The notes beneath the pieces are model-generated. The model saw only the letters and a list, made by a program, of their open reading frames with translations. It made no database searches and had not been told where the DNA came from. A DNA stretch of 64,000 bases from contig NW_003314262.1 in NCBI RefSeq assembly GCF_000143415.4, forward strand, positions 231,673-295,672, in the 5' to 3' direction. This document shows positions 1-64,000 of the stretch, piece after piece. This DNA is from Selaginella moellendorffii. Taxonomy: Eukaryota > Plantae > Lycopodiophyta. The position numbers and the translations under genes are program-made. Numbering within the stretch: position 1 is the first letter of the stretch; each line of letters starts with the position of its first letter.

Positions 1-43
1 CATATGAAATTTTTAAATGTGCCCTAATCTAAGATCGCTGGAT

Positions 44-1291
44 ATGGCGGCCAAGCACTACTCTATCGCAGTTTTGGGCTTGGGCTGTATCGGGTCGGCA
101 GCGTGTCGTCATCTCTCAATGTCTTCGCCGGATCCGAGCACCATAATCGGTATTGGCGAGGCCGAGAGCACTCCAGGTACTGGCTCCAATTGTAGTTTTC
201 CCACGGTTTTCTCGTCTCACTACGACCAGGGACGCATCACTCGAGTTGTGGATCCTGATGCCGTCTGGTCTCACCTCGCGGCCAAATCCATTTCCAACTA
301 TCCAGAAGTAGAGACCAAGAGCGGCATTTCTTTTCACGGACGCGTCGGGTTTCTCAGAGTCTCTCCATTTTACGGTGGTGCCGGGGATAGCCTCGCAAGA
401 TCACTTGAGGTTGGGCTCCAAAACGGTGCCGAGGCAGAGGTGGCGGACGATGCAAGCTCTCGGTTTCCTTACTTTGGATTTGGAGACGAGGATGTTGCGG
501 TGGTCGAGAACGGTGGTGCTGGCTACGTGAACCCGAGAGAGATGGTGAGAGCTCAGCTCGCCATCGCCAGAGAAAATGGGATCCGGCTCGTCCAGGAAAC
601 CGTGACGAGCATCGAGCGACTTGGAGAGGGTGGTGGTGTGAAGATCTCAACCAGACGAGGGACGAGTTTTCTAGCTGCCAGAGTCTTGATTTGCACTGGA
701 GCCTACACAAACTTTCTTCTGCCGAAAAGCTTGCAGCTCGTGGTGAAGATCAGAGCCGTGTCAGTGGTGCTAGCGGAGATCGATGGCGATGAAGTGAAGA
801 GGCTGGATGGAATGCCGTGCTTCATATGGCGGCTCAAGTCCAACCCGGTGCTTCATTCCGTGTATGGATGTCCTCCGATCCAGTATCCAGACGGGAGAAC
901 ATACCTCAAGATTGGAGGCACTACTTGGCAGCCCAAGATCGTCTCCACGGAGGAAGAGTTTCTCGAGTGGTTTCACGGCGCAGGCTGCAAAGTCGAGACG
1001 GATGCTCTGCTCGAGGTGCTGCTGCGGGAGCTTGTTCCGGGGCTGAGAGTGAAGAGCGTGAAGACGAAGCCGTGCGTCGTCTCCTACGCGGCCCGCAACT
1101 ATCCTTACATGGACAAGCTCTCGGACGAGGTGTTCCTCGCGGCTTTCGGCTGTGGAGCCTCGGCAAAGTCCTCTGACGAGATTGGAAAGATGGCGAGCTC
1201 GCTGGTGTGCAACGGCGAGTGGTCCTACGATCAGCTCGACTCGTCGCTCTTCCGAGCAGTGTTTGCGGTCGATGGCGAGTGCTCAACTTGA
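44..1291 (+). CDS. FAD-dependent oxidoreductase, monomeric sarcosine oxidase/DAO-like, intronless
   Basis: N-terminal GxGxxG (VLGLGCIGSA), SHYDQGRITR, GYVNP, CTGAY, KPCV (position of the flavinylated Cys in MSOX) and C-terminal GCGASAKSS. An in-frame ATG at 17 is an alternative start. Confidence 0.85.
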   Translation: MAAKHYSIAVLGLGCIGSAACRHLSMSSPDPSTIIGIGEAESTPGTGSNCSFPTVFSSHYDQGRITRVVDPDAVWSHLAAKSISNYPEVETKSGISFHGRVGFLRVSPFYGGAGDSLARSLEVGLQNGAEAEVADDASSRFPYFGFGDEDVAVVENGGAGYVNPREMVRAQLAIARENGIRLVQETVTSIERLGEGGGVKISTRRGTSFLAARVLICTGAYTNFLLPKSLQLVVKIRAVSVVLAEIDGDEVKRLDGMPCFIWRLKSNPVLHSVYGCPPIQYPDGRTYLKIGGTTWQPKIVSTEEEFLEWFHGAGCKVETDALLEVLLRELVPGLRVKSVKTKPCVVSYAARNYPYMDKLSDEVFLAAFGCGASAKSSDEIGKMASSLVCNGEWSYDQLDSSLFRAVFAVDGECST

Positions 1292-1982
1292 AGCTCTTAA
1301 AGGCCTGCTCTACAGGATCGGATATAAAGTGATCGAGCATTCTTTCTAGTCCAGGTGTTACTAGCGAGCGGGAGAATCTTTGTCCAGTGATCAAGTAAAG
1401 TGACAATATAACTCAGGTATGATAAACTCGGTCTCATTGCGAAAATTTGATTCCCTGGTATCGTTCGTGCAGTCATGACCATTCTAACTATATTTTACGC
1501 GAAAAAAATCGCGAGATGGATGCGTCGGTGGAGATTTACCATGCACGAATGTGGTCATCGCCGGGCCCCTTTAAAAAAATCACCACTCCGTTTGGTGGCC
1601 TTCACGAGCTCGAGAGAGACATTGCAAAGCTTTTATCGGCGAAGTCGTGCAACAGAGATGGTGGTATATGCGCATACATCTCGTGGAGATATGCTTGCTG
1701 GGAACTGGCAGGTGTCGGTTTCTCTGTGGACCGCCGACGCTCTGGGAACCGGCTATAGGAGTTTACTCGTCGATCCGCGGGCAAATCTATCAGTATAAAG
1801 CGACGCTCTCGAGTTTCTCACGGATAACATATCTATTTCTTCGTAAAGTTCTTCCAGAGTTCTTCTAAAGCTCTCTCGAAAGTTTCTCTGGTGAGTTGAA
1901 GCATTTCTTTTGCTTGATTTCTCTGATCTACAGTCGTGAACTTACATACATTCTTGTGGTAATTTCGCAGCGTTTCGCGACA

Positions 1983-2835
1983 ATGTCTTACACGGGAAGG
2001 AGGAGTAACTACGACGATTCCAACACCGAGGGCGTAGCCACAGGGGAGGACAACTATAGCGGCGGCTATGGAGGAGGAAGGAGCAAGAATTCTTCCAACT
2101 ACGACGACAATGAGGATGGATACAAGGCCAAATCTGACGACTACGGCAGTGGAGGTGGTGGTTATGGCGGCAGAAAGAAATCTGACGACTACGACAACGA
2201 AGGTGAAGGCTACGGGAGAAAATCCGATGACTACTCCAGTGGATATGGCAAGAAATCCGACGATTACAGCGGTGGAGGCTACGGGAAAACCTCCGACGAG
2301 TTCAGCACCGATTCGGAAAAAAAGAGCGATGAATTTGGAGGCTATGGAAAGAAGAGCGATGACATTGGAGGTTATGGAACGAAGAGCGACGACTACAGCT
2401 ATGGTGACCGAACGAAGAAACCAGAGGAGGAAGACTACACTCAAGGAGATGGCTATGGTGGGCGGAGTAAGAAACAAGAGGATGGCGATTACGATCGAAG
2501 CTCCGGATATGGTGTCCGAAAGGACAACGAGTCGATGGATGACAGTGACTACACAAGCTCGAAAATGCAGGAAGACGTGAAGGGGAGATTGGACGATGCC
2601 AAGGCGAGCCTTGGCAGTGTGGGAGGCATGGTAAGAACAAAAAAAAATTGAATTTTTTCTTCTTTTTCTGGATCAATGTTTGTTCTTTCAGTATGAAGCC
2701 GGAGCAAGGAACAAAACCGAGGCTGGATCTGGCGGGTATGCGATTTACGAGGACCGCGAGAAGGAGGAAAGCAAGGACGAAGAACTGGAGGATCAAGAAC
2801 AAGGAGACAAGAAGAAGAGGCACTTTTTTAATTAA
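1983..2835 (+). CDS. ASR (ABA/WDS-induced)-like hydrophilic protein with Gly/Tyr/Asp repeats; exons 1983-2630 and 2692-2835
   Basis: Repeats of GYGxKSDDY. Splicing the GT-AG intron 2631-2691 gives an in-frame C-terminus GSGGYAIYEDREKEESKDEELEDQEQGDKKKRHFFN*, which resembles the ASR tail (GxGG[FY]AFHEHHEKK...KKHHLF). Confidence 0.65.
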
Positions 2836-2884
2836 GAGATCAAGCACCGAAAGTGGCTCTTTTGCTTTCCAGAATCACCACCAC

Positions 2885-3582
2885 NNNNNNNNNNNNNNNN
2901 NNNNNNNNNNNNNNNNNNNNNNNNNNNNNNNNNNNNNNNNNNNNNNNNNNNNNNNNNNNNNNNNNNNNNNNNNNNNNNNNNNNNNNNNNNNNNNNNNNNN
3001 NNNNNNNNNNNNNNNNNNNNNNNNNNNNNNNNNNNNNNNNNNNNNNNNNNNNNNNNNNNNNNNNNNNNNNNNNNNNNNNNNNNNNNNNNNNNNNNNNNNN
3101 NNNNNNNNNNNNNNNNNNNNNNNNNNNNNNNNNNNNNNNNNNNNNNNNNNNNNNNNNNNNNNNNNNNNNNNNNNNNNNNNNNNNNNNNNNNNNNNNNNNN
3201 NNNNNNNNNNNNNNNNNNNNNNNNNNNNNNNNNNNNNNNNNNNNNNNNNNNNNNNNNNNNNNNNNNNNNNNNNNNNNNNNNNNNNNNNNNNNNNNNNNNN
3301 NNNNNNNNNNNNNNNNNNNNNNNNNNNNNNNNNNNNNNNNNNNNNNNNNNNNNNNNNNNNNNNNNNNNNNNNNNNNNNNNNNNNNNNNNNNNNNNNNNNN
3401 NNNNNNNNNNNNNNNNNNNNNNNNNNNNNNNNNNNNNNNNNNNNNNNNNNNNNNNNNNNNNNNNNNNNNNNNNNNNNNNNNNNNNNNNNNNNNNNNNNNN
3501 NNNNNNNNNNNNNNNNNNNNNNNNNNNNNNNNNNNNNNNNNNNNNNNNNNNNNNNNNNNNNNNNNNNNNNNNNNNNNNNNNN
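2885..3582. other. Assembly gap (N run); probably hides the first exon(s) of FBPase
   Basis: Run of N. Confidence 1.
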
Positions 3583-3638
3583 CGACAATTTCTTCCAGCG
3601 ATTGCAATCTGGGATCTTTTTCCTTTTTTTTGTTTCAG

Positions 3639-5073
3639 GCTGGATTGGCCAAGTTGATTGGCCTTGCAGGAGAGACCAATGTCCAGGTGAGTTGGAATTG
3701 CAAACTTCGATTCGATTGCAAGGTTTTCCGTACATTTTCCTGTACAGGGTGAAGAACAGAAGAAGCTGGATGTGTTGTCGAACGATGTTTTCGTCAAGGC
3801 GCTTAGCAGCAGTGGAAGAACTGTGAGTAAAAATCCATGCTTGCCTACTCTCTAAAGATTTGCTCAGAATGTTCTTGTGTCCGAGGAGCTGGAGGAGGCG
3901 ATCTTTGTGGAGGCATCTCACCGTGGCAAGTAAGTAGACTATAACTCAAACGTCGCTAATTCTTTTTTCGACTGATCTTAGATACTGTGTGGTCTTTGAT
4001 CCTCTGGATGGCTCGTCTAACATCGACTGTGGTGTTTCGATTGGAACTGTAAGCCCTTTCCACTAGATTGATCGTCAAAACCAGGTTTTGCTGCAGATTT
4101 TTGGGATTTTTCTACTGGATCATGACAACGCAGGCAGCAACGATGATGTTCTCAAGCCTGGCAGTGAAATGGTCGCGGCTGGGTATTGCATGTACGGTAG
4201 CTCATGCACGGTAAGAACTTCACAAACTTACAAAGTTTAATGCTTTGTTCTTCTCTTAGCTCGTGTTTTCTACTGGATCGGGCGTGAATGGGTTTACTCT
4301 AGATCCATCCCTGGGAGAATTTATATTGACACATCCTGACATTAAGGTAAGTTCGTATAAGATGATTCCTTTCATTATTACAATGGATGATTGTGAGATG
4401 CCCAAGATCGATGATTGCTTCTTTGCAGATACCAAAGAAGGGAAAAATTTATTCCGTGAATGAGGGCAATGCAAAGAACTGGGACGAGCCCACTAGATTG
4501 TAAGTTTGGTATTTTCTTTTCAAAAAGTAAGATTTTGGTGAATTATTTGATTTATGACAGATATGTGGAGAATGCAAAGTTCCCCAAAGATGACTCGTCA
4601 CCAAAGTCGCTCAGATACATTGGCAGGCAAGATTACTCCAAATTTTATATCGAATTCTCAGTTTTTAAGAATATTTTGTCAAACTTTGATTTTTAGTATG
4701 GTAGCTGATGTCCATCGCACACTTTTGTACGGTGGAATTTTCATGTACCCAGCTGACAAAAAGAGCCCCTTTGGAAAATTACGGTAAGAAAGAACTCTTT
4801 CCTGGAAATTTTTTTTTTCACTCACTCTTTTTTAACCAGAGTTCTCTATGAGGTGTTTCCAATGTCCTATCTAGTTGAGCAAGCCGGGGGTCAAGCTTTC
4901 ACAGGAAAAGAGCGGGTAAAAATTAGCTTTTTAACTCCCGCTTGTTCTAAAATCTATGTTTCTAGGCACTCGATCTAGTCCCCAAGCACCTCCACGAGAG
5001 GTCTCCAATTTTCTTGGGGAGCTACGACGACGTAGAGGAGATAAAAAAGCTGTACAGTGCAACCATCGCTTAA
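3639..5073 (+). CDS. FBP: Cytosolic fructose-1,6-bisphosphatase, 5'-partial, 11 visible exons
   Basis: Spliced exons give [69 protein letters not shown] and a final exon [19 protein letters not shown]...*. It lacks the plastid redox loop. Confidence 0.95.
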
Positions 5074-5133
5074 ACTATTGATTCAATCTCAAGCGAAGTG
5101 AAAACAATAAACCTGTGGTGGAAAAAATTCTCT

Positions 5134-6009
<876 letters not shown>

Positions 6010-6410
6010 GTTGTCCCGCTAAACCCTATAAAACCCAAGAACCCTAAAATTCCTTAGAGCGGTCCTAGGTTCGATTCCAACGCCCAGCAGGAAAAAGGAA
6101 ATACAATTTTTTTTTCCTTCGTTTTTCCCGTTACGCTGTGTTCTTCGTGGTCTATGGCGGCATTCTCGTCCAAGCGCGTTGGCTGCGTCAAGGAGGCATT
6201 GGCGATCCTCGGGAAAGCCATCGCGACCTCCTGCATTGCTCGCCGGAAGCGCGGCCATCGCTTTCAGGGAAATTCCATTAAGCATCTTTCGAGCGAGCTT
6301 AGGTTAAGACCGCGGCACTGTAGCAGCGCTAGAGATCCTCAATTCTAGGGAGATTCCATCGCCGGATGCAAGAGGACGTGCTCCAGTGCTAGGGACGATT
6401 TCTTTTTCTT

Positions 6411-6438
6411 CTCTCACTCTCTCTCTCTCTCTCTCTCT
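6411..6438 (+). repeat. (CT)n microsatellite in the 5' leader of the glycosyltransferase gene
   Basis: ctctcactctctctctctctctctct. Confidence 0.8.
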
Positions 6439-6823
6439 TTCTGGTCGCCCGCCTGCACGACGCAAGAGGGTCAGATCTAGATTCGTGCGCTCATTGCCGC
6501 TGGGACGCTGATATTCCCGCGGCCTTTCACTTTCGCGCGAGTGCTCCTCCCTTTCTTCCCTTTCTTTCGATCCAGATTCCAGGTGTGAGAGAGAGGGGCT
6601 AAAAATTGGGAGCTAAGGGTGGATCAGGGAGAGCGATGATCGTCGTTTTGCGCGGCTCTCTCGGATTGCTTTGTCAGCGGGAGAAAACGTCAAAGACACG
6701 GCTTTGGAACTTGTGAGAGCCGGCCGTCGTCAAATTTGACCCAGGAGCGCGACTGGGCCTCGCGAGATCTCTCAGCTCTGTGAGGTAAGCTTTTTCTTTC
6801 TCAGAGGAGGCCTAGCAGCAAAA

Positions 6824-8669
6824 ATGATACTCAGTGTTTGGGGAATTCCTCCAGGGTCTCAAGGAAGAAGGATGTTCTTCTCCAAGAAGAAGCACCGGAG
6901 CAGCATGAAGCCCGTGCTCTACGACGACGAGGAGTGTATCAGAGTCGTCAAAGGTACTAGCAACAGGATAGAGCAGCTCACAGGTGTTGGGAGCTTGCGG
7001 CTGGCAATCGTTCTATCGGCTATGGTGTTCATGTTCATGTACTTCATGTTCGTCTTCGGGGGCCCCGGGTGTGGAGTTCTCTACTCGTGCAAGCACAGCG
7101 ACGATGAGGCTTTCAGGCAGGCCGAGGAGCTCAACCGGGCCATCGAAGCCCAAGACGACTTAGAGCGGGACATGGTGAGATACTTGGACGACGATCTTCC
7201 GCCCATGCAGGAAGAACAGCAGCCTTTCCACAGCAGTATGGCGCCCTCGCACGAGCCGGAGAAAGGGTCTTCTCCGGCTCCCGGGTACGAGACGGGGCTG
7301 GCCAACATAGTTTTCGGGATCGCGGCGTCGGCCAAGCTGTGGGAGAAGAGGCAGGAGTACGTGAAGCTGTGGTGGCGGCCGGGGGAAATGCGGGGGTTTG
7401 TGTGGCTGGACAAGGCGGTGAGCAGCTGGTCCAAGGCGCTGCCGCCGATGAGGATCTCCGAAGACACGGCCAAGTTCAACTACACCAACAAGAAAGGCGG
7501 GCGGTCGGGGATCAGAATCTCTCGCGTCGTGTCCGAGACGTTCCGGCAGAACCTCACGGACGTGCACTGGTTCGTGATGGGAGACGATGACACGATGTTT
7601 GTTCCTGAGAACTTGGTGAGGATCTTGTCCAAGTACGACCACCGCAAGTTCTACTACATTGGCTCCCATTCCGAGAGCCACACTCAGAACATCCATTTCT
7701 CGTACAACATGGCTTACGGAGGTGGTGGCTTCGCGATAAGTTATCCTCTCGCCAAGGCTCTCGCCAAGGTCCAGGACCGATGCATTATGAAGTACCCCTA
7801 CCTTTACGGCAGCGACGATCGAATCCAGGCTTGTCTCTCCGAGCTCGGAGTTCCTCTCACCAAAGAACCGGGATTTCACCAGGTATGTGTTTGAAGTTCT
7901 TGCTTCTTTCTTTAGTTTCTTACGTTTTGTCTCTCTTCTCCTGGCAGTTCGACATATATGGGGATGCGTTTGGACTCCTCGCAGCACATCCAGTGACTCC
8001 GCTCGTCTCGATCCACCACCTCGACTTGATCGACCCCGTGTTCCCAAACACTACGCAGATTGAAGCGCTCAGGCACTTCAAGAGCTCGATGAGAGTGGAC
8101 CCAGGGGGTGTGCTCCAGCAGTCGATTTGCTACGACAAGTACAAGAGATGGTCCATCTCGGTGTCGTGGGGATATGCTGTCCAGGTCTACAGAGGGATAC
8201 TTCCTCCACGGTTGCTGGAGCTGCCAATGCGGACCTTCTTGAGCTGGTATAGAAGGATGGACGACATTGGCTTTCCTTTCAACACCCGGCCATTCTTGAA
8301 GAGTCCGTGCGAGCAGCCAACTATCTTTTACATGAAAGAAGTTGGCTATGGCGACGAAGCCGGGGAGACGATTAGCAGCTATAGTCGAGACCGTCGGCAG
8401 CGAGGAGGAGGAGAGTGCAAGTCGACGCTCCAGCACTCTCCAGGCTCTCTGGAGGAGATTATAGTGACGAAAGAACAGGCCGACGATTCTTGGCACTTGG
8501 TAAGTGCTGTTTCGTTTATTTTTCTACCATTTCTCCTTTGTAGTGTTGCTAACCTGTTTTGTTGTGAATGCAGGCCCCGAGAAGGCAATGCTGTAGAGTC
8601 GTGAAATCCACCAAGAAGATGATTGAAGTTAGCGTTGGAAACTGTGAAAGCGGGGAGACCATCATTTGA
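6824..8669 (+). CDS. DUF604/Fringe-like type II membrane glycosyltransferase; exons 6824-7882, 7948-8499, 8574-8669
   Basis: Hydrophobic anchor LAIVLSAMVFMFMYFMFVFGG, IVFGIAAS, WFVMGDDDT, MAYGGGGFAISYPLA, YGSDDRIQACLSELGVPLTKEPGFHQ|FDIYGD, and terminal APRRQCCRV. The start could instead be the ATG at 6872. Confidence 0.9.
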
Positions 8670-11600
8670 TTGTGAACGAAATTTTTGATCAGCGATGTAC
8701 ATAGAAAAACTATAACAAAATTATTTTGTGAGGAATAAAATCTTGGCCGGCAGCATAACTTAAAATCTTTGTCTTTTTCTCATTTGTATACTAAACATTG
8801 CTGGATGAGTACAAAAATCAATAATATATACAATTTTCTCTTTCTCTTTTTCTTCTCTCTTTCTCTCTATTAATATTATATAGCATAGATTATATATTTA
8901 GAATATTAATATATTCTTAATTTGGAAAAAGAATAATTACTGATTTGGAACACTAAGATTTTACAAAATTTAATACTTAACCCAGAAGACATAAAATAAA
9001 AATTTCTACGAATAATTTTTTATAGTTAATAGAATATGAATATATTTAGTACACTCCCAAACCAAAAAATTAAATCAAGAATTACTTAAAATTAATTTTA
9101 TTAATTAAATATTATATGTAAAGTATATTTTTTACTTGGGATACAAACAAATTTAGAATTAAAACTACTAGGAAGCATTATTTAATTATTATGTGTTTAC
9201 TTGGAATATGACTAAATATATAACATTAATATATTACTCAGACCTAAACAAAGTCTAACCTAGAAAAACAAATTGTTAGAAATAAATAAAAATAAATTAG
9301 TTTAATATTTATTTAATATAAATATTAGCAGAGAATTACTTTGCCATGTGCTTTACTTAGAATATAGAACAATAAAATTTGAAGAACACTAATACTACTA
9401 CCCAGACCCAGGTAAAACTAAAAAAATAATTGTTATTAATATATATTAGATACAAATTATAAATTTAAAACTTGATATTCCATAGTACTAATAAACCATG
9501 TTTGTAGTTAGTCAAAAGATTTATAAAGGTGTTTAATTTGCCAGACCTTGACTATCAATCTCATGTTTGAAATGTAAGTCTTGTGTCTAGAGAGAGGCAA
9601 TCTATATGGAATTGTTGTAATTACCAGATCAATACATCAGTATAAACAAAGAATTACGTTATCAATTGGTGAGGGGTGACTCTATCTATCAATTAAACAT
9701 ATACATAAAGAAGAAAAATGTATGATAAGGTAATTGGGATCTCAATTATATTAAGTGATTGGGGCAAGTTTAAGTGAAAATGAATTTTAATCATAGGAAA
9801 TGATATTCTTTCCCAATGGTTTTGCCACTTGAGCAACATCTACTACACAATCACCACCAAACTCAGCAGCCATGCTCTACAAAAACCCCAAGAGCTCTTG
9901 TTCTCATGCCCATACAATCCCTTATGTTAAGAGTTTTCCAAGAGCCAAAAAAATTGATAAGCAATGCAGGAGGGCCATAGACCCATAGCAAGCAACATTT
10001 TTTGTTGCCTGCTGTCCATGGCTTGTGCCTAGCAATTCTTTGCCCCAACACCCTGTCTCCCAGATCTGTGCCCATAAATTCAAATGGTAAACACTCACTA
10101 GAGAACTGAGTGCTAGTAGCAGACTGGATCAATCAATTTCCCACGACACTTAGGATGTTGGCACTCCACTTGGCACTTCACTACTCCAGAGTGCTGGCCA
10201 TAGCGTTCCACTACTAGTCCAGCCCTAGGGAAAGAAGTGAGAACTTTTGCAAAAAGGATCAATAAAATAGCATATGTATGAGCCAAATATGGCAAACTCA
10301 ACATGCCCATCCATAAACCCTGGAGCTCCTGGCCTCCATCTTGGGTGGCTGCTAACACCACAAACATCCTCATGCTTGAGCAGGATGGTGTTGGTCAGTG
10401 GCTGCCTCCTCTTTTGCTTCTCTATAGACCCTAGAGCTCCTAGGCCTACAAGCTCCTAGGCCTCCATCTTTGGTGCTGGGCAATATGCTTCCCCTGGAAA
10501 CTTTGTGGCTGAGAGGAGCTGTGGTAAAAGGAGAGTTTTATCCCTCCTAGGTCACACAAAGAAACAGGTATCACTCACACCTTCTCCCCACAGCCTGAGC
10601 TGTACTTCACACCTAAACTTTGAAAAGAGTTTTTGAAACTTACATCCAATTGTGCTAATTGGCCAGATCTAACGGCCTAAAAAGTTCAACAACTCCTCCT
10701 TGGCCAAGAAGGAGTCAATGTATAGGAGGAAGAAGGATTCACGCTCTACCTCCACTTCAAGTCATAAAGGATCCTATGGAGATAGCTTCTGGATAGATCT
10801 TTAAGAAGAGTACTATATTGAAGTGGTTCTCAGCTGGAAAGAGGACATGTTTGACAACTAAAGTGGAGCTAGACTTGTTGGAAGTGAAGTTGAAGTTTGG
10901 TGGAGAGTCCTGCAAGAGACTTTGAGGTTGCAATCTAGCATCAAGTTGATATAATGGATTCCAAATATAACTATGTGGCATATAGACAATATATTAAAAA
11001 TGAAAGCACATTATGGAATAGAAAATGAAAGTGCACAGTACTTTAATCAGCCTTGAATGCAATAACCTTTGGCAAGCTTTGATTGGCATTAGTGGAGAAT
11101 ACAAAGTGGCTTATTGGTGGCTTCTTTGTCTCTAAGAGTTTGATTGCACCGAGCATTTGAGCAGAAGTGAACATCTTTAGAAACTGGCTAGGAGTGAAGT
11201 CTATATAAGTGTCCTCCATGCAAACATCTTGGGGGTGGCCACTATTTGGATAGAATTTGCCATGGACCCACAAAGTTTGGAAAAATGTTCATTTGTTCTT
11301 GCAATGGTGGCACCAACTAATATCTCATGTTTGTTTTTCGATTCTAAGCTTTTTGCAAACATGGCAACTGCAATAAATAGAGATTTCTTGAGGGTTTTCA
11401 AGGATGAAGTGGCCATGCACCTATTAATAAAACATGCATTATGAGCTACGAAAAAAAGATTATGAAAGACATATATTGAACTTCTTTCTATATATGAATG
11501 AGACAAAGTGTAGTTACTTCTATAGATGGTCCCAAGGCATATTGTTAAGAATTTTTAAGACAATAGTGGAGGGTGCAATGTTGAACACATTTTTATCCTT

Positions 11601-12457
11601 AGCTGGAGACTATAGAAAATATAATTTGGCATCTCCCCAGCAAACCATGGCAATTTGAGCTTATGATAGACATGGTCCATATTGACTTACTTTTGAAGTT
11701 CACAAAAAAAATTTAATCAGAATATTATAAATACTTTATAAATGAACATGATGTTTGTAGTGTTATGCATTTGATCCACACCAATGATTGCCATAGCAAA
11801 AGTATAAGTAGAAGCATCATTTGCAAACTAACTCAGTGCAATAATGTCTGATGGCCTGACAAAGTCAAAGCACTAAAGGAGCCTTCTCTAGCTATGCTCG
11901 AACATGTGTGGCCATAGAAATATTAGTTGAAAAATGATAGAGTTGTAAATGATATTTCAAATTCTTAGCTCTAACCCTATAGTGTTGAATACATAGTAAG
12001 TTAAATGGCTTGAAAAGCCTTAATATTGATTTCACTGACAACTATAGCGTGTTGTGACAGCTTCGATAGTAGCCAATGATGTTGATGAAGATAGCCAACC
12101 TTGATGTCAATGCCATATTTGTTGAGTGGACCTTATGTTGGAAATCATAATTGCCATACCAAGAATATACATATATAAGAAGTGGCTCACCACCCAAATG
12201 AAATACTTATGAAATAATTGCTAAGTATTTGGTTTATATATATTTATAAACCATGATTTACAAAACCGTAACTATAAAGAAAAATTACACTTGTAGTAAT
12301 ATTCAATAAATGGATAAGAGACTTTATAAATATATAAGTATTTTAATTGATTAAAAAACCTACTTTCATTAAATTATCCACTTTACAACTGTTTGTAGAA
12401 AGCATTTGAATTTATAATAAATCCTTTCTTAAAAAATGAATGTTTCTTTTGGTATAA

Positions 12458-13396
12458 TTATAGACAATTTTTATTATTAAAAGAATTTGTTGCCCACCAA
12501 ACTTTATTTGGATATTTTGCTTCATAAGATACTAAATTGCAATCATTTTGTAAAGTAAGAGATGTTAGTTTTAAACAATTTGAACAATATTTCTTATTAG
12601 ACCATACTATTTTTTTATATTTATTATATAAAACTATATGACCATTAGTTTTAACTTTCAATACACATAAATCATAATATTCATCAATATTATCTGATCT
12701 CCATATTAATACAGTTCTAGAATATAGAGTAATTTTGCAATTACTCTCGACTAATAATATATTTTTTTGATTTGGAGAAATTATAAATTGACCTGTATAA
12801 AGGCTGTCATGTTTTGATCCAGCATTTAAAGTTGTTAATGTAATATCACAATTCTCATTAAAATTTTAATGAATATTTATTTTATGAAATAAAGATTGGC
12901 CATAGTATTTTCTTTGTTGTAAATTAGACCCAGGTGACCAAGATAAAACATTATAACCAATTTGATATTTTCTTGATGTAAAAGTGCATTCATCAGAACA
13001 TGCTTGAAGCATATCATCCCTGAATAAATTAAATAAATATTCAAATCCATATCTTAATGTTCTAGGTCGAATATTAGCTTTTGATGTTTCTCCCGTTGAA
13101 CATATAGGAGGATTACCATCCATACGCTTAAATTGTACAATTATTATTGCTCTACCAATATGAACTTCTATTGTATTTTCATAATTTGCTTTATATCCTT
13201 CATGATGTTTTGATAAATTTATACTAGTTATAAGCTCTTCAAATCCATCACTAATAATCATTCCTATTTCATCTTTGTTTAATGTATTATTTTTTCCCCA
13301 TTCACTATTTGAATTTTTTGGTGAATGCATTGTATACATATAAATCTTTAAGAAATTTAGAAGTATAAATAGATTAAATAAAATAATTTTATTCAT
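12458..13396 (-). pseudogene. Secreted protein: signal peptide, unknown Cys-containing domain and C-terminal bulb-type (GNA/B-) lectin domain, with one in-frame TAA
   Basis: One 939-nt frame with a single TAA at 12866-12868. Hydrophobic N-terminus MNKIILFNLFILLNFL. After the stop: LYTGQFIISPNQKNILLVESNCKITLY..WRS, LKVKTNGHIVLY..VWS and LTLQNDCNLVSY..WWAT (QxDxNxVxY). Confidence 0.75.
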
Positions 13397-13784
13397 AATT
13401 TTAAATATAATTATTAATTTCCTATGATATTAGAAATTAGGAGATCTTGGATTAGAATCTTTTAAGGTGTCACTTAAAAATAAAAAATAATATAATATTA
13501 TTGTTATATTTGATATTGACAAATGTTAATTTATCATCTTTAAAATATTACTATCTAATTTACCACTATTCTTAGAGTTTATTTAATTTAAAACTTATAC
13601 TGTTGTTATATTTATATAGTTAAATAATTGTTCTAACTTCTTAAATGTGCCAATTTAAATTACCTCTTTCGAAAAATTAAAAGAAGAATGTTTCTTGTAT
13701 ATTTTACTTCTTAATACATATGAATATATAACTTTTTTTTTTAAATTTTAATTTTCTAAATTGTAATTACAAAATGATTCAATA

Positions 13785-13789
<5 letters not shown>

Positions 13790-13848
<59 letters not shown>

Positions 13849-13958
13849 GTATATGTATATGTATGTATGTGTATATATGTGTATATGTATATGTATATGT
13901 ATGTGTATATATGTGTATATATGTGTATATGTATATGTATATGTGTATGTGTGTGTGT
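13790..13958. repeat. Compound microsatellite (TA)n/(TATATG)n/(TG)n
   Basis: Directly visible. Confidence 0.95.
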
Positions 13959-14289
13959 GATGTCTAAGTGTACAACTACGGTATTGTATACTAATATTAG
14001 CATAGTGGGATGTCAGATTAATTTCAATCCAGATCAATATACACATTTCTTGTATTCTCTTTCTATATTCCATGCACTCACATTACTAAAAATGAAGGAC
14101 ACCTGAGGTTTCTCCCCTTTATCTCATACTTTCTAATATTTTTTCCATTCTTCTCACTTTTATACCACTTCATTCCTTTGTTTCTACCTCTACTTCCATC
14201 ATTTTTGTCTCCCCCTAAGTTTATGTCTTATTCCTCTTTTTCCTTTTCTAATCTCTCTGATGGTCTTTATGTTGTAAAGGTTGATCAAC

Positions 14290-14907
14290 TCATAAAGGAG
14301 TATGTTGATTTCTTTGAATTTGACCTATCATTTGGGGTCAAGATTGCAACACGTCATCTTATTCCAACTGGGGATGCTTGTCCAATCAAGGTTCCTATTT
14401 ATTGTCAGTCACCCAAAAAAATCAAGATTTTACATGCAAATATTAAAAAGATGTTGGAAAACGGAGTTATTTAGAAGTTGTGGAGTCCTTGGGTGTGTGA
14501 ACCTCATCTTGTGATGAAGCTTGATGGGAGTATTTGTTTCTACATCGACTACCATTTATTAAATGAGATGATGATCCTAGATGTATACTTTCTTCCTCAC
14601 ACTGCTAATCTCTTGGATCCTTTGGGAGAAGTTGTTGGTTCACTAAGTTAGATTTTGTTTTTGGGTATTTGCAAGTACCGATAGCTGAAGAAGATATTCC
14701 TAAAACTGTTTTTCATACACCATTTGGTTTGTACGAATTCTTGGTGATACTATTTAGTTTGAACAATGCTCTAGCAAATTTTTAATGGATAATGGATGAA
14801 GTTTTTTGTGATATGTTGGAGGTGTGACTTCATTGATGATGTTTTAATCCACTCAAAAGGGACTTGGGAGGAACACATCTGTGATGTTCATACAGTGTTG
14901 GATCAGC
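14290..14907 (+). pseudogene. Old, decayed Ty3/gypsy reverse transcriptase fragment
   Basis: HLIPTGDACPIK..Y, MLENGVI, SPW, KLDGSICFYIDY..LN, IAEEDIPKTVFHTPFGLYEF and FIDDVLIHS, with stops and frameshifts. Confidence 0.85.
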
Positions 14908-15132
14908 TATTGTGAATGTGACTTCGGGTATCGAAAGTTACCTGTTGGCTGTCCTTTTGAATATTCTTTCCTTACTGCTACAACGGTAAGAGGTTGGTAT
15001 TGTTGGTCCCTTTTTCAATCTCCACCTTAGCTAGTTGAGAAACTAGTCTTTGCATGTGCACTTGACCAAATGAATATAAAGATAGAATTCCTAAATGCTA
15101 TTAGTCAAGCATACTTGACTTAGTTAGAGAAA

Positions 15133-16931
15133 TGTAAGCGACTAATTTTTCCATTCTACTTTAGTCACTTAACCACACCTCCAACCACTTGGAGGAGTCT
15201 CATTCACAACCTCCATAAGTCCCATTCAGGACTTGGGGCTTGCTAGCCCCGAGAATGGCATCCATGCCACTCAACCTTTGCACTTGGTCCAAGTGCTCCA
15301 CGTGTCCGATCCCATGACCGACACCCAAAGGTACCACTGACATCTCGGCCCGTTACGCTAAGGCCATGCCCATTCACCTTTGCTGCGCAAATGGTCCAAT
15401 ACCACTTGCATCACCATCCCGTCTCTCCAAGACTGGGCCATCTGTCTACGAGGGGTCATCCTGGATCCACTCCTTAGCATCCTTAGGATGCCCACAGACC
15501 TGGGGAATCGCCTTCCCCAAAGTCCCTTTGTCAGTTCCTACCAAGTCCCTTTCTGCCCCTGGCCGTGTTTGCCAACACTACCACTGGATCGAGGCCCACA
15601 GGCCCGACCACTAAGTCCCACAGTCCTCTGGGACTTCCTCACCACACGACTGTGTCCTTGGTCACTACCCCAAAGGACTGCTCCTCTTCCTTTCCACAGT
15701 CTGGGCCTTTGGGACGACATTTCGGAACACCGTGGCCTTACGCGAGCCACCTGGGTACTCTCCCCACCTATCGCCTTTAGGTGCTCTAGCCATGGGCTTA
15801 GAGCGAGGTTCCGTTGAGCCACGCCTGGTATCCAAGTAGGTAGTGCCACCCACACTTGGACTGGGAGCATCGGCAAGTCGATCTCCCGGGGGAACTAGAG
15901 CCGGCTCTTAAACACTTCACCAAGCTACCCCACTTGTCGGTCCGTATTCACTCTAGTCTTGGACTTCCCAGTGGTCAGTTCATCACCCAACACTGGGTCT
16001 GGCCTTCCTGGGCCAAACTGGCCTTTCCTGGCCAAACTGGCTCCACTGCAGTCCTCCCCCTTACTATACTTTTGGAGCTCACCAAACCCCCCAGGGTCTG
16101 GGAGACGAACGCTTTGGGCTTTCACCCTCTCAGGCTCCGGACTCGGACTCGGACTCGGACTCGGACTCGGATTCGGATTTGGACTCGGACTCGGGCTCGG
16201 GCTCGGTCTCGGCCTCGGCCTCGGTCTCGGTCTCGGTCCCGATCTCGGTCTCGGTCTCGGTCTCGGTCCCGGTCTCGGTCTCGACTTCGGACTCCATCTC
16301 GGACTCCATCTCGGACTCCATCTCGGACTCCATCTCGGGTCCATCTCGGGTCCATCTCGGACTCCATCTCGGACTCCATCTCGGACTCCATCTCGTGTCC
16401 ATCTCGGACTCCATCTCGGACTCCATTTCGGGTCCATCTCGGACTCCATCTCGGACTCCATTTCGGGTCCATCTCGGGTCCATCTCGGACTCCATCTCGG
16501 ACTCCATCTCGGACTCCATCTCGGGTCCATCTCGGACTCCATCTCGGACTCCATCTCGGACTCCATCTCGGGTCCATCTCGGGTCCATCTCGGACTCCAT
16601 CTCGGACTCCATTTCGGGTCCATCTCGGGTCCATCTCGGACTCCACTTCGGACTCCAACTCGGGTCCACCTCGGACTCCACTTCGGACTCCATCTCGGAC
16701 ACTCCCACGTGTCATGTGTTGGTCCTTTTGGGTCCCTTTTTGGAGCCTCGCCTTTTGCTCGCTTCGTGCTCGTTCCTCGAGCACTTCGTTGGGAGTTCCA
16801 CTCCCGCTCTTGACTTTTCAAGTCGGAGCTTTTGGTCCAAACGTGTTACGCTCGTTTGGCTCTCGCTTCGGCCACTACCATGTGGCGCCCTTCCGGCTCC
16901 ACTTTGGGGCCTAGGGATTTTGTGTCTCACA
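15133..16931 (-). repeat. 3' LTR of A1, containing (GAGTCC)n, (GAGACC)n and (GAGATGGAGTCC)n arrays at ~16136-16699
   Basis: Near-identical to 20983-22787; preceded on the minus strand by the PPT. Confidence 0.92.
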
Positions 16932-16946
16932 ACTCCACCACCCATA
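16932..16946 (-). promoter_or_regulatory. Polypurine tract of A1 (TATGGGTGGTGGAGT)
   Basis: Abuts the 3' LTR; the same sequence occurs at 50698-50712 and in family B. Confidence 0.8.
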
Positions 16947-19900
16947 GACGAAGTTCGATGTCCTCATCGAACGGTAAACCCTTTCATAAAGTAACACCCA
17001 CACGTGTTACCATTTCCATCCTTGGCACCTAGCCAATCTTTGTCTATGGTTTGACATCAAAGGCTCACCATGCCTTGTCCATCCTTTAAGGAGTGTAGTC
17101 TCTCCAACTTAGAGACTGATTGGACCACATGTAATGGTTCTCCCCTTTTATTGGTTTAGTTCTCGCTAAACCTCTTAGAGACCCTTCTCTAAGTCAATCC
17201 CACTACTCCTTCTCGAGTAGTCTCAATTTCCATCTATTGAATGTTTGCACCTTGGAACTTTTACTCTTTTGACTTTTTGGGAGTCAATTTCCTAGGTGTC
17301 TCCAACACCTTGCATTGCACAGATTGTGCAACTCCACTTCCCTATCCTAGGAAGTTCATTACTTGAGGGCACCATCATCCTCTCTTCTATTTCGTGCCAC
17401 CTTGGGCACTAAGTTCCATTTATCATACTTTGTGCTAAGGCTGTCCATGGCCCTATCATTTGGCTACCTTACCGCTCCCTCACTTGGAGTCTTTACTTCG
17501 CCAAATTGGAGCACTTAGGAATCCGTCCTTGAAAGTCCGCTTCCTTTCCCACAAGCTGTTAGCATCGAACACATTAGTGTTCCTTGGCTAACTTTGCCAT
17601 TTGGATCCCTTCCATTAAATTCCATGGCCCAAACTTTGGCCACTAGTCCTTTGCTCCTATCCTTGATTGTTGCACCCAGCAACATCGGATCGCTACCTCC
17701 ATTTTTGAGGTATCCTTTCGGTTCCATAGCAAAGACTCTTCTTTGCCAAGTCCGGAGGATGTTCACCCCTAGTATGTCTCTTTAGCATATTCTGCTATGG
17801 GCTCTATCCATGGCCCAACTTCGTGACCCTCCCATGGGTCTTTTATAGAGACTATTTTCCTCGGACTCACTATGCCATCGGACGGACATAGTTTATTTCC
17901 CTTAGGTGCTCTTCCCACTTGGTCATCGCGACCAAGCCACACCATCTTAAACAGTTCAATTTCAACATTTTGAACCAGGAACTTCATTCCTTAGCCAACC
18001 AAGGACCTTGTCCTTATCTGGCCATAAGATCACCTAGTGATCTCACCTTGGCACCTTAACAGAGTTGCCAAGAGGTACTTGGTCTTCTAGACCTCCAAGT
18101 TGTTGACTATAACCCCGGGGGCATCCCCCACACTTGGCGGTGCACCCAAGCTAGCCCTTACGGCCAAGGGTTCATAGCAACTGAGATTAGGTGTCCCCAT
18201 CTCACTCACCACGACCTTGGTGCCACTTGCACCAAAGCGTTCAAGTTAGATATGCCGAGCTTTCACACTAAGCAATCTAACCGTGCATCACGACTCCGAG
18301 GCATCCCTCGCTTGGCGGTGTGCCCAAACCAGTCTCCCCACTGAGAGTCCATGACCACCGATATATGAGTGTCCTCATATTCCAAACCATCACCACGCCC
18401 TAGCGATTTGGGACTCGAACCCAAGCACTAGAGGGTCGGGACTCGAACCCAACCTCCGTATATGCATCTACGGACGGCATCACACTAGATGCCTGGCGTG
18501 ACTCCCCACGCCGGTGCACCAACTTATTTTTAAAGCGCGCTATAGATCACAGCTTAGGAACCTGGTTCCTCCACACTGCCAAGTCCTCTCACTTGACATG
18601 TCTGTGATCATGCATGGACTCCTCCATGCTCGGCCCCATGGCCCACCCTTTTTGAAGTTATCAAATTCAACTAGGGTATTTGTTCCCCTGACGTGCCAAT
18701 CTCACTTGGCAAGTCCTCCGACCATTGTAACATGGTTCCTGCATAAGCGTGAAAGTCCTTGACCATCGACTTTCGTTCAAAGCCCTCTCTTTGAACACTT
18801 GGGAACTACTTCCCTAACCTTGATAACCTTGCCTCATGGCAAGCTTCAAGACCACGCTTCTGCTGCGCCACTCTGATTTCGCGCGTTCCATGAACCATTT
18901 ACACTTGGCCTTTCTAGGTACTACGCTACCTAGAATCGTCTTTGGGAACTTTGAAGGAACTCTGTCCCTCAGCTTGCTAAGGCCTCCCCTTTCGCAAGCT
19001 TTATAGTTGCCATATAGTCTAACATGGACAATTCCATATTTTAGACTCTCCATGGTATCACGGTTGCTAGCAACAACATCCTCGAGCACCCTCTTGATTC
19101 TCCACTCCCAACTTTCATAACCACTGTTGGATATGCCCTTTGATTTCTATGGTTCAGTTCCATCCCAACACTACTTGCCTTTGGCTTCACACCTTTCCTT
19201 CGGTCATTCTCCTCCAGACCAGGAGGATAGCTTTGCACTTTCTATCATGCCTTAGCAAGTATTCTTAGGGATGAACCTACTCAATAGCCCAGGGAGTGGT
19301 TCCTCAATCCGGGTATGCTCAGCTTATAATCCCACACACTGGGGTTACATTGTTGCTTATGGGCCTTTACATGCCCATCACTAGCCTTGCCAAAATTCCA
19401 TTTTTGGCTTTGTCCAACTTGGGTAGACAGTCCTCTCCTGTCTCCGCAACCTTGGACATTTGGATAACACCTTCTATCCATCATTCGCTAAGGACTTAGT
19501 CCCTTGAGCTTTATCCATTGCTCTTGCGATATCAAACACCACCTTCTGGTGTTCTAGAGTGTTCGGGTGTCCCAATGATGGCTTTCTTGACAATGAGTAT
19601 TTCCTTTTATGACATTGACTTACTATATCGCAACATAAGAAACTTATCCCCCGTAAGGGTATATCCGACTTCCCTATACTAGAAGTCTTGGGTAGCTACC
19701 TTCTACCCGTTTAATCAGTTATTTTGCACCTCTTGCTTAGTTGCCTCATAGTTGTCAAGTCCTACAACTCATTGCTTGGTGCTTTCACACCTCCATCACT
19801 ATCTGGGTCACCACACTCCAACTGCATGCTCTGCAGCTTAAGCTATGCCATTCCCATTTCCATTGGGATTCCTTTGGCAAGGGGTTCTCATGAACCCACC

Positions 19901-20967
19901 AACATAGCCTCAAGGTATCACACCTTGGCACATTTGGTGTCTCCACACCATCGGCTCCACGAGCCTACCTCTATGACATTTCCCTTTGTGTCTAAGTCTT
20001 TGCCAAGACCAACACCGCTCTTTCTCATGCCAACCATCTGTTAGCACTGCCCCATAGAGGTCACACACAACTTTATGTCAAAGTTGTTTTCTTCTGGGAA
20101 CACCTTTCCCATAACTTTAGCATGGCACATTTTGCCATCGATGAGATACTCTCTGTTCTCATCCTTGGATCCTATGATCCCCCCCCATCCTTTGTGGGGT
20201 ACAACGCACCTCAGTCCAAATGCTTCATTCAGTCCTTTTTAGGACTCTACTTGAGTCGTCTAGCAGTTTTGGACTTGGTTAATCCACCGACCCGTAAGGT
20301 TCTACTTGTGAGGCACTAGCTCACTGGAATACACATCTTGCATTCCGGTCCTACTCAAAAGGACTATTTTCACAAGTGTTACTCCGACACTTGATTTTGT
20401 TCTCTGGGGGCAACCTTTGCCCCTTAGGACTACTTGTCCATGTGATGAGAACACCAACTCATCCACTTAATACACCCCCAACTCCTGGGGTTGTTCCAGC
20501 ATTTATTAGAGGTAGCCCCGGCTACCTTTTCAAGGACTTGAGTCCTATTCCGTATTTGACCTTCCACGGTCATTACCTTTGGTCTCACATTCATGAGCAC
20601 CAACCTCAACTATATGAGGATAATCTTGTGACTCCTTTATTGTTTTGGAGTCTCTATCTTTCCCGTGATCCCAACTTTAGTTGTTTACCACAACAACCTT
20701 CGCCAATTTGCTGAGACAAATGCTCATCTGGATCACATCCTCAACTCAATGAGGAAAACCTTGCACTGTTCCCAAGATCCCAAAGTCGTTCCATTATTGG
20801 CCCTTTTCTATCCACCACCTCGTCTACAAGTTCACACATGAACTGTAATGGAGAGCCATGTCTTCCAGACTTGCTACTCCTCAAGGATAGGCCCACTCCT
20901 CGGACCTTCCGATGCCAACACTAGTGGTGATATACTTGAGCACCAATAAAAGTCAGACTAAGGAACA

Positions 20968-20979
20968 GCTCTGATACCA
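20968..20979 (-). promoter_or_regulatory. Primer-binding site for initiator tRNA-Met (TGGTATCAGAGC)
   Basis: 3 nt from the end of the 5' LTR; canonical tRNAiMet PBS. Confidence 0.9.
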
Positions 20980-20982
20980 AAT

Positions 20983-22787
20983 TGTAAGCGACTAATTTTT
21001 CCATTCTACTTTAGTCACTTAACCACACCTCCGACCACTTGGAGGAGTCTCATTCACAACCTCCATAAGTCCCATTCAGGACTTGGGGCTTGCTAGCCCC
21101 GAGAATGGCATCCATGCCACTCAACCTTTGCACTTGGTCCAAGTGCTCCACGTGTCCGATCCCAAGGTACCACTGACATCTCGGCCCGTTACGCTAAGGC
21201 CATGCCCATTCACCTTTGCTGCGCAAATGGTCCAATACCACTTGCATCACCATCCCGTCTCTCCAAGACTGGGCCATCTGTCTACGAGGGGTCATCCTGG
21301 ATCCACTCCTTAGCATCCTTAGGATGCCCACAGACCTGGGGAATCGCCTTCCCCAAAGTCCCTTTGTCAGTTCCTACCAAGTCCCTTTCTGCCCCTGGCC
21401 GTGTTTGCCAACACTACCACTGGATCGAGGCCCACAGGCCCGACCACTAAGTCCCACGGTCCTCTGGGACTTCCTCACCACACGACTGTGTCCTTGGTCA
21501 CTACCCCAGAGGACTGCTCCTCTTCCTTTCCACAGTCTGGGCCTTTGGGACGACATTTCGGAACACCGTGGCCTTACGCGAGCCACCTGGGTACTCTCCC
21601 CACCTATCGCCTTTAGGTGCTCTAGCCATGGGCTTAAAGCGAGGTTCCATTGAGCCATGCCTGGTATCCAAGTAGGTAGTGCCACCCACACTTGGACTGG
21701 GAGCATCGGCCAGTCGATCTCCCGGGGGAACTAGAGCCGGCTCTTGAACACTTCACCAAGCTACCCCACTTGTCGGTCCGTATTCACTCTAGTCTTGGAC
21801 TTCCCAGTGGTCAGTTCATCACCCAACACTGGGTCTGGCCTTCCTGGGCCAAACTGGCCTTTCCTGGCCAAACTGGCTCCACTGCAGTCCTCCCCCTTAC
21901 TATACTTTTGGAGCTCACCAAACCCCCCAGGGTCTGGGAGACGAACGCTTTGGGCTTTCACCCTCTCAGGCTCCGGACTCGGACTCGGACTCGGACTCGG
22001 ACTCGGACTCGGATTCGGATTCGGACTCGGACTCGGGCTCGGGCTCGGTCTCGGTCTCGGCCTCGGTCTCGGTCTCGGTCCCGATCTCGGTCTCGGTCTC
22101 GGTCTCGGTCCCGGTCTCGGTCTCGACTTCGGACTCCATCTCGGACTCCATCTCGGACTCCATCTCGGACTCCATCTCGGACTCCATCTCGGGTCCATCT
22201 CGGGTCCATCTCGGCAGCCAACTGTCTGTCCATCTCGGACTCCATCTCGGACTCCATCTCGGACTCCATCTCGGACTCCATCTCGGACTCCATCTCGGAC
22301 TCCATCTCGGACTCCATTTCGGGTCCATCTCGAGTCCATCTCGGACTCCATCTCAGACTCCATCTCAGACTCCATCTCGGGTCCATCTCGGACTCCATCT
22401 CGGACTCCATCTCGGACTCCATCTCGGGTCCATCTCGGGTCCATCTCGGACTCCATCTCGGACTCCATTTCGGGTCCATCTCGGGTCCATCTCGGACTCC
22501 ACTTCGGACTCCAACTCGGGTCCACCTCGGACTCCACTTCGGACTCCATCTCGGACACTCCCACGTGTCATGTGTTGGTCCTTTTGGGTCCCGTTTTGGA
22601 GCCTCGCCTTTTGCTCGTTTCGTGCTCGTTCCTCGAGCACTTCGTTGGGAGTTCCACTCCCGCTCTTGACTTTTCAAGTCGGAGCTTTTGGTCCAAACGT
22701 GTTACGCTCGTTTGGCTCTCGCTTCGGCCACTACCATGTGGCGCCCTTCCGGCTCCACTTTGGGGCCTAGGGATTTTGTGTCTCACA
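20983..22787 (-). repeat. 5' LTR of A1
   Basis: TG..CA ends, followed on the minus strand by the PBS. Confidence 0.92.
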
Positions 22788-23897
22788 AGAAACTCATTCG
22801 TTGACTTGCACTTGCTAGTGTTGAGAACCCTTGCGATATTGAGCTTGGTCCCTCAATATCCGCAAGATGATAGCTTACCGTGTCTACCAAACACCCTCAC
22901 TATCATGCCTTTTGTGTTAGTACCATTCGGTTCCAATTGCTATCATTTAATACCACATAAGCTCCCTAGGATTATCAATAGATTTTAAATTCCTTTTTCA
23001 CATCAAGTCATCCACTTTATACTCCACAGGTGGACAATGATGGGAGTTGTAGTACCGTTGTTGTCCCACTTGTATGCAGCCTAATTGTTTAGCAAACTCT
23101 ACCTAAACAAGTGGAAGAATGCTTATCAAATATTGATCCCACGACCTAGCATCGGCAGCTCATAGCAATCACGAAAGTAAACCTAGCTCCATTGGTAATA
23201 TTGGATCATGACCATATATTATAAAAAATATCTAGATTTGCTCATTTGACATATTTACAGAATATAAAGATTGTCTTGAACACAATGGTGTTCGTCCCAT
23301 GTCCAAATTTGCAATCTAAAGATATTCCATATTTAGTAAGTTTCAAGCTTGTCCCAGAGACTAACTCCTGGTACTAAGGGAGGCTTGGGGTGAAAACCCA
23401 AAGGGTGTGTTCCTGGGGGAGGGGGTTCCAAATGTATAGTAGGGATAGTGGGTAGGTTGGGCATGGCCAACTAACCTGAGGCATAGTTTAGCTCCCACTT
23501 ATATGCCTATCATTGTTCTATATACAGTTCCCAAGTTCCATACCATACTAGTTAGTGGAATACCCATATCCTTGTGTTAGGCCACCGGTATATTGAAATA
23601 GTTCCAAACTCCGTTTGGCTCTGTTTTACATGTGGGATATTGGATGCTCTAGGATTGTTCCAAGTCACTCTACGCTCCTGTCCCTTTGCTCCTTGGGATG
23701 TACACTCGGGAGTCATTTCGTGCTTCAGTGCCAACGCTCTTTAGCTCCATGCTTGGGAGTTTGGCATCGTTCTTTAGTTTAGTGGCCCAAGGCTTTGAAA
23801 CTTGGGTTCCACTCTGCTGTCCTTTGGACACATGGCATATGGCATATGGCATATGACATGTGGCACATGGAGGGTTTATGTTCCGCTTCGCATTTCC

Positions 23898-25377
23898 TTT
23901 GATACCAAATGTAGCACATATGGCTTTTACCCTTTATCCTATAGTGATTTAACATAGAATAACTAGCACGGGTTCAATTCCGTGGCTACTTAAAAATATA
24001 ATATACCTTTGAGCAAGGTATATTTCTACCCCTAAATTTGAAAATCGTATATATTGGGCATCCATGCGTACGTCTTTCCTTTTGTGGAGCATCTTAGACG
24101 AAGGTATCCACCGTGGGACTATGGTACGGGTGGATGACTAGTTGCTTCACATAAAATAGTTAATCTATATAATGGAAGGATTGGTAGATTAAATGTGGAA
24201 ATGGAAGTGTTAGTTCCCTTTGGCTCAGTAGGGGTTGCTAGTCAATAGTCAATAAAAACATTGACATCTCTGAAGGGGAGGTGAATGTAGCACATGTGAT
24301 CATGGGATGAGATTTAGATATACTATCACCGTGGATCCTTGGAACCTTAGGGGATAAATGGGGATAAAATAGCCACTAAAGGCTCTCTCATTAAGTAATT
24401 GCCGCTTTTCCAATTTGCTTAAGGGGAGAAAGATAAAGTGTGGATAAAGTAATTGAGTTGGATAGAGTCTGGAGTTGGTGTAAAAAAATGGTTGTTGCAC
24501 TTTTCTAAAAGGGGTGACCTCTTGTGCCTTTCTTTTATAACATTGTGCTTGGTGGCAGGTTGCACCTTGCATTTCGTTAGATTCTATGAGAATAGTGAGC
24601 TCTCATTGATCCTGGCTTAGTCTTGGTAGTCTTGTGCTTTGGTTGAGGATAGTGATGTTTAGCTTGATTATTTAAGGTTGACATGTTAGTACTCGTACTA
24701 TAGCTTTGTCTATGAGGAGGTTGTGTACCAATATGAGTCCATCTCATGGTCTTCACTTTAGTTTTGACTGAGTGTTGATCATGCATAGCTAGCCTCTTCA
24801 AGGTATGCTCAGAGTTATTGGCTATATGCATTAATGAGCTTATAGCGATTGAGTTGAATTCGAGTGGTCATTTAGTTCATGCTTGTCCATGAACTTTTAT
24901 CTCGTACTTGAGGTATTACATTCATGTTGGATAAATATATGACTCGATAACATGAGTTTAGTGTTTGGGTCTTGTGAAGGCAAGTTAAAAAGTGATTTTT
25001 GGTTGCTTTGCAACTAGTAATTGCTTGTAAACTTCATTAAGGACTGTTGACACTTGCTTCACTTAATGATGATTTAGCAGTGATAAATTTACTTTACTGG
25101 ATGGTGTTGTGGAGGATCATGTCGTTAATCTTGCATGGTTTTTCATGTTGGCATGTTGACTCTACCTTTGTCGATATCATTTGGTTACGTTTAGTCTGTG
25201 GTGTTAGATTTCATTGAGTCTTGGATGTGGTGATTCACTTCTTGATGATATGTTATATATAGCCGAATATTGTTGAAGAATTGGTCTCAGATACTACGTA
25301 TAATATTTTTAACTTTGGTTAGTTTAGTTGCTAGAGAGCTTTGAGTGGTGATTCATTCTTGCTTTTTTTTAGCTTTG
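23898..25377. mobile_element. Rearranged remnants of a fourth LTR family (D) with TGTAGCACA termini
   Basis: A minus-strand LTR end at 23910 is followed by PBS-like TGGTATCAAAG. A plus-strand PPT (GAAGGGGAGGTGAA) is followed by TGTAGCACA at 24286. Confidence 0.5.
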
Positions 25378-27270
25378 TGTAAGCCATAAATTTTTCCTTT
25401 CCAATTTGCCAGCTTACCTCGTCTATCTGACCAACACTACCTTGGCTTGTGCTAAGTTCCCTTGCCAAGGTTCCTGCCTATTGTACCAGCTCCTACTTGG
25501 TCCTACTTGGTTTTAACTACTCACTGCATGAGCAACGAAGCGTCAGCCATCCATCCACGGATTCCCAAATCTCTCCCAATCCCCCTCCCCGGGTTAGACT
25601 GGACTTAAGGTTCGACTACACTTCCCGTAGGCACAAGCAGCCAAGCACACCAAGCTTCTAGATTCCTAACATCCCTTGGTACAACAAGACTTGATCATGG
25701 GACCCTCTAAATCCCAAGCCTTGGGTGTAACACTTGCATCGGGACATCGGGGCGAAACACTGTGGCTTAACGGCCTAGTATGGGTACGTCTACCCCCCCC
25801 ACTTCCATCCCGAAGGGAAGGCCTAAGCCCCTAGGAAAGGTGAGGACCAATGAGCCACAAGGTACTCAAGTGGGGCACCACTCCACATGAGCTGGGAGCA
25901 CCGCAGTCGGTTTCCCTTTCGGGAGTGGGAGCTGCTCTTGAGCACTTTCTCGGGTGGCCCATTCGGCACCACCCGAGTCCATGCTCACTCCCACCCAAGG
26001 CCCTTCAGCCCTAGTCTCAACCTCAAGTCAGTTTGGAAGCACCACTGGAGAGTTCCTTCAAGACTGGTTCCTAGACCTCACTATCCTTACTATACTTTTG
26101 GAACCCCCTATAGCCCCCCTGGGAGACGCACATTTTGGGCTTTCACCCCTTGATTTGTATTAGTACTCAGACTCGGTCTTAGACTTGATCTTGGACTCGA
26201 TCTCGGACCCGACTTCGGACTCGGTCTCGGACTCGATCTCGGACCTGACTTCGGACTCGATCTCGGACCTGATCTCGGACTTGACTTCGGACTCGACCTT
26301 GGACTCGGTCTTGGACCCGATCTTGGATCTCGGACTCTGTCTCAAACTCGGTCTCCGAGTCGGCCTTGGATTCGATTCTGGACTCTATCTCGAACTCGGT
26401 CTCAGAGTTGGTCTTGGACTCGATCTCAGACTCGGTCCCATCTGATGAACTCTTTATCATTTCGGTCATGCTTTCGAGGATCCTTTAGCCTACGACACCT
26501 TGGGGAGTTGGTTCCTTACAACTCTACCACCCATAGAAGAAGTTTGATGCCTATATCGAACGTCTCTTTTAAAATCCTACAACTTGTTGACCATGTCTCT
26601 GAGGGCATCCCCCCACTTAGCGGTGTGCCTAAGTTAGCCTCCCCGGCCAAGAGCCCATGACAACGGAATATAGGTGTCCCTATACCCCTCACCTCACCAT
26701 GCCTTAGTATGGGGTTGGGACTTGAACCCAGCCTTGCTTTACTAGGGGGTTGGGACTCGAACCCAACCTCCATAGAATACGTCTATGGATTCGACATCCC
26801 CGCGGGGAGTCAGGCATAGTGCCCTACGCCTGGTCGACCTAGCTAACCCATGCTAATTAGCTTACTTTCGGCGTACCTTCGGGTCCCAACATATGCTATT
26901 GCTCAACTTCACAAATTGATACTTTAATTGAACTTTGCATAAGTACATAGAGTTTTGCCTTGCAGAAATTCCTCCACTAGATCTCGCGTGTTCGCTAGGT
27001 TCTCCTCCGATTCCCATGTTGCTTCGCACTGTGGAAATCCTTTCCACTTCACATGGAACTCTCTCACCTCGTGTCCTTGTCGCTTGCTCTTGCGCGCATT
27101 GAGGATGGCCTCGACTTCGTATTCCTCCTCCCCTTGGATAACCTCAGGTAAAGGTCTTACTTGGTCCTTGGTGAAGCGGATCCTCAAAGTACGGCTTGAG
27201 TAAGTTCACATGGAACACTGGGTGCATCTTTGCCATCTCTCAAGGAAGTTGGAGACGATAAGCCACTTTA
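25378..27270 (-). mobile_element. Element B1: truncated chromovirus (3' LTR 25378-26520, PPT, 3' UTR, chromodomain end of pol)
   Basis: LTR homologous to 29461-30565; chromodomain EYEVEAILNARK..EFHVKWKGFPQCEATWESEENL. Homology to B2 ends at ~27270. Confidence 0.9.
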
Positions 27271-27281
27271 TTGGTTTACCA

Positions 27282-28394
27282 TTTGAAACATCGTTAGAAT
27301 ATTGCTAACACTTGCTTAAGCAACTTGAGTTCTTTCATATTGTTAATTGGGATTTATTGAGCTTGACTAATACGATAGTTGGCATAAATAAGTGTTCATT
27401 GGTTTTGCGGCATTTACTTTGTTTTGTTGAGTATTGCTATAGTTAGTTTTAATAGATTGAATGTTATTACATTTGGGTGATACATTTGCGAGCCTCTTAC
27501 TTACCAATCAATGATACTTTGTGTCCTTTGAGTTATCTTAAGTAAGTGGTTTGTCATACTATCAACAATCTTTGGTAGTTAAGTTTTCTCATTGAGTTTG
27601 CTTGATGATATACTTGCTATTAAATTTTGTTGGATAGTGAATCCTGTGTTTACCAATTATGATGATTTTGGTGGTTCCTATACTATAATATTGGTTTATC
27701 GGATGATAACCTATTTAGAATACTTTTGTGTTCTAATATAAGATTTAATCACTGATAATTAAGACTCTAAAATATCATTGTCTATGACTTTGATATTATC
27801 CATCTATTGATCTTTGAGTTTGGGCTAGTATAGGCAGACTGGCTTCGGCACTTCGTGTGCACTCAAAACTTAATAGATGGACAATATCAAAGTCATAAAC
27901 AATGATATCTTAGAGACTTAATTATCAATGAATAAAACTTAGATTAGAACATAAAAGTATTTTAAGTAAGTTATCATCTGATAAACCAGTATTAGAGTAT
28001 AAAAACCACCAAAATCACTATAGTTAAAAAGCATAGGATTTACTATCCAACAAAATTCAATAGCCAGTGTATCATGAAAAAAACTTAATGATAAACTTAA
28101 TTATCAAAGATTTCAGATAGCATGCTAAACAACTGACAAGAGACAACTAAAAGAATACAAAGTATTATTGATTGGTAAGTAAGATGCTTGTAAATGTATC
28201 ATCCAAAGGTAATATCATTCAACCTATCAGAACCAACTATAATGATAGTCAACAGAATAGAATGAATGTTGCAACGTAAATAAACACTCATACCAACCAT
28301 CGTACTGGCCAATTTGAATAAATTCTAGTTAACAATACAAAGGAACTCAAGTTGCTTAAGTAAGTGTCAGCAACAACCTACCGATGTCTCAAAC
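27282..28394. repeat. Long diverged inverted repeat (arms ~27282-27819 and ~27861-28394, ~40 nt spacer)
   Basis: For example atgactttgatattatccatctatt vs aatagatggacaatatcaaagtcat, and cttaagcaacttgagttc vs gaactcaagttgcttaag. Confidence 0.85.
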
Positions 28395-28589
28395 CTAAGA
28401 GACCAATCCCAAGCAAATCACAAAGAATATATGATATTACAAAAAGCCATAAGTCATCAAAGAGAATAACTAACCACCATGAGAGAACATTAATCATCCC
28501 ATCAATAGAGAGATGTAGAATCATTGTTAAAGAAATAATCTACCATCTCAAAAAATAACAAATCATTCTATGAACCAATCTATAACCAT

Positions 28590-29057
28590 GAAACAGAACT
28601 TAAACCCTCTATATGCCACGTGTTATATGCCATGTGTCTAAGGACAGTGGTGCGGAACCCAAGTTTCAAGGCCTTTGGCCACTGAACGAAGAAATGGTGC
28701 CAAACTCCCAAGCATGGAGCCAAAGAGCATTGGCACTAGAGTACAAAATGACTCCCGAGCATACAGCCCAAGGAGTGAAAGAACAAGAGCACAAAGTGAC
28801 TTGGAACAGTCTTAGAGCATCCAACATCCCAATGCCAAGACCAACACGCAAAATAGAGATAAATAGAGTTTGGCGTTATTTCAGTATACTAGTGGCCTAA
28901 TGTGAAAATATGAGTACTCCACCAACTAACATGGTATGGAACTTAGGCTTAGATCCAAGCCAGATGCAAAACAAGGATAGGCATGCAAATGAAAGTTAAA
29001 CTATGCTTTAAGTTGGTCGACATGCCCAACCTACCCCTATTCCTACTATACATTTGG
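28590..29057 (-). mobile_element. Further family C-like LTR fragment
   Basis: Reverse complement of ~23430-23890; its right part is homologous to 36370-36540. Confidence 0.6.
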
Positions 29058-30967
29058 CAATGACTATTTGAACCAATAGACTAATCTCTATAGTCTTGAT
29101 TAATCCACTTATAATCATGCCTAAGAAAGATCTACTAGTGTCGTGCTAAATAGCTATGGACCAACCTACTTGCCACTCATAGCAAACCCAAGAAAGGTTC
29201 CTTTCACCCACGGTACATAGAACAACTATAAGCTCTTGAATTTAGACTTCCTAGGAGGTCACCTAGCCCAGTACTATTCAAACCCAAGGATGCTTAACCC
29301 CAAATATCCCAAGCGATTGGAAAAGGGGGTGCACTCTTGTTCATGGGCCCTTTCCCTCTATATTTGAACCCCTATGGATCGTCTCTCAAGTCGTTCTCTT
29401 TGGTTGTTTACAACAACTCATAGAACCACTGATAGACTAACATTAATCCTGCCAACTTAATGTAAGCCACAAATTTTTCCTTTCCAATTTGCCAGCTTAC
29501 CTCGACTATCCGTCCAACTCTGCCTTGGCTTGTGCTAAGTTCCCTCGCCAAGGTTCTCGCCTATGGTACCAGCTCCTACTTGGTCCTACTTGGTTTCAGC
29601 TACTCACTGCATAAGCAACGGAGTGTTAGCCATCCATCTACGGATTCCCAAATCTCTCCCAATCCCCCTCCCCGGGTTAGACTGGACTTAAGGTTCAGCT
29701 ACACTCCCCGCAGGCACAAGCAGCCAAGCATACCAAGCCTCCAAATTCCTAACACCCCTAGGTACCACAAGACTTGATCATGGGACCCTCTAAATCCCAA
29801 GCCTTGGGTGCAGCACTTGCTTCGGGACGTCGGGGCGAAACACCGTGGCCTAATGCCCCGGTATGGGTACCTCTAACCCCCCACTTCCATCAAGTGGGGC
29901 ACCACTCCACCTGAGCCGGGAGCACCGCAGTCGGTTTCCCTTTCGGGAGTGGGAGCTGCTCTTGAGCACTTCCCTGGGTGGCCCCTCTGGCACCACCCAA
30001 GCCCATGCTCACTCCCACCCAAGGCCCCTCGGCCCCAATCTCAACCTCAAGTCAGTTTGGAAGCACCACTGGAGAGTTCTTTCAAGATTGGTTCCTGGAC
30101 CTCACTATCCCTACTATACTTTTGGAACCCCCTGCAGCCCCCCCCCCCCCCCTGGGAGACGCATGCTTTGGGCTTTCACCCCTTGACCCGGATTAATATT
30201 TGGACTTAGTCTCTGGCTCGATCTTGGACCCGATTTCGGATCCGACTTCGGATTCGGGTTCGGACTCGATCTCGGACTCGATCTTGGACCCGATCTCAGA
30301 CCCGACCTCGGACTCGACCTCGGACTCGGTCTCGGACCCGATTTCGGATCTCGGACTCCGTCTCGAACTCGGTCTCGAACTCGGACTCGAACTCGGTCCC
30401 CGAGTCGGTCTCGGACTCGATTCCGGACTCTATCTCGAACTCGGTCCTAGAGTCGGTCTTGGACTCAATCCTCGACTTGGTCCCATCCGATGAACTCTTT
30501 GTCATTTCGGTTACGCTTTTAGGGATCCTTTAGCCTATGACATCTCGGGGAGTCGGTTCCTTACAACTCCACCACCCATAGAAGAAGTTCGATGCCCACA
30601 TCGAACGTCTCTTTTCATCCTACGACTTGTTGACCATGTCTCCGGGGGCATCCCCCCACTTAGCGGTGTGCCTAAGTTAGCCTCCCCGGCCAAGAGCCCA
30701 TGACAACGGAATATAGGTGTCCCTATACTCCTCACCTCACCACGCCCTAGTATGGGGTCGAGACTTGAACCCAGCTTTGCTTTACTAGGGGGTTGGGACT
30801 CGAACCCAACCTCCGTAGAATACGTCTACGGATTCGACATCCCCGCGGGGAGTCGGGCGTAATGCCCTACGCCTGGTCGACCTATCCAACCCATGCTAAT
30901 TAGCTTACCTTTGGCGCGCCTTTGGGTCCCAACATATGCCACTTGCTCAACTTTGCAAATAGATATT

Positions 30968-33900
30968 TTAATTGAACTTTGTGTAAGTACATAGAGTTCT
31001 ACCTTGCAGAAATTCCTCCACTAGATCTCGCGTGTTCGCTAGGTTCTCCTTCGGTTCCCATGTTGCTTCGCAGTGTGGAAATCCTTTCCACTTCACATGG
31101 AACTCTCTCACCTCGCGTCCTTGTTGCTTGCTCTTGCGTGCATTGAGGATGGCCTTGATTTTGTATTCCTCTTCCCCTTGGATAACCTCAGGTAAAGGTC
31201 TCACTTGGTCCTTGTGAAGCGGATCCTCAAAGTACGGCTTGAGTAAGTTCACGTGGAACACTAGGTGCATCTTCCCCATCTCTCGAGGAAGTCAGAGACG
31301 GTAAGCCACTTTACCGATTCGTGCCTCAATCTCGTAAGGCCCCGTGAACCTGCTTAAGGAACTCAAGATTAATTCATTTATAGGAATACATGCATCTTTA
31401 CTTTTGGGTCAACTTTCGGCTGATCCCACTTGGTAGTCTAAGGTTCTTGGTGTTCAGCCACACCTTCTCCCCAACTTGGAACTCTACATCCCGACGCTTC
31501 TGGTTCGCGTATTTGGTTTGCCTTTGTTGAGCCCGTTCCAAGGAATCCCTCACTAGATTCCAAATACTGAGTCTTTCCGCTGTGAATGCCTCCACTGCGG
31601 GCAACTCTCCATGATATTCGGCCACGCCGAGTTCCACAGGACCTTCAATAGCTCGCCCATTGATGACTTCCCATGGACTCACCCCGATACTCGAATGTGG
31701 TGAGTTGTTATAACACATTTCCGCAAGTCCCAAATGACTTACCCAATCGGTCTGGTCTCCCGAGACATAGCATCGCAAATAATCCTCCAGCTGCCTATTC
31801 ACCCTTTCCGTTTGTCCTTCTGTCAAGAAGTGTTAGTGCCAACAACTTGACTTAATACCCCATACCTGTCTATGGGTGATAGGTTGTGCTGAATTTCAAC
31901 TTGGTGCGATACTGTTCTAGGAGAGTCCTCCAGAACCTACTGGTGAAGATCTTATCTCGATCTGAGATGATCTCTTCCGGTCTTCCCCGCACTCGAACCA
32001 CTTGTTCGAAGAATAGCTTCGCCACACCTTCCGCATCCACCTCCGTTGTGGTGGGTATGAAATGTGCCATTTTCGAAAATCGGTCCACCACCACGAATAT
32101 CGCATCAAACCCCTCGCTTGGGGGGAGTCCTGTGATAAAGTCCATCGTAAGACATTTCCACGGACGATCTGGAATTGGGATGCTTTGCAACAAGCCCCCA
32201 CTAGCCTTAGTCACGGCTTTTACCTACTGACATGTTGGACATGTCTTTACATAGTCTTGGATGTCCTTAGCCATATCTGGCCAATGGTACTTCCTCTTGA
32301 GTAAGCCCATCGTCTTGGGCACTCTGCCGTGTCCCGCAAGAGGTCCGTCATGACACTCTTCTAAGGCCACCTTCCTTAGTTCCCCTTCTGGAACATACAC
32401 CCTCGTTTGCTTGTAATAGATGAGTCCGTTGCGTTCCGCATAGCCCGTTTTCTTTTCCGTTGGCAGCTCACCTCTCTGGTGAGCTTCCCGTGCCTCTAGA
32501 TTCCTCAGCAACACTTCTTGTGCTAGACCATCGTTCTCATATGCTGTCCGCACATCGTTCCAGAAGGTTGCTGTTGCGCTGGATATTGCCAACCTCAAGC
32601 TCGCTTTTCGACTTAACGCATCTGCCACAATGTTGCTCTTCCCAGGCTTGTACAGAATCTCGCAATCAAACTCGGCCAAGGCATTGGCCCACCAACCTTG
32701 TTTCCCTCTCAGGTCGGGCTGTGACAAGAAGTGTTTTGTTGCCACATTGTCCGTGTAAACCTTGAAGTGTCTCCCAAGGTAGTGTCGCCACTCCTTGAGT
32801 GCCTTGACCACCGCAAACAATTCCTTCTCGTGGGCAGGCCACTTCCTTTGAGCCTTGTCCAACTTCTTCAAGAAGAACGCTACCGGATGGTTGTCTTGCT
32901 TCAAAACTGCGCCCAACGCAAAGTCCGAAGCATCCGTTTCTACCTCAAAGTCCTTACCAAAGTCTGGTAATGCCAATACGGGAGCCTTCCTCAACTTCCC
33001 TTTGAGGTGGACGAATGCCGCCTCGCATTCTGCTGTCCACACCATCTTCCCTTTTCCTGTTTGGTCCGTTAAGGGCAGGGTTACTCTCAAATAGTGTCTG
33101 ATAAACTTTCGATAGTAGTTGCATAGCCCCAGGAATGCCCTCAACTCATGTACATTCGATGGTCGCTCCCATTCCTGGATCGTTTGGACCTTCTCCGGGT
33201 CCACCTTGAGCCCGTCCTGGCCCACCACATACTCGAGAAACTTTACCTCTTGTTGAGCAAAGTCACATTTTCTCTCTTTAGCATACAGTTTGTGTTCCCT
33301 TAATTTCTCAAACACCTTCGCCAAGTGTTCGGCATGCTCCTGTAGCATCTCGCTATAGATCAGGATGTCGTCGATATAGACGACCACGAAGTGATCCAGA
33401 TAGGGTATAAAGATGTGGTTCATTAGCGCCGAAAATGTTGCCGGCGCATTATATAGCCCGAAGGGCATCACTAGAAACTCAAAGCTCCCATACCTCGTTC
33501 GACAGGTTGTCTTCTTGACATCTTCCTCGGCTACCCTGATCTGGTAGTATCCTGACCTTAGGTCAATCCTCGAGAAGTATTTTGCCTTTCCCAACCTATC
33601 AAACAGGTCCTCAATCCTTGGCAAAGGGTACTTGTTCTTCTTTGTATACTTGTTGAGCAACTGGTAGTCTATGCACATGCGCATAGATCCATCTTTCTTT
33701 TTCACAAATAACACCGGCGCCCCATACGGCGACTTGCTCAACCTAACATACCCTTTGTCCACCAACTCCTCTAGTTGGCACTTGAGCTCCTTGAGTTCTT
33801 TTTCGTTCAAACGATAAGGGGGACGAACCACCACCTCAGCACCCTCGACCAGCTCAATCTTATGTTCTATCGGTCGTGCGGGGGGCAACCCCGCCAGTAA

Positions 33901-34584
33901 CTCGGTATTCTGGAATTGGTCCAACACCCATTGGATCACTAAAGGTACTTCTTCCGTTCCTGTCTTTTTGTCACTCTTCACCGAGAGTAAGCACAAAAAG
34001 GCTGCCTTAGTTCCTTTAGTGAGTTGTCCTCTCGTGGACACCAGGTTTAAGCAGGATTCTTTGGCCTTGCTTTGCCCTACCTTTAGATCTTGGGCCTCCA
34101 CCCTAGATCTTCTTCCTTGGGCATTCGCTAGTACCACAAGGTTTCTACCTTGTCCATGCAGGGCTACCACGAACCGATTAAACCAGTCCATTCCGAAGAT
34201 CACATCAAATCCCGCCATGTCCAACACGGTGAAGTCCATGTCCACTTTCCAAGTCCCTACTTTGACTCTCGCTTGTCGAAGTACCTCATCGGTGCTTTGG
34301 CTACCTTGAACAAACTCTATAGTCCTGGGTTCGCCTAGCCGCTGCACCGTTAGTCCGGCTTGCCGGACTATGTCTGCAGCCACAAAATTATCCGAAGCAC
34401 CCGTGTCAATAAGGATCTTAACAAATCTACCTCCGAGCTTCCCCCGGAGGGCTAGTAGATGTCGCGAGCGACTCTCTACCAAAGTTGCTCGTGTAATGAG
34501 TAACTTTGAGTTAGGGACTGGATCACATACCTCAGTTTGGACTTCACTCGATTTGATGGCCATATTGGCTCCGGGTAGGGACAT
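30968..34584 (-). pseudogene. pol: pol of B2 (protease, RT, RNase H, integrase, chromodomain) with two GT-AG introns (31820-31865, 31350-31401) and three point stops
   Basis: [29 protein letters not shown] finger, MDF..ISDRD..QTER, GPY, chromodomain. Stops at 32224, 31870 and 31292 are each one C>T change from CAG or CGA. Confidence 0.9.
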
Positions 34585-35040
34585 TCCATCGAAAAGTGTC
34601 CCGCTTCACCGCAGTTGTAGCATACGTTATTTCCCACGCTGCTATACGACTTGACCTTCTTATCCATGGGTTTGTCTCTTTTCGCTTGACTCCCCCACGT
34701 ACTCGCTCGCTGGCCACCGGATTTGCCTTTCCGGAACCCCGAGGACTCATTTTTAGAGAAACTCCTCTTGAATTTCCCTCTACTAAACGTTCCCCTTGGT
34801 TTGGCCCCTTTGCTAAACGTGGATCCCGACCCCGTCGTGTTCCCCTTTCGCAGATTATCGTTGAAATGCACCTTGATGGCCGCATCCAACGCTTCCTTGT
34901 AGTTGGTCGGGTTCCACCGCATCACTTCGCCGCGAGCCCAGGTTTGCAAACCTGATATGAAGGCATGGAACGCATCCATATCCCCCATGTCCGTGACAAG
35001 TATCCTCTTTGCCATAAACCCATTCACATACTCCTGAATG
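34476..35040 (-). pseudogene. gag: C-terminal part of B2 gag with CCHC zinc knuckle
   Basis: IQEYVNGF..FISGLQ..EV..NPTNYKEALDAA and [14 protein letters not shown]; the N-terminus was lost by the deletion into the LTR. Confidence 0.85.
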
Positions 35041-37942
35041 AGCAACAGAGTGTTAGCCATCCATCTACGGATTCCCAAATCTCTCCCAATCCCCCTCCCC
35101 GGGTTAGACTGGACTTAAGGTTCGGCTACACTCCCCGTAGGCACAAGCAGCCAAGCACACCAAGCCTCCAGATTCCTAACACCCCTAGGTACCACAAGAC
35201 TTGATCATGGGACCCTCTAAATCCCAAGCCTTGGGTGCAGCACTTGCTTCGGGACGTCGGGGCGAAACACCGTGGCCTAATGGCCCGGTATGGGTACGTC
35301 TAACCCCCCACTTCCATCCCGAAGGGAAGGCCCAAGCCCCTAGGAAGGGCGAGGACCAATGAGCCACAAGGTACTCAAGTGGGGCACCGCTCCACCTGAG
35401 CCGGGAGCACCGCAGTTGGTTTCCCTTTCGGGAGTGGGAGCTGCTCTTGAGCACTTCCCTGGGTGGCCCCTCCGGCACCACCCAAGCCCATGCTCACTCC
35501 TACCCAAGGCCCCTCGGCCCCAGTCTCAACCTCAAGTCAGTTTGGAAGCACCACTGGAGAGTTCCTTCAAGATTGGTTCCTGGACCTCACTATCCCTACT
35601 ATACTTTTGGAACCCCCTGCAGCCCCCCCCCCCCCCCCCTGGGAGACGCACGCTTTGGGCTTTCACCCCTTGACCCGTATTAGTATTTGGACTTAGTCTC
35701 TGGCTCGATCTCGGACCCGATTTCGGATCCGACTTCGGATTCGGTCTCGGACTCGATCTCGGACTCGATCTCGGACCCGATCTCGGACCCGATCTCGGAC
35801 CCGACCTCGGACTCGACCTCAGACTCGGTCTCGGACCCGATTTCGGATCTCGGACTCCGTCTCGAACTCGGTCTCGAATTCGGACTTGAACTCGGTCCCC
35901 GAGTCGGTCTCGGACTCGATTCCAGACTCTATCTCGAACTCGGTCCTAGAGTCGGTCTTGGACTCGATCCTCGACTTGGTCCCATCCGATGAACTCTTTG
36001 TCATTTCGGTCAAGCTTTTGGGGATCCTTTAGCCTACGACATCTTGGGGAGTCGGTTCCTTACACTCAAAGCGTAACTTTGAATTGCTAATGTGCCTAAT
36101 TCACAAGCCCAAGCACAAACTCATGCAAACAAAACAACTCAATCCCTTTTATGATCCCAAGAGCAAGCTCATATAATACAGTACAAAAAAGGTAACTAAA
36201 ATCCATATCCAAGGAACAGATGTGTAGCGCACCTGAATTTGGAGCCGAACTCCAAGCCTGTTGCACTACGAAATGAGGGTTCGGTACAATCCCACAAGCA
36301 CCAGCTCCCTGTATCTAGCACCTGCATGCAAAATGGTGTCAGACGGAGTCTAGCATAATTTTGGCATACCGGTGGCCTAATGCGAGGAGGAGGGTACCCC
36401 ACCGACTAGAGCAGCGTGGAGCTTGGGTTTAGACCCAAGCCGGACGTAGAACAAGGAGCGACACAGCCCAACGGGAGCCAAACTAATGTCTCAAGTGGTC
36501 GGACATGCATTCCAACCATTATCCCTACTATACATTTGGAACCCCCCATAGCCCCGCCCCGCCCCGCCCCCCCCCCCCCGCCCGAGGAACACACGCTTTG
36601 GGCTTTCACCCCAAGCCTCCCTTAGTACTAGCAGTTAGTCTCTGGGACAAGCTCGAAATTTACTAAATATGGAATGGTGCTAGATTGTGAACACCATTGT
36701 GTTCAGGCTGACCTCTACATTCTATAGATATGCCAAATGAGCAAATCTAGACACTTTCCATAAATAGCATTTGGGACCGAAATGAGACTAACACAAAGGG
36801 CATGATAGCGAGGGTGTCTGGTAGACATGGTAAGTTATCATCCGGCGATATTGAAGGACTAGTCTCAATACATAAGGGTTCTTGTCACTAGCCAGTGCAA
36901 GACATAACGAGACGGGAACTCCTTACCGGGCTAAGTATGCTTAGCTAATAGCACGTAGGAATTCCGTCCTTATACTTGTCCACTCTAAGTACACTCAAAA
37001 TGTCCAGTTAACTCCACTAGCACAAGAGGGGCTACTAAAGGGATCCAATTGTACCGATCTTCTGCCGTCATGGCAATAAAGAAAGAGTGTCCGTAAGGAT
37101 TGGCCGACAAGTATCTTTCGATACCCAAAGTCACATTCGCGACACTCTCCCCCCCTTGGGGAAGATCGACGTCCTCGTCGATGCATACCCAAGTCTAGCA
37201 AACCGTCAAGGAAACAACTCTGAAAATTAACGGAAAGCACACTATGTGGGAAACACACCAACTTAAATGAGTTATGGAACGACCTCTCCTCTACATCCAA
37301 AGATGTTAAGACTCAGACACCCTCTGGCTGTCACCGACAAGGAAATGACTAATGGAGTTAGCCACCCTTGTTGCTTCGAGTACCACTCAGCGTACAAAGG
37401 AATTATACATCCCTACCCACAGGGACATAGGGAGAAGGCCAAAGGCCCAACTTCCCCTGAGCAAGAAATCAACCTCGTCGGGAAGATTTAGACAACTATT
37501 ATAAACTAGCAAATGAAGTTGTTTACACGACCACGCCCCTTTTGCAAAAATGAGTCATCGAGAGAGAGGCGAGGACTTGTGATCAGTTTATAATAATTAT
37601 CCCCATGGTTATGGATTGGACCCATGCATCAAAGTGCCGAAGTCAGTCTGCCAAAACTGACCCAAATTCTAACAAACGAGAGAGACGACACTTGGATTTA
37701 CAATGCTACCATCTTTGCCCAACCATGACAGAACAAAGCAGACAAACTAGAAGATTCCGTGAAAGGATATGTATTAGAATAGTAAAAAAATCAAAAGACC
37801 TTGCCGATATATTTAGCCCTAACTCTAACCTAAAACACCTATTTTACAAGTTGGTTCAATAGAACAATGTGAGGCAGCTAACGTGCCAATAGAAATATAT
37901 TACTTTATTAATTTGCAAGATTTATTACAAGATTTACAAAAG

Positions 37943-40900
37943 CTAATCTTTATTACGATTCTCATACTCCGTGACAAGCTCACGAGCATGTGTAAGATTC
38001 CTAAGAGGTTCCCAAGTTGATTCACAAGTTGGGTAACCTTTCCACTTAACTAGATATTCCTTCACATGAGCTTGTCTCCAAAACCGGGAATCCAAGATAG
38101 TTTCCACTTCGTATTCTGGTTCACCGTCCACAACGTCTGGTGGTGGACGAATCTCCCCTTGACGTGCAACATCCATAGTGTAAGGAGCCAATAGATTGGC
38201 ATGAAATACATTATGAACATTGGACATCTCCGTAGGCAGATCCAACCAATAGGATACATCACCAACGCGTTTCAACACCCGATAGGGTCTAACATATCTC
38301 GGCAACAACTTTCGAGATAAAGAGCCCTTAATAGTTAAGTTTCAGGAAGATAGCCACACCCGGTCTCCCACTTGATAGGATGCATCCCGACAATGCTGAT
38401 CCTTATCACGTCGATACCTATCCTAAACTTTGCCCATTGCCTCAGTAGCTCTAGACCAACCTTGGTGTAACTACTCTGCATAAGTCTTAACAGTCAAGAC
38501 CACCACTTCAAACATTGGTTTCTATACAACAATCTATTGAGGAACCCCACGAGCATTCCCTTGTAGCATCTCCCATGGAGAACAGCCTATAGCACTGTAA
38601 AATGTGTCATTATAACAGATTTTTGCTGTATCCAAATGCTCAACCCAGTCGCGTTGGTTCGCCGCGATATAGTACCGCAGATAATCCTCAACTTGAGCAT
38701 TCATGCGTTTGGTCTGCCCATCAGTCTGAGGATGATAAGTCGTATTAAACTTCAACTTGGTATCGAACAACTAGAACAGTGTGCCCCAAAACTTCCCCGT
38801 AAACCTCAAATCCCTATCCGAGATCATCTCTTCGGGAAGACCACGAACTCGTACTACTTCATGGAAAAAGAGCTTTGCTGCTTGTTTCGCATTTATTGTT
38901 CCCACAATTCGAATGAAGTGTGCAATCTTCGACAACCGATCCACAACCACCATCAAAGTATCATAACCCTTAGACTTTGGCAAGCAAGTGACGAAATCAA
39001 GTGTCACACTCTGAAATGGCCATGCCGGTGCTAGAATGCATTGCAACTTTCCAGCTTGCTTATCAGTTATGCGCTTACATTGCTGGCATATACAGCAGGA
39101 ATAGATATAATCTGCTACATCACCTTCCATACTAGACCAGAAAAATCCCTTTTTCAATAAAGCCAGATTCTTTTGCTTACCACCATGTCCCACTACCAGA
39201 ACATGATGTTCCCGTAGAAATAACTACTACAGATCCTTAGAGATAAGATACAATCTTTCTTGCTTATAAAATATAAGCCCATCCCAAACTGAGAAGTGAA
39301 GCTGTGCATTAGGGCGACTAGCAACTTTCGCTACTTCACTACCAGGGCTCTGCTTCAACAACCCCGCATGGCATAAGATTGCCTTCGCCAATGGATCACT
39401 TCCATATGAAGCCTGAACGTCCTCTAACCAGTTCGAACTGATTGCCGATATTGCCTGGAATTGAGCTTGACGACTCAATGCATCCGGAACAATATTGTCT
39501 TTACCAGGTTTATATATGATTTCAATATCATATCTAGCAAGCTTCTCTTGCCAACAAGCCTACTTTGGCATAAGCTTAGGCTGCGTAGCAAAGTAGCTTA
39601 GTGTGTTACTATCCATATAAACCTTGATATGTCCACCCAAGTAGTGTCTCCAATGTTCCAGGGCTGACACTATAACAAACATCTCTTTCTCATCTTCGTT
39701 GGGTTTCATCTAATTTCTTGGAATAAAATGCAATGGGACAACCATGTCGCCTTAGTGTAACACCAACCGCTTTATCACAATCTTCCTACAACACGGCATC
39801 GATAGCATAGCCAGATGTATCACAATGCACTTCAAAGGGTTTATCAAGATCTGGGATCCTGAGAATAGGAACCATAGTCAAGATCTCCTTCAACCGTACA
39901 AAAGCACGCTGACATGCTGGTGTCCAGTGAAATGGAATATTGCTTTTCGTCAACTCAGTCAACGGAAGAGTAATTTTTGCAAAATTGCAGACAAACTTGC
40001 AATAGTATCCCACCAAACCGAGAAAGGAACGAACATCTTATACAGTGGTCGGGACTTCCCAAGACTTCACCACTTCCACCTTCTTTGGATCGACCTCAAT
40101 CACGCCACCACCAACTATATGACCAAGAAAGTTTACGCACAATTGACCAAAAGCGCATTTACTTTCCTTAGCATATAGTTTGTGTTCGCGCAACTTCTGA
40201 AACACTAACTCCAAGTGTTTCAAATGATCCTCTAATGTTTCACTGAAGATTAGAACATCGTCGATATATAGGACAACAAATGTGTCCAAATAATCTCCAA
40301 ATATTCTATCCATCATAGTGCTGAACGTTGCCAGAGCATTACATAACTTGAACGGCATGACAAGGAACTCATAAGATCCATACCGAGTCTTAAAGGCTGT
40401 CTTCTCCACATCCTGATCCGCCACCCGTATCTGATGATACCCGGACCGCAAATCAAGTCACGTAAAATACTTAGCCTTTAAGAGTTGGTCAAACAAGTCA
40501 TCAATGCGAGGCAAAGGATAACTGTTTTTAACCATGATCTTGTTGAGTGCCTGATAGTCAATACACATCCTCATAGTTCCATCATTTTTCATAACAAAAA
40601 GGACTGGCGCTCCATAAGGTGACTTGCTTGATCGAATATAACCTTTGTTAAGAAGCTCTGTGAGTTGCTTCTTGAGTTCAGCCATCTCCTTGATGTTCAA
40701 TCGACATGGAGCCTTTGTAGGTGGTTTAGAACCCAGAATAACCTCAATCCGATGATCAACCTCACGGCTAGGAGGTAGCTTTGGCAGTAAATCCTTTGGG
40801 AAGATATCCTGATTCCTCGCCAACAACTCCAGTATCTTCTTTGGTACAAGATCAACCCTGTTGCTGATTCGAACTGAGTCACCAACACCCTCAGCCTCCA

Positions 40901-41480
40901 TCACTTGAACCCAAAATGTCTGACATCCCTTCTTAGCTACTTCTTGAGCGGCTCTCGTAGTCAGGAACCTAGCATCCCAATCCTTTGAGGAGTGCTTTTG
41001 CAATTGGAAAGACACATTAGGACGTCTTTTTGACTTCAATGTGATACGATTTTGTCCAGCACCATAAATCCCTTTTATATATTTGTTGAAGAAGTCCATA
41101 CCAAACATCATCTGAAAATTTGGTATCTTCAACACTACCAAGTCCACTTTTTCTTTCCACTTGGATATTTTTATTAGAACATCACTCACAAACTTTCTGG
41201 CTACTTGCCCACCTTTTGCAAACCGGAAATGCATAGGCAACATTTGCTCAACATTCAATCCTAATAACTTAACTAAGTCTTTGGATATCACACTATGCAT
41301 AGCTCCCGTGTCAATCATCACTTGGATTTAGTGTCCACAGACAAAGCCTACCAGATATATCAATGGATCAGTGTTTGCATTAACTACAAGAAAAGCTTGA
41401 GGAAAGCAATGAAAGTTATTCACCTCCTCTTCCTCATAGTCCGCATTGACGAACTCGTCAACCCCTTCGGCTTCACAAGA
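37943..41480 (-). pseudogene. pol: pol of element C with several stops and frameshifts; no introns at the B2 positions
   Basis: [60 protein letters not shown], chromodomain EYEVETILD..YLVKWKGYP..STWEP. Confidence 0.9.
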
Positions 41481-41587
41481 GTCCCTACCTTGATACATGT
41501 TGGAAATAATGGTTTTACAAATGGTGAATTATGGGATGGATAGCGGTGAAGAGCTAAACCATTTTATTTAGGTTTACTATTGAAGAC

Positions 41588-42892
41588 TTAAGTTGCAATG
41601 CTCAATTCCTTTTTAGGAACCTTGCTATTGCTCCTTGAGTAGTTTGGTGTTAGACCTCCACCATTTTCCCCCATGACATTAATACAAGACCTTGTCTTAT
41701 GCTTGTTGAGACATTTTGAGGACCTATGTCCTGACTCTCCACAATGGAAGCAATGACCCACACTACCCATTCCGCTAGGAGCAGGTTTTGCAAGTTGCTA
41801 CTACTTGTACCCACCAGTAGAAGGAACAAAGGGCCTAGGACTAGAAGAAGCTGCTGGTGGTCTCCAACCACCACCACCTTTGTTAACCGTTGCTTGTGAG
41901 CCTCTAGAGTGGAACCTACCTTCCACCCTCTATTTCTGATCACCTTGTTTATTCCCAGAATTTTTATTCTTATACAAGTTACCAGCATACGGTTGCTGAT
42001 ATTGTTCCATAAGTGAGTGACTAAAGGCAACTTGCTGCGCTGCCTCCTTACACTCCAAGTACGTCTTCAGCTTAAACTTCAAAATCTCATTGCGAGAAAA
42101 TGAACTTAAACCCTCTAGAAAATAACTCCAAGCATCTTCGTCACCCATATTTGCAATCATAATGCACTTCTGAGCAAATGCATTAACGTAATGCATGAGA
42201 TCCCCTCGCTGCTTTAACCACCACAGCTCCACACAAAGTCTTAGACCAAGATCATCCGGCAAGTATTCGTTACGGATATGACACCGCATCTTGGTCCAAC
42301 TTCTAGTCTGCCCTTTTTCAGCACACACTTGGCACCACCAAGTTTTGGCATGATTGCTGAGAAAGGATTGCGTGCCCACAACTTTCGTATGATCATCTAC
42401 ATCTGCCGCTATGAAATAGTTTTCCATATCATAGACCCAGTCTTCCAAAACTTGATAGTCCCGCATGCCTTTGAAGTTGGGTGGTTTTGGAGGCTTGAAC
42501 TTTGAAAATCGTGCAACCGGGGGCAACTGCAGAACTCCATCGTCCTCAAAACTTGAAGAGGAGTCTGGTTGCTTAGGCTTAGCTGGTTTAGCTACCTTAG
42601 CTTTTTTCTTCCTCTTCTTCTTCTCCTTCTTCAATTTGTGAATCTCCCTTCGCAAATTCTCAATCTCGACTTCCTGAGCCATACGCTGCAACGCTGCAGC
42701 ATCTGGCTCTTCCTCTTCTGACTCGGCCTCAGCCTCTTCCGTAACATCTCTAGTAGGAGTTTCCTCTTCCCAATTCGCCCGTCTAGAGGTTTCAGTGTCA
42801 TCAGCACAATTCCTCTTCACCATCCCGCTAGCTGCATTCATGCTTCTATCAATAACTGAACATGCATACAACATTCTTACCGAATGGTGCAA
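41588..42892 (-). pseudogene. gag: gag of element C (frameshifted before the zinc knuckle)
   Basis: PPNFKG..LEDWVYDMENYF, AKTWW, LKQRGDLMHYVNAF, FLEGLS; CFHCGESGHRSSKC lies in another frame. Confidence 0.85.
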
Positions 42893-45369
42893 TCCAACTA
42901 ATCCTACACAAGTCGCTTTGGATCTACTAGAAAAGTGTGAGACGTAAAATCCCTAGGCCCCAAAGTGGAGTCGAAAGGGTGCCACGTGGTAGTGGCCGAA
43001 GCAAAAGCCAAACGAGCGTAACAAGTTTGGACTAAAAAGCTTCGACTTGAAAGGTCAAGAGCGGGAGTGGAACTCCCAACGGAGTGCTCAAGGAACGAGC
43101 ATGAAGCGGACAATAAGCAAGGCTCTGAAAAGTGACCCAAAAGGACCAACACATCACACGTGGAGGAGTCCGAGATGGACCAAGACGGAGTCCGAGATGG
43201 AGTCCGAGATAGACCGAGATGGAGTCCAAGACGGAGTCCGAGAATGGAGTCCGAGATGGACCCGAGATGGAATCCGAGATGGAGTCCGAGAAGGACCCAA
43301 GTTGGAGTCCGAGATGGAGTCCGAGATGGACCGAGACAAAGTCTGAGATGGAGTTTGAGATGGACCGAGACGGAGTCCGAGATGGAGTCCGAGATGGACC
43401 AAGATGGAGTCCGAGATGGACCCGAGATGGAGTTTGAGATGGACCGAGATAGAGTCCGAGATGGAGTCCGAGATGGACCCGAGATGGAATCTGAGATGAA
43501 GTCCGAGAAGGACCCGAGATGGAGTCCGAGGTCGAGACCGAGACTGGGATGGAGACTGAGACCGAGACCAAGACCGGGACCGAGACCGAGACCGAGACCG
43601 AGACCGGGACCGAGACCGAGACCGAGACTGGGACCGAGACCGAGCTCAAGCCCGAGTTCGAGTCCGAGTCCGAGTCCGAGTCTGAGTCCGATTCCGAGTC
43701 CAAGTCCGAGTCCGAGTCCGAGTCTGAGAGGGTGAAAGCCCAAAGCGTTCGTCTCCCAAACCCTGGGGGGTTTGGTGAGCTCCAAAAGTATAGTAAGGGG
43801 GAGGACTGCAGTGGAGCCAGTTTGGCCAGGAAAGGACAGTTTGGCCTAGGAAGGCCAGACCCAGTGTTGGGTGATGAACTGACCACTAGGAAGTCCAAGA
43901 CTAGAGTGAACACGGACCGACAAGCGGGGTAGCTTGGTGAAATGTTCAAGAGCCAGCTCTAGTTCCCCTGGGAGATTGACTGGCCGATGCTCCCAGTCCA
44001 AGTGCGGGTGGCACTACCTACTTGGATACCTGGTGTGGCTCAATGGAACCTCGCTCTAAGCCCATGGCTAGAGCACCTAAAGGTGGAAGGTGGGGAGAAT
44101 ACCCACGGGGCTCACATAGGGCCACGGTGTTCCGAAATGTTGTCCCAAAGTCCCAAATGGGTGTAAGGAGGAGGAGTAGTCCTCTAGTGTAGTGATTACG
44201 GATACGGTCACATGGTGAGGAAGTCCCAGAAGACAATGGGACTTAGTGGCCAGGGCAGTGTTGGTGAATATGGCCATGGACGAAAAAGGGACTTGGCAGG
44301 AACTGACAAAGGGATGTTGGGGAAGGCTATTCCCCATGTCTATAGGCATCCTAAGGATGCTAAGGAGTGGATCTGGGATAACCACATGTGGACGGACGGC
44401 CCAGTCTTTGAGAGACGAGACTGTGATACTGGTGGTGTTGGACCACCGGTGCTACCAAGGTGAATGGGCATGGCCTTAGCGTAATGGGCTAGTATGTCGG
44501 TGGTACCTTGGGGTGTCGGTCATGGGACCAGACACGTGGAGCACTTGGACCAAGTGCAAAGGTTGAGTAGCATGGATGCCATTCTCGGGGCCAACAAGCC
44601 CCAAGTCCTGAATGGGACTTATGGAGGTTGTGAATGAGACTCCTCTAAGTGGTCGGAGGTGCGGTTAAGTGACTAAAGTAGAATGGAAAAATTAGTCGCT
44701 TACAATTTGGTATCGGAGCTGTTCCTTAGTCCGACTTTTATTGGTGCTCAAGTATATCACCATTGATATTGGCATCGGAAGGTCCTAGGAGGGGGCCTAT
44801 CCTTGAAGAGTAGCATGTCGAGAGGACATAGCTCTCCACTCAAGTTCATGCGTGAACTTAGGCGTGATATGGTGGATAGAAAAGGGGCCAGTAAGGGAAC
44901 GACTTTGGTGTGAGACACAAAATCCCTAAGCCGCAAAGTGGAGTCGGAAGGGTGCCACGTGGTAGTGGCCGAAGCGAAAGCCAAACAAGCGTAGCACGTT
45001 TGGACTAAAAGCTCCGACTTGAGAGGTCAAGAGCGGGAGTGGAACTCCCAACAAAGTGCTCAAGGAGCGAGCACGAAGCAAACAATAAGCAAGGCTCCAA
45101 AAAGGGACCCAAAAAGGACCAACGCATGACACGTGGAAGTGTCCGAGATGGACCCAAAGTGGAGTCTGAGATGGACCCGAGATGGAGTCCGAGATGGACT
45201 CGAGATGGAGTCCGAGATGAAGTCCGAGGTGGACCCGAGGTGGAGTCCGAGATGGACCGAGACGGAGTCCGAGATGGAGTCCGAGATGGAGTCTGAGATG
45301 GACCGAGACGGAGTCCGAGATGGAGTCCGAGATGGAGTCTGAGATGGAGTCCAAGATGGAGTCCGAGAT

Positions 45370-45469
45370 NNNNNNNNNNNNNNNNNNNNNNNNNNNNNNN
45401 NNNNNNNNNNNNNNNNNNNNNNNNNNNNNNNNNNNNNNNNNNNNNNNNNNNNNNNNNNNNNNNNNNNNN
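45370..45469. other. Assembly gap inside the LTR tandem array
   Basis: 100 N. Confidence 1.
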
Positions 45470-48400
45470 GAGACCGAGACCGAGATCGGGACCGAGACTG
45501 AGACCGAGGCCGAGGCCGAGACCGAGCCCGAGCCCGAGTCCGAGTCCGAGTCTGAGTCCGAGTCCGAGTCCGAGTCCGAGTCCGAGTCCGAGTCCGAGTC
45601 CGAGTTCGAGTCTGAGAGGGTGAAAGCCCAAAGCGTTCGTCTCCCAGACCCTGGGGGGTTTGGTGAGCTCCAAAAGTATAGTAAGGGGGAGGACTGTAGT
45701 GGAGCCAGTTTGGCCAGGAAAGGCCAGTTTGGCCCAGGAAGGCCAGACCCAGTGTTGGGTGATGAACTGACCACTGGGAAGTCCAAGACTAGAGTGAATA
45801 CGGACCGACAAGCGGGGTAGCTTGGTGAAGTGTTCAAGAGCAGGCTCTAGTTCCCCCGGGAGATCGACTGGCCGATGATCCCAGTCCAAGTGTGGGTGGC
45901 ACTACCTACTTGGATACCAGGCGTGGCTCAACGGAACCTCGCTCTAAGCCCATGGCTAGAGCACCTAAAGGCGATAGGTGGGGAGAGTACCCAGGTGGCT
46001 CGCGTAAGGCCACGGTGTTCTGAAATGTCGTCCCAAAGACCCAGACTGTGGAAAGGAAGAGGAGCAGTCCTCTGGGGTAGTGACCAAGGACACAGTCGTG
46101 TGGTGAGGAAGTCCCAGAGGACCGTGGGACTTAGTGGTCGGGCCTGTGGGCCTCGATCCAGTGGCAGTGTTGTCAAACACGGCCAGGGGCAGAAAGGGAC
46201 TTGGTAGGAACTGACAAAGGGACTTTGGGGAAGGTGACTCCCCAGGTTTGTGGGCATCCTAAGGATGCTAAGGAGTGGATCTAGGATGACTCCTCGTGGA
46301 CAGATGGCCCAGTCTTGGAGAGACGGGATGGTGATGCAAGTGGTATTGGACCACTAGTGCAGCAAAGGTGAATGGGCATGGCCTTAGCGTAACGGGCCGA
46401 GATGTCAGTGGTACCTTTGGGTGTCGGTCATGGGATCGGACATGTGGAGCACTTGGACCAAGTGCAAAGGTTGAGTGGCATGGATGCCATTCTCGGGGCT
46501 AGCAAGCCCCAAGTCTTGAATGGGACTTATGGAGGTTGTGAATGAGACTCCTCCAAGTGGTCGGAGGTGTGGTTAAGTGACTAAAGTAGAATGGAAAAAT
46601 TAGTCGCTTACAACTTGGTATCAGAGCTGTTCCTTAGTCCGACTTTTATTGGTGCTCAAGTATATCACCATTGATGTTGGCATTGGAAGGTCCTAGGAGG
46701 GGGCCTGTCCTTGAGGAGTAGCATGTCGACAGGACATGGCTCTCCACTCGAGTTCATGCATGAACTTGGGCGCGATGTGGTGGATAGAAAAGGGGCCAGT
46801 AAGGGAACGACTTTGGGATCTGGGGAACAGTATAAGGTTTCCTCAAAGAGCTGCGGATGTGATCCAGATGAACGTTTGATGCAGCAAACGGGCTAACGTA
46901 GTTGTGGTAAACAACTATAATTGGGATCACGGGAAAGATGTAGACTCCAAAATAATAAAGGAGTCACAAGATTACCCTCATATAGTTGAGGCCGGTGCTC
47001 ATAACTTTGAGACCGGAATTGATGACCATGGGAGGTCAAATATAGGAGAGGACACAAGTCCTCGAAATGGTAGCTGAGGTTGCCCTTGATAAATGCTGGA
47101 ACAACCCAAAGAGTTGGGGATGTACTTAGAGGATGAGTTGGTATTCTCATCACATGGACAAGTGGTCCTAAGAGGCAAAAGGTTGCCCCAAGAGAACAAA
47201 TCAAGTGTCGGAGTAACACTTGCAAAGATGGTCCTTGTGAGTAGGACCTGAATACAAGAAGTTGTATTTAAGTGAGCTAGCACCTCAAAGGTAGGACCTC
47301 ATGGGTCGTCAGATGACAAAGTCCAAAAAGCTGGATGACTCCAATAGAGTCAAGGAATAATCCTAAAGGATTGATGGAAGCATTTGGACTGAGGTGTGTG
47401 GTACCCCACGAAGGATGGGGGGGATCATAGGATCCAAGGATGAGAACAGAGGGTATCTCATCGATGGCAAAATGTGCCATGCTAAAGTCGTGGGAAGGGT
47501 GTTCCCAAAAGAAAACAACTTTGAAACAAAGTTGTGTGTGACCTCTATAGTGCAGTGCTAACGGATGGTTGGCATGAGAAAGAGTGGTATTGGTCTTGGC
47601 AAAGACTTAGACACAAAGAAGAAGTGTCATAGAGGTAGGCTCGTGAAGCCGATAGTGTGGAGACACCAAATGTGCCAAGGTGTGATACCTTGAGGCTATG
47701 TTGGTGAGTTCATGAGAACCCCCTGCCAAAGGAATCCCAATGGAAATGGGAATGGCATAGCCTAAGTTGCAGAGCATGCAATTGGAGTGTGGTGACCCAG
47801 ATAATGATGGAGGTGTGGAAGCACCAGCAATGAGTTGTAGGACTTGACAACTATGAGGCAACTAAGCAAGAGGTGCAAAATAATTGGTTAAACGGGTAGA
47901 AAGTAACTACCCAAGCCTTCTTAATGGCATAAGGAAGTTGGATATACCCTTACGGGGGATAAGTTGCTTATGTTGCGATATAGTAAGTCAATGTCATGAA
48001 AGGAAATACTCATTGTCAAGGAAGCCATCATTGGGACACCCGAACACTCTAGAACACCAGGAGGTGGTGTTTGATGTCGCGAGGGCAATAGATAAGGCCC
48101 AAGGGACAAAGTCCCTAGCGAATGATGGATAGAAGGTGCTATCCAAATGCCCAAGGTGGCGGAGACAGGAGAAGACTGTCTACTCGAATTGGACAAAGCC
48201 AAAAATGGAATTTTGGCAAGGCTAGCAATGGGCATGTAAAGGCCCATAAGCAACAACGTAATCTCGGTGTGTGGGATTATAGGGTGAGCATACCTGGATT
48301 GAGGAACCACTCCCTAGGCTATCGGGTAGGTTCATCCCTAAGAATACTTGCTAAGGAATGATAGAAAGTGCAAAGCTATCCTCCTGGTCTGGAGGAGAAT

Positions 48401-49089
48401 GACCAAAGGAAATGTGTGAAGCCAAAAGCAAGAAGTAAAGGGGTAGAACCGAACCATAGGAATCGAAGGGCATAACCAAGGTTGGTTATGCCAGCTGGGA
48501 GTGGAGAATCAAGTGGGGGCTCGAGGGTGTTGCCACTAGCAACCGTGATGCCATGGAGAGTCTAAAATATGGAATTGTCCATGTTAGACTATATGGTAAT
48601 TGGAAAGCTTGCAAAAAGGGAGGCCTTAGCAAGCTAAGGGACAGAGTTCCTTCAAGGTTTCCAAAGACGATTTTAGGTAGCTTAGTACCTAGAAAGGCCA
48701 AGTGTAAATGGTTCATGAAACGCGTAAAATCAGAGTGGCGCAGCAGAAGCGTGGTCTTGAAGCTGGCCATGAGGCAATGCTATCAAGGTTAGGGAAGTAG
48801 TTCCCGAGTGTTCAAAGAGAGGGCTTTGAATGAAAGTCGATGATCAAGGGCTTTCACGCTTGTGCAGGAACCATGTTACAGTGGTCGGAGGGCTTGCCAA
48901 AGCGAGATTGGCAAGTCAGGGGAACAAATACCCTAGTTGAAGGTGATAACTTCAAAAGGGGTGGGCCATGAGGCCAAGCATGGAGGAGTCCATGCATGAT
49001 CACAGACTTGTCAAGTGTGAGGACTTGGCAGTGTGGAGGAACTAGGTTCCTAAGCTGTGATCTGTAGCGCGCTTTGAGTATAAGTTGGT

Positions 49090-49510
49090 GCACCGGCGTG
49101 GGGAGTCACGCCAGGCATCCTGGGTGATGCCGTCCGTAGATGCATATACGGAGGTTGGGTTCGAGTCCCGACCCTCTAGTGCTTGGGTTCGAGTCCCAAA
49201 TCACTAGGGTGTGGTGATGGTTTGGAATATGAGGACACTCATATTTCGGTGGTCATGGACTCTCAGTGAGGAGACTGGTTTGGGCACACCGCCAAGCGAG
49301 GGATGCCTCGGAGTCGTGATGCACGGTTAGATTGCTTAGAGTGAAAGCTCGGTATATCTAACTTGAACACTTTGGTGCAAAAGGCACCAAGGACATGGTG
49401 AATGAGATGGGGACACCCAGTCTCAGTTGCTATGGATCCTTGGCCGGAAGGGCTGGCTTGGGTGCACCGCCAAGCGTGGGGGATGCCCCCGGGGTCATAG
49501 TCAACAACTT
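49090..49510 (+). other. Conserved structured RNA module of families A and B (other copies at 18100-18520 -, 26583-26838 -, 30626-30882 -, 55857-56257 +)
   Basis: Series of hairpins with conserved stems, variable loops and compensatory changes between copies. Confidence 0.7.
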
Positions 49511-52500
49511 AGAAGGGTCCGGAAGACCTAGTTCCTATTGGTAGACCTATTAAGGGGTCAAGATGAGATCACTAGGTGATCTTGTGGCTAAACAAGGACA
49601 AGGTCTTTGTTTGGGTTAAGGAATATGATTCCTAGTTCAAAGTGTTGATTTGAACTATTGATAAAGGTGTGGCTTGGTCAAGGTGACTAAGTGGGAAGGA
49701 CACCTAAGGGAAATGAACTACTACAATATAATGGTATTATGAGTTCAAGAAAATAGTCTCCAGAGATAAGCCCATGGGTGGGTCACAAGGTTGGGCTAGG
49801 AAGAGATCCTAGAACAGTAGGGAGACTTATTAGGGGTGAACACCCTAGTCTGGGCAAAGCAAATCCTTTGCTATGAAACCAAAAAAATACCTCAAGGAAG
49901 GAGGTAATGATCCTATGTTGCTTGGTGCAACAACCTAAGGATAGGAGCAAAAGACGAGTGCCCAAGATAGGGCTGTGGAATCCATTGGAAAGAATCCAAG
50001 TGGCAAAGTTAGCCAAGGAACACTAATGTGTTTGATGCTAACGGATTGCGGAAAAAAGAAGTGGACTTCCAAGGATGGATTCCCAAGTGCTCCAATTTGG
50101 CAAAGGAAAGGCTCCAAGTGAGGGAGCAATTAAGTAGCCAAAAGATAGGGCCATGGACAGCCCTAGCACAAATAATGATAAATGGAACGTAGTGCCAAGG
50201 GCGGCACAAAACAGAAAAGAGGATGATGGTGCCCTCAAGTAAAGAACTTCCTAGGATAGGGAAGTGGAGTTGCACAAAATGTGCAAGGCAAGATGTCGGA
50301 GACACCTAGGAAATTGACTCCAAAAAGTCAAGAGTAAACGTTCCAAAGTGCAAAGGTAGATCAATGGAATCTGTGACTACTCAAGAATGAGTAGTGGAAT
50401 TGAGTTAGAGAGGGTGTCTCTAACGGGTTTAGCGAGAACTGAACTAATAAAAAGGAGCAAACCACCACAGGTGGTCAAGTGAGCCTCTAAGTTGGAGAGA
50501 CTATCCTCCTTAAAGGATGGGCAAGGCATGGTGAGCCTTTGGTGTCGAACCATTGACGAATATGGAGAAGGCATGGTGAGCCTTCAATGTCAAACCATTG
50601 ACAAATATTGGCTAGGGGCCAAGGATGGAAATGGTAACACATGTGGGTGTTACTTTATAAAATGGTTTACCGTTTGATGAGGACATCGAACTTCGTCTAT
50701 GGGTGGTGGAGTTGTGAGACACAAAATCCCTAGGCCCCAAAGTGGAGCCGGAAGGGTGCCACGTGGTAGTGGCCGAAGCGAAAGCCAAACAAGCGTAGCA
50801 CGTTTGGACTAAAAGCTCCGACTTGAGAGGTCAAGAGCAGGAGTGGAACTCCCAACAAAGTGCTCAAGGAGCGAGCACGAAGCGAACAATAAGCAAGGCT
50901 CCAAAAAGGGACCCAAAAAGGACCAACGCATGACACGTGGAAGTGTCTGAGATGGACCCGAGGTGGAGTCCGAGATGGACCCGAGATGGAGTCCGAGATG
51001 GACCCGAGATGGAGTCCGAGATGAAGTCTGAGGTGGACCGAGATGGAGTCCAAGGTGGACCCGAGATGGAGTCCAAGATGGACCGAGATGGAGTCCGAGA
51101 TGGAGTCTGAGATGGACCGAGACGGAGTCCAAGATGGAGTCCGAGATGGAGTCCGAGGTGGACCCGAGGTGGAGTCCGAGATGGACCGAGACGGAGTCCG
51201 AGATGGAGTCCGAGATGGAGTCCGAGAAGGACCCGAGATGGAGTCCGAGGTCGAGACCGAGACCGGGACCGAGATTGAGACTGGGACCGAGACCGGGACC
51301 GAGACCGAGACCGAGACCGGGATCGAGGCCGGGACCGAGACCAAGACCGAGCCCAAGGCTGAGACCGAGCCCGAGCCCGAGTCCGAGTCCGAGTCCGAGT
51401 CCGAGTCCGAGTCTGAGTCCGAGTCCGAGTCCGAGTCCGAGTCCGAGTCCGAGTCCGAGTCCGAGTCCGAGTCCGAGTTCGAGTCTAAGAGGGTGAAAGC
51501 CCAAAGCATTCATCTCCCAGACCCTGGGGGGTTTGGTGAGCTCCAAAAGTATAGTAAGGGGGAGGATTGCAGTGGAGCCAGTTTGGCCCAGGAAGGCCAG
51601 ACCCAGTGTTGGGTGATGAACTGACCACTGGGAAGTCCAAGACTAGAGTGAATACGGACCGACAAGCGGGGTAGCTTGGTGAAGTGTTCAAGAGCCGGCT
51701 CTAGTTCCCCCGGGAGATCGACTGGCCGATGCTCCCAGTCCAAGTGTGGGTGGCATTACCTACTTGGATACCAGGCGTGGCTCAACGGAACCTCGCTCTA
51801 AGCCCATGGCTAGAGCACCTAAAGGCGATAGGTGGGGAGAGTACCCAGGTGGCTCGCGTAAGGCCACGGTGTTCTGAAATGTTGTCCCAAAAGCCCAGAC
51901 TGTGGAAAGGAAGAGGAGCAGTCCTCTGGGGTAGTGACCAAGGACACAGTCGTGTGGTGAGGAAGTCCCAGAGGACCGTGGGACTTAGTGGTCGGGCCTG
52001 TGGGCCTCGATCCAGTGGCAGTGTTGTCAAACACGGCTAGGGGCAGAAAGGGACTTGGTAGGAACTGACAAAGGGACTTTGGGGAAGGCGACTCCCCAGG
52101 TCTGTGGGCATCCTAAGGATGCTAAGGAGTGGATCTAGGATGACTCCTCGTGGACAGATGGCCCAGTCTTGGAGAGACGGGATGGTGATGCAAGTGGTAT
52201 TGGACCACTAGTGCAGCAAAGGTGAATGGGCATGGCCTTAGTGTAACGGGCCGAGATGTCAGTGGTACCTTTGGGTGTTGGTCATGGGATCGGACACGTG
52301 GAGCACTTGGACCAAGTGCAAAGGTTGAGTGGCATGGATGCCATTCTCGGGGCTAGCAAGCCCCAAGTCCTGAATGGGACTTATGGAGGTTGTGAATGAG
52401 ACTCCTCCAAGTGGTCGGAGGTGTGGTTAAGTGACTAAAGTAGAATGGAAAAGTTAGTCGCTTACATTTGGGATCTTGGGAATAGTATAAGGGTTTCCTC

Positions 52501-53387
52501 AGAGAGCTAAGGATGTGATCCAAATGAGCATTTGACGCAGCAAACGGGCTAATGTAGTTGTGTTAAACAACTATAATTGGGATCACGGGAAAGATGCAGA
52601 CTCTAAAACAATAAAGGAGTCACAAGATTACCCTTGTATAGTTGAGGCTAGTACTCATAAATTTGAGACCAGAATTAGTGACCGTGGGAGGTCAAATACA
52701 GAAAAGGACACGAGTCTTTGAAATGGTAGTCGGGGCTACCTCTAATAAATGCTGGAACAACCCCAAGAGTTGGGGGTGTACTTAAAGATGAGTTGCTATT
52801 CTCATCATATGGACAAGTAGTCATAAGGGGCAAAGGTTAACCCCAAGAAAATCATTAAGTGTCGGAGTAACAAAAAAAATTGTCCTTGTAAGTAGGACAT
52901 GAATACAAGAAATTGTATTCCAGCAAGTTGGCACCTCAAAGACTAAGACTTCGCAGGTTGTTAGATTAGTAAAGTCCAAAATGCTAGATGACTCAATTGG
53001 AGTCAGGGAGTGGTCCTAAGGGATTGGTTGAAGCATTTGGATTGAGGTGTATAGTGCCCCATGAGGTATGGGGAGGATCATAAGATCCAAGTATGAGAAC
53101 AGTAAGTATCTCATTAATGGCAGAATGTGCCATACTAAAGTTGTGGGAAAGATGTTCCCAGAAGAAAACAACTTTAGCCCAGAGTTGGGTGCAAATGCTA
53201 TGGTGCGGTGCTAACAGATAGTTAGCATGAGGAACAACTATATTGGTCTTGGCAAAGACCTAGACACTAATAAGAAGTGTCATAAAGATAGGCTCACAGG
53301 GCCGATGTAGAGACACCAAACATGTCAAGGTGTGATACCTTGAGGTTATGTTGGTAGGTTTATAAGAACCCCTTGCCAAGGGAATCC

Positions 53388-54514
53388 TGTAAGCCACAAA
53401 TTTTTCCTTTCCAATTTGCCAGCTTACCTCGTCTATCTGACCAACTTTGCTTTGGCTTGTGATAAATTCCCTCGCCAAGGTTCTCGCCTATTGTACCAGC
53501 TCCTACTTGGTCCTACTTGATTTCAGCTACTCACTACATGAGCAACGAAGTGTTAGCCATCCATCTACGGATTCCCAAATCTCTCCCAATCCCCCTCCCC
53601 AGGTTAGACTAGACTTAAGATTCAGCTACACTCCCCGCAGGCACAAGCAGCCAAGCACACCAAGCCTCCAGATTCCTAACACCCCTTGGTACCACAAGAC
53701 TTGATCATGGGACCCTCTAAATCCCAAGCCTTGGGTGCAGCACTTGCTTGGGGACGTCAGGGCGAAACACCGTGTCCTAACGGCCCAGTATGGGTACCTT
53801 TACCCCCCCACTTCCATCCCGAAGGGAAGGCCCAAGCCCCTAGGAAGGGCGAGGACCAATGAGGCACAAGGTACTCAAGTGGGGCACCACTCCACATGAG
53901 CCGGGAGCACCGCAGTCGGTTTCCCTTTCGGGAGTGGGAGCTGCTCTTGAGCACTTCCCTGGGTGGCCCCTCCGGCACCACCCAAGCCCATGCTCACTCC
54001 CACCCAAGGCCCCTCGGCCCCAGTCTCAACCTCAAGTCGGTTTGGAAGCCCCACTGGAGAGTTCCTTCAAGCTTCAAGACTGGTTCCTAGACCTCACTAT
54101 CCCTACTATACTTTTGGAACCCCCTACAGCCCCCCCCCCTGGGAGACACACGCTTTGGGCTTTCACCCCTTGAGCTGTATTAGTATGTGGACTTAGTCTC
54201 AGAATCGATCTCGGACTTGATCTCGGTCCCGACTTCGGACTCGGTCTTGGACTCGATCTCGGACCCAATCTCGGACTCGACCTCAGACTCGGTCTCGGAC
54301 CTGATTTGGATCTCAGACTCCGTCTCGAACTCAGTCTCGATCTCGGTCTCCGATTCGGCCTCGGCTCGATCCCGGACTCTATCTCGAACTCGGTCTCAAA
54401 GTCGGTCTTGGACTCAATCTTCGACTCAGTCCCATCCGATGAACTCTTTGTCATTTCGGTCAAGCTTTCGGGGATCCTTTAGCCTATGACATCTCAGGGA
54501 GTCGGTTCCTTACA
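53388..54514 (-). mobile_element. Solo LTR of family B (B3) inside A2
   Basis: TG..CA ends, perfect TSD AATCC, homologous to the B1 and B2 LTRs. Confidence 0.93.
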
Positions 54515-56894
54515 AATCCTAATTGAAATGGGAATGGCATAGCCTAAGCTGGAAGGCATGTGATAGAGTGTGGTGACCAAAACAATAATGGAGGTGTGGA
54601 AGCATCAACAATGAGTTGTAGGACTTGACAACTATGAGGCAACTAAGCAAAAGGTGCAAGATAATTGGTTAAACAGGTAGAAGATGGCTACCCAAGACTT
54701 CTTAATGGAATAAGGAAGTTAAATATACCCTTACTGGGGATAAATTGCTTATGTTGTGATATAGTGAGTCAATGTTGTAAAAGGAAATGCTCATTGTCAA
54801 GGAGACCATCATTGGGACACCTAAACACTCTGAAACACTAGGAGGTGGTGTTTAGTGTCGCAAAGGCAATAGATAAGGCCCAAGGGACTAAGTCCCTAGC
54901 GAATGATGAATAGAAGGTGCTATCCAAATGTCTAAGGTTGCAGAGACGGGAGAAGATTGTCTACCCAAATTAGACAAAGCCAAAAATGGAATTTTAGCAA
55001 AGCTAGTGAAGGCCCATGAGCAGCAACATTAATCCCGGCATGTGGGATTATAAAGTGAGCATACCTGAATTGAGGAACCACTCCCTAGGCTATCAGGTAG
55101 GTTCATCCCTAAGAATACTTGCTAAGGCATGATAGAAAGTGCAAAGTTATCCTCCTAGTCTAGAGGAGAATGACTGAAGGAAAGGTGTGAAGTTAAAAAG
55201 CAAGTAGTAAGGGGATAGAACCGAACCATAGGAATTGAAGGGTATAACCAAGGCTGGTTATGCCAGCTAGGAGTGGAGAATCAAGTGGGGGCTCGAGGGT
55301 GTTGTTGCTAGCAACCGTAATGTCATAGAGAGTCTAAAATATGGAATTGTCCATGTTAGACTATATGGCAACTAGAAAGCTTGCGAAAAAGGAGGCCTTA
55401 GCAAGCTAAGGGACAGAGTTCCTTCAAAGTTCCCAAAGACAATTCTAGGTAGCTTAGTACCTAGAAAGCCAAGTGTAAATGGTTCCTAGAACGCGTGAAA
55501 TTAGAGTGGCGCAGCAGAAGCGTGGTCTTGAAGCTGGCCATGAGGCGAAGCTATCAAGGTTGGGGAAGTGGTTCCCGAGTGTTCAAAGAGAGGGCTTTGA
55601 ACGAAAGTCAATGGTTAAGGACTTTCACGCTTATGCATGAACCATGTTACGGTGGCCAGATGACTTGCTAAGTGAGATTGGCAAGTCAAGGGGACAAATC
55701 CCCTAGTTGAAGGTGCTAACTTCAAAAGGGGTGGCCCATGGGGCCGAGCATGGAGGAGTCCATGCATGATCACAAACTTGTTAAGTAAGAGGGACTTAGC
55801 AGTGCGGAGGAACTAGGTTCCTAAGCTGTAATCTATAGCGCACTTTAACTATAAGTTGGTGCACTAATGTGAGGAGTCACGCTAGGCATCTTGGATGATG
55901 CCTTCCGTAGATGCATATACGAAAGTTGGGTTCGAGTCCCGACCCTTTAGTGCTTGGGTTCGAGTCCCAAATCACTAGTGCGTAATGATGGTTTAGAATA
56001 TGAGGACACTTATATTTCGGTGGTCATGGACTCTTAATGAGGAGATTGGCTTGGGCATACCGCCAAGCAGGGGATGCTCCGGAGTCGTGATGCATAGTTA
56101 GATTGCTTAGAGTGAAAGCTCGGCATATCTAACTTGAACACTTTGGTGCAAAGGGCACCAAGGATGTAGTAAATGAGATGGGGACACCCAAGTCTCAATT
56201 GCTATGGATCCTTGGCCGGAAGGGGTAACTTGGGCGCACCGCTAAGTGTGGGGGATGGATTTGTGAAATCTAGATCTCCAACAAAGTCAGCATCAACATA
56301 TCTACTAAAGTGTTCCCAACTTGGATTGGGAGACAATGCCCATAGCAAGCACTATGTATGGATGTGTATAAACCATCAAGTATAGTACGTTGCTAATAGC
56401 TTGTCAATACAGAACAATAATTATCTTAGAATAGTTCTTTGGTGGGGACGTGGACAAATCTTCTCTGCCAAGACGGAATCAATCAAGCACTACATGATCA
56501 AGTGTTTTTTTATTACAGTTAATGCTAACGTATTGTTTGGCAATTGGAAGCGCCAAAATGTGATTCAAACGAAAAGAACACGATTTCTCGACTCTCACTC
56601 TCTCTCTCTCTCAACTCTCTCGACTCTCTCTACAAACGAAGTGTGGTGCCCATGTTCTCCTTGGTCTTGCCAGCGTTGTTTCCACCAGGATGGCCAGCCT
56701 CTAGGCAGCCGAAGCAGCCAGCCCTCGAACACGGCTCACCAGGATTGTCCCTGGAGGACTGAGTGAAAGCTCCAGGTCCAGCTCCGGACTGTGAGCTAGT
56801 GTCCCTGGAGGACACAGCAAAAGCTCCAGCTCCGGGCTGGGGACGCTTTCAGCTGCCGGATCCCGTGGTCCATCCTGTGCTGCCGTCGTCAAAG

Positions 56895-57125
56895 CATCCC
56901 ACCCGCCCATCGCCGGGGCACCGTCGCCTCAGGGAAAGCTGGCCGCTTCATCCCGCCCGCCCATCGCCGTGGCACCGCCGCCTCGCAGAGAGCTGGCCGC
57001 TTCCTCCCGATTTGTCGCCACCTCGCGGAAAGCTGGCTGCTTCCTCCTGATTCATCGGCGTGGCCCGCCCACCCATCGCCGTGGCACCGCCGCCTTGCAG
57101 AAAGCTGGCTGCTTCCTCCCAATTC
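56895..57125 (+). repeat. GC-rich ~50-bp tandem repeat, about 4 copies
   Basis: Unit cccgcccatcgccgtggcaccgccgcctcgcagaaagctggccgcttc. Confidence 0.75.
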
Positions 57126-57149
57126 GCCGCATCACGCCCACCCGTCGCC

Positions 57150-57351
57150 CTCCTCCAATGCCGCTTCCAGTGGCGCCACCAGCTCCGCCTCCTCCAGCTG
57201 TCCAAGCGTTGCACGCGGCGGGTGAGCAAGCACGAGGTGATCCCACAGCGATGGCCGCGTGCGATGCGGTGAGCGATCGGGACGGCTTTCCACGAGACGG
57301 CAGTGCCAGGAGCACCAGCTGGTGGAGCCACTGGAAGCGGCATTGGAGGAG
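57150..57351. repeat. 35-bp inverted repeat with 1 mismatch (57150-57184 / 57317-57351)
   Basis: ctcctccaatgccgcttccagtggcgccaccagct vs agctggtggagccactggaagcggcattggaggag. Confidence 0.9.
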
Positions 57352-57907
57352 GAGCGCCAGCTGGTGGAAAAGCAGGAACAAGGGAGTGTGTCCTGGGATT
57401 GAACACATACTCAACAGTTTTCCTTGTGAGCGCCCATTTGGCAGGTTCATGAGCGAGGAGGATCCTGAGCGCTCCTCGCGTGGTCGTGTATGCCAATCCA
57501 GGGCGATGAGGTGAGTGTGGTCTTCCTACCAAGATAGGCTTGAAGGAGCTTGCTTACTCCATTGTTTGCAGTCACAGGGCGATAGCCTCGTTTCAAGCAG
57601 AATGATAAGGGGAAGCCCGTCTGGGCTTCACTCGACGAGGACACTCCCGTGGGAGATCGCCGAGTGGTTAAACCAGAATCATCGCGTGGAGTTTGAGTCT
57701 TGCCAGCCGAGTACATCCAGAAGTTCTACTATATTGTGATGAAGAAGAAGAAGAAGAAGAAGCAACGGCAGGAGCTCGCTGTGAGTAGTTTTTGTTTCCA
57801 ATTTTTATTCTTCTTTTGCTTCATCAAGGCTGAAGAGAGAAGTGAAAACTCTGGAAAACGTAGAACAGATGCCGACCCTTCTTACTCAGAAGAAACACCA
57901 AAGGTGT

Positions 57908-57908
<1 letters not shown>

Positions 57909-57939
<31 letters not shown>
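57909..57939 (+). repeat. (CT)n microsatellite
   Basis: Directly visible. Confidence 0.9.
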
Positions 57940-57942
<3 letters not shown>

Positions 57943-60900
57943 CTTGCGTGTTTCTGACTTCTTAGGTGGTTGTAGAACGAAGCATGCCAGGAGTAGCCGC
58001 ATGGAGCAGTCCAAACCCGTATCGGACACTACTGGTGGGGAGCTCATCTTTCCTGTGTTGAATGGTTGATAGCCTTGTGCTTTCAGGAATCCTGGCGTTG
58101 ACGACGAAGACAATCATCTCTGGACAATAAGAAGTCATGAAAAGGAGATACGAGCTGTATGTGACACTGTTTATGGGCTTGGTATTGACAGCTTTTGTGT
58201 AAACTTGCAGGCTTTGTCAGCTACAAGTGAAGCTACGGGATCTCGGGGGACTAACGTCAAGTCTCAAGCTTACGAAGAGGTGAAAGCAAGTCCCGGAGAG
58301 CAAGTGCTTCCTCAGACTCGGTGACGAACGAGACACCCATGCCTCCGCAGGTACTTAGGATGACTAATGCCCAATTTCTTTTATCCTTTTTGACCTGTTA
58401 GTGTAACAGATGAGTATGCAAAGTTGCAAAGGATCCAGCACGCTCAAGCTCGGCGTTCACAGATTGTCGGTTGCAACGCTGTAAGCCGTTTTCTATCAAG
58501 GCTGTGGTCCTCGCTAATGTGAAATGCAGGCACCTAAGGAGCTCCTTATTTGGGGGTTTTCTGGGAATCTGACGCTTTCTTCTTTAGCGATGGATGTGAT
58601 CCTTTCTTGTCTTTCTTGCTTTTGGTGCATCGATTTCAGGAGTATGCTTCACAGGTGGGTCTCTAGTTGTTTCATGTGCTGAAAGCACTGTGAAGGTCGT
58701 ATCTTACTACGTTTTGTCTTGTATATATTGACTTTTTTAATTTTTTTTTCAAATTCAGGTATGAAATTCATCAACTGCTGAGTGCCTCTACACTCTGGGG
58801 CCTGGTTCTGACGAAAACAACGTGGCTGGTCATAAGAAAGAAAACCTCTGCACTGGCTGCTAATCCGTCTCAAACCTGTAACGTTTGCTGTTCGTGACGC
58901 ACTTGGATCTTGCTTTACTGGGCTGGTTTTGGTTGTTTGCAGGCCTTGTGGCAACAAGTAGTGGTCAAGGCAATCGACAACTGCTTTTGTAGAGGAACGC
59001 TTGTACCAGAATTAATCTCACAGAACAGGTATGTGAGCTAACTATACTTTTATTCAAGTAGAAAATGCTGAAAGTGTAATGGTAGTTTTTTTTCCCAGGG
59101 AAGATTTGCCCTCTGGAGTTTAACAATAACCTACTGATATGCGGAAGTTACTCGTCGCAAAATGGCTCGGGTATTGTTCAGATCTGGGACGTGGATGCAC
59201 TCCTTGAATGCTGCAGATTTCCAGCAAATGACATGATAGTCAACATTGTTTTCCACTCTTGAGAGTTTCTGATTCGTGTTTTTTTTTTTTGGACAGTCTA
59301 TAACTGATGCAGTAGGAACAATTGTTGTGACAGGTACTTAACTCAGATATATGTCTAGCCTTTGCTGATGCATTCCTTTCAACAGGCCCAGGCGATGGAA
59401 CAGTCGGCTTATTTGAATCTATATAAATATTTTTTGTACATATGACTCCTTTTCTAATATTATAGTAACAATTAACTTCTTAAACTCAAATAAAACTTTA
59501 CATTGTTTGTACTTGTTTTCCCAGTGGCTTAGATCCCTACTAGCCTGTATAATAATGGCATATGCTAGGGACACATATTTTCATTCCTAAATTTTAATGG
59601 CTAAGATTAAATATTAGAATTTGGGATCATAAAATAAATTGAAAAGGTTGGGAGGAAGTGTAACACAAGAGAGCATTCAATGTGTGCGTGTGTGTGGTGC
59701 CATTTTTACCTATGGTTTATTATATGGAGCACCATTTCATTATTTTATATTCTAGCTTTCTCACAAACCCAAGGAGAGCCTCTTCTCACAATAGTTCACT
59801 TTTATTTATTGATAATTTACCTCAATCACAATGTACTTCTGGAATTTTGTGAAAGACTGAAGGTTTGGAAATTTGCCAATAACAACAAGTAACTTTTCAA
59901 ATTTTGTGTTCTTTTGAGTGATTTGTTTTTTTCTCTTCTTTTGTCATGCCACTTAGCCCATGAAGTAGGGAGTTTCAAGTTGTTTGTGGCATTTTATAAT
60001 TGCTCAACAAAAACTCAAAATGTTCCACCTCCTTACACCACCAGCTTCTAGAAGGTGGTGTAAAGTTTGTAAATACATTTATGTATACTATTTATGTTAA
60101 TTAGCATTTCCTAAATAAACTAGCAACAACAGCTCTAGCTAACTAACTTGATGCTATGGAGAGAAACATTAGGAAAGGGATCAGGAGCCCATCAAATGCC
60201 TTCAGTCCAAGGACACCCATCAGTGAGTGCTCAATGTTAAACTTTCTTTGCTGCCTCTGACCTTGTGCTTTCAAGGTCCAAGTCAGGAGTCTCCTAATGA
60301 ACTCATCATGTTTTTTATTGACTCTCTTGCAGGTTTGCGCCAGCTTGATCAGATGCTTGAACACTATCAAACCTTGGCACTGCTAGACGGACTGCATAAA
60401 TTTATAACATTCTAGGACAAAGAAAAATTAAAGTCACACGTCCTTTAAATTCAACACAGCATCAAGAGCAAGGGGTCCGATCTTAGGGGCATCGATGAGG
60501 ATCAAACACGGGGAGAAGTCCTCTATAGGATGCATTACTGGTGAATGCTCATCTGAATGCACTGGTCTAACATTGAAGTGCAAAGAAGATTTAAATCCCG
60601 ATAGGGGATAGCTGCAAATTTCAGCAAAATGGTATGTCTCGAAGTGTAAGAAAAATACTTTCTTGATAAGCCCGGAAGAGAAAAGAGCTTCTAAGACTTG
60701 AACCAACGAAACCGTTGCTCTGTCCAGTTGGTCTGGATTCGATAAATCCAACCTTAAGTTCTTCCTCGCCCAGGTAAACATGCTCGGCCCTGCTGCCCAA
60801 TTCCAAATGGGAAATACGAAACTTCAGAAAGACATGGAAAGACCACAAGCGTTGGCGGACTGAAGCCAGCAGCCAGTGAAAATCCAGCCAGTGTAAAGTT

Positions 60901-61238
60901 TGTCCGTCCTCCACCGAAGACTGAATAGAGGAAATGCTATATTTTACGCTTAAAGTTCTGGAAAGAAATAAAGGAAGAAATTTGCCATTGACCGTTTGCG
61001 CTTGTTGGCTTTCACGCAGAGTTTCCTGCGCAATGCCCTTCACGACATGAATCCAATCACTCTCAGCAGCTAGAAAGTTCCATGTTCGTTTCCACAGTCC
61101 CAGATATCTCTGCCTTAGCTACAAACCGGTCCATATGAGCGAAGTTCCACTTTGCCAGCTCAAATCTCTTCCGATGCGTTAGCCTGGCTTTGAAAGAAAT
61201 CTCAATTGCAAGGAAGCTTCTCTAGCAAAAGCAAAAGC

Positions 61239-63447
61239 TCAAATCCTGGAAGCGCTGCCGAGGCCGTGGAAAACTTCGATCCTCGGTATACTTTCTGCGC
61301 CTGAACGCCTGCGGACAATTGTGGGCAGATCTTCACCGGAATAATTTGCGGCATTTTTGAAAGCACCGAAGTGGTGTTCATGCTGCACGTAGGCACGAGC
61401 AAGCATGCAAATCCAAATGTTGCCAGTGACACCCAGCAACTCTTGCATCCTGGCCCAGAGTTGCTGCCTCTCCTCGTCATACTCCACTCCACCAGCCGAG
61501 ACGACTGCCTCTCTTATGGCATGACCTATCTCATCCGAGCTCGCTCCCAAGTCCCTCTGCGTGCTTGGAGACTGGATCCACGCCGCAAACGCCTCACAGA
61601 TTCCTCTGGTGGAGTTGCTAATCGCAACAAAAACCCCTTTCCCACCGCGCGACACGCGCTGCCCCCCCCACCTGGTATGCAGCAGTGACTCGCCTGTGAC
61701 GATCCAAGCAAAAAGGATCACGATTGAGCAAAGAGAAAGGCACTCTGCATAGACTCACAGTCTCGTTTCCACGTCTCACGGTCAACGCTGCCGCCCAAGC
61801 AGTCCTCGAGGATCAGCTGCAGCAGCAAACTCGTAAGCGATGGATGGAATCATTGACATGATCATGAAGAGCTTACGTAAGCTATGTAGAGGATCATGTC
61901 GGAAATCCCAGGTCTCCATGTGGCCTCGTTGCGGCTGTCATCGTCGAAACGGTGCCTTCGAAGCGTGTTTTCGGAGCTCGCAGTCCGGAAGAGTCCGTCC
62001 CAGGCTGCCTGCTTGATCGCCCCGAATTCTTCTAGAGAGCACGCGGTCAGGCATGGATCCCACTGCACGTTGGCGCAAATCTCCACGAAAAGGCTACCGT
62101 AGTCATTGCCAAAGACGGTGGCAGCCGCGTCGCAAAGCTGGCGGCACTCGTCGCTGCTTCCCCGGCTCATCGTAACCTGGATGTGCTCCACAATCGACTC
62201 CGATGATGTCGCTGCCGAGCACAGGGATTTGAGCTCGGCGTGGTCGCGGCGTCCCTTCCTCGTCCGCATCCATGTAGAGATCAGGCGCGCTATCGGCACG
62301 CTCACGTCTGCGTACTCCTGGAAGAGCGGCTCCACGCGGTGGAAGTTGTAGTGGCCTTGGATCCACTGCTCGAGCCGGGCACGCATCTGGTTGTCCCATT
62401 GGATTTCTCCCGCTGCCATCACCTCCTGCCACACAAAAGCTTGAACGCTCTCTCAAATCAAAACGGTGTCAATCATCATACCTCCAACATCTGGCGTAGA
62501 GCGACGGTGATGTCCATGGACTTCCACTCTATCCTGGGCGCGTTCTCGATGCAGGAACGTATCCGTTTGAGCTCGTCCAAGGATGCCGGGGAGGACTTTT
62601 CATCCTTCAGCGCTGCTTGTTTGCTCAGGAACAGCAGCAAGAGATTTTCCAGCGGTCCAGCTCCGCCACCGCCACGGTCACCTGCTATAGCTTGTGCTTC
62701 GAATGCGTCCAGCCATTCCAGCGGCTGTTTGTTGCTCTGGAGCTGGAGCAACAGCCAGGTGAAGACGACGTCGCAAACCTCGCCGCTCGCATCGAACAGG
62801 AGAGCGGCGTCAGCAACGCAAGTGGGCGAGAGAGTGCAAGGAAACAATATCGACACGATGGCTGTGGAAAAGGAACCAAGCTCTCAGCTTGAGAGGAATC
62901 CAAAGAAGAAGTACGTATAGCTAGCTACCTGACACATGTTCATCTGTGATGACCAATGGGAACGACGATGGCGTCCGATCAGTGGCCTCCTCGAGCTGCA
63001 AAAAAGGAAAAACCATAACTTTGCTACACGATCCAAACAAGCACTCACAAGGTGGAGTTCGATCAGGGCGTACGTGCAGCGGCCTGTGCAGCACTCGGGG
63101 CGGGGATGAGGATTTCGAGATTGCTCTTGATGTGGGCTATGGCGCGTGAAGTAGTCGGCCGCGATGAAGAGGTGCAAGAAGCCATCTGGCACGGTAGCGC
63201 CAAGGACGCGTGCGACGGCCACGGTCCAGATCTTCCACTTGAGCTCCGAGACAGTGGAAGTGCCGGTGGAGTTGGGCAGGACTTCAAAGAACCACGCACC
63301 CGGGGGATGATCCAGCTCCAGCCCAAAGTGAGAGAACGTTGCCCTCACAACCATCAGCAGTCTGGAGCCTATGCCGCTGCGGAACCATTCGGCCACGCGA
63401 TCGCCAACGCATGGCATCCACCCCACCACTGGAATCAGTCCTTCCAT
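61239..63447 (-). CDS. Uncharacterised multi-exon protein; exons 63447-63049, 62995-62929, 62861-62482, 62425-61877, 61816-61759, 61693-61239; may extend both ways
   Basis: Five short GT-AG introns join six exons in a consistent phase; no family motif recognised. Confidence 0.6.
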
Positions 63448-64000
63448 AGCCCTTCCTTTGTAGATTTATTTATGTTTAGCATCTTCGTCTTCCTGCAAGG
63501 TGTTATGCTTCTCAAAGCAAGGAGAACTTACGTAAATGGCTCTAGCACAGGCGCTTCACTTCGACCGAGATCTCACAGTATAAAAAACAAGAGCTTGTCA
63601 GAATTTCTATAACCCTCTCTCACCATTTCTCTTACGATCCCCGCGGCTCAGCTCTCCCATATCCAACCAAGCATTCTACAATAAACTCGTAACAAGAACA
63701 GAAAAATAGATCTTTTCAGTACCTGATTCGCAATGACCGCCATTTCTCAACACGAAGAAGCTACACCAAACACACTTGAGCACAAGAAGGCTACAAATCT
63801 CGTTCTACCGCTTGCTGGTTCTCCTGGAATCGGGTGTGTTAACCGCCAGTTTCGATGGCGATGATTATGAATTTTCATACAGCAAGAATTCAAACAAAGA
63901 AACAAAACTTGAATAGAAAGTACCAGCATCCAATTGAAACCTGCGGAGCGGAAGGTGATATGTAAGCAAAAGAAGACAGAAAGAAGACTCACGGGGCATG

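Follow-up and report, generated by a model that had tools for sequence, protein, structure and literature searches.

Genes and retroelements of the window

The window, the whole stretch of 64,000 nucleotides of Selaginella moellendorffii DNA that was analyzed, contains a nest of LTR elements and two host genes (Table 1). The host genes are interrupted by six introns of 62, 64, 65, 70, 71 and 74 nt, and the DUF604 gene product was 99% identical to a Selaginella moellendorffii protein. Intron retention is the most frequent alternative event in this species, accounting for 42% of events.

Table 1. Features of the window. Positions are counted from the first letter of the window.
Feature	Position	Strand	Remarks
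Ribosomal protein S5/S7 gene	5189-6010	minus	four introns, 62-71 nt
DUF604/Fringe-like glycosyltransferase gene	6824-8666	plus	introns of 65 and 74 nt
RT fragment	14259-14987	plus	short; another gypsy element
Family A copies	15133-22787; 42936-52466	minus; plus	7.6-kb LTR element, 1.8-kb LTRs
3′ fragment of another B copy	25378-27275
Solo B LTR	53388-54514		perfect GGATT duplication; in family A internal segment
Element C	36223-42900	minus	decayed; 3′ LTR 36223-37144, 922 bp
Element B2	36064 to 29461	minus	Ty3/gypsy chromovirus, 6.6 kb
B2 left target-site duplication	36065-36069	minus	TTGAG; 4/5 identical to right one
B2 5′ LTR	35030-36064	minus	starts TGTAAGG; 3′ end truncated and fused to mid-gag
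B2 gag, 3′ half	34531-35029	minus	CCHC zinc knuckle; frame change near 34572
Candidate optional third intron	34476-34530	minus	gag-protease border; 55 nt; GAG/GTATGT..TTGGTAG
Protease to catalytic core	31866-34475	minus	protease, RT, RNase H, integrase zinc finger, most of core (first two Asp)
Insert 1	31820-31865	minus	46 nt; CAG/GTATGG donor, CTAAC branch motif, GACAG end
Middle exon	31402-31819	minus	418 nt; catalytic Glu (GQTER), remaining core, start of GPY/F (SH3) domain
Insert 2	31350-31401	minus	52 nt; GTAAAG donor, TTAAT branch motif, CAG end
Last exon	30968-31349	minus	remainder of GPY/F domain, chromodomain
B2 polypurine tract	30566-30579	minus	identical in non-coding family A
B2 3′ LTR	29461-30565	minus	1105 bp; TGT..ACA; 15-G tract
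B2 right target-site duplication	29456-29460	minus	TTAAG

Pfam analysis of element B2 identified a zinc knuckle, protease, reverse transcriptase (RT), RNase H, integrase zinc finger, integrase core and chromodomain in the gypsy order, the chromodomain being assigned to PF00385 (E 3.6e-14). The protease-RT-RNase H-integrase arrangement with a C-terminal chromodomain, the TG..CA LTRs, the polypurine tract (PPT) and a 5-bp target duplication matching at 4 of 5 positions identify B2 as a Ty3/gypsy chromovirus. The insert-bearing DNA was integrated with LTRs and a target duplication, and the 5′ and 3′ LTRs differ at 33 of 961 aligned positions (96.6% identity, K2P 0.035). B2 itself is a dead copy: it has three in-frame stops (32226-32224, 31872-31870 and 31294-31292), a gag-protease frame change, and a deletion reaching from the 5′ LTR into the middle of gag, by which the end of the 5′ LTR, the primer-binding site (PBS) and the front of gag were all lost. 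The stops at 32226-32224 and 31872-31870 look private to this copy.

On the minus strand, the B LTR carries an acceptor-like stretch (CTAAC, pyrimidines, CAG) at about 29635-29605 and 35060-35030. The deletion in the 5′ LTR joins gag just behind this stretch, with a short shared sequence at the joint.

Two short inserts in the integrase gene

The integrase gene of B2 is interrupted twice. The first-pass annotation had described the interruptions as spliceosomal introns of 46 nt (31865-31820) and 52 nt (31401-31350), and the sequence agrees with it in coordinates, lengths and ends. Insert 1 reads GTATGG..CACTAAC..TTGACAG and insert 2 reads GTAAAG..TTAAT..TAAGCAG. Each shifts the reading frame by +1, and one homolog matched the window in three successive frames, switching at the inserts. 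Translation of RNA retaining insert 1 would terminate four codons into it, at an in-frame stop (31854-31852). Less well borne out were the residue given in brackets as Q in YHP(Q)T, which is a stop codon in B2 (31872-31870), and the match to host intron size, which was a generous reading of 46 and 52 nt against six host introns of 62-74 nt, all of them longer than either insert.

Both inserts have the features of U2 introns, namely a GT donor, a branch motif, a YAG acceptor and a U content (0.33 and 0.35 for inserts 1 and 2, respectively) above that of the flanks (0.18). Donor 1 agrees with the consensus in 7 of 9 positions, a score reached by one of 148 upstream GT sites; donor 2 as found in B2 is weak (5/9), the six host introns ranging from 5 to 8. 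The G+C content of insert 2 is below that of all 2483 upstream coding windows of equal size, and that of insert 1 is ordinary (256/2489 upstream windows). Among 25 same-length cuts per site, one gave GT..AG at insert 1 and two did so at insert 2, where the second cut failed to yield the K-L-x5-G-P-Y motif. In the 2.5 kb of upstream B2 coding DNA, GT..AG alone was found in 18 of 2489 46-nt windows and 15 of 2483 52-nt windows, and the combination of GT..AG with GTR, YAG and a YTRAY branch motif was found in none of either size (2489 and 2483, respectively).

The GACAG at the end of insert 1 repeats the last 5 exon bases, and insert 2 is bordered by a repeat of GT in B2, or of AGGT with a common variant. 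Because such border repeats can create the AG (and, for insert 2, the GT) on insertion, the chance test for GT-AG carries less weight. Short border repeats are a feature of intron gain by break repair or small insertions. No source of either insert was found within the window, where the longest exact matches were 11-12 nt. Folding analyses gave no significant RNA structure (z of -0.83 for insert 1 and +0.61 for insert 2; -2.0 and -0.6 with flanks). A small hairpin, not beyond that of shuffled sequences, is possible over the branch/acceptor end of each insert (31851-31822 and 31367-31353, minus strand); such hairpins could reduce splicing.

Residue spacing around the inserts was compared with that of 212 homologs; the pattern for site 1 was recognized in 152 of them and that for site 2, with 3-8 residues allowed, in 122. 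Three residues separate HP from GxxE in 151 of the 152, and B2 has the same spacing once insert 1 is cut at GT/AG. At site 2, where insert 2 interrupts the K-L-x5-GPY motif of the GPY/F domain, five residues separate K-L from G-P-Y/F in 122 of 122 homologs and in B2 once insert 2 is cut. The third residue of the catalytic triad lies 5 residues downstream of insert 1, at a site where the solved Ty3 integrase is continuous. The proposal that the Glu of QTER is this residue was confirmed by the D-x35-E spacing, which 225 of 230 matched homologs (of 359) share and which B2 attains only once insert 1 is removed. In keeping with the related claim that unspliced RNA cannot encode an active integrase, the product of RNA retaining insert 1 stops 5 residues short of that Glu. 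The residue ahead of GQxE is Glu at the B2 junction; among 273 homologs, 263 have Asp there and not one has Glu.

Relative to a homolog baseline (51 full-length homologs of 359), conservation ratios were 0.92 and 0.89 for the downstream exons versus 0.98, 0.83 and 0.93 for the upstream domains. The downstream exons retained 28 of 34 and 20 of 26 conserved columns, and the middle exon runs for 138 codons without a stop. By this sequence comparison the downstream exons equal the upstream domains in conservation, the test being a weak one if the inserts are young. In the protein search, identity reached 59% for the closest match to pol and 50% among the 150 best representatives, and no close relative revealing the spliced product was recovered by it, the middle exon being matched at best at 57% over a third of its length and otherwise at 47% or less. 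Eleven metagenome loci were distant decayed relatives without a DNA match to the window and were set aside.

A candidate third intron lies at the gag-protease border (34530-34476, minus strand). Its donor matches the consensus at 7 of 9 positions; the stretch is in frame if retained, and the protein ends 8 codons later if it is removed. In a scan of 4066 coding bases for strong sites, with thresholds set after the candidates had been seen, only this stretch and insert 1 were recovered (shuffle mean 0.1). Its removal would give a Gag-only product, making it a candidate for the BARE1/EVADE strategy in a gypsy element. The gag/pol frame change of B2 was rejected as an intron mark, as other copies differ near 34572 and the published ORF is single.

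Family identity and spread of the inserts

SM1-Galahad is described in the accessible text of Novikov et al. (2012, PMC3350952) as a Galadriel-related chromovirus of Selaginella moellendorffii with hundreds of copies about 95% alike, a length of 7.5 kb, a tRNA-Met PBS and TG..CA LTRs of 1076-1146 bp that contain a poly-G tract of 11-25 bp. The main ORF of its consensus stops in the core integrase, and two shorter ORFs come after it, one of 316 bp and one of 309 bp; the 309-bp ORF encodes a group I chromodomain whose chromo box is altered. The 2012 survey recovered no intact copy (accessible text of PMC3350952). Downstream of the core integrase, B2 has stop-free ORFs of 318 and 309 bp, with the chromodomain in the last, and its LTRs (1105 bp, 15 and 17 G) lie inside the published ranges. 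Its length is 6.6 kb with the PBS region deleted, versus 7.5 kb with the tRNA-Met PBS for SM1-Galahad. B2 fits the SM1-Galahad type, as matched by published description (LTR and ORF sizes) rather than by sequence alignment. SM-Tcn1, as given in the accessible part of PMC2864245, has LTRs that differ from those of B2 in size.

Had the consensus lacked insert 1, the middle ORF would not stand apart, and had it lacked insert 2, neither would the chromodomain ORF. Since the SM1-Galahad consensus is broken as B2 is (316/309 versus 318/309 bp), the breaks are family-wide. Neither "intron" nor "splic" occurs in the accessible text of PMC3350952, in which the breaks are given as separate short ORFs. 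The inserts are real and family-wide, and were overlooked in the original description of SM1-Galahad. They are not confined to one copy, being present both in the published family consensus (accessible text of PMC3350952) and in DNA contigs.

The contigs came from one DNA run (X1), which may be the source sample, and numbered 50,770 over 4461 bases. The bins holding the inserts had depths of 790,000 and 701,000, the values for all bins spanning 509,000-1,198,000, and no joint that skips an insert was found among the 15 joints listed (of 82; weakest depth 152). The 4461 bases yielded two indel rows at a level of at least 5%, both inside insert 1. Point depth inside insert 1 was about 99,000-111,000, lower than at all 40 listed sites (192,000-977,000). 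Joints were counted only in part and contigs lose rare variants; together with the low depth in insert 1, these limits leave room for an insert-free subfamily. The common letter at 31402 in this run turns donor 2 into AG/GT, and a common variant at 31370 retains the YTRAY branch motif.

Element C, with an ORF of about 4740 bp and TGT..ACA LTRs, fits SM2-Galahad, and its 5′ end is interrupted by a family A LTR. As the first-pass annotation had stated, it has no insert at either site and reads through both. SM2-Galahad is a sister family with the same domain order as B2 and a group I chromodomain, but differs in having a single open ORF and neither insert. The absence of the inserts from element C suggests that they were gained on the SM1 line.

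Family A has a PPT and a PBS, the latter presumably of the tRNA-Met type, and gave no match against 359 retro proteins. It shares with B the PPT and 17 of B's last 20 LTR bases; the PPT and ends of element C differ. On these features family A is likely a non-autonomous (LARD-like) partner of SM1-Galahad. One copy, A1, has LTRs that are 98.8% identical and a perfect 5-bp duplication (TTTCT). Because a young family A shares the LTR end and PPT of B, an integrase of the B type likely worked recently. With no open SM1-Galahad copy known, splicing would be the easiest explanation of such recent activity. The 3′ fragment of another B copy in the window starts downstream of insert 2.

Three RNA runs (X22-X24) were searched for junctions at the inserts, with 9.2 million records, or about 12%, taken from each and without a host-gene control. 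No junction read was present among the 11 reads obtained (10, 1 and 0 per run), a number too small to test splicing. One read over the start of insert 2 carries insert letters and thus derives from unspliced RNA or DNA.

Probable splicing, rival explanations and known systems

The interpretation that we favor, with a probability of about two in three, is that the inserts are true spliceosomal introns inside the retrotransposon integrase of an SM1-Galahad-type chromovirus, a family broken throughout at these sites. The inserts would have arisen as small insertions with short border repeats that were spliceable by chance and hence tolerated. Their sub-normal size (46-47 and 52 versus 62-74 nt) may make splicing leaky and leave most RNA unspliced, which, in an element with a single ORF, could limit the amount of integrase compared with Gag and RT. 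Unspliced RNA would serve as the genome and as the message for Gag, protease, RT, RNase H and an integrase truncated ahead of the catalytic Glu; the full integrase and chromodomain would come from a minor RNA species from which both inserts had been spliced. Integrase made from the spliced RNA would co-assemble into particles carrying unspliced RNA. As packaged spliced RNA would have produced insert-free copies, an exclusion mechanism would be required; spliced RNA might be barred from reverse transcription, possibly through separate pools of RNA like those of BARE1. A fuller scheme, possible but doubtful as a whole, makes SM1-Galahad an autonomous, high-copy family whose entire expression relies on tiny introns spliced by the host: removal of the gag-protease intron yields Gag alone, both integrase introns have to be removed for active enzyme, only fully unspliced RNA is copied, the introns were gained and then kept through hundreds of reverse-transcription cycles, and SM1-Galahad drives the non-coding partner family.

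SM1-Galahad could instead be an integrase-dead, non-autonomous family in which two insertions in a master copy were spread by a helper, which would be SM2-Galahad or a rare SM1 subfamily free of the inserts; the splice-like ends would then be by-products of insert origin that are not required. We regard this as unlikely. Spliced RNA was not seen (11 reads), AG/GT is obtainable from the border repeats, depth is low inside insert 1, the 2012 survey reported no intact copy (accessible text of PMC3350952), and non-autonomous partners do exist here in the form of family A. This reading, however, requires that two independent inserts both acquired donor, branch motif, YAG and U-richness in register by chance, a combination found in 0 of about 2,490 upstream windows. 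Further points against it are the downstream exons, which have no extra decay, the LTR ends and PPT shared by B and A, which differ from those of SM2-Galahad, and the lack of an insert-free joint among the joints listed (15 of 82). Less probable again is that the inserts are spliced but merely tolerated, as unregulated weak introns with no dedicated RNA sorting, insert-free copies being few, or low in number and doing most of the work. The sub-minimal size of the inserts, the weak donor 2, the prominence of intron retention in the host (the commonest alternative event, at 42%) and the loss of rare variants from contigs all agree with this; nevertheless, a few percent of packaged spliced RNA should yield insert-free copies among hundreds, none appeared in the listed joints, and both introns were retained rather than lost.

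Splicing would be unneeded altogether if ribosomes bypassed the inserts between matched codons, as in phage T4 gene 60. Insert 1 has the same codon at take-off and landing, as does insert 2 with the common variant; a stop lies just behind take-off, and the gaps are about 50 nt. However, bypassing of this kind is not known from the eukaryotic cytoplasm, the RNA structure is not significant, +1 indels are tolerated in insert 1, and the splice signals would be left unexplained, so that we consider bypassing very improbable.

That introns disappear upon retro-copying is the classic textbook demonstration of an RNA intermediate. Foamy viruses have a spliced pol mRNA, and some DIRS recombinase genes contain introns. 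According to the accessible text of a 2025 review, plant LTR elements are generally intron-free, the Ogre and EVADE types excepted. Ogre, of the Tat lineage of Ty3/gypsy, has an intron of about 274 bp between Gag-PR and RT-RH-INT that is spliced in a subset of transcripts (accessible text of PMC6317226 and PMC4408406). As would be the case for B2, this intron is retained in genomic copies and the full enzyme set comes only from the spliced subset; unlike B2, a chromovirus with two inserts of 46-52 nt in the integrase core and GPY/F domain, Ogre has one intron between two ORFs. The first-pass annotation was correct in placing the Ogre intron elsewhere, between Gag-PR and RT and not inside integrase, so far as these texts go; in B2 the protease-RT region is continuous. 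The logic of an unspliced genome and a spliced enzyme mRNA is already known from Ogre; the novelty of B2 would lie in where the introns sit (inside integrase), in how many there are and in how tiny they are. A full-text literature search, with most subscription papers, Repbase and the large REXdb supplements outside its scope, returned no report of introns inside an LTR-retrotransposon integrase.

If the introns in the integrase core are genuine, transposition would depend on host splicing, RNA sorting would be forced on the element, and the choice of RNA for translation versus packaging would become testable by a simple junction assay. They would also explain why no "intact" member was found in 2012 among hundreds of SM1-Galahad copies, would imply that screens relying on ORFs can mistake such families for dead ones, and would supply datable intron gains with border repeats.

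The short-Gag splicing of BARE1 and EVADE/copia (accessible text of PMC3735527 and PMC12786077) likewise involves a small alternative intron in a single-ORF element, but in those elements Pol is lost on splicing and all products are encoded by the unspliced RNA, whereas B2 would need splicing for integrase. BARE1 keeps separate RNA pools, and a DNA copy of the spliced form was not found in the work covered by the accessible text of PMC3735527. In B2, a BARE1-like role would fall to the candidate intron at 34530-34476. Gypsy-like integrase genes are also present in Ginger1 DNA transposons, where they have 1-4 GT-AG introns (accessible text of PMC2836005), and in GingerRoot of Selaginella lepidophylla (accessible text of PMC6839031). 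Unlike B2, these are cut-and-paste elements with terminal inverted repeats and, as DNA elements without RT, would not be harmed by introns. Identity of B2 as a Ginger-type DNA transposon was rejected because LTRs, a PPT, RT and RNase H are present.

Follow-up and report, generated by a model that had tools for sequence, protein, structure and literature searches.

A predicted RNA domain with two T-arm mimics, shared by a non-coding and a coding LTR retrotransposon family of Selaginella moellendorffii

Several described systems resemble parts of the locus reported here. Box B, in the intergenic region of bromovirus BMV RNA3, presents a T-loop motif on an internal stem-loop at a non-coding site that is read in cis, with the proteins acting in trans; it matches the tRNA T-loop, is required for template recruitment and is functional when transposed, according to the accounts of box B in PMC4083346 and PMC5869524. 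Structured non-coding cis-elements are also found in LTR retrotransposon RNA, with RTE in IAP and MTE in MusD as the examples given in the relevant passages of PMC12786077. Among plant elements, LARDs such as Sukkula combine long LTRs, a PBS and a PPT with kilobases of structured non-coding interior, and their trans-complementation is assumed, whilst the Cassandra TRIM is a short non-autonomous LTR element with Pol III-gene-derived sequence, carrying a 5S promoter in each LTR (passages on both groups in PMC7215508). SM1-Galahad, from the same host as the elements studied here, has LTRs of about 1.1 kb, a poly-G tract, gag-pol and a chromodomain, and its published description offers no account of the 3' UTR in the part that covers the element (PMC3350952); the words 'untranslated', 'hairpin' and 'nonautonomous' occur nowhere in that text (Novikov 2012).

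Here, we describe a domain that occurs in two LTR retrotransposon families and which, judged by its modelled fold, may represent a further type of structured retroelement cis-element, probably a selected one. Both families lie in one window, the whole stretch of 64 kb of S. moellendorffii DNA that was analysed (contig NW_003314262.1), and all positions below are counted from its first letter. Its first ORF encodes a product 98% identical to the sarcosine oxidase of this species. Self-comparison revealed nested LTR retrotransposons across the window, of which the following features are needed first.

44909..52466, + strand: A3, a complete family A element, a non-coding LARD-type LTR retrotransposon of 7.56 kb, with TG..CA ends and a 5-bp target duplication
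46616..46627, + strand: PBS for initiator tRNA-Met in A3
46628..50698, + strand: family A internal region in A3, with about 100 short hairpins with differing loops
50671..50712, + strand: hairpin and polypurine tract before the 3' LTR, common to families A and B
15133..22787, - strand: A1, a complete family A element, with TG..CA ends, a 5-bp target duplication and LTRs 99.1% identical
29461..36064, - strand: B1, a family B element, a Ty3/gypsy chromovirus by Pfam, translation, LTR ends and tree

A3, whose LTRs are 97.3% identical with the repeat block excluded, is nested inside A2, an older, decayed and truncated family A copy that hosts two insertions, A3 and a solo B LTR. The PBS of A3 is identical in its 12 letters to a plant PBS given in a passage of PMC7215508. 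No coding remnant was found in the 4.1-kb interior of family A (16933-20970 on the - strand in A1), where gag/pol tblastn gave no match and the best phmmer E value was 0.09. Family A is thus non-coding yet recently mobile, and with its LTRs, PBS, PPT, target duplication and a 4.1-kb interior devoid of coding capacity it has the features of a LARD. It differs from described LARDs in being hosted by a lycophyte, in having a partner family that can be identified by a shared 3' domain, and in containing mimics of the T-arm and a fragment captured from the primer tRNA, neither of which the LARD passages of PMC7215508 mention.

The partner, family B, has LTRs of about 1.1 kb with a poly-G tract and encodes PR-RT-RH-INT and a chromodomain. 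Its one near-complete copy, B1, retains the gag end, protease, RT, RNase H, integrase and chromodomain, interrupted by stops and frameshifts, and has lost its leader, PBS and gag start by deletion; a second copy, B2, is truncated. In a quick tree built without a named Galadriel reference, the family B RT falls in a clade with an angiosperm group (SH-aLRT 93, unstarred), which we take to be Galadriel. Compared by description, family B matches SM1-Galahad of the Galadriel clade as far as that element is described in PMC3350952. Its nearest relative in the RT tree is family C, with one copy in the window, a decayed chromovirus at 36300-42950 (- strand) that is perhaps SM2-Galahad and shares an LTR promoter-like block with poly-G; an assignment of family C to SM-Tcn1 was dropped since the RT tree places it beside B. 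The LTRs of A and B also have in common U3 arrays of 6- and 12-nt repeats that are about 70% alike (43100-43800, 51000-51560 and 30140-30470).

The domain itself spans 49087-49324 in A3, approximately 240 nt, and its parts and copies are as follows.

49087..49217, + strand: domain I, an 8-nt palindrome and a short closing helix enclosing H1-H5
49095-49112, + strand: H1
49114-49131, + strand: H2
49133-49152, + strand: H3
49153-49173, + strand: H4, a T-arm, with its T-loop at 49160-49166
49174-49209, + strand: H5, a T-arm, with its T-loop at 49188-49194
49224..49247, + strand: H6, a 10-bp hairpin with an invariant GACA loop
49249..49324, + strand: four-way junction, closed by a long stem and bearing three hairpins; its 8-nt and GATG loops are conserved
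49403..49505, + strand: second module, a diverged repeat of the GACA hairpin and four-way junction, family A only
49087-49324, + strand: the A3 domain as a whole, in the internal region
18520-18283, - strand: A1 domain, with the second module at 18204-18102
55858-56095, + strand: A2 domain, within the stretch annotated for this decayed, truncated copy (55858..56257)
30628..30882, - strand: B1 domain in the 3' UTR, starting 86 nt past the chromodomain stop and ending about 50 nt short of the polypurine tract
26585..26839, - strand: B2 domain in the 3' UTR of the truncated copy

An initial annotation of this DNA had proposed a tRNA-like hairpin array at 49090..49210, shared by two LTR families, and much of that description held. 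All five hairpins were found in the place proposed (49095-49209) and the MFE fold consists of exactly these five arms; the array is common to two LTR retrotransposon families, with five copies in the window (three of family A and two of family B); in the three A copies the second stem does not change, whereas its loop differs in the way described; and family B has the same hairpin order in other letters, with single A and B sequences giving the same fold. Some points needed amendment. The array does belong to LTR elements but sits in their internal region, outside the LTRs, and although the five arms lie within the range first given, the unit continues to about 49324 and is followed in family A by the second, diverged copy of its 3' half. 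The stem letters of this second module differ from those of the first, and its GACA loop is the same.

In family B the domain occupies most of the 3' UTR. A low-stringency comparison of the A3 and B1 interiors, the latter with its leader, PBS and gag start deleted, returned only two matching stretches, namely the domain (72% identity over 229 nt, and 75% over 101 nt for the second module) and a 48-nt stretch at the polypurine tract that is 90% identical. The 1.15 kb that separates the block from the polypurine tract in family A has no match in B, and the single copy of family C in the window has no match to the domain. Two smaller motifs were seen at this site. One is a further 8-nt palindrome, built on a GCGCGC core, which lies upstream of the domain (49066-49073 and 30920-30913); it is present in A3, A1 and B1 and broken in A2 and B2. 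The motif TGGTGA (49212-49217) lies just ahead of the GACA hairpin, in B as well as in each of the two modules, and may either close domain I or, as paired by eye, form a pseudoknot with the 8-nt loop of the junction (49284-49291).

The two T-arms are the most recognisable part of the domain. There are 11 occurrences of the 11-mer that corresponds to a B-box or T-arm in the window, where 0.34 would be expected, and nine of them fall inside the five domain copies. In family B one T-arm nearly duplicates the other, and the pair should probably be credited with a single origin; B1 has damage in its second T-stem. The term 'tRNA-like' is apt for the two T-arms but extends neither to a tRNA gene nor to a cloverleaf with an acceptor end: ARAGORN found no tRNA genes in the window, and Rfam gave no tRNA match up to E 1 over the whole window or E 10 over 49000-49560. 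The Rfam search matched the domain to no other family either. With a five-armed fold and these negative searches, a tRNA gene or pseudogene was set aside. A tRNA-derived SINE was likewise judged improbable from the window, as a strict A-box is lacking at working distance in all five copies; each copy, within the window, sits at a homologous place in an LTR element and has no tail, and no SINE match was found there. An aminoacylated terminal tRNA-like structure was dismissed too, given that the domain is internal, lies more than 1 kb from the element end in both families and has no Rfam match.

If these motifs act as DNA, they could form an internal TFIIIC insulator or Pol III promoter, in the manner of the Cassandra 5S promoter. 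Summed over the five copies, the two B-box 11-mers are perfect at nine of ten positions, and the captured tRNA piece of family A contains an A-box-like motif, which would suit this explanation. That motif, however, lies about 420 nt upstream, lacks the conserved G and is absent from B, whilst a strict A-box 30-60 nt upstream of the B-box was found in none of the five copies. Nor was a sense T-run terminator found downstream in the scanned stretches of four of the five copies, B2 having one TTTT about 150 nt downstream of the B-box; a type 2 Pol III unit was rejected on these grounds. Most covarying pairs fall outside the B-boxes, and a DNA site leaves covarying stems over 240 nt unexplained. 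We therefore regard the insulator put forward in the initial annotation, or any such DNA-level role, as highly unlikely. The comparison with Cassandra also fails in position, since the domain is internal and tRNA-like and lacks an A-box and a terminator where Cassandra has its 5S promoter in each LTR (PMC7215508, in its Cassandra passages), and the 5S box A/box C pattern matches only once in the window, outside families A and B. That match (29257-29299, the boxes 18 nt apart) belongs to a 5S rRNA-derived piece at 29230-29317 (- strand) adjoining an LTR-like repeat at 28611-29057, which may be a 5S pseudogene or a Cassandra-like relic.

Evidence that the domain is selected as RNA comes from its fold and from the way in which the two families differ. 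The five-arm fold has z = -3.72, with none of 200 shuffles equally good; since the opposite strand folds equally (z = -5.25), energy alone does not assign the strand. Domain I adopts the same fold from single sequences of A3 (z -3.58) and B1 (z -4.38), and the junction fold was the same in four of four single sequences in two separate fold tests (z -1.1 to -2.7). Across domain I and H6, 96.8% of 220 cells are paired and six of 44 pairs are changed on both sides, and for the module in three lineages 97.5% of 238 cells are paired with 13 of 34 pairs double-changed; both pair sets derive partly from the same sequences that were scored, and the 44-pair set excludes the pairs innermost in H2 as well as some at helix ends. 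In neither case did any of 500 shuffles reach the covariation score, and slid controls were only 31-47% paired. Among the individual changes are a junction pair that swaps by transversion (G-C/U-A) and two adjacent pairs in the H6 GACA stem that swap oppositely between the families.

How far this survives a control for deamination depends on the null that is applied. Within the 44-pair set, A3 and B1 differ at ten pairs, all of which remain paired, whereas five of ten changed pairs are broken in the decayed copy A2 (Fisher P 0.03 for the contrast with B1). When the full 48 pairs of the A3 fold are taken, five are broken in B, two of them via a one-base shift in H2, and this set still beats an observed-spectrum null for B1 (P 0.02 and 0.003) but does not reject a one-way null of deamination only (P 0.21-0.46). 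A two-lineage deamination null is rejected in the A-to-B direction for domain I (broken pairs P 0.001 and <0.001; double changes P 0.010 and 0.005) and for the junction (P 0.007), while it stands in the B-to-A direction and for the second module (P 0.10-1.0); the decayed A2 fits it. The excess of G-U pairs on the sense strand is modest and not significant (45:30 and 49:35, with 24:48 for the antisense fold). Taken over two families and three module lineages in one 64-kb window, we consider it highly probable that selection acts on the structure of the sense-strand RNA. The earlier suggestion of a selected cis-element thus stands as regards a selected RNA structure, on the strength of covariation, identical single-sequence folds and retention in a non-coding mobile family.

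The domain could instead be a passenger. On this view it would be the ancestral 3' UTR, in which a T-arm had been captured and duplicated, and it would owe its retention to descent or to recent recombination, with a general pressure for short hairpins as the only force shaping it. The interior of family A is indeed rich in hairpins, with 104 in A3 and 113 in A1 (25-28 per kb), compared with 19 per kb in B pol, 13 in family C pol and 8-10 in host DNA, so that even B pol is well supplied; downstream of pol in other Ty3/gypsy elements we counted 2.5-18.8 per kb (20 of 42 loci measured). In the A3 interior, 15 of 34 windows have z < -2.5, against five of 171 in four host stretches. The paving hairpins have purine-rich loops, and no single recurring loop was found among those of family A, the commonest occurring in three of 113. 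Within family A, paired columns differ by 9.5% and unpaired columns by 14%, with ten double changes against 4.2 expected, so the structured interior expected of a LARD is present with modest, partly circular support from double changes. Given this paving, which the initial annotation missed, a hairpin array in itself is less remarkable in family A, and it is the letters and loops shared with B that are distinctive. Near-duplicate T-arms in B, the occurrence of tRNA capture (as the family A piece attests), the absence of the block from family C and the deamination nulls that stand would all fit a passenger. A general pressure for hairpins would nevertheless leave loop letters free, yet the T-loops and the GACA, 8-nt and GATG loops are fixed between the families while those of H2, H3 and H7 drift, and the stretch between block and polypurine tract in A has not been kept in common with B. 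On balance, we find a passenger quite unlikely.

If the RNA structure is selected, the question is which step it serves. A gene-less mobile element would require cis signals only, for transcription, export, packaging, reverse transcription and integration, and family A may borrow Gag and Pol from family B. Because family A lacks genes and is yet mobile, a stretch that it retains should be read in cis, at a step independent of translation, and since the domain is what A kept of the B interior it likely serves an RNA step. A role in translation (frameshift, read-through or 3' enhancer) was discounted, as the domain persists in the family that has no coding sequence. The reading that we tentatively favour, at close to an even chance, is that the domain is a cis-acting signal that routes full-length RNA into the virus-like particle of family B. 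Gag/nucleocapsid, or a host helper that binds tRNA, could dock on its invariant loops (the two T-loops and the GACA, 8-nt and GATG loops), much as the T-loop mimic of box B, the closest working analogue, serves bromovirus template recruitment, and the short hairpins around it might hold this long non-coding transcript in local folds. The packaging signals known from retroviruses and Ty1 sit near the 5' end, which counts against a packaging role at the 3' end, and the B1 leader, where such a signal might be sought, is deleted; the lack of the domain in family C, the nearest relative of B, also counts against packaging. In Ty3, on the other hand, packaging relies on the UTRs or POL, and miniTy3 retains part of the 3' UTR, according to passages of PMC4974528 and PMC11381356.

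The likeness to the bromoviruses can be set out further. As modelled, the domain has internal hairpins tipped by a T-loop motif, as in box B, which is itself reportedly modified like tRNA. The likeness is one of motif and predicted fold; the domain has two T-arms in a five-armed fold, belongs to a reverse-transcribing element and shows no sequence relation to box B. The mammalian TRUB1 target code is GUUCNANNC in a 7-nt loop on a 5-bp stem, as given in a passage of PMC5340967, and applying this mammalian TRUB1/Pus4 code with a stem of at least 5 bp, we found it in the first T-arm of all five copies and in the second T-arm of three. From this motif we would predict pseudouridine in the first T-loop, placed there by a TruB-type enzyme. 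In a bolder form of the idea, the domain would be a T-loop tag, modified by a host tRNA enzyme and read by Gag or a tRNA-handling factor in convergence with the bromoviruses, and the gene-less family would have copied and partly doubled the tag so as to outcompete its helper for packaging. We consider this fuller scenario unlikely.

Nuclear export is the chief alternative to packaging. The domain may be an export or stability element for unspliced RNA in the manner of RTE and MTE, perhaps using the T-arms to enter a tRNA export route, a proposal that we judge unlikely though second in rank. Both RTE and MTE are located downstream of pol, exportin-t recognises the tRNA T-arm, and export is a need of the non-coding family too; the structural evidence is shared with the packaging reading. 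RTE and MTE, however, use the mammalian NXF1 route, and we know of no T-loops in either; the domain has no sequence or Rfam match to known export elements and, being internal, lacks the mature tRNA ends that exportin-t requires. Structured export elements do exist in mouse LTR retrotransposons, whereas for plant LTR retrotransposon RNA there has been no direct study of export, according to the relevant passages of a 2025 review (PMC12786077).

A contribution to reverse transcription was weighed in the light of a second tRNA-derived feature, which is found in family A only.

48729..48755, + strand: sense copy of the 5' 27 nt of initiator tRNA-Met (acceptor strand and D-arm)

This piece is present in all three A copies (0.3 expected), about 330 nt upstream of the domain and within a gap of the hairpin paving. 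Compared by eye, 24 of its 27 letters are those of the human 5'-tiRNA-iMet in a passage of PMC13625232 and 18 of 19 those of a wheat small RNA in a passage of PMC5411081; the comparison also drew on PMC1797187. It most likely arose via a template switch onto the packaged primer and, as it is absent from family B, it stands outside the shared signal. One might suppose that the T-loops dock on the elbow of the primer tRNA, or that the palindromes start genome dimerisation. Ty3 has a primer site that is partly in the 3' UTR and dimerises via a short palindrome (passages of PMC4974528 and PMC11381356), an 8-nt palindrome opens the domain in both A and B, with differing cores, and family A carries the 5' third of the primer tRNA. 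Such 8-nt palindromes are common, though, with 16 in 4.1 kb, and family B has no tRNA piece. A complementary second primer site was also not found, with no complement to the primer T-arm (1.2 expected) and one to the anticodon arm (5.0 expected), using motifs from human tRNA from which the plant T-arm may differ. An aid to reverse transcription is in our view very unlikely.

Homologues were sought beyond the window. Twin-T-arm patterns matched at least 120 and at least 119 loci in viral and metagenome contigs, mostly duplications of tRNA 3' ends, and none of those listed was accompanied by retroelement proteins; six metagenome contigs (L124, L146, L158, L182, L188 and L199) contain tandem arrays of T-arm/B-box units. 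Exact domain motifs gave zero, zero and one match in viral contigs, the one being without a model hit. The family B RT-RNase H retrieved no locus as a single query, and alignment queries retrieved 91 Ty3/gypsy loci in viral and bacterial assemblies, none of which is a close Galadriel-type element with a 3' UTR. Neither model of the domain matched these 91 loci (best 14.9 bits without structure; 0 hits). T-arm hairpins are rare in them, with one in 419 kb: a lone hairpin 360 nt after the chromodomain in one of the 42 loci with a pol end (L292:3991-4007). Its contig holds an unrelated Ty3/gypsy element, with no similar array and no tRNA gene around the hairpin. The eukaryotic Ty3/gypsy sequences found in many bacterial assemblies (contigs L249-L327) are evidently contamination. 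Within abstract-level literature listings, which exclude subscription papers and repeat libraries, we found no description of T-loop mimics in the UTR of a plant LTR retrotransposon.

For plant LTR retrotransposons, the cis-acting RNA signals that govern packaging and export have been poorly characterised. One compact, covarying domain common to a coding and a non-coding family offers a ready candidate for such a signal, together with a natural helper-parasite pair, and the interior of family A provides a clear example of what the RNA of a LARD looks like. If the T-loop mimicry is true, it would link retroelements to a mechanism of plant RNA viruses.

Follow-up and report, generated by a model that had tools for sequence, protein, structure and literature searches.

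The window analyzed in this study is a 64-kb stretch of Selaginella moellendorffii DNA, land-plant-type sequence that is packed with nested LTR retrotransposons. Host genes are represented by DAO (an FAD-dependent oxidoreductase; 17-1291, plus strand) and by a DUF604/Fringe-like gene (6824-8604, plus strand) that runs across two overlapping frames and is possibly frameshifted or spliced. The retrotransposons include a coding family (B), a non-coding family (A) and a third element (C), a related chromovirus (RT identity 45%). Nesting is seen within 42936-56257, where the A3 copy holds an insertion of the A2 copy and an insertion of a solo B LTR (53388-54514, with a 5-bp target-site duplication), and A3 is itself inserted upstream of the gag of C. 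Related tandem arrays with 6/12-bp repeats, each several hundred bases long, occur in the LTRs of A and B (e.g. 50945-51480, 30210-30466 and 54197-54420) and produce long open frames, rich in Ser/Asp, that are spurious. In DNA contigs A and B are both abundant, with 20,805 contigs matching 1201 nt of A and 3,302 matching 291 nt of B, counts that give no ranking between the families; X17 contigs on B numbered 0. RNA reads from sets of 9.2 million each matched A in 1, 1 and 0 cases and B in 4 and 0 cases, numbers that have no control gene beside them and so are no measure of silence.

Family B is represented by an element at 29461-36064 on the minus strand, which is its sense strand. Its broken gag-pol (30968-35114, minus strand) encodes a Gag CCHC knuckle, protease, RT, RNase H, integrase and a chromodomain, in PR-RT-RH-INT order with the chromodomain at the C-terminus, and B is therefore a Ty3/Gypsy chromovirus. 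The family has LTRs of about 1.1 kb with TG...CA ends, a PPT and, at the solo LTR 53388-54514, a target-site duplication. The element is deleted for the end of the 5' LTR, the PBS, the leader and the 5' part of gag, and the LTR passes straight into the C-terminal frame of gag. The chromodomain shows Y, W and F at the aromatic-cage positions. Chromodomains with a Y/W/F cage occur in non-seed plants only, according to one report (PMC6317226). The elements are likely Galadriel-like plant chromoviruses, a placement to which only these cage residues and the PBS of A point.

In family A, the LTRs are about 1.75 kb long, and a PBS, a PPT and a 4.1-kb hairpin-rich interior lie between them. The A2 copy (44909-52469, plus strand) is non-autonomous and LARD-like, with LTRs at 44909-46613 and 50713-52469 that are 98% identical and a PBS at about 46616-46627 (plus strand), which is presumably of the tRNA-iMet type; the A1 copy occupies 15130-22788. 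No retroelement protein relic was found in the A interior, and none of the 11 longest open frames (at least 80 aa, of 27 listed) matched Pfam. The features that define a LARD, namely a long LTR element with PBS and PPT, a non-coding interior and a structured internal domain, were all found in A. Hairpins extend well beyond the domain that A has in common with B, and 33 of 67 windows across 46617-50712 fold with z <= -2 on the sense strand. Family A also carries a sense tRNA-iMet-like stretch at 48729-48756 (plus strand), 18850-18877 (minus strand) and about 55500-55527 (plus strand) that is absent from B. This stretch sits about 310 nt upstream of the domain, has no Rfam tRNA match, and is presumably the first ~28 nt of plant tRNA-iMet. 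Its first 19 nt match the wheat small RNA tae-N11 (PMC5411081) at 18 of 19 positions.

A domain shared by a coding and a non-coding family

When the interior of A was compared with B, whose 5' leader is deleted so that any 5' signal common to both lies outside the comparison, only three segments matched at E<1e-10: the domain described here (72% identical), the second unit within it (75%) and a 42-nt PPT segment (90%), which in A2 is the PPT-proximal hairpin and polypurine tract at 50671-50712 (plus strand). The two families also share LTR termini and LTR tandem repeats, and together with the PPT segment this suggests that the B lineage is likely the helper of family A. In B, a single domain lies with the PPT in the 3' UTR (30566-30920, minus strand), between the pol stop and the PPT; the first palindrome begins 48 nt past the pol stop and the unit ends 64 nt short of the 3' LTR. 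B has a second copy of this domain, which is truncated, at 26521-26900 (minus strand). In A, the domain is found 1.2 kb upstream of the LTR. Its other A copies are at 18101-18541 (minus strand) in A1 and, decayed and truncated at its 3' end, at 55837-56260 (plus strand) in A3. The motif is on the sense strand in both families. A first-pass annotation that drew attention to the motif did not place it in a 3' UTR or note that a non-coding family retains it, and the fact that it is among the few parts of its coding relative that A has retained is the main clue to function. Since A has no use for translation signals, the parts that it has kept are likely there for export, dimerization, packaging or reverse transcription.

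In A2 (all coordinates on the plus strand), the domain begins with two 8-nt palindromes that are candidate dimerization sites, AGCGCGCT (49066-49073; B2 counterpart GGCGCGCC, 30913-30920) and GGTGCACC (49087-49094; B counterpart GGTCGACC, 30875-30882 and 26832-26839). These are followed by hairpins H1-H3 (49095-49152), which are common to A and B; H1 has a compensatory G-C/A-U pair, and a GGAG loop is present in A. Next come T1 (49153-49173), a hairpin whose 7-bp stem is capped by UUCGAGU, a loop that resembles the tRNA T-loop and also matches a Pol III B-box, and P0 (49174-49209), an 8-bp covarying stem that encloses T2 (49183-49199), a second T-arm-like hairpin. A conserved single-stranded UGGUGA (49212-49217) leads to the GACA-tetraloop hairpin (49223-49248) and then to a perfect four-helix junction (49249-49324), in which the P1/P2 stem closes hairpins a (49264-49277), b (49278-49297, loop GCACACCG) and c (49298-49309, GAUG loop). 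After an A-specific spacer hairpin (49326-49362) comes unit 2 (49370-49505), a duplicate that repeats P0 through P1 and leaves the T-arms out, with P0 at 49370-49392, UGGUGA at 49396-49401, a GACA hairpin and a junction at 49426-49505; its loop b carries the palindrome GUGCAC. The junction leaves no nucleotide unpaired in B and A unit 1 and has one bulge in A unit 2. The earlier description of a closing stem around three hairpins was correct and its motif is real, but the unit is larger than was described, since it starts earlier with P0, and about 150 nt of additional upstream sequence belong to the shared domain. In A only, an 8-nt complementarity between loop b of unit 2 (49462-49469) and palindrome 2 (49086-49093) allows an alternative long-range fold that is the MFE choice in longer windows. 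A search for a loop-b kiss with the LTR gave just 6-nt matches.

The T-arm-like hairpins could be the working part of the domain and the rest a scaffold, either as a tRNA-elbow mimic for tRNA-binding proteins or, as DNA, as B-boxes bound by TFIIIC in a chromatin boundary or Pol III promoter. Precedents are the T-loop mimic in box B of brome mosaic virus, for which PMC10424219 gave no confirmation, and the B-box boundaries of fission yeast; two B-box/T-loop matches are present in each of A1, A2, B1 and B2, and the T1 loops are predicted to be 0.88-0.96 unpaired. However, unit 2 was duplicated without the T-arms, and the upstream block covaries only weakly (a single double change among 25 pairs, with H2 not counted, a result reached in 395-1868 of 20,000 simulations). 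Neither a tRNA cloverleaf nor, in both families, the combination of A-box, B-box and terminator was found that would mark a tRNA, a tRNA-derived SINE or a Pol III type 2 gene; B has no A-box at a fitting distance and a T4 terminator common to both families is absent. This explanation is therefore considered quite improbable. A cloverleaf made of H1, H2, H3 and T1 was rejected as well, as it has no acceptor stem and ARAGORN returned 0 tRNAs.

A covariance model, trained on seven of the eight units that it recovered, was run over the window, and the next match reached only 13.7 bits. The units lie at 26585-26688 and 30628-30731 in B (minus strand), 49224-49325 and 49402-49506 in A2 (plus strand), 18282-18383 and 18101-18205 in A1 (minus strand), and 55995-56096 and, truncated, 56174-56292 in A3 (plus strand). 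This bears out the claim that the motif is single in B and tandem in A, and every sequence quoted in the first-pass annotation was located where it had been reported. Matches of the model at 48975-49066 and in the corresponding A copies were weak, at 14 bits or less, and were not accepted. The GACA loop is present in all eight units, and no variant of at least 6% was seen at this loop among the variants listed for B contigs. A loop-only pattern matched 6 places in the window and none in 100 shuffles. Chromovirus C is without the motif. In viral, metagenome and prokaryotic collections, which are poor in plant DNA so that absence from them says nothing on other plants, the loop pattern matched 16 viral and 73 metagenome loci, of which 0 of 89 had both stems, retroelement proteins or a covariance-model score; a tandem T-loop pattern had no viral match, an RT search gave no viral locus, and a tighter pattern found one prokaryotic-genome locus, in a Planctomycete MAG, that was taken as likely chance. 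The domain has no match in Rfam at the gathering score or at a meaningful E-value. The fold is apparently undescribed, as none like it was found among listings of the open literature.

Support for an RNA fold

The folding z-score of the domain is -6.75 in A and -4.56 in B. Across 40 core pairs, compared among three independent lineages of one genome in helices that were picked with all copies in view, B2 differs from A unit 1 by 9 double-compensatory and 5 single-consistent changes with 2 pairs broken, and from A unit 2 by 8 double-compensatory and 4 single-consistent changes with 1 broken; between the two A units there are 9 double-compensatory and 5 single-consistent changes and 1 break. Random placement of the same number of changes gave 1.6-3.7 doubles and 8.5-13 breaks, and the observed values were matched in 0 of 20,000 simulations in each case. 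In a 29-pair test, which leaves out P0 and helix c (the latter misaligned), 97.5% of cells were paired and 10 of the 29 pairs had changed on both sides, a result seen in 0 of 500 shuffles, with slid controls at 30-43%. The measure of further pair types in the same test was not above shuffles (492 of 500). The true covariation that had been claimed for the GACA hairpin holds against both simulations and shuffles. Sense RNA folds 15-18 kcal/mol better than antisense, compared with 1-4 kcal/mol under DNA parameters, and each unit has 6-7 G-U pairs; this strand asymmetry and the G-U pairs favor RNA over DNA folding. Together, these data support the domain as a covarying, predicted RNA fold on the sense strand of the element.

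A structure of this kind could be generic, without a specific partner, if it were an ancestral 3' UTR kept by descent or as an aid to reverse transcription near the PPT. The hairpin-rich windows across the A interior fit this explanation, as does the blocky conservation inside A: the domain is 94% identical between A1 and A2, which are young copies (LTR identity 98-99%), and its flanks are 90% and 83% identical, which speaks for the packaging role discussed below, but other A blocks, such as 47417-48016, equal the domain in conservation (94-95%). Against it, loops and linkers are nearly invariant while stems swap pairs in three lineages, and the domain in A now lies 1.2 kb away from the PPT, having moved there, and its duplication took in the entire unit together with P0. 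A generic structure is considered improbable on these grounds.

The first-pass annotation also noted that a conserved loop CACC is complementary to an upstream TGGTG. The pairing of UGGUG with CACCG of loop b (49287-49291) can form in 6 of 7 complete units, the exception being the decayed unit 1 of A3, and P0 hides the local rival partner of UGGUG, which is predicted to be 0.93-1.0 unpaired in the ensemble. A local YACYA:UGGUG hairpin, tried as a rival to the pseudoknot, also pairs in 6 of 7 units and was rejected because it loses to P0 in the ensemble. However, both strands of the UGGUG:CACCG pairing are invariant and the duplex is worth only about -5 kcal/mol, so covariation does not support it. 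The pseudoknot is a feasible but unsupported candidate, and of the compact fold proposed earlier it is the conserved, covarying sense-strand RNA fold that stands.

The fold is compact and covarying, its loops are invariant, a pseudoknot is possible, and the units are in tandem in A, as in retrozymes; these features could point to a new self-cleaving ribozyme or to an exoribonuclease-resistant RNA that yields a 3' subgenomic or circular RNA. The first-pass annotation had found no match to a known ribozyme, and this was borne out: no Rfam ribozyme or xrRNA family matched even at E<=10, and no hammerhead, twister, hairpin or HDV core was found by motif comparison. An xrRNA is marked by a ring-forming pseudoknot and XRN1 resistance, and the candidate pseudoknot here does not covary. 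In a coding element, cleavage upstream of the PPT would sever the template, leaving the genomic RNA without its 3' R region. No piled read ends were seen either, though 4 or fewer reads are no real test. Catalysis or exoribonuclease resistance is thus considered very improbable.

A possible role in dimerization and packaging

The domain is very probably a cis-acting genomic-RNA domain of an LTR retrotransposon. Its most likely role, which is held tentatively and at somewhat less than an even chance, is that of a dimerization and packaging signal of the genomic RNA. This role is favored because two palindromes have been kept through changes and because of parallels with the HIV-1 DIS and MuLV psi. 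Both palindromes are at homologous places in A and B and are palindromic despite changes (AGCGCGCT/GGCGCGCC and GGTGCACC/GGTCGACC), with cores GCGCGC and GUGCAC that are also HIV-1 DIS palindromes (PMC5874298). In a post hoc test, the simulated chance was 0.003-0.04 that both palindromes survive and 0.0004-0.001 that both survive changed. It should be noted that 8-nt palindromes occur in A at chance density (16 in 4.1 kb), that palindrome 1 has lost its symmetry in B1 and A3 and lines up in only 2 of 4 pairwise alignments, and that palindrome 2 is broken in A3 and predicted to be mostly paired (unpaired 0.01-0.30). The sequence of palindrome 2 is also not the same in A as in B, which would make A-B heterodimers weaker (-10 compared with -17/-18 kcal/mol, predicted).

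In the proposed mechanism, pairing between two RNA genomes would start at the two GC-rich palindromes, and the CCHC nucleocapsid of a B-type Gag would bind the G-rich loops (GACA, GAUG, GGRRA-like and GGAG) that the four-helix junction exposes. The UGGUG/CACCG contact and the T-loops may organize the tertiary fold. Family A would be mobilized in trans with the domain as its packaging signal, and the second unit in A might raise avidity for the Gag of the helper. The 3' location of the domain, opposite to that of retroviral psi near the 5' end, counts against the packaging reading (psi position as described in PMC3856414). Mutations in the ASLV 3' UTR that impair packaging are listed among the references of the same source (PMC3856414), and export and packaging can therefore share one site.

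The domain could instead be a nuclear export or stability element for unspliced genomic RNA that recruits host export factors, like the mouse MusD MTE, the IAP RTE and the MPMV CTE. The MTE, as described in PMC4588558, has the same place past pol and beside the 3' LTR, a similar size (about 400 nt compared with about 300-440 nt here) and several stem-loops with a possible long-range contact. The non-coding 7-kb RNA of A would need such a signal too, and its duplication in A could add export strength, with coupling to packaging also possible. However, export leaves the two compensatorily kept palindromes unexplained, no Rfam match was found, whichever of the MTE, RTE and CTE models Rfam holds, and the related chromovirus C is without the domain. 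Export is thus the main rival, though a rather unlikely one, and dimerization and packaging is preferred as the role of the domain.

A fuller version of the dimerization and packaging reading would make the domain a structurally defined signal at the 3' end and not in the 5' leader, with a gammaretrovirus-like psi layout (two DIS palindromes and GAC-tetraloop hairpins) reached independently. To this it would have added mimics of tRNA T-arms and a perfect four-way junction closed by a pseudoknot, and a parasite without genes would have duplicated it so as to win Gag from its helper; as a whole, this version is unlikely. RNA export of plant LTR retrotransposons is without direct study according to a 2025 review (PMC12786077). 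More broadly, the export, pairing and packaging of plant LTR-retrotransposon RNAs and the signal by which LARDs hijack a helper are largely undefined. With the helper/parasite pair described here, what the two must share internally comes down to a single domain, about 300-440 nt long, whose fold is supported by covariation, and its specific mutable features make dimerization, Gag binding and export testable in vitro or by reporter.

Comparison with known systems

The elements share with Galadriel-like plant chromoviruses a Y/W/F-cage chromodomain (B) and a tRNA-Met-type PBS (A), and differ in that the best public RT relative across most of the query is 60% identical. Tcn1-type self-priming uses no tRNA PBS, whereas A has a PBS of the tRNA-Met type; that of B is deleted in the window. 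Retrozymes and small self-cleaving ribozymes are similar in placing a tandem RNA motif in a non-autonomous LTR element, but the motif described here is internal and not in the LTR, is also present in coding family B and is without a known catalytic core. The MTE, RTE and CTE are similar in their position next to the 3' LTR, their size, their stem-loops and a possible tertiary contact, as described in two sources (PMC4588558, PMC12786077); fold, loops and host element, here a plant Ty3/Gypsy element, are different, and the domain has no match in Rfam.

The closest parallel in layout is MuLV psi, in which two palindromic stem-loops (SL-A and SL-B) are followed by GACG-tetraloop hairpins (SL-C and SL-D) and the partner is a CCHC nucleocapsid, as described in PMC5874298. 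The domain has the same order of two palindromes and then GAC-tetraloop hairpins, but it lies 3' of pol and not in the 5' leader, and it has T-arm mimics and a four-helix junction in addition. Further, GACG loops kiss via C-G, which the GACA loops cannot do, as they lack a self-complementary CG. Sequence homology is not claimed. Family A fits the definition of a LARD (PMC7215508), and it resembles LARDs such as Sukkula, and Cassandra TRIMs, in that its LTR elements are long and non-coding, have structured interiors and are presumably mobilized in trans. A 5S rRNA cassette of the Cassandra kind was not found in A (no Rfam match). The difference from both groups is that here a discrete module is common to the non-coding family and to a coding chromovirus.
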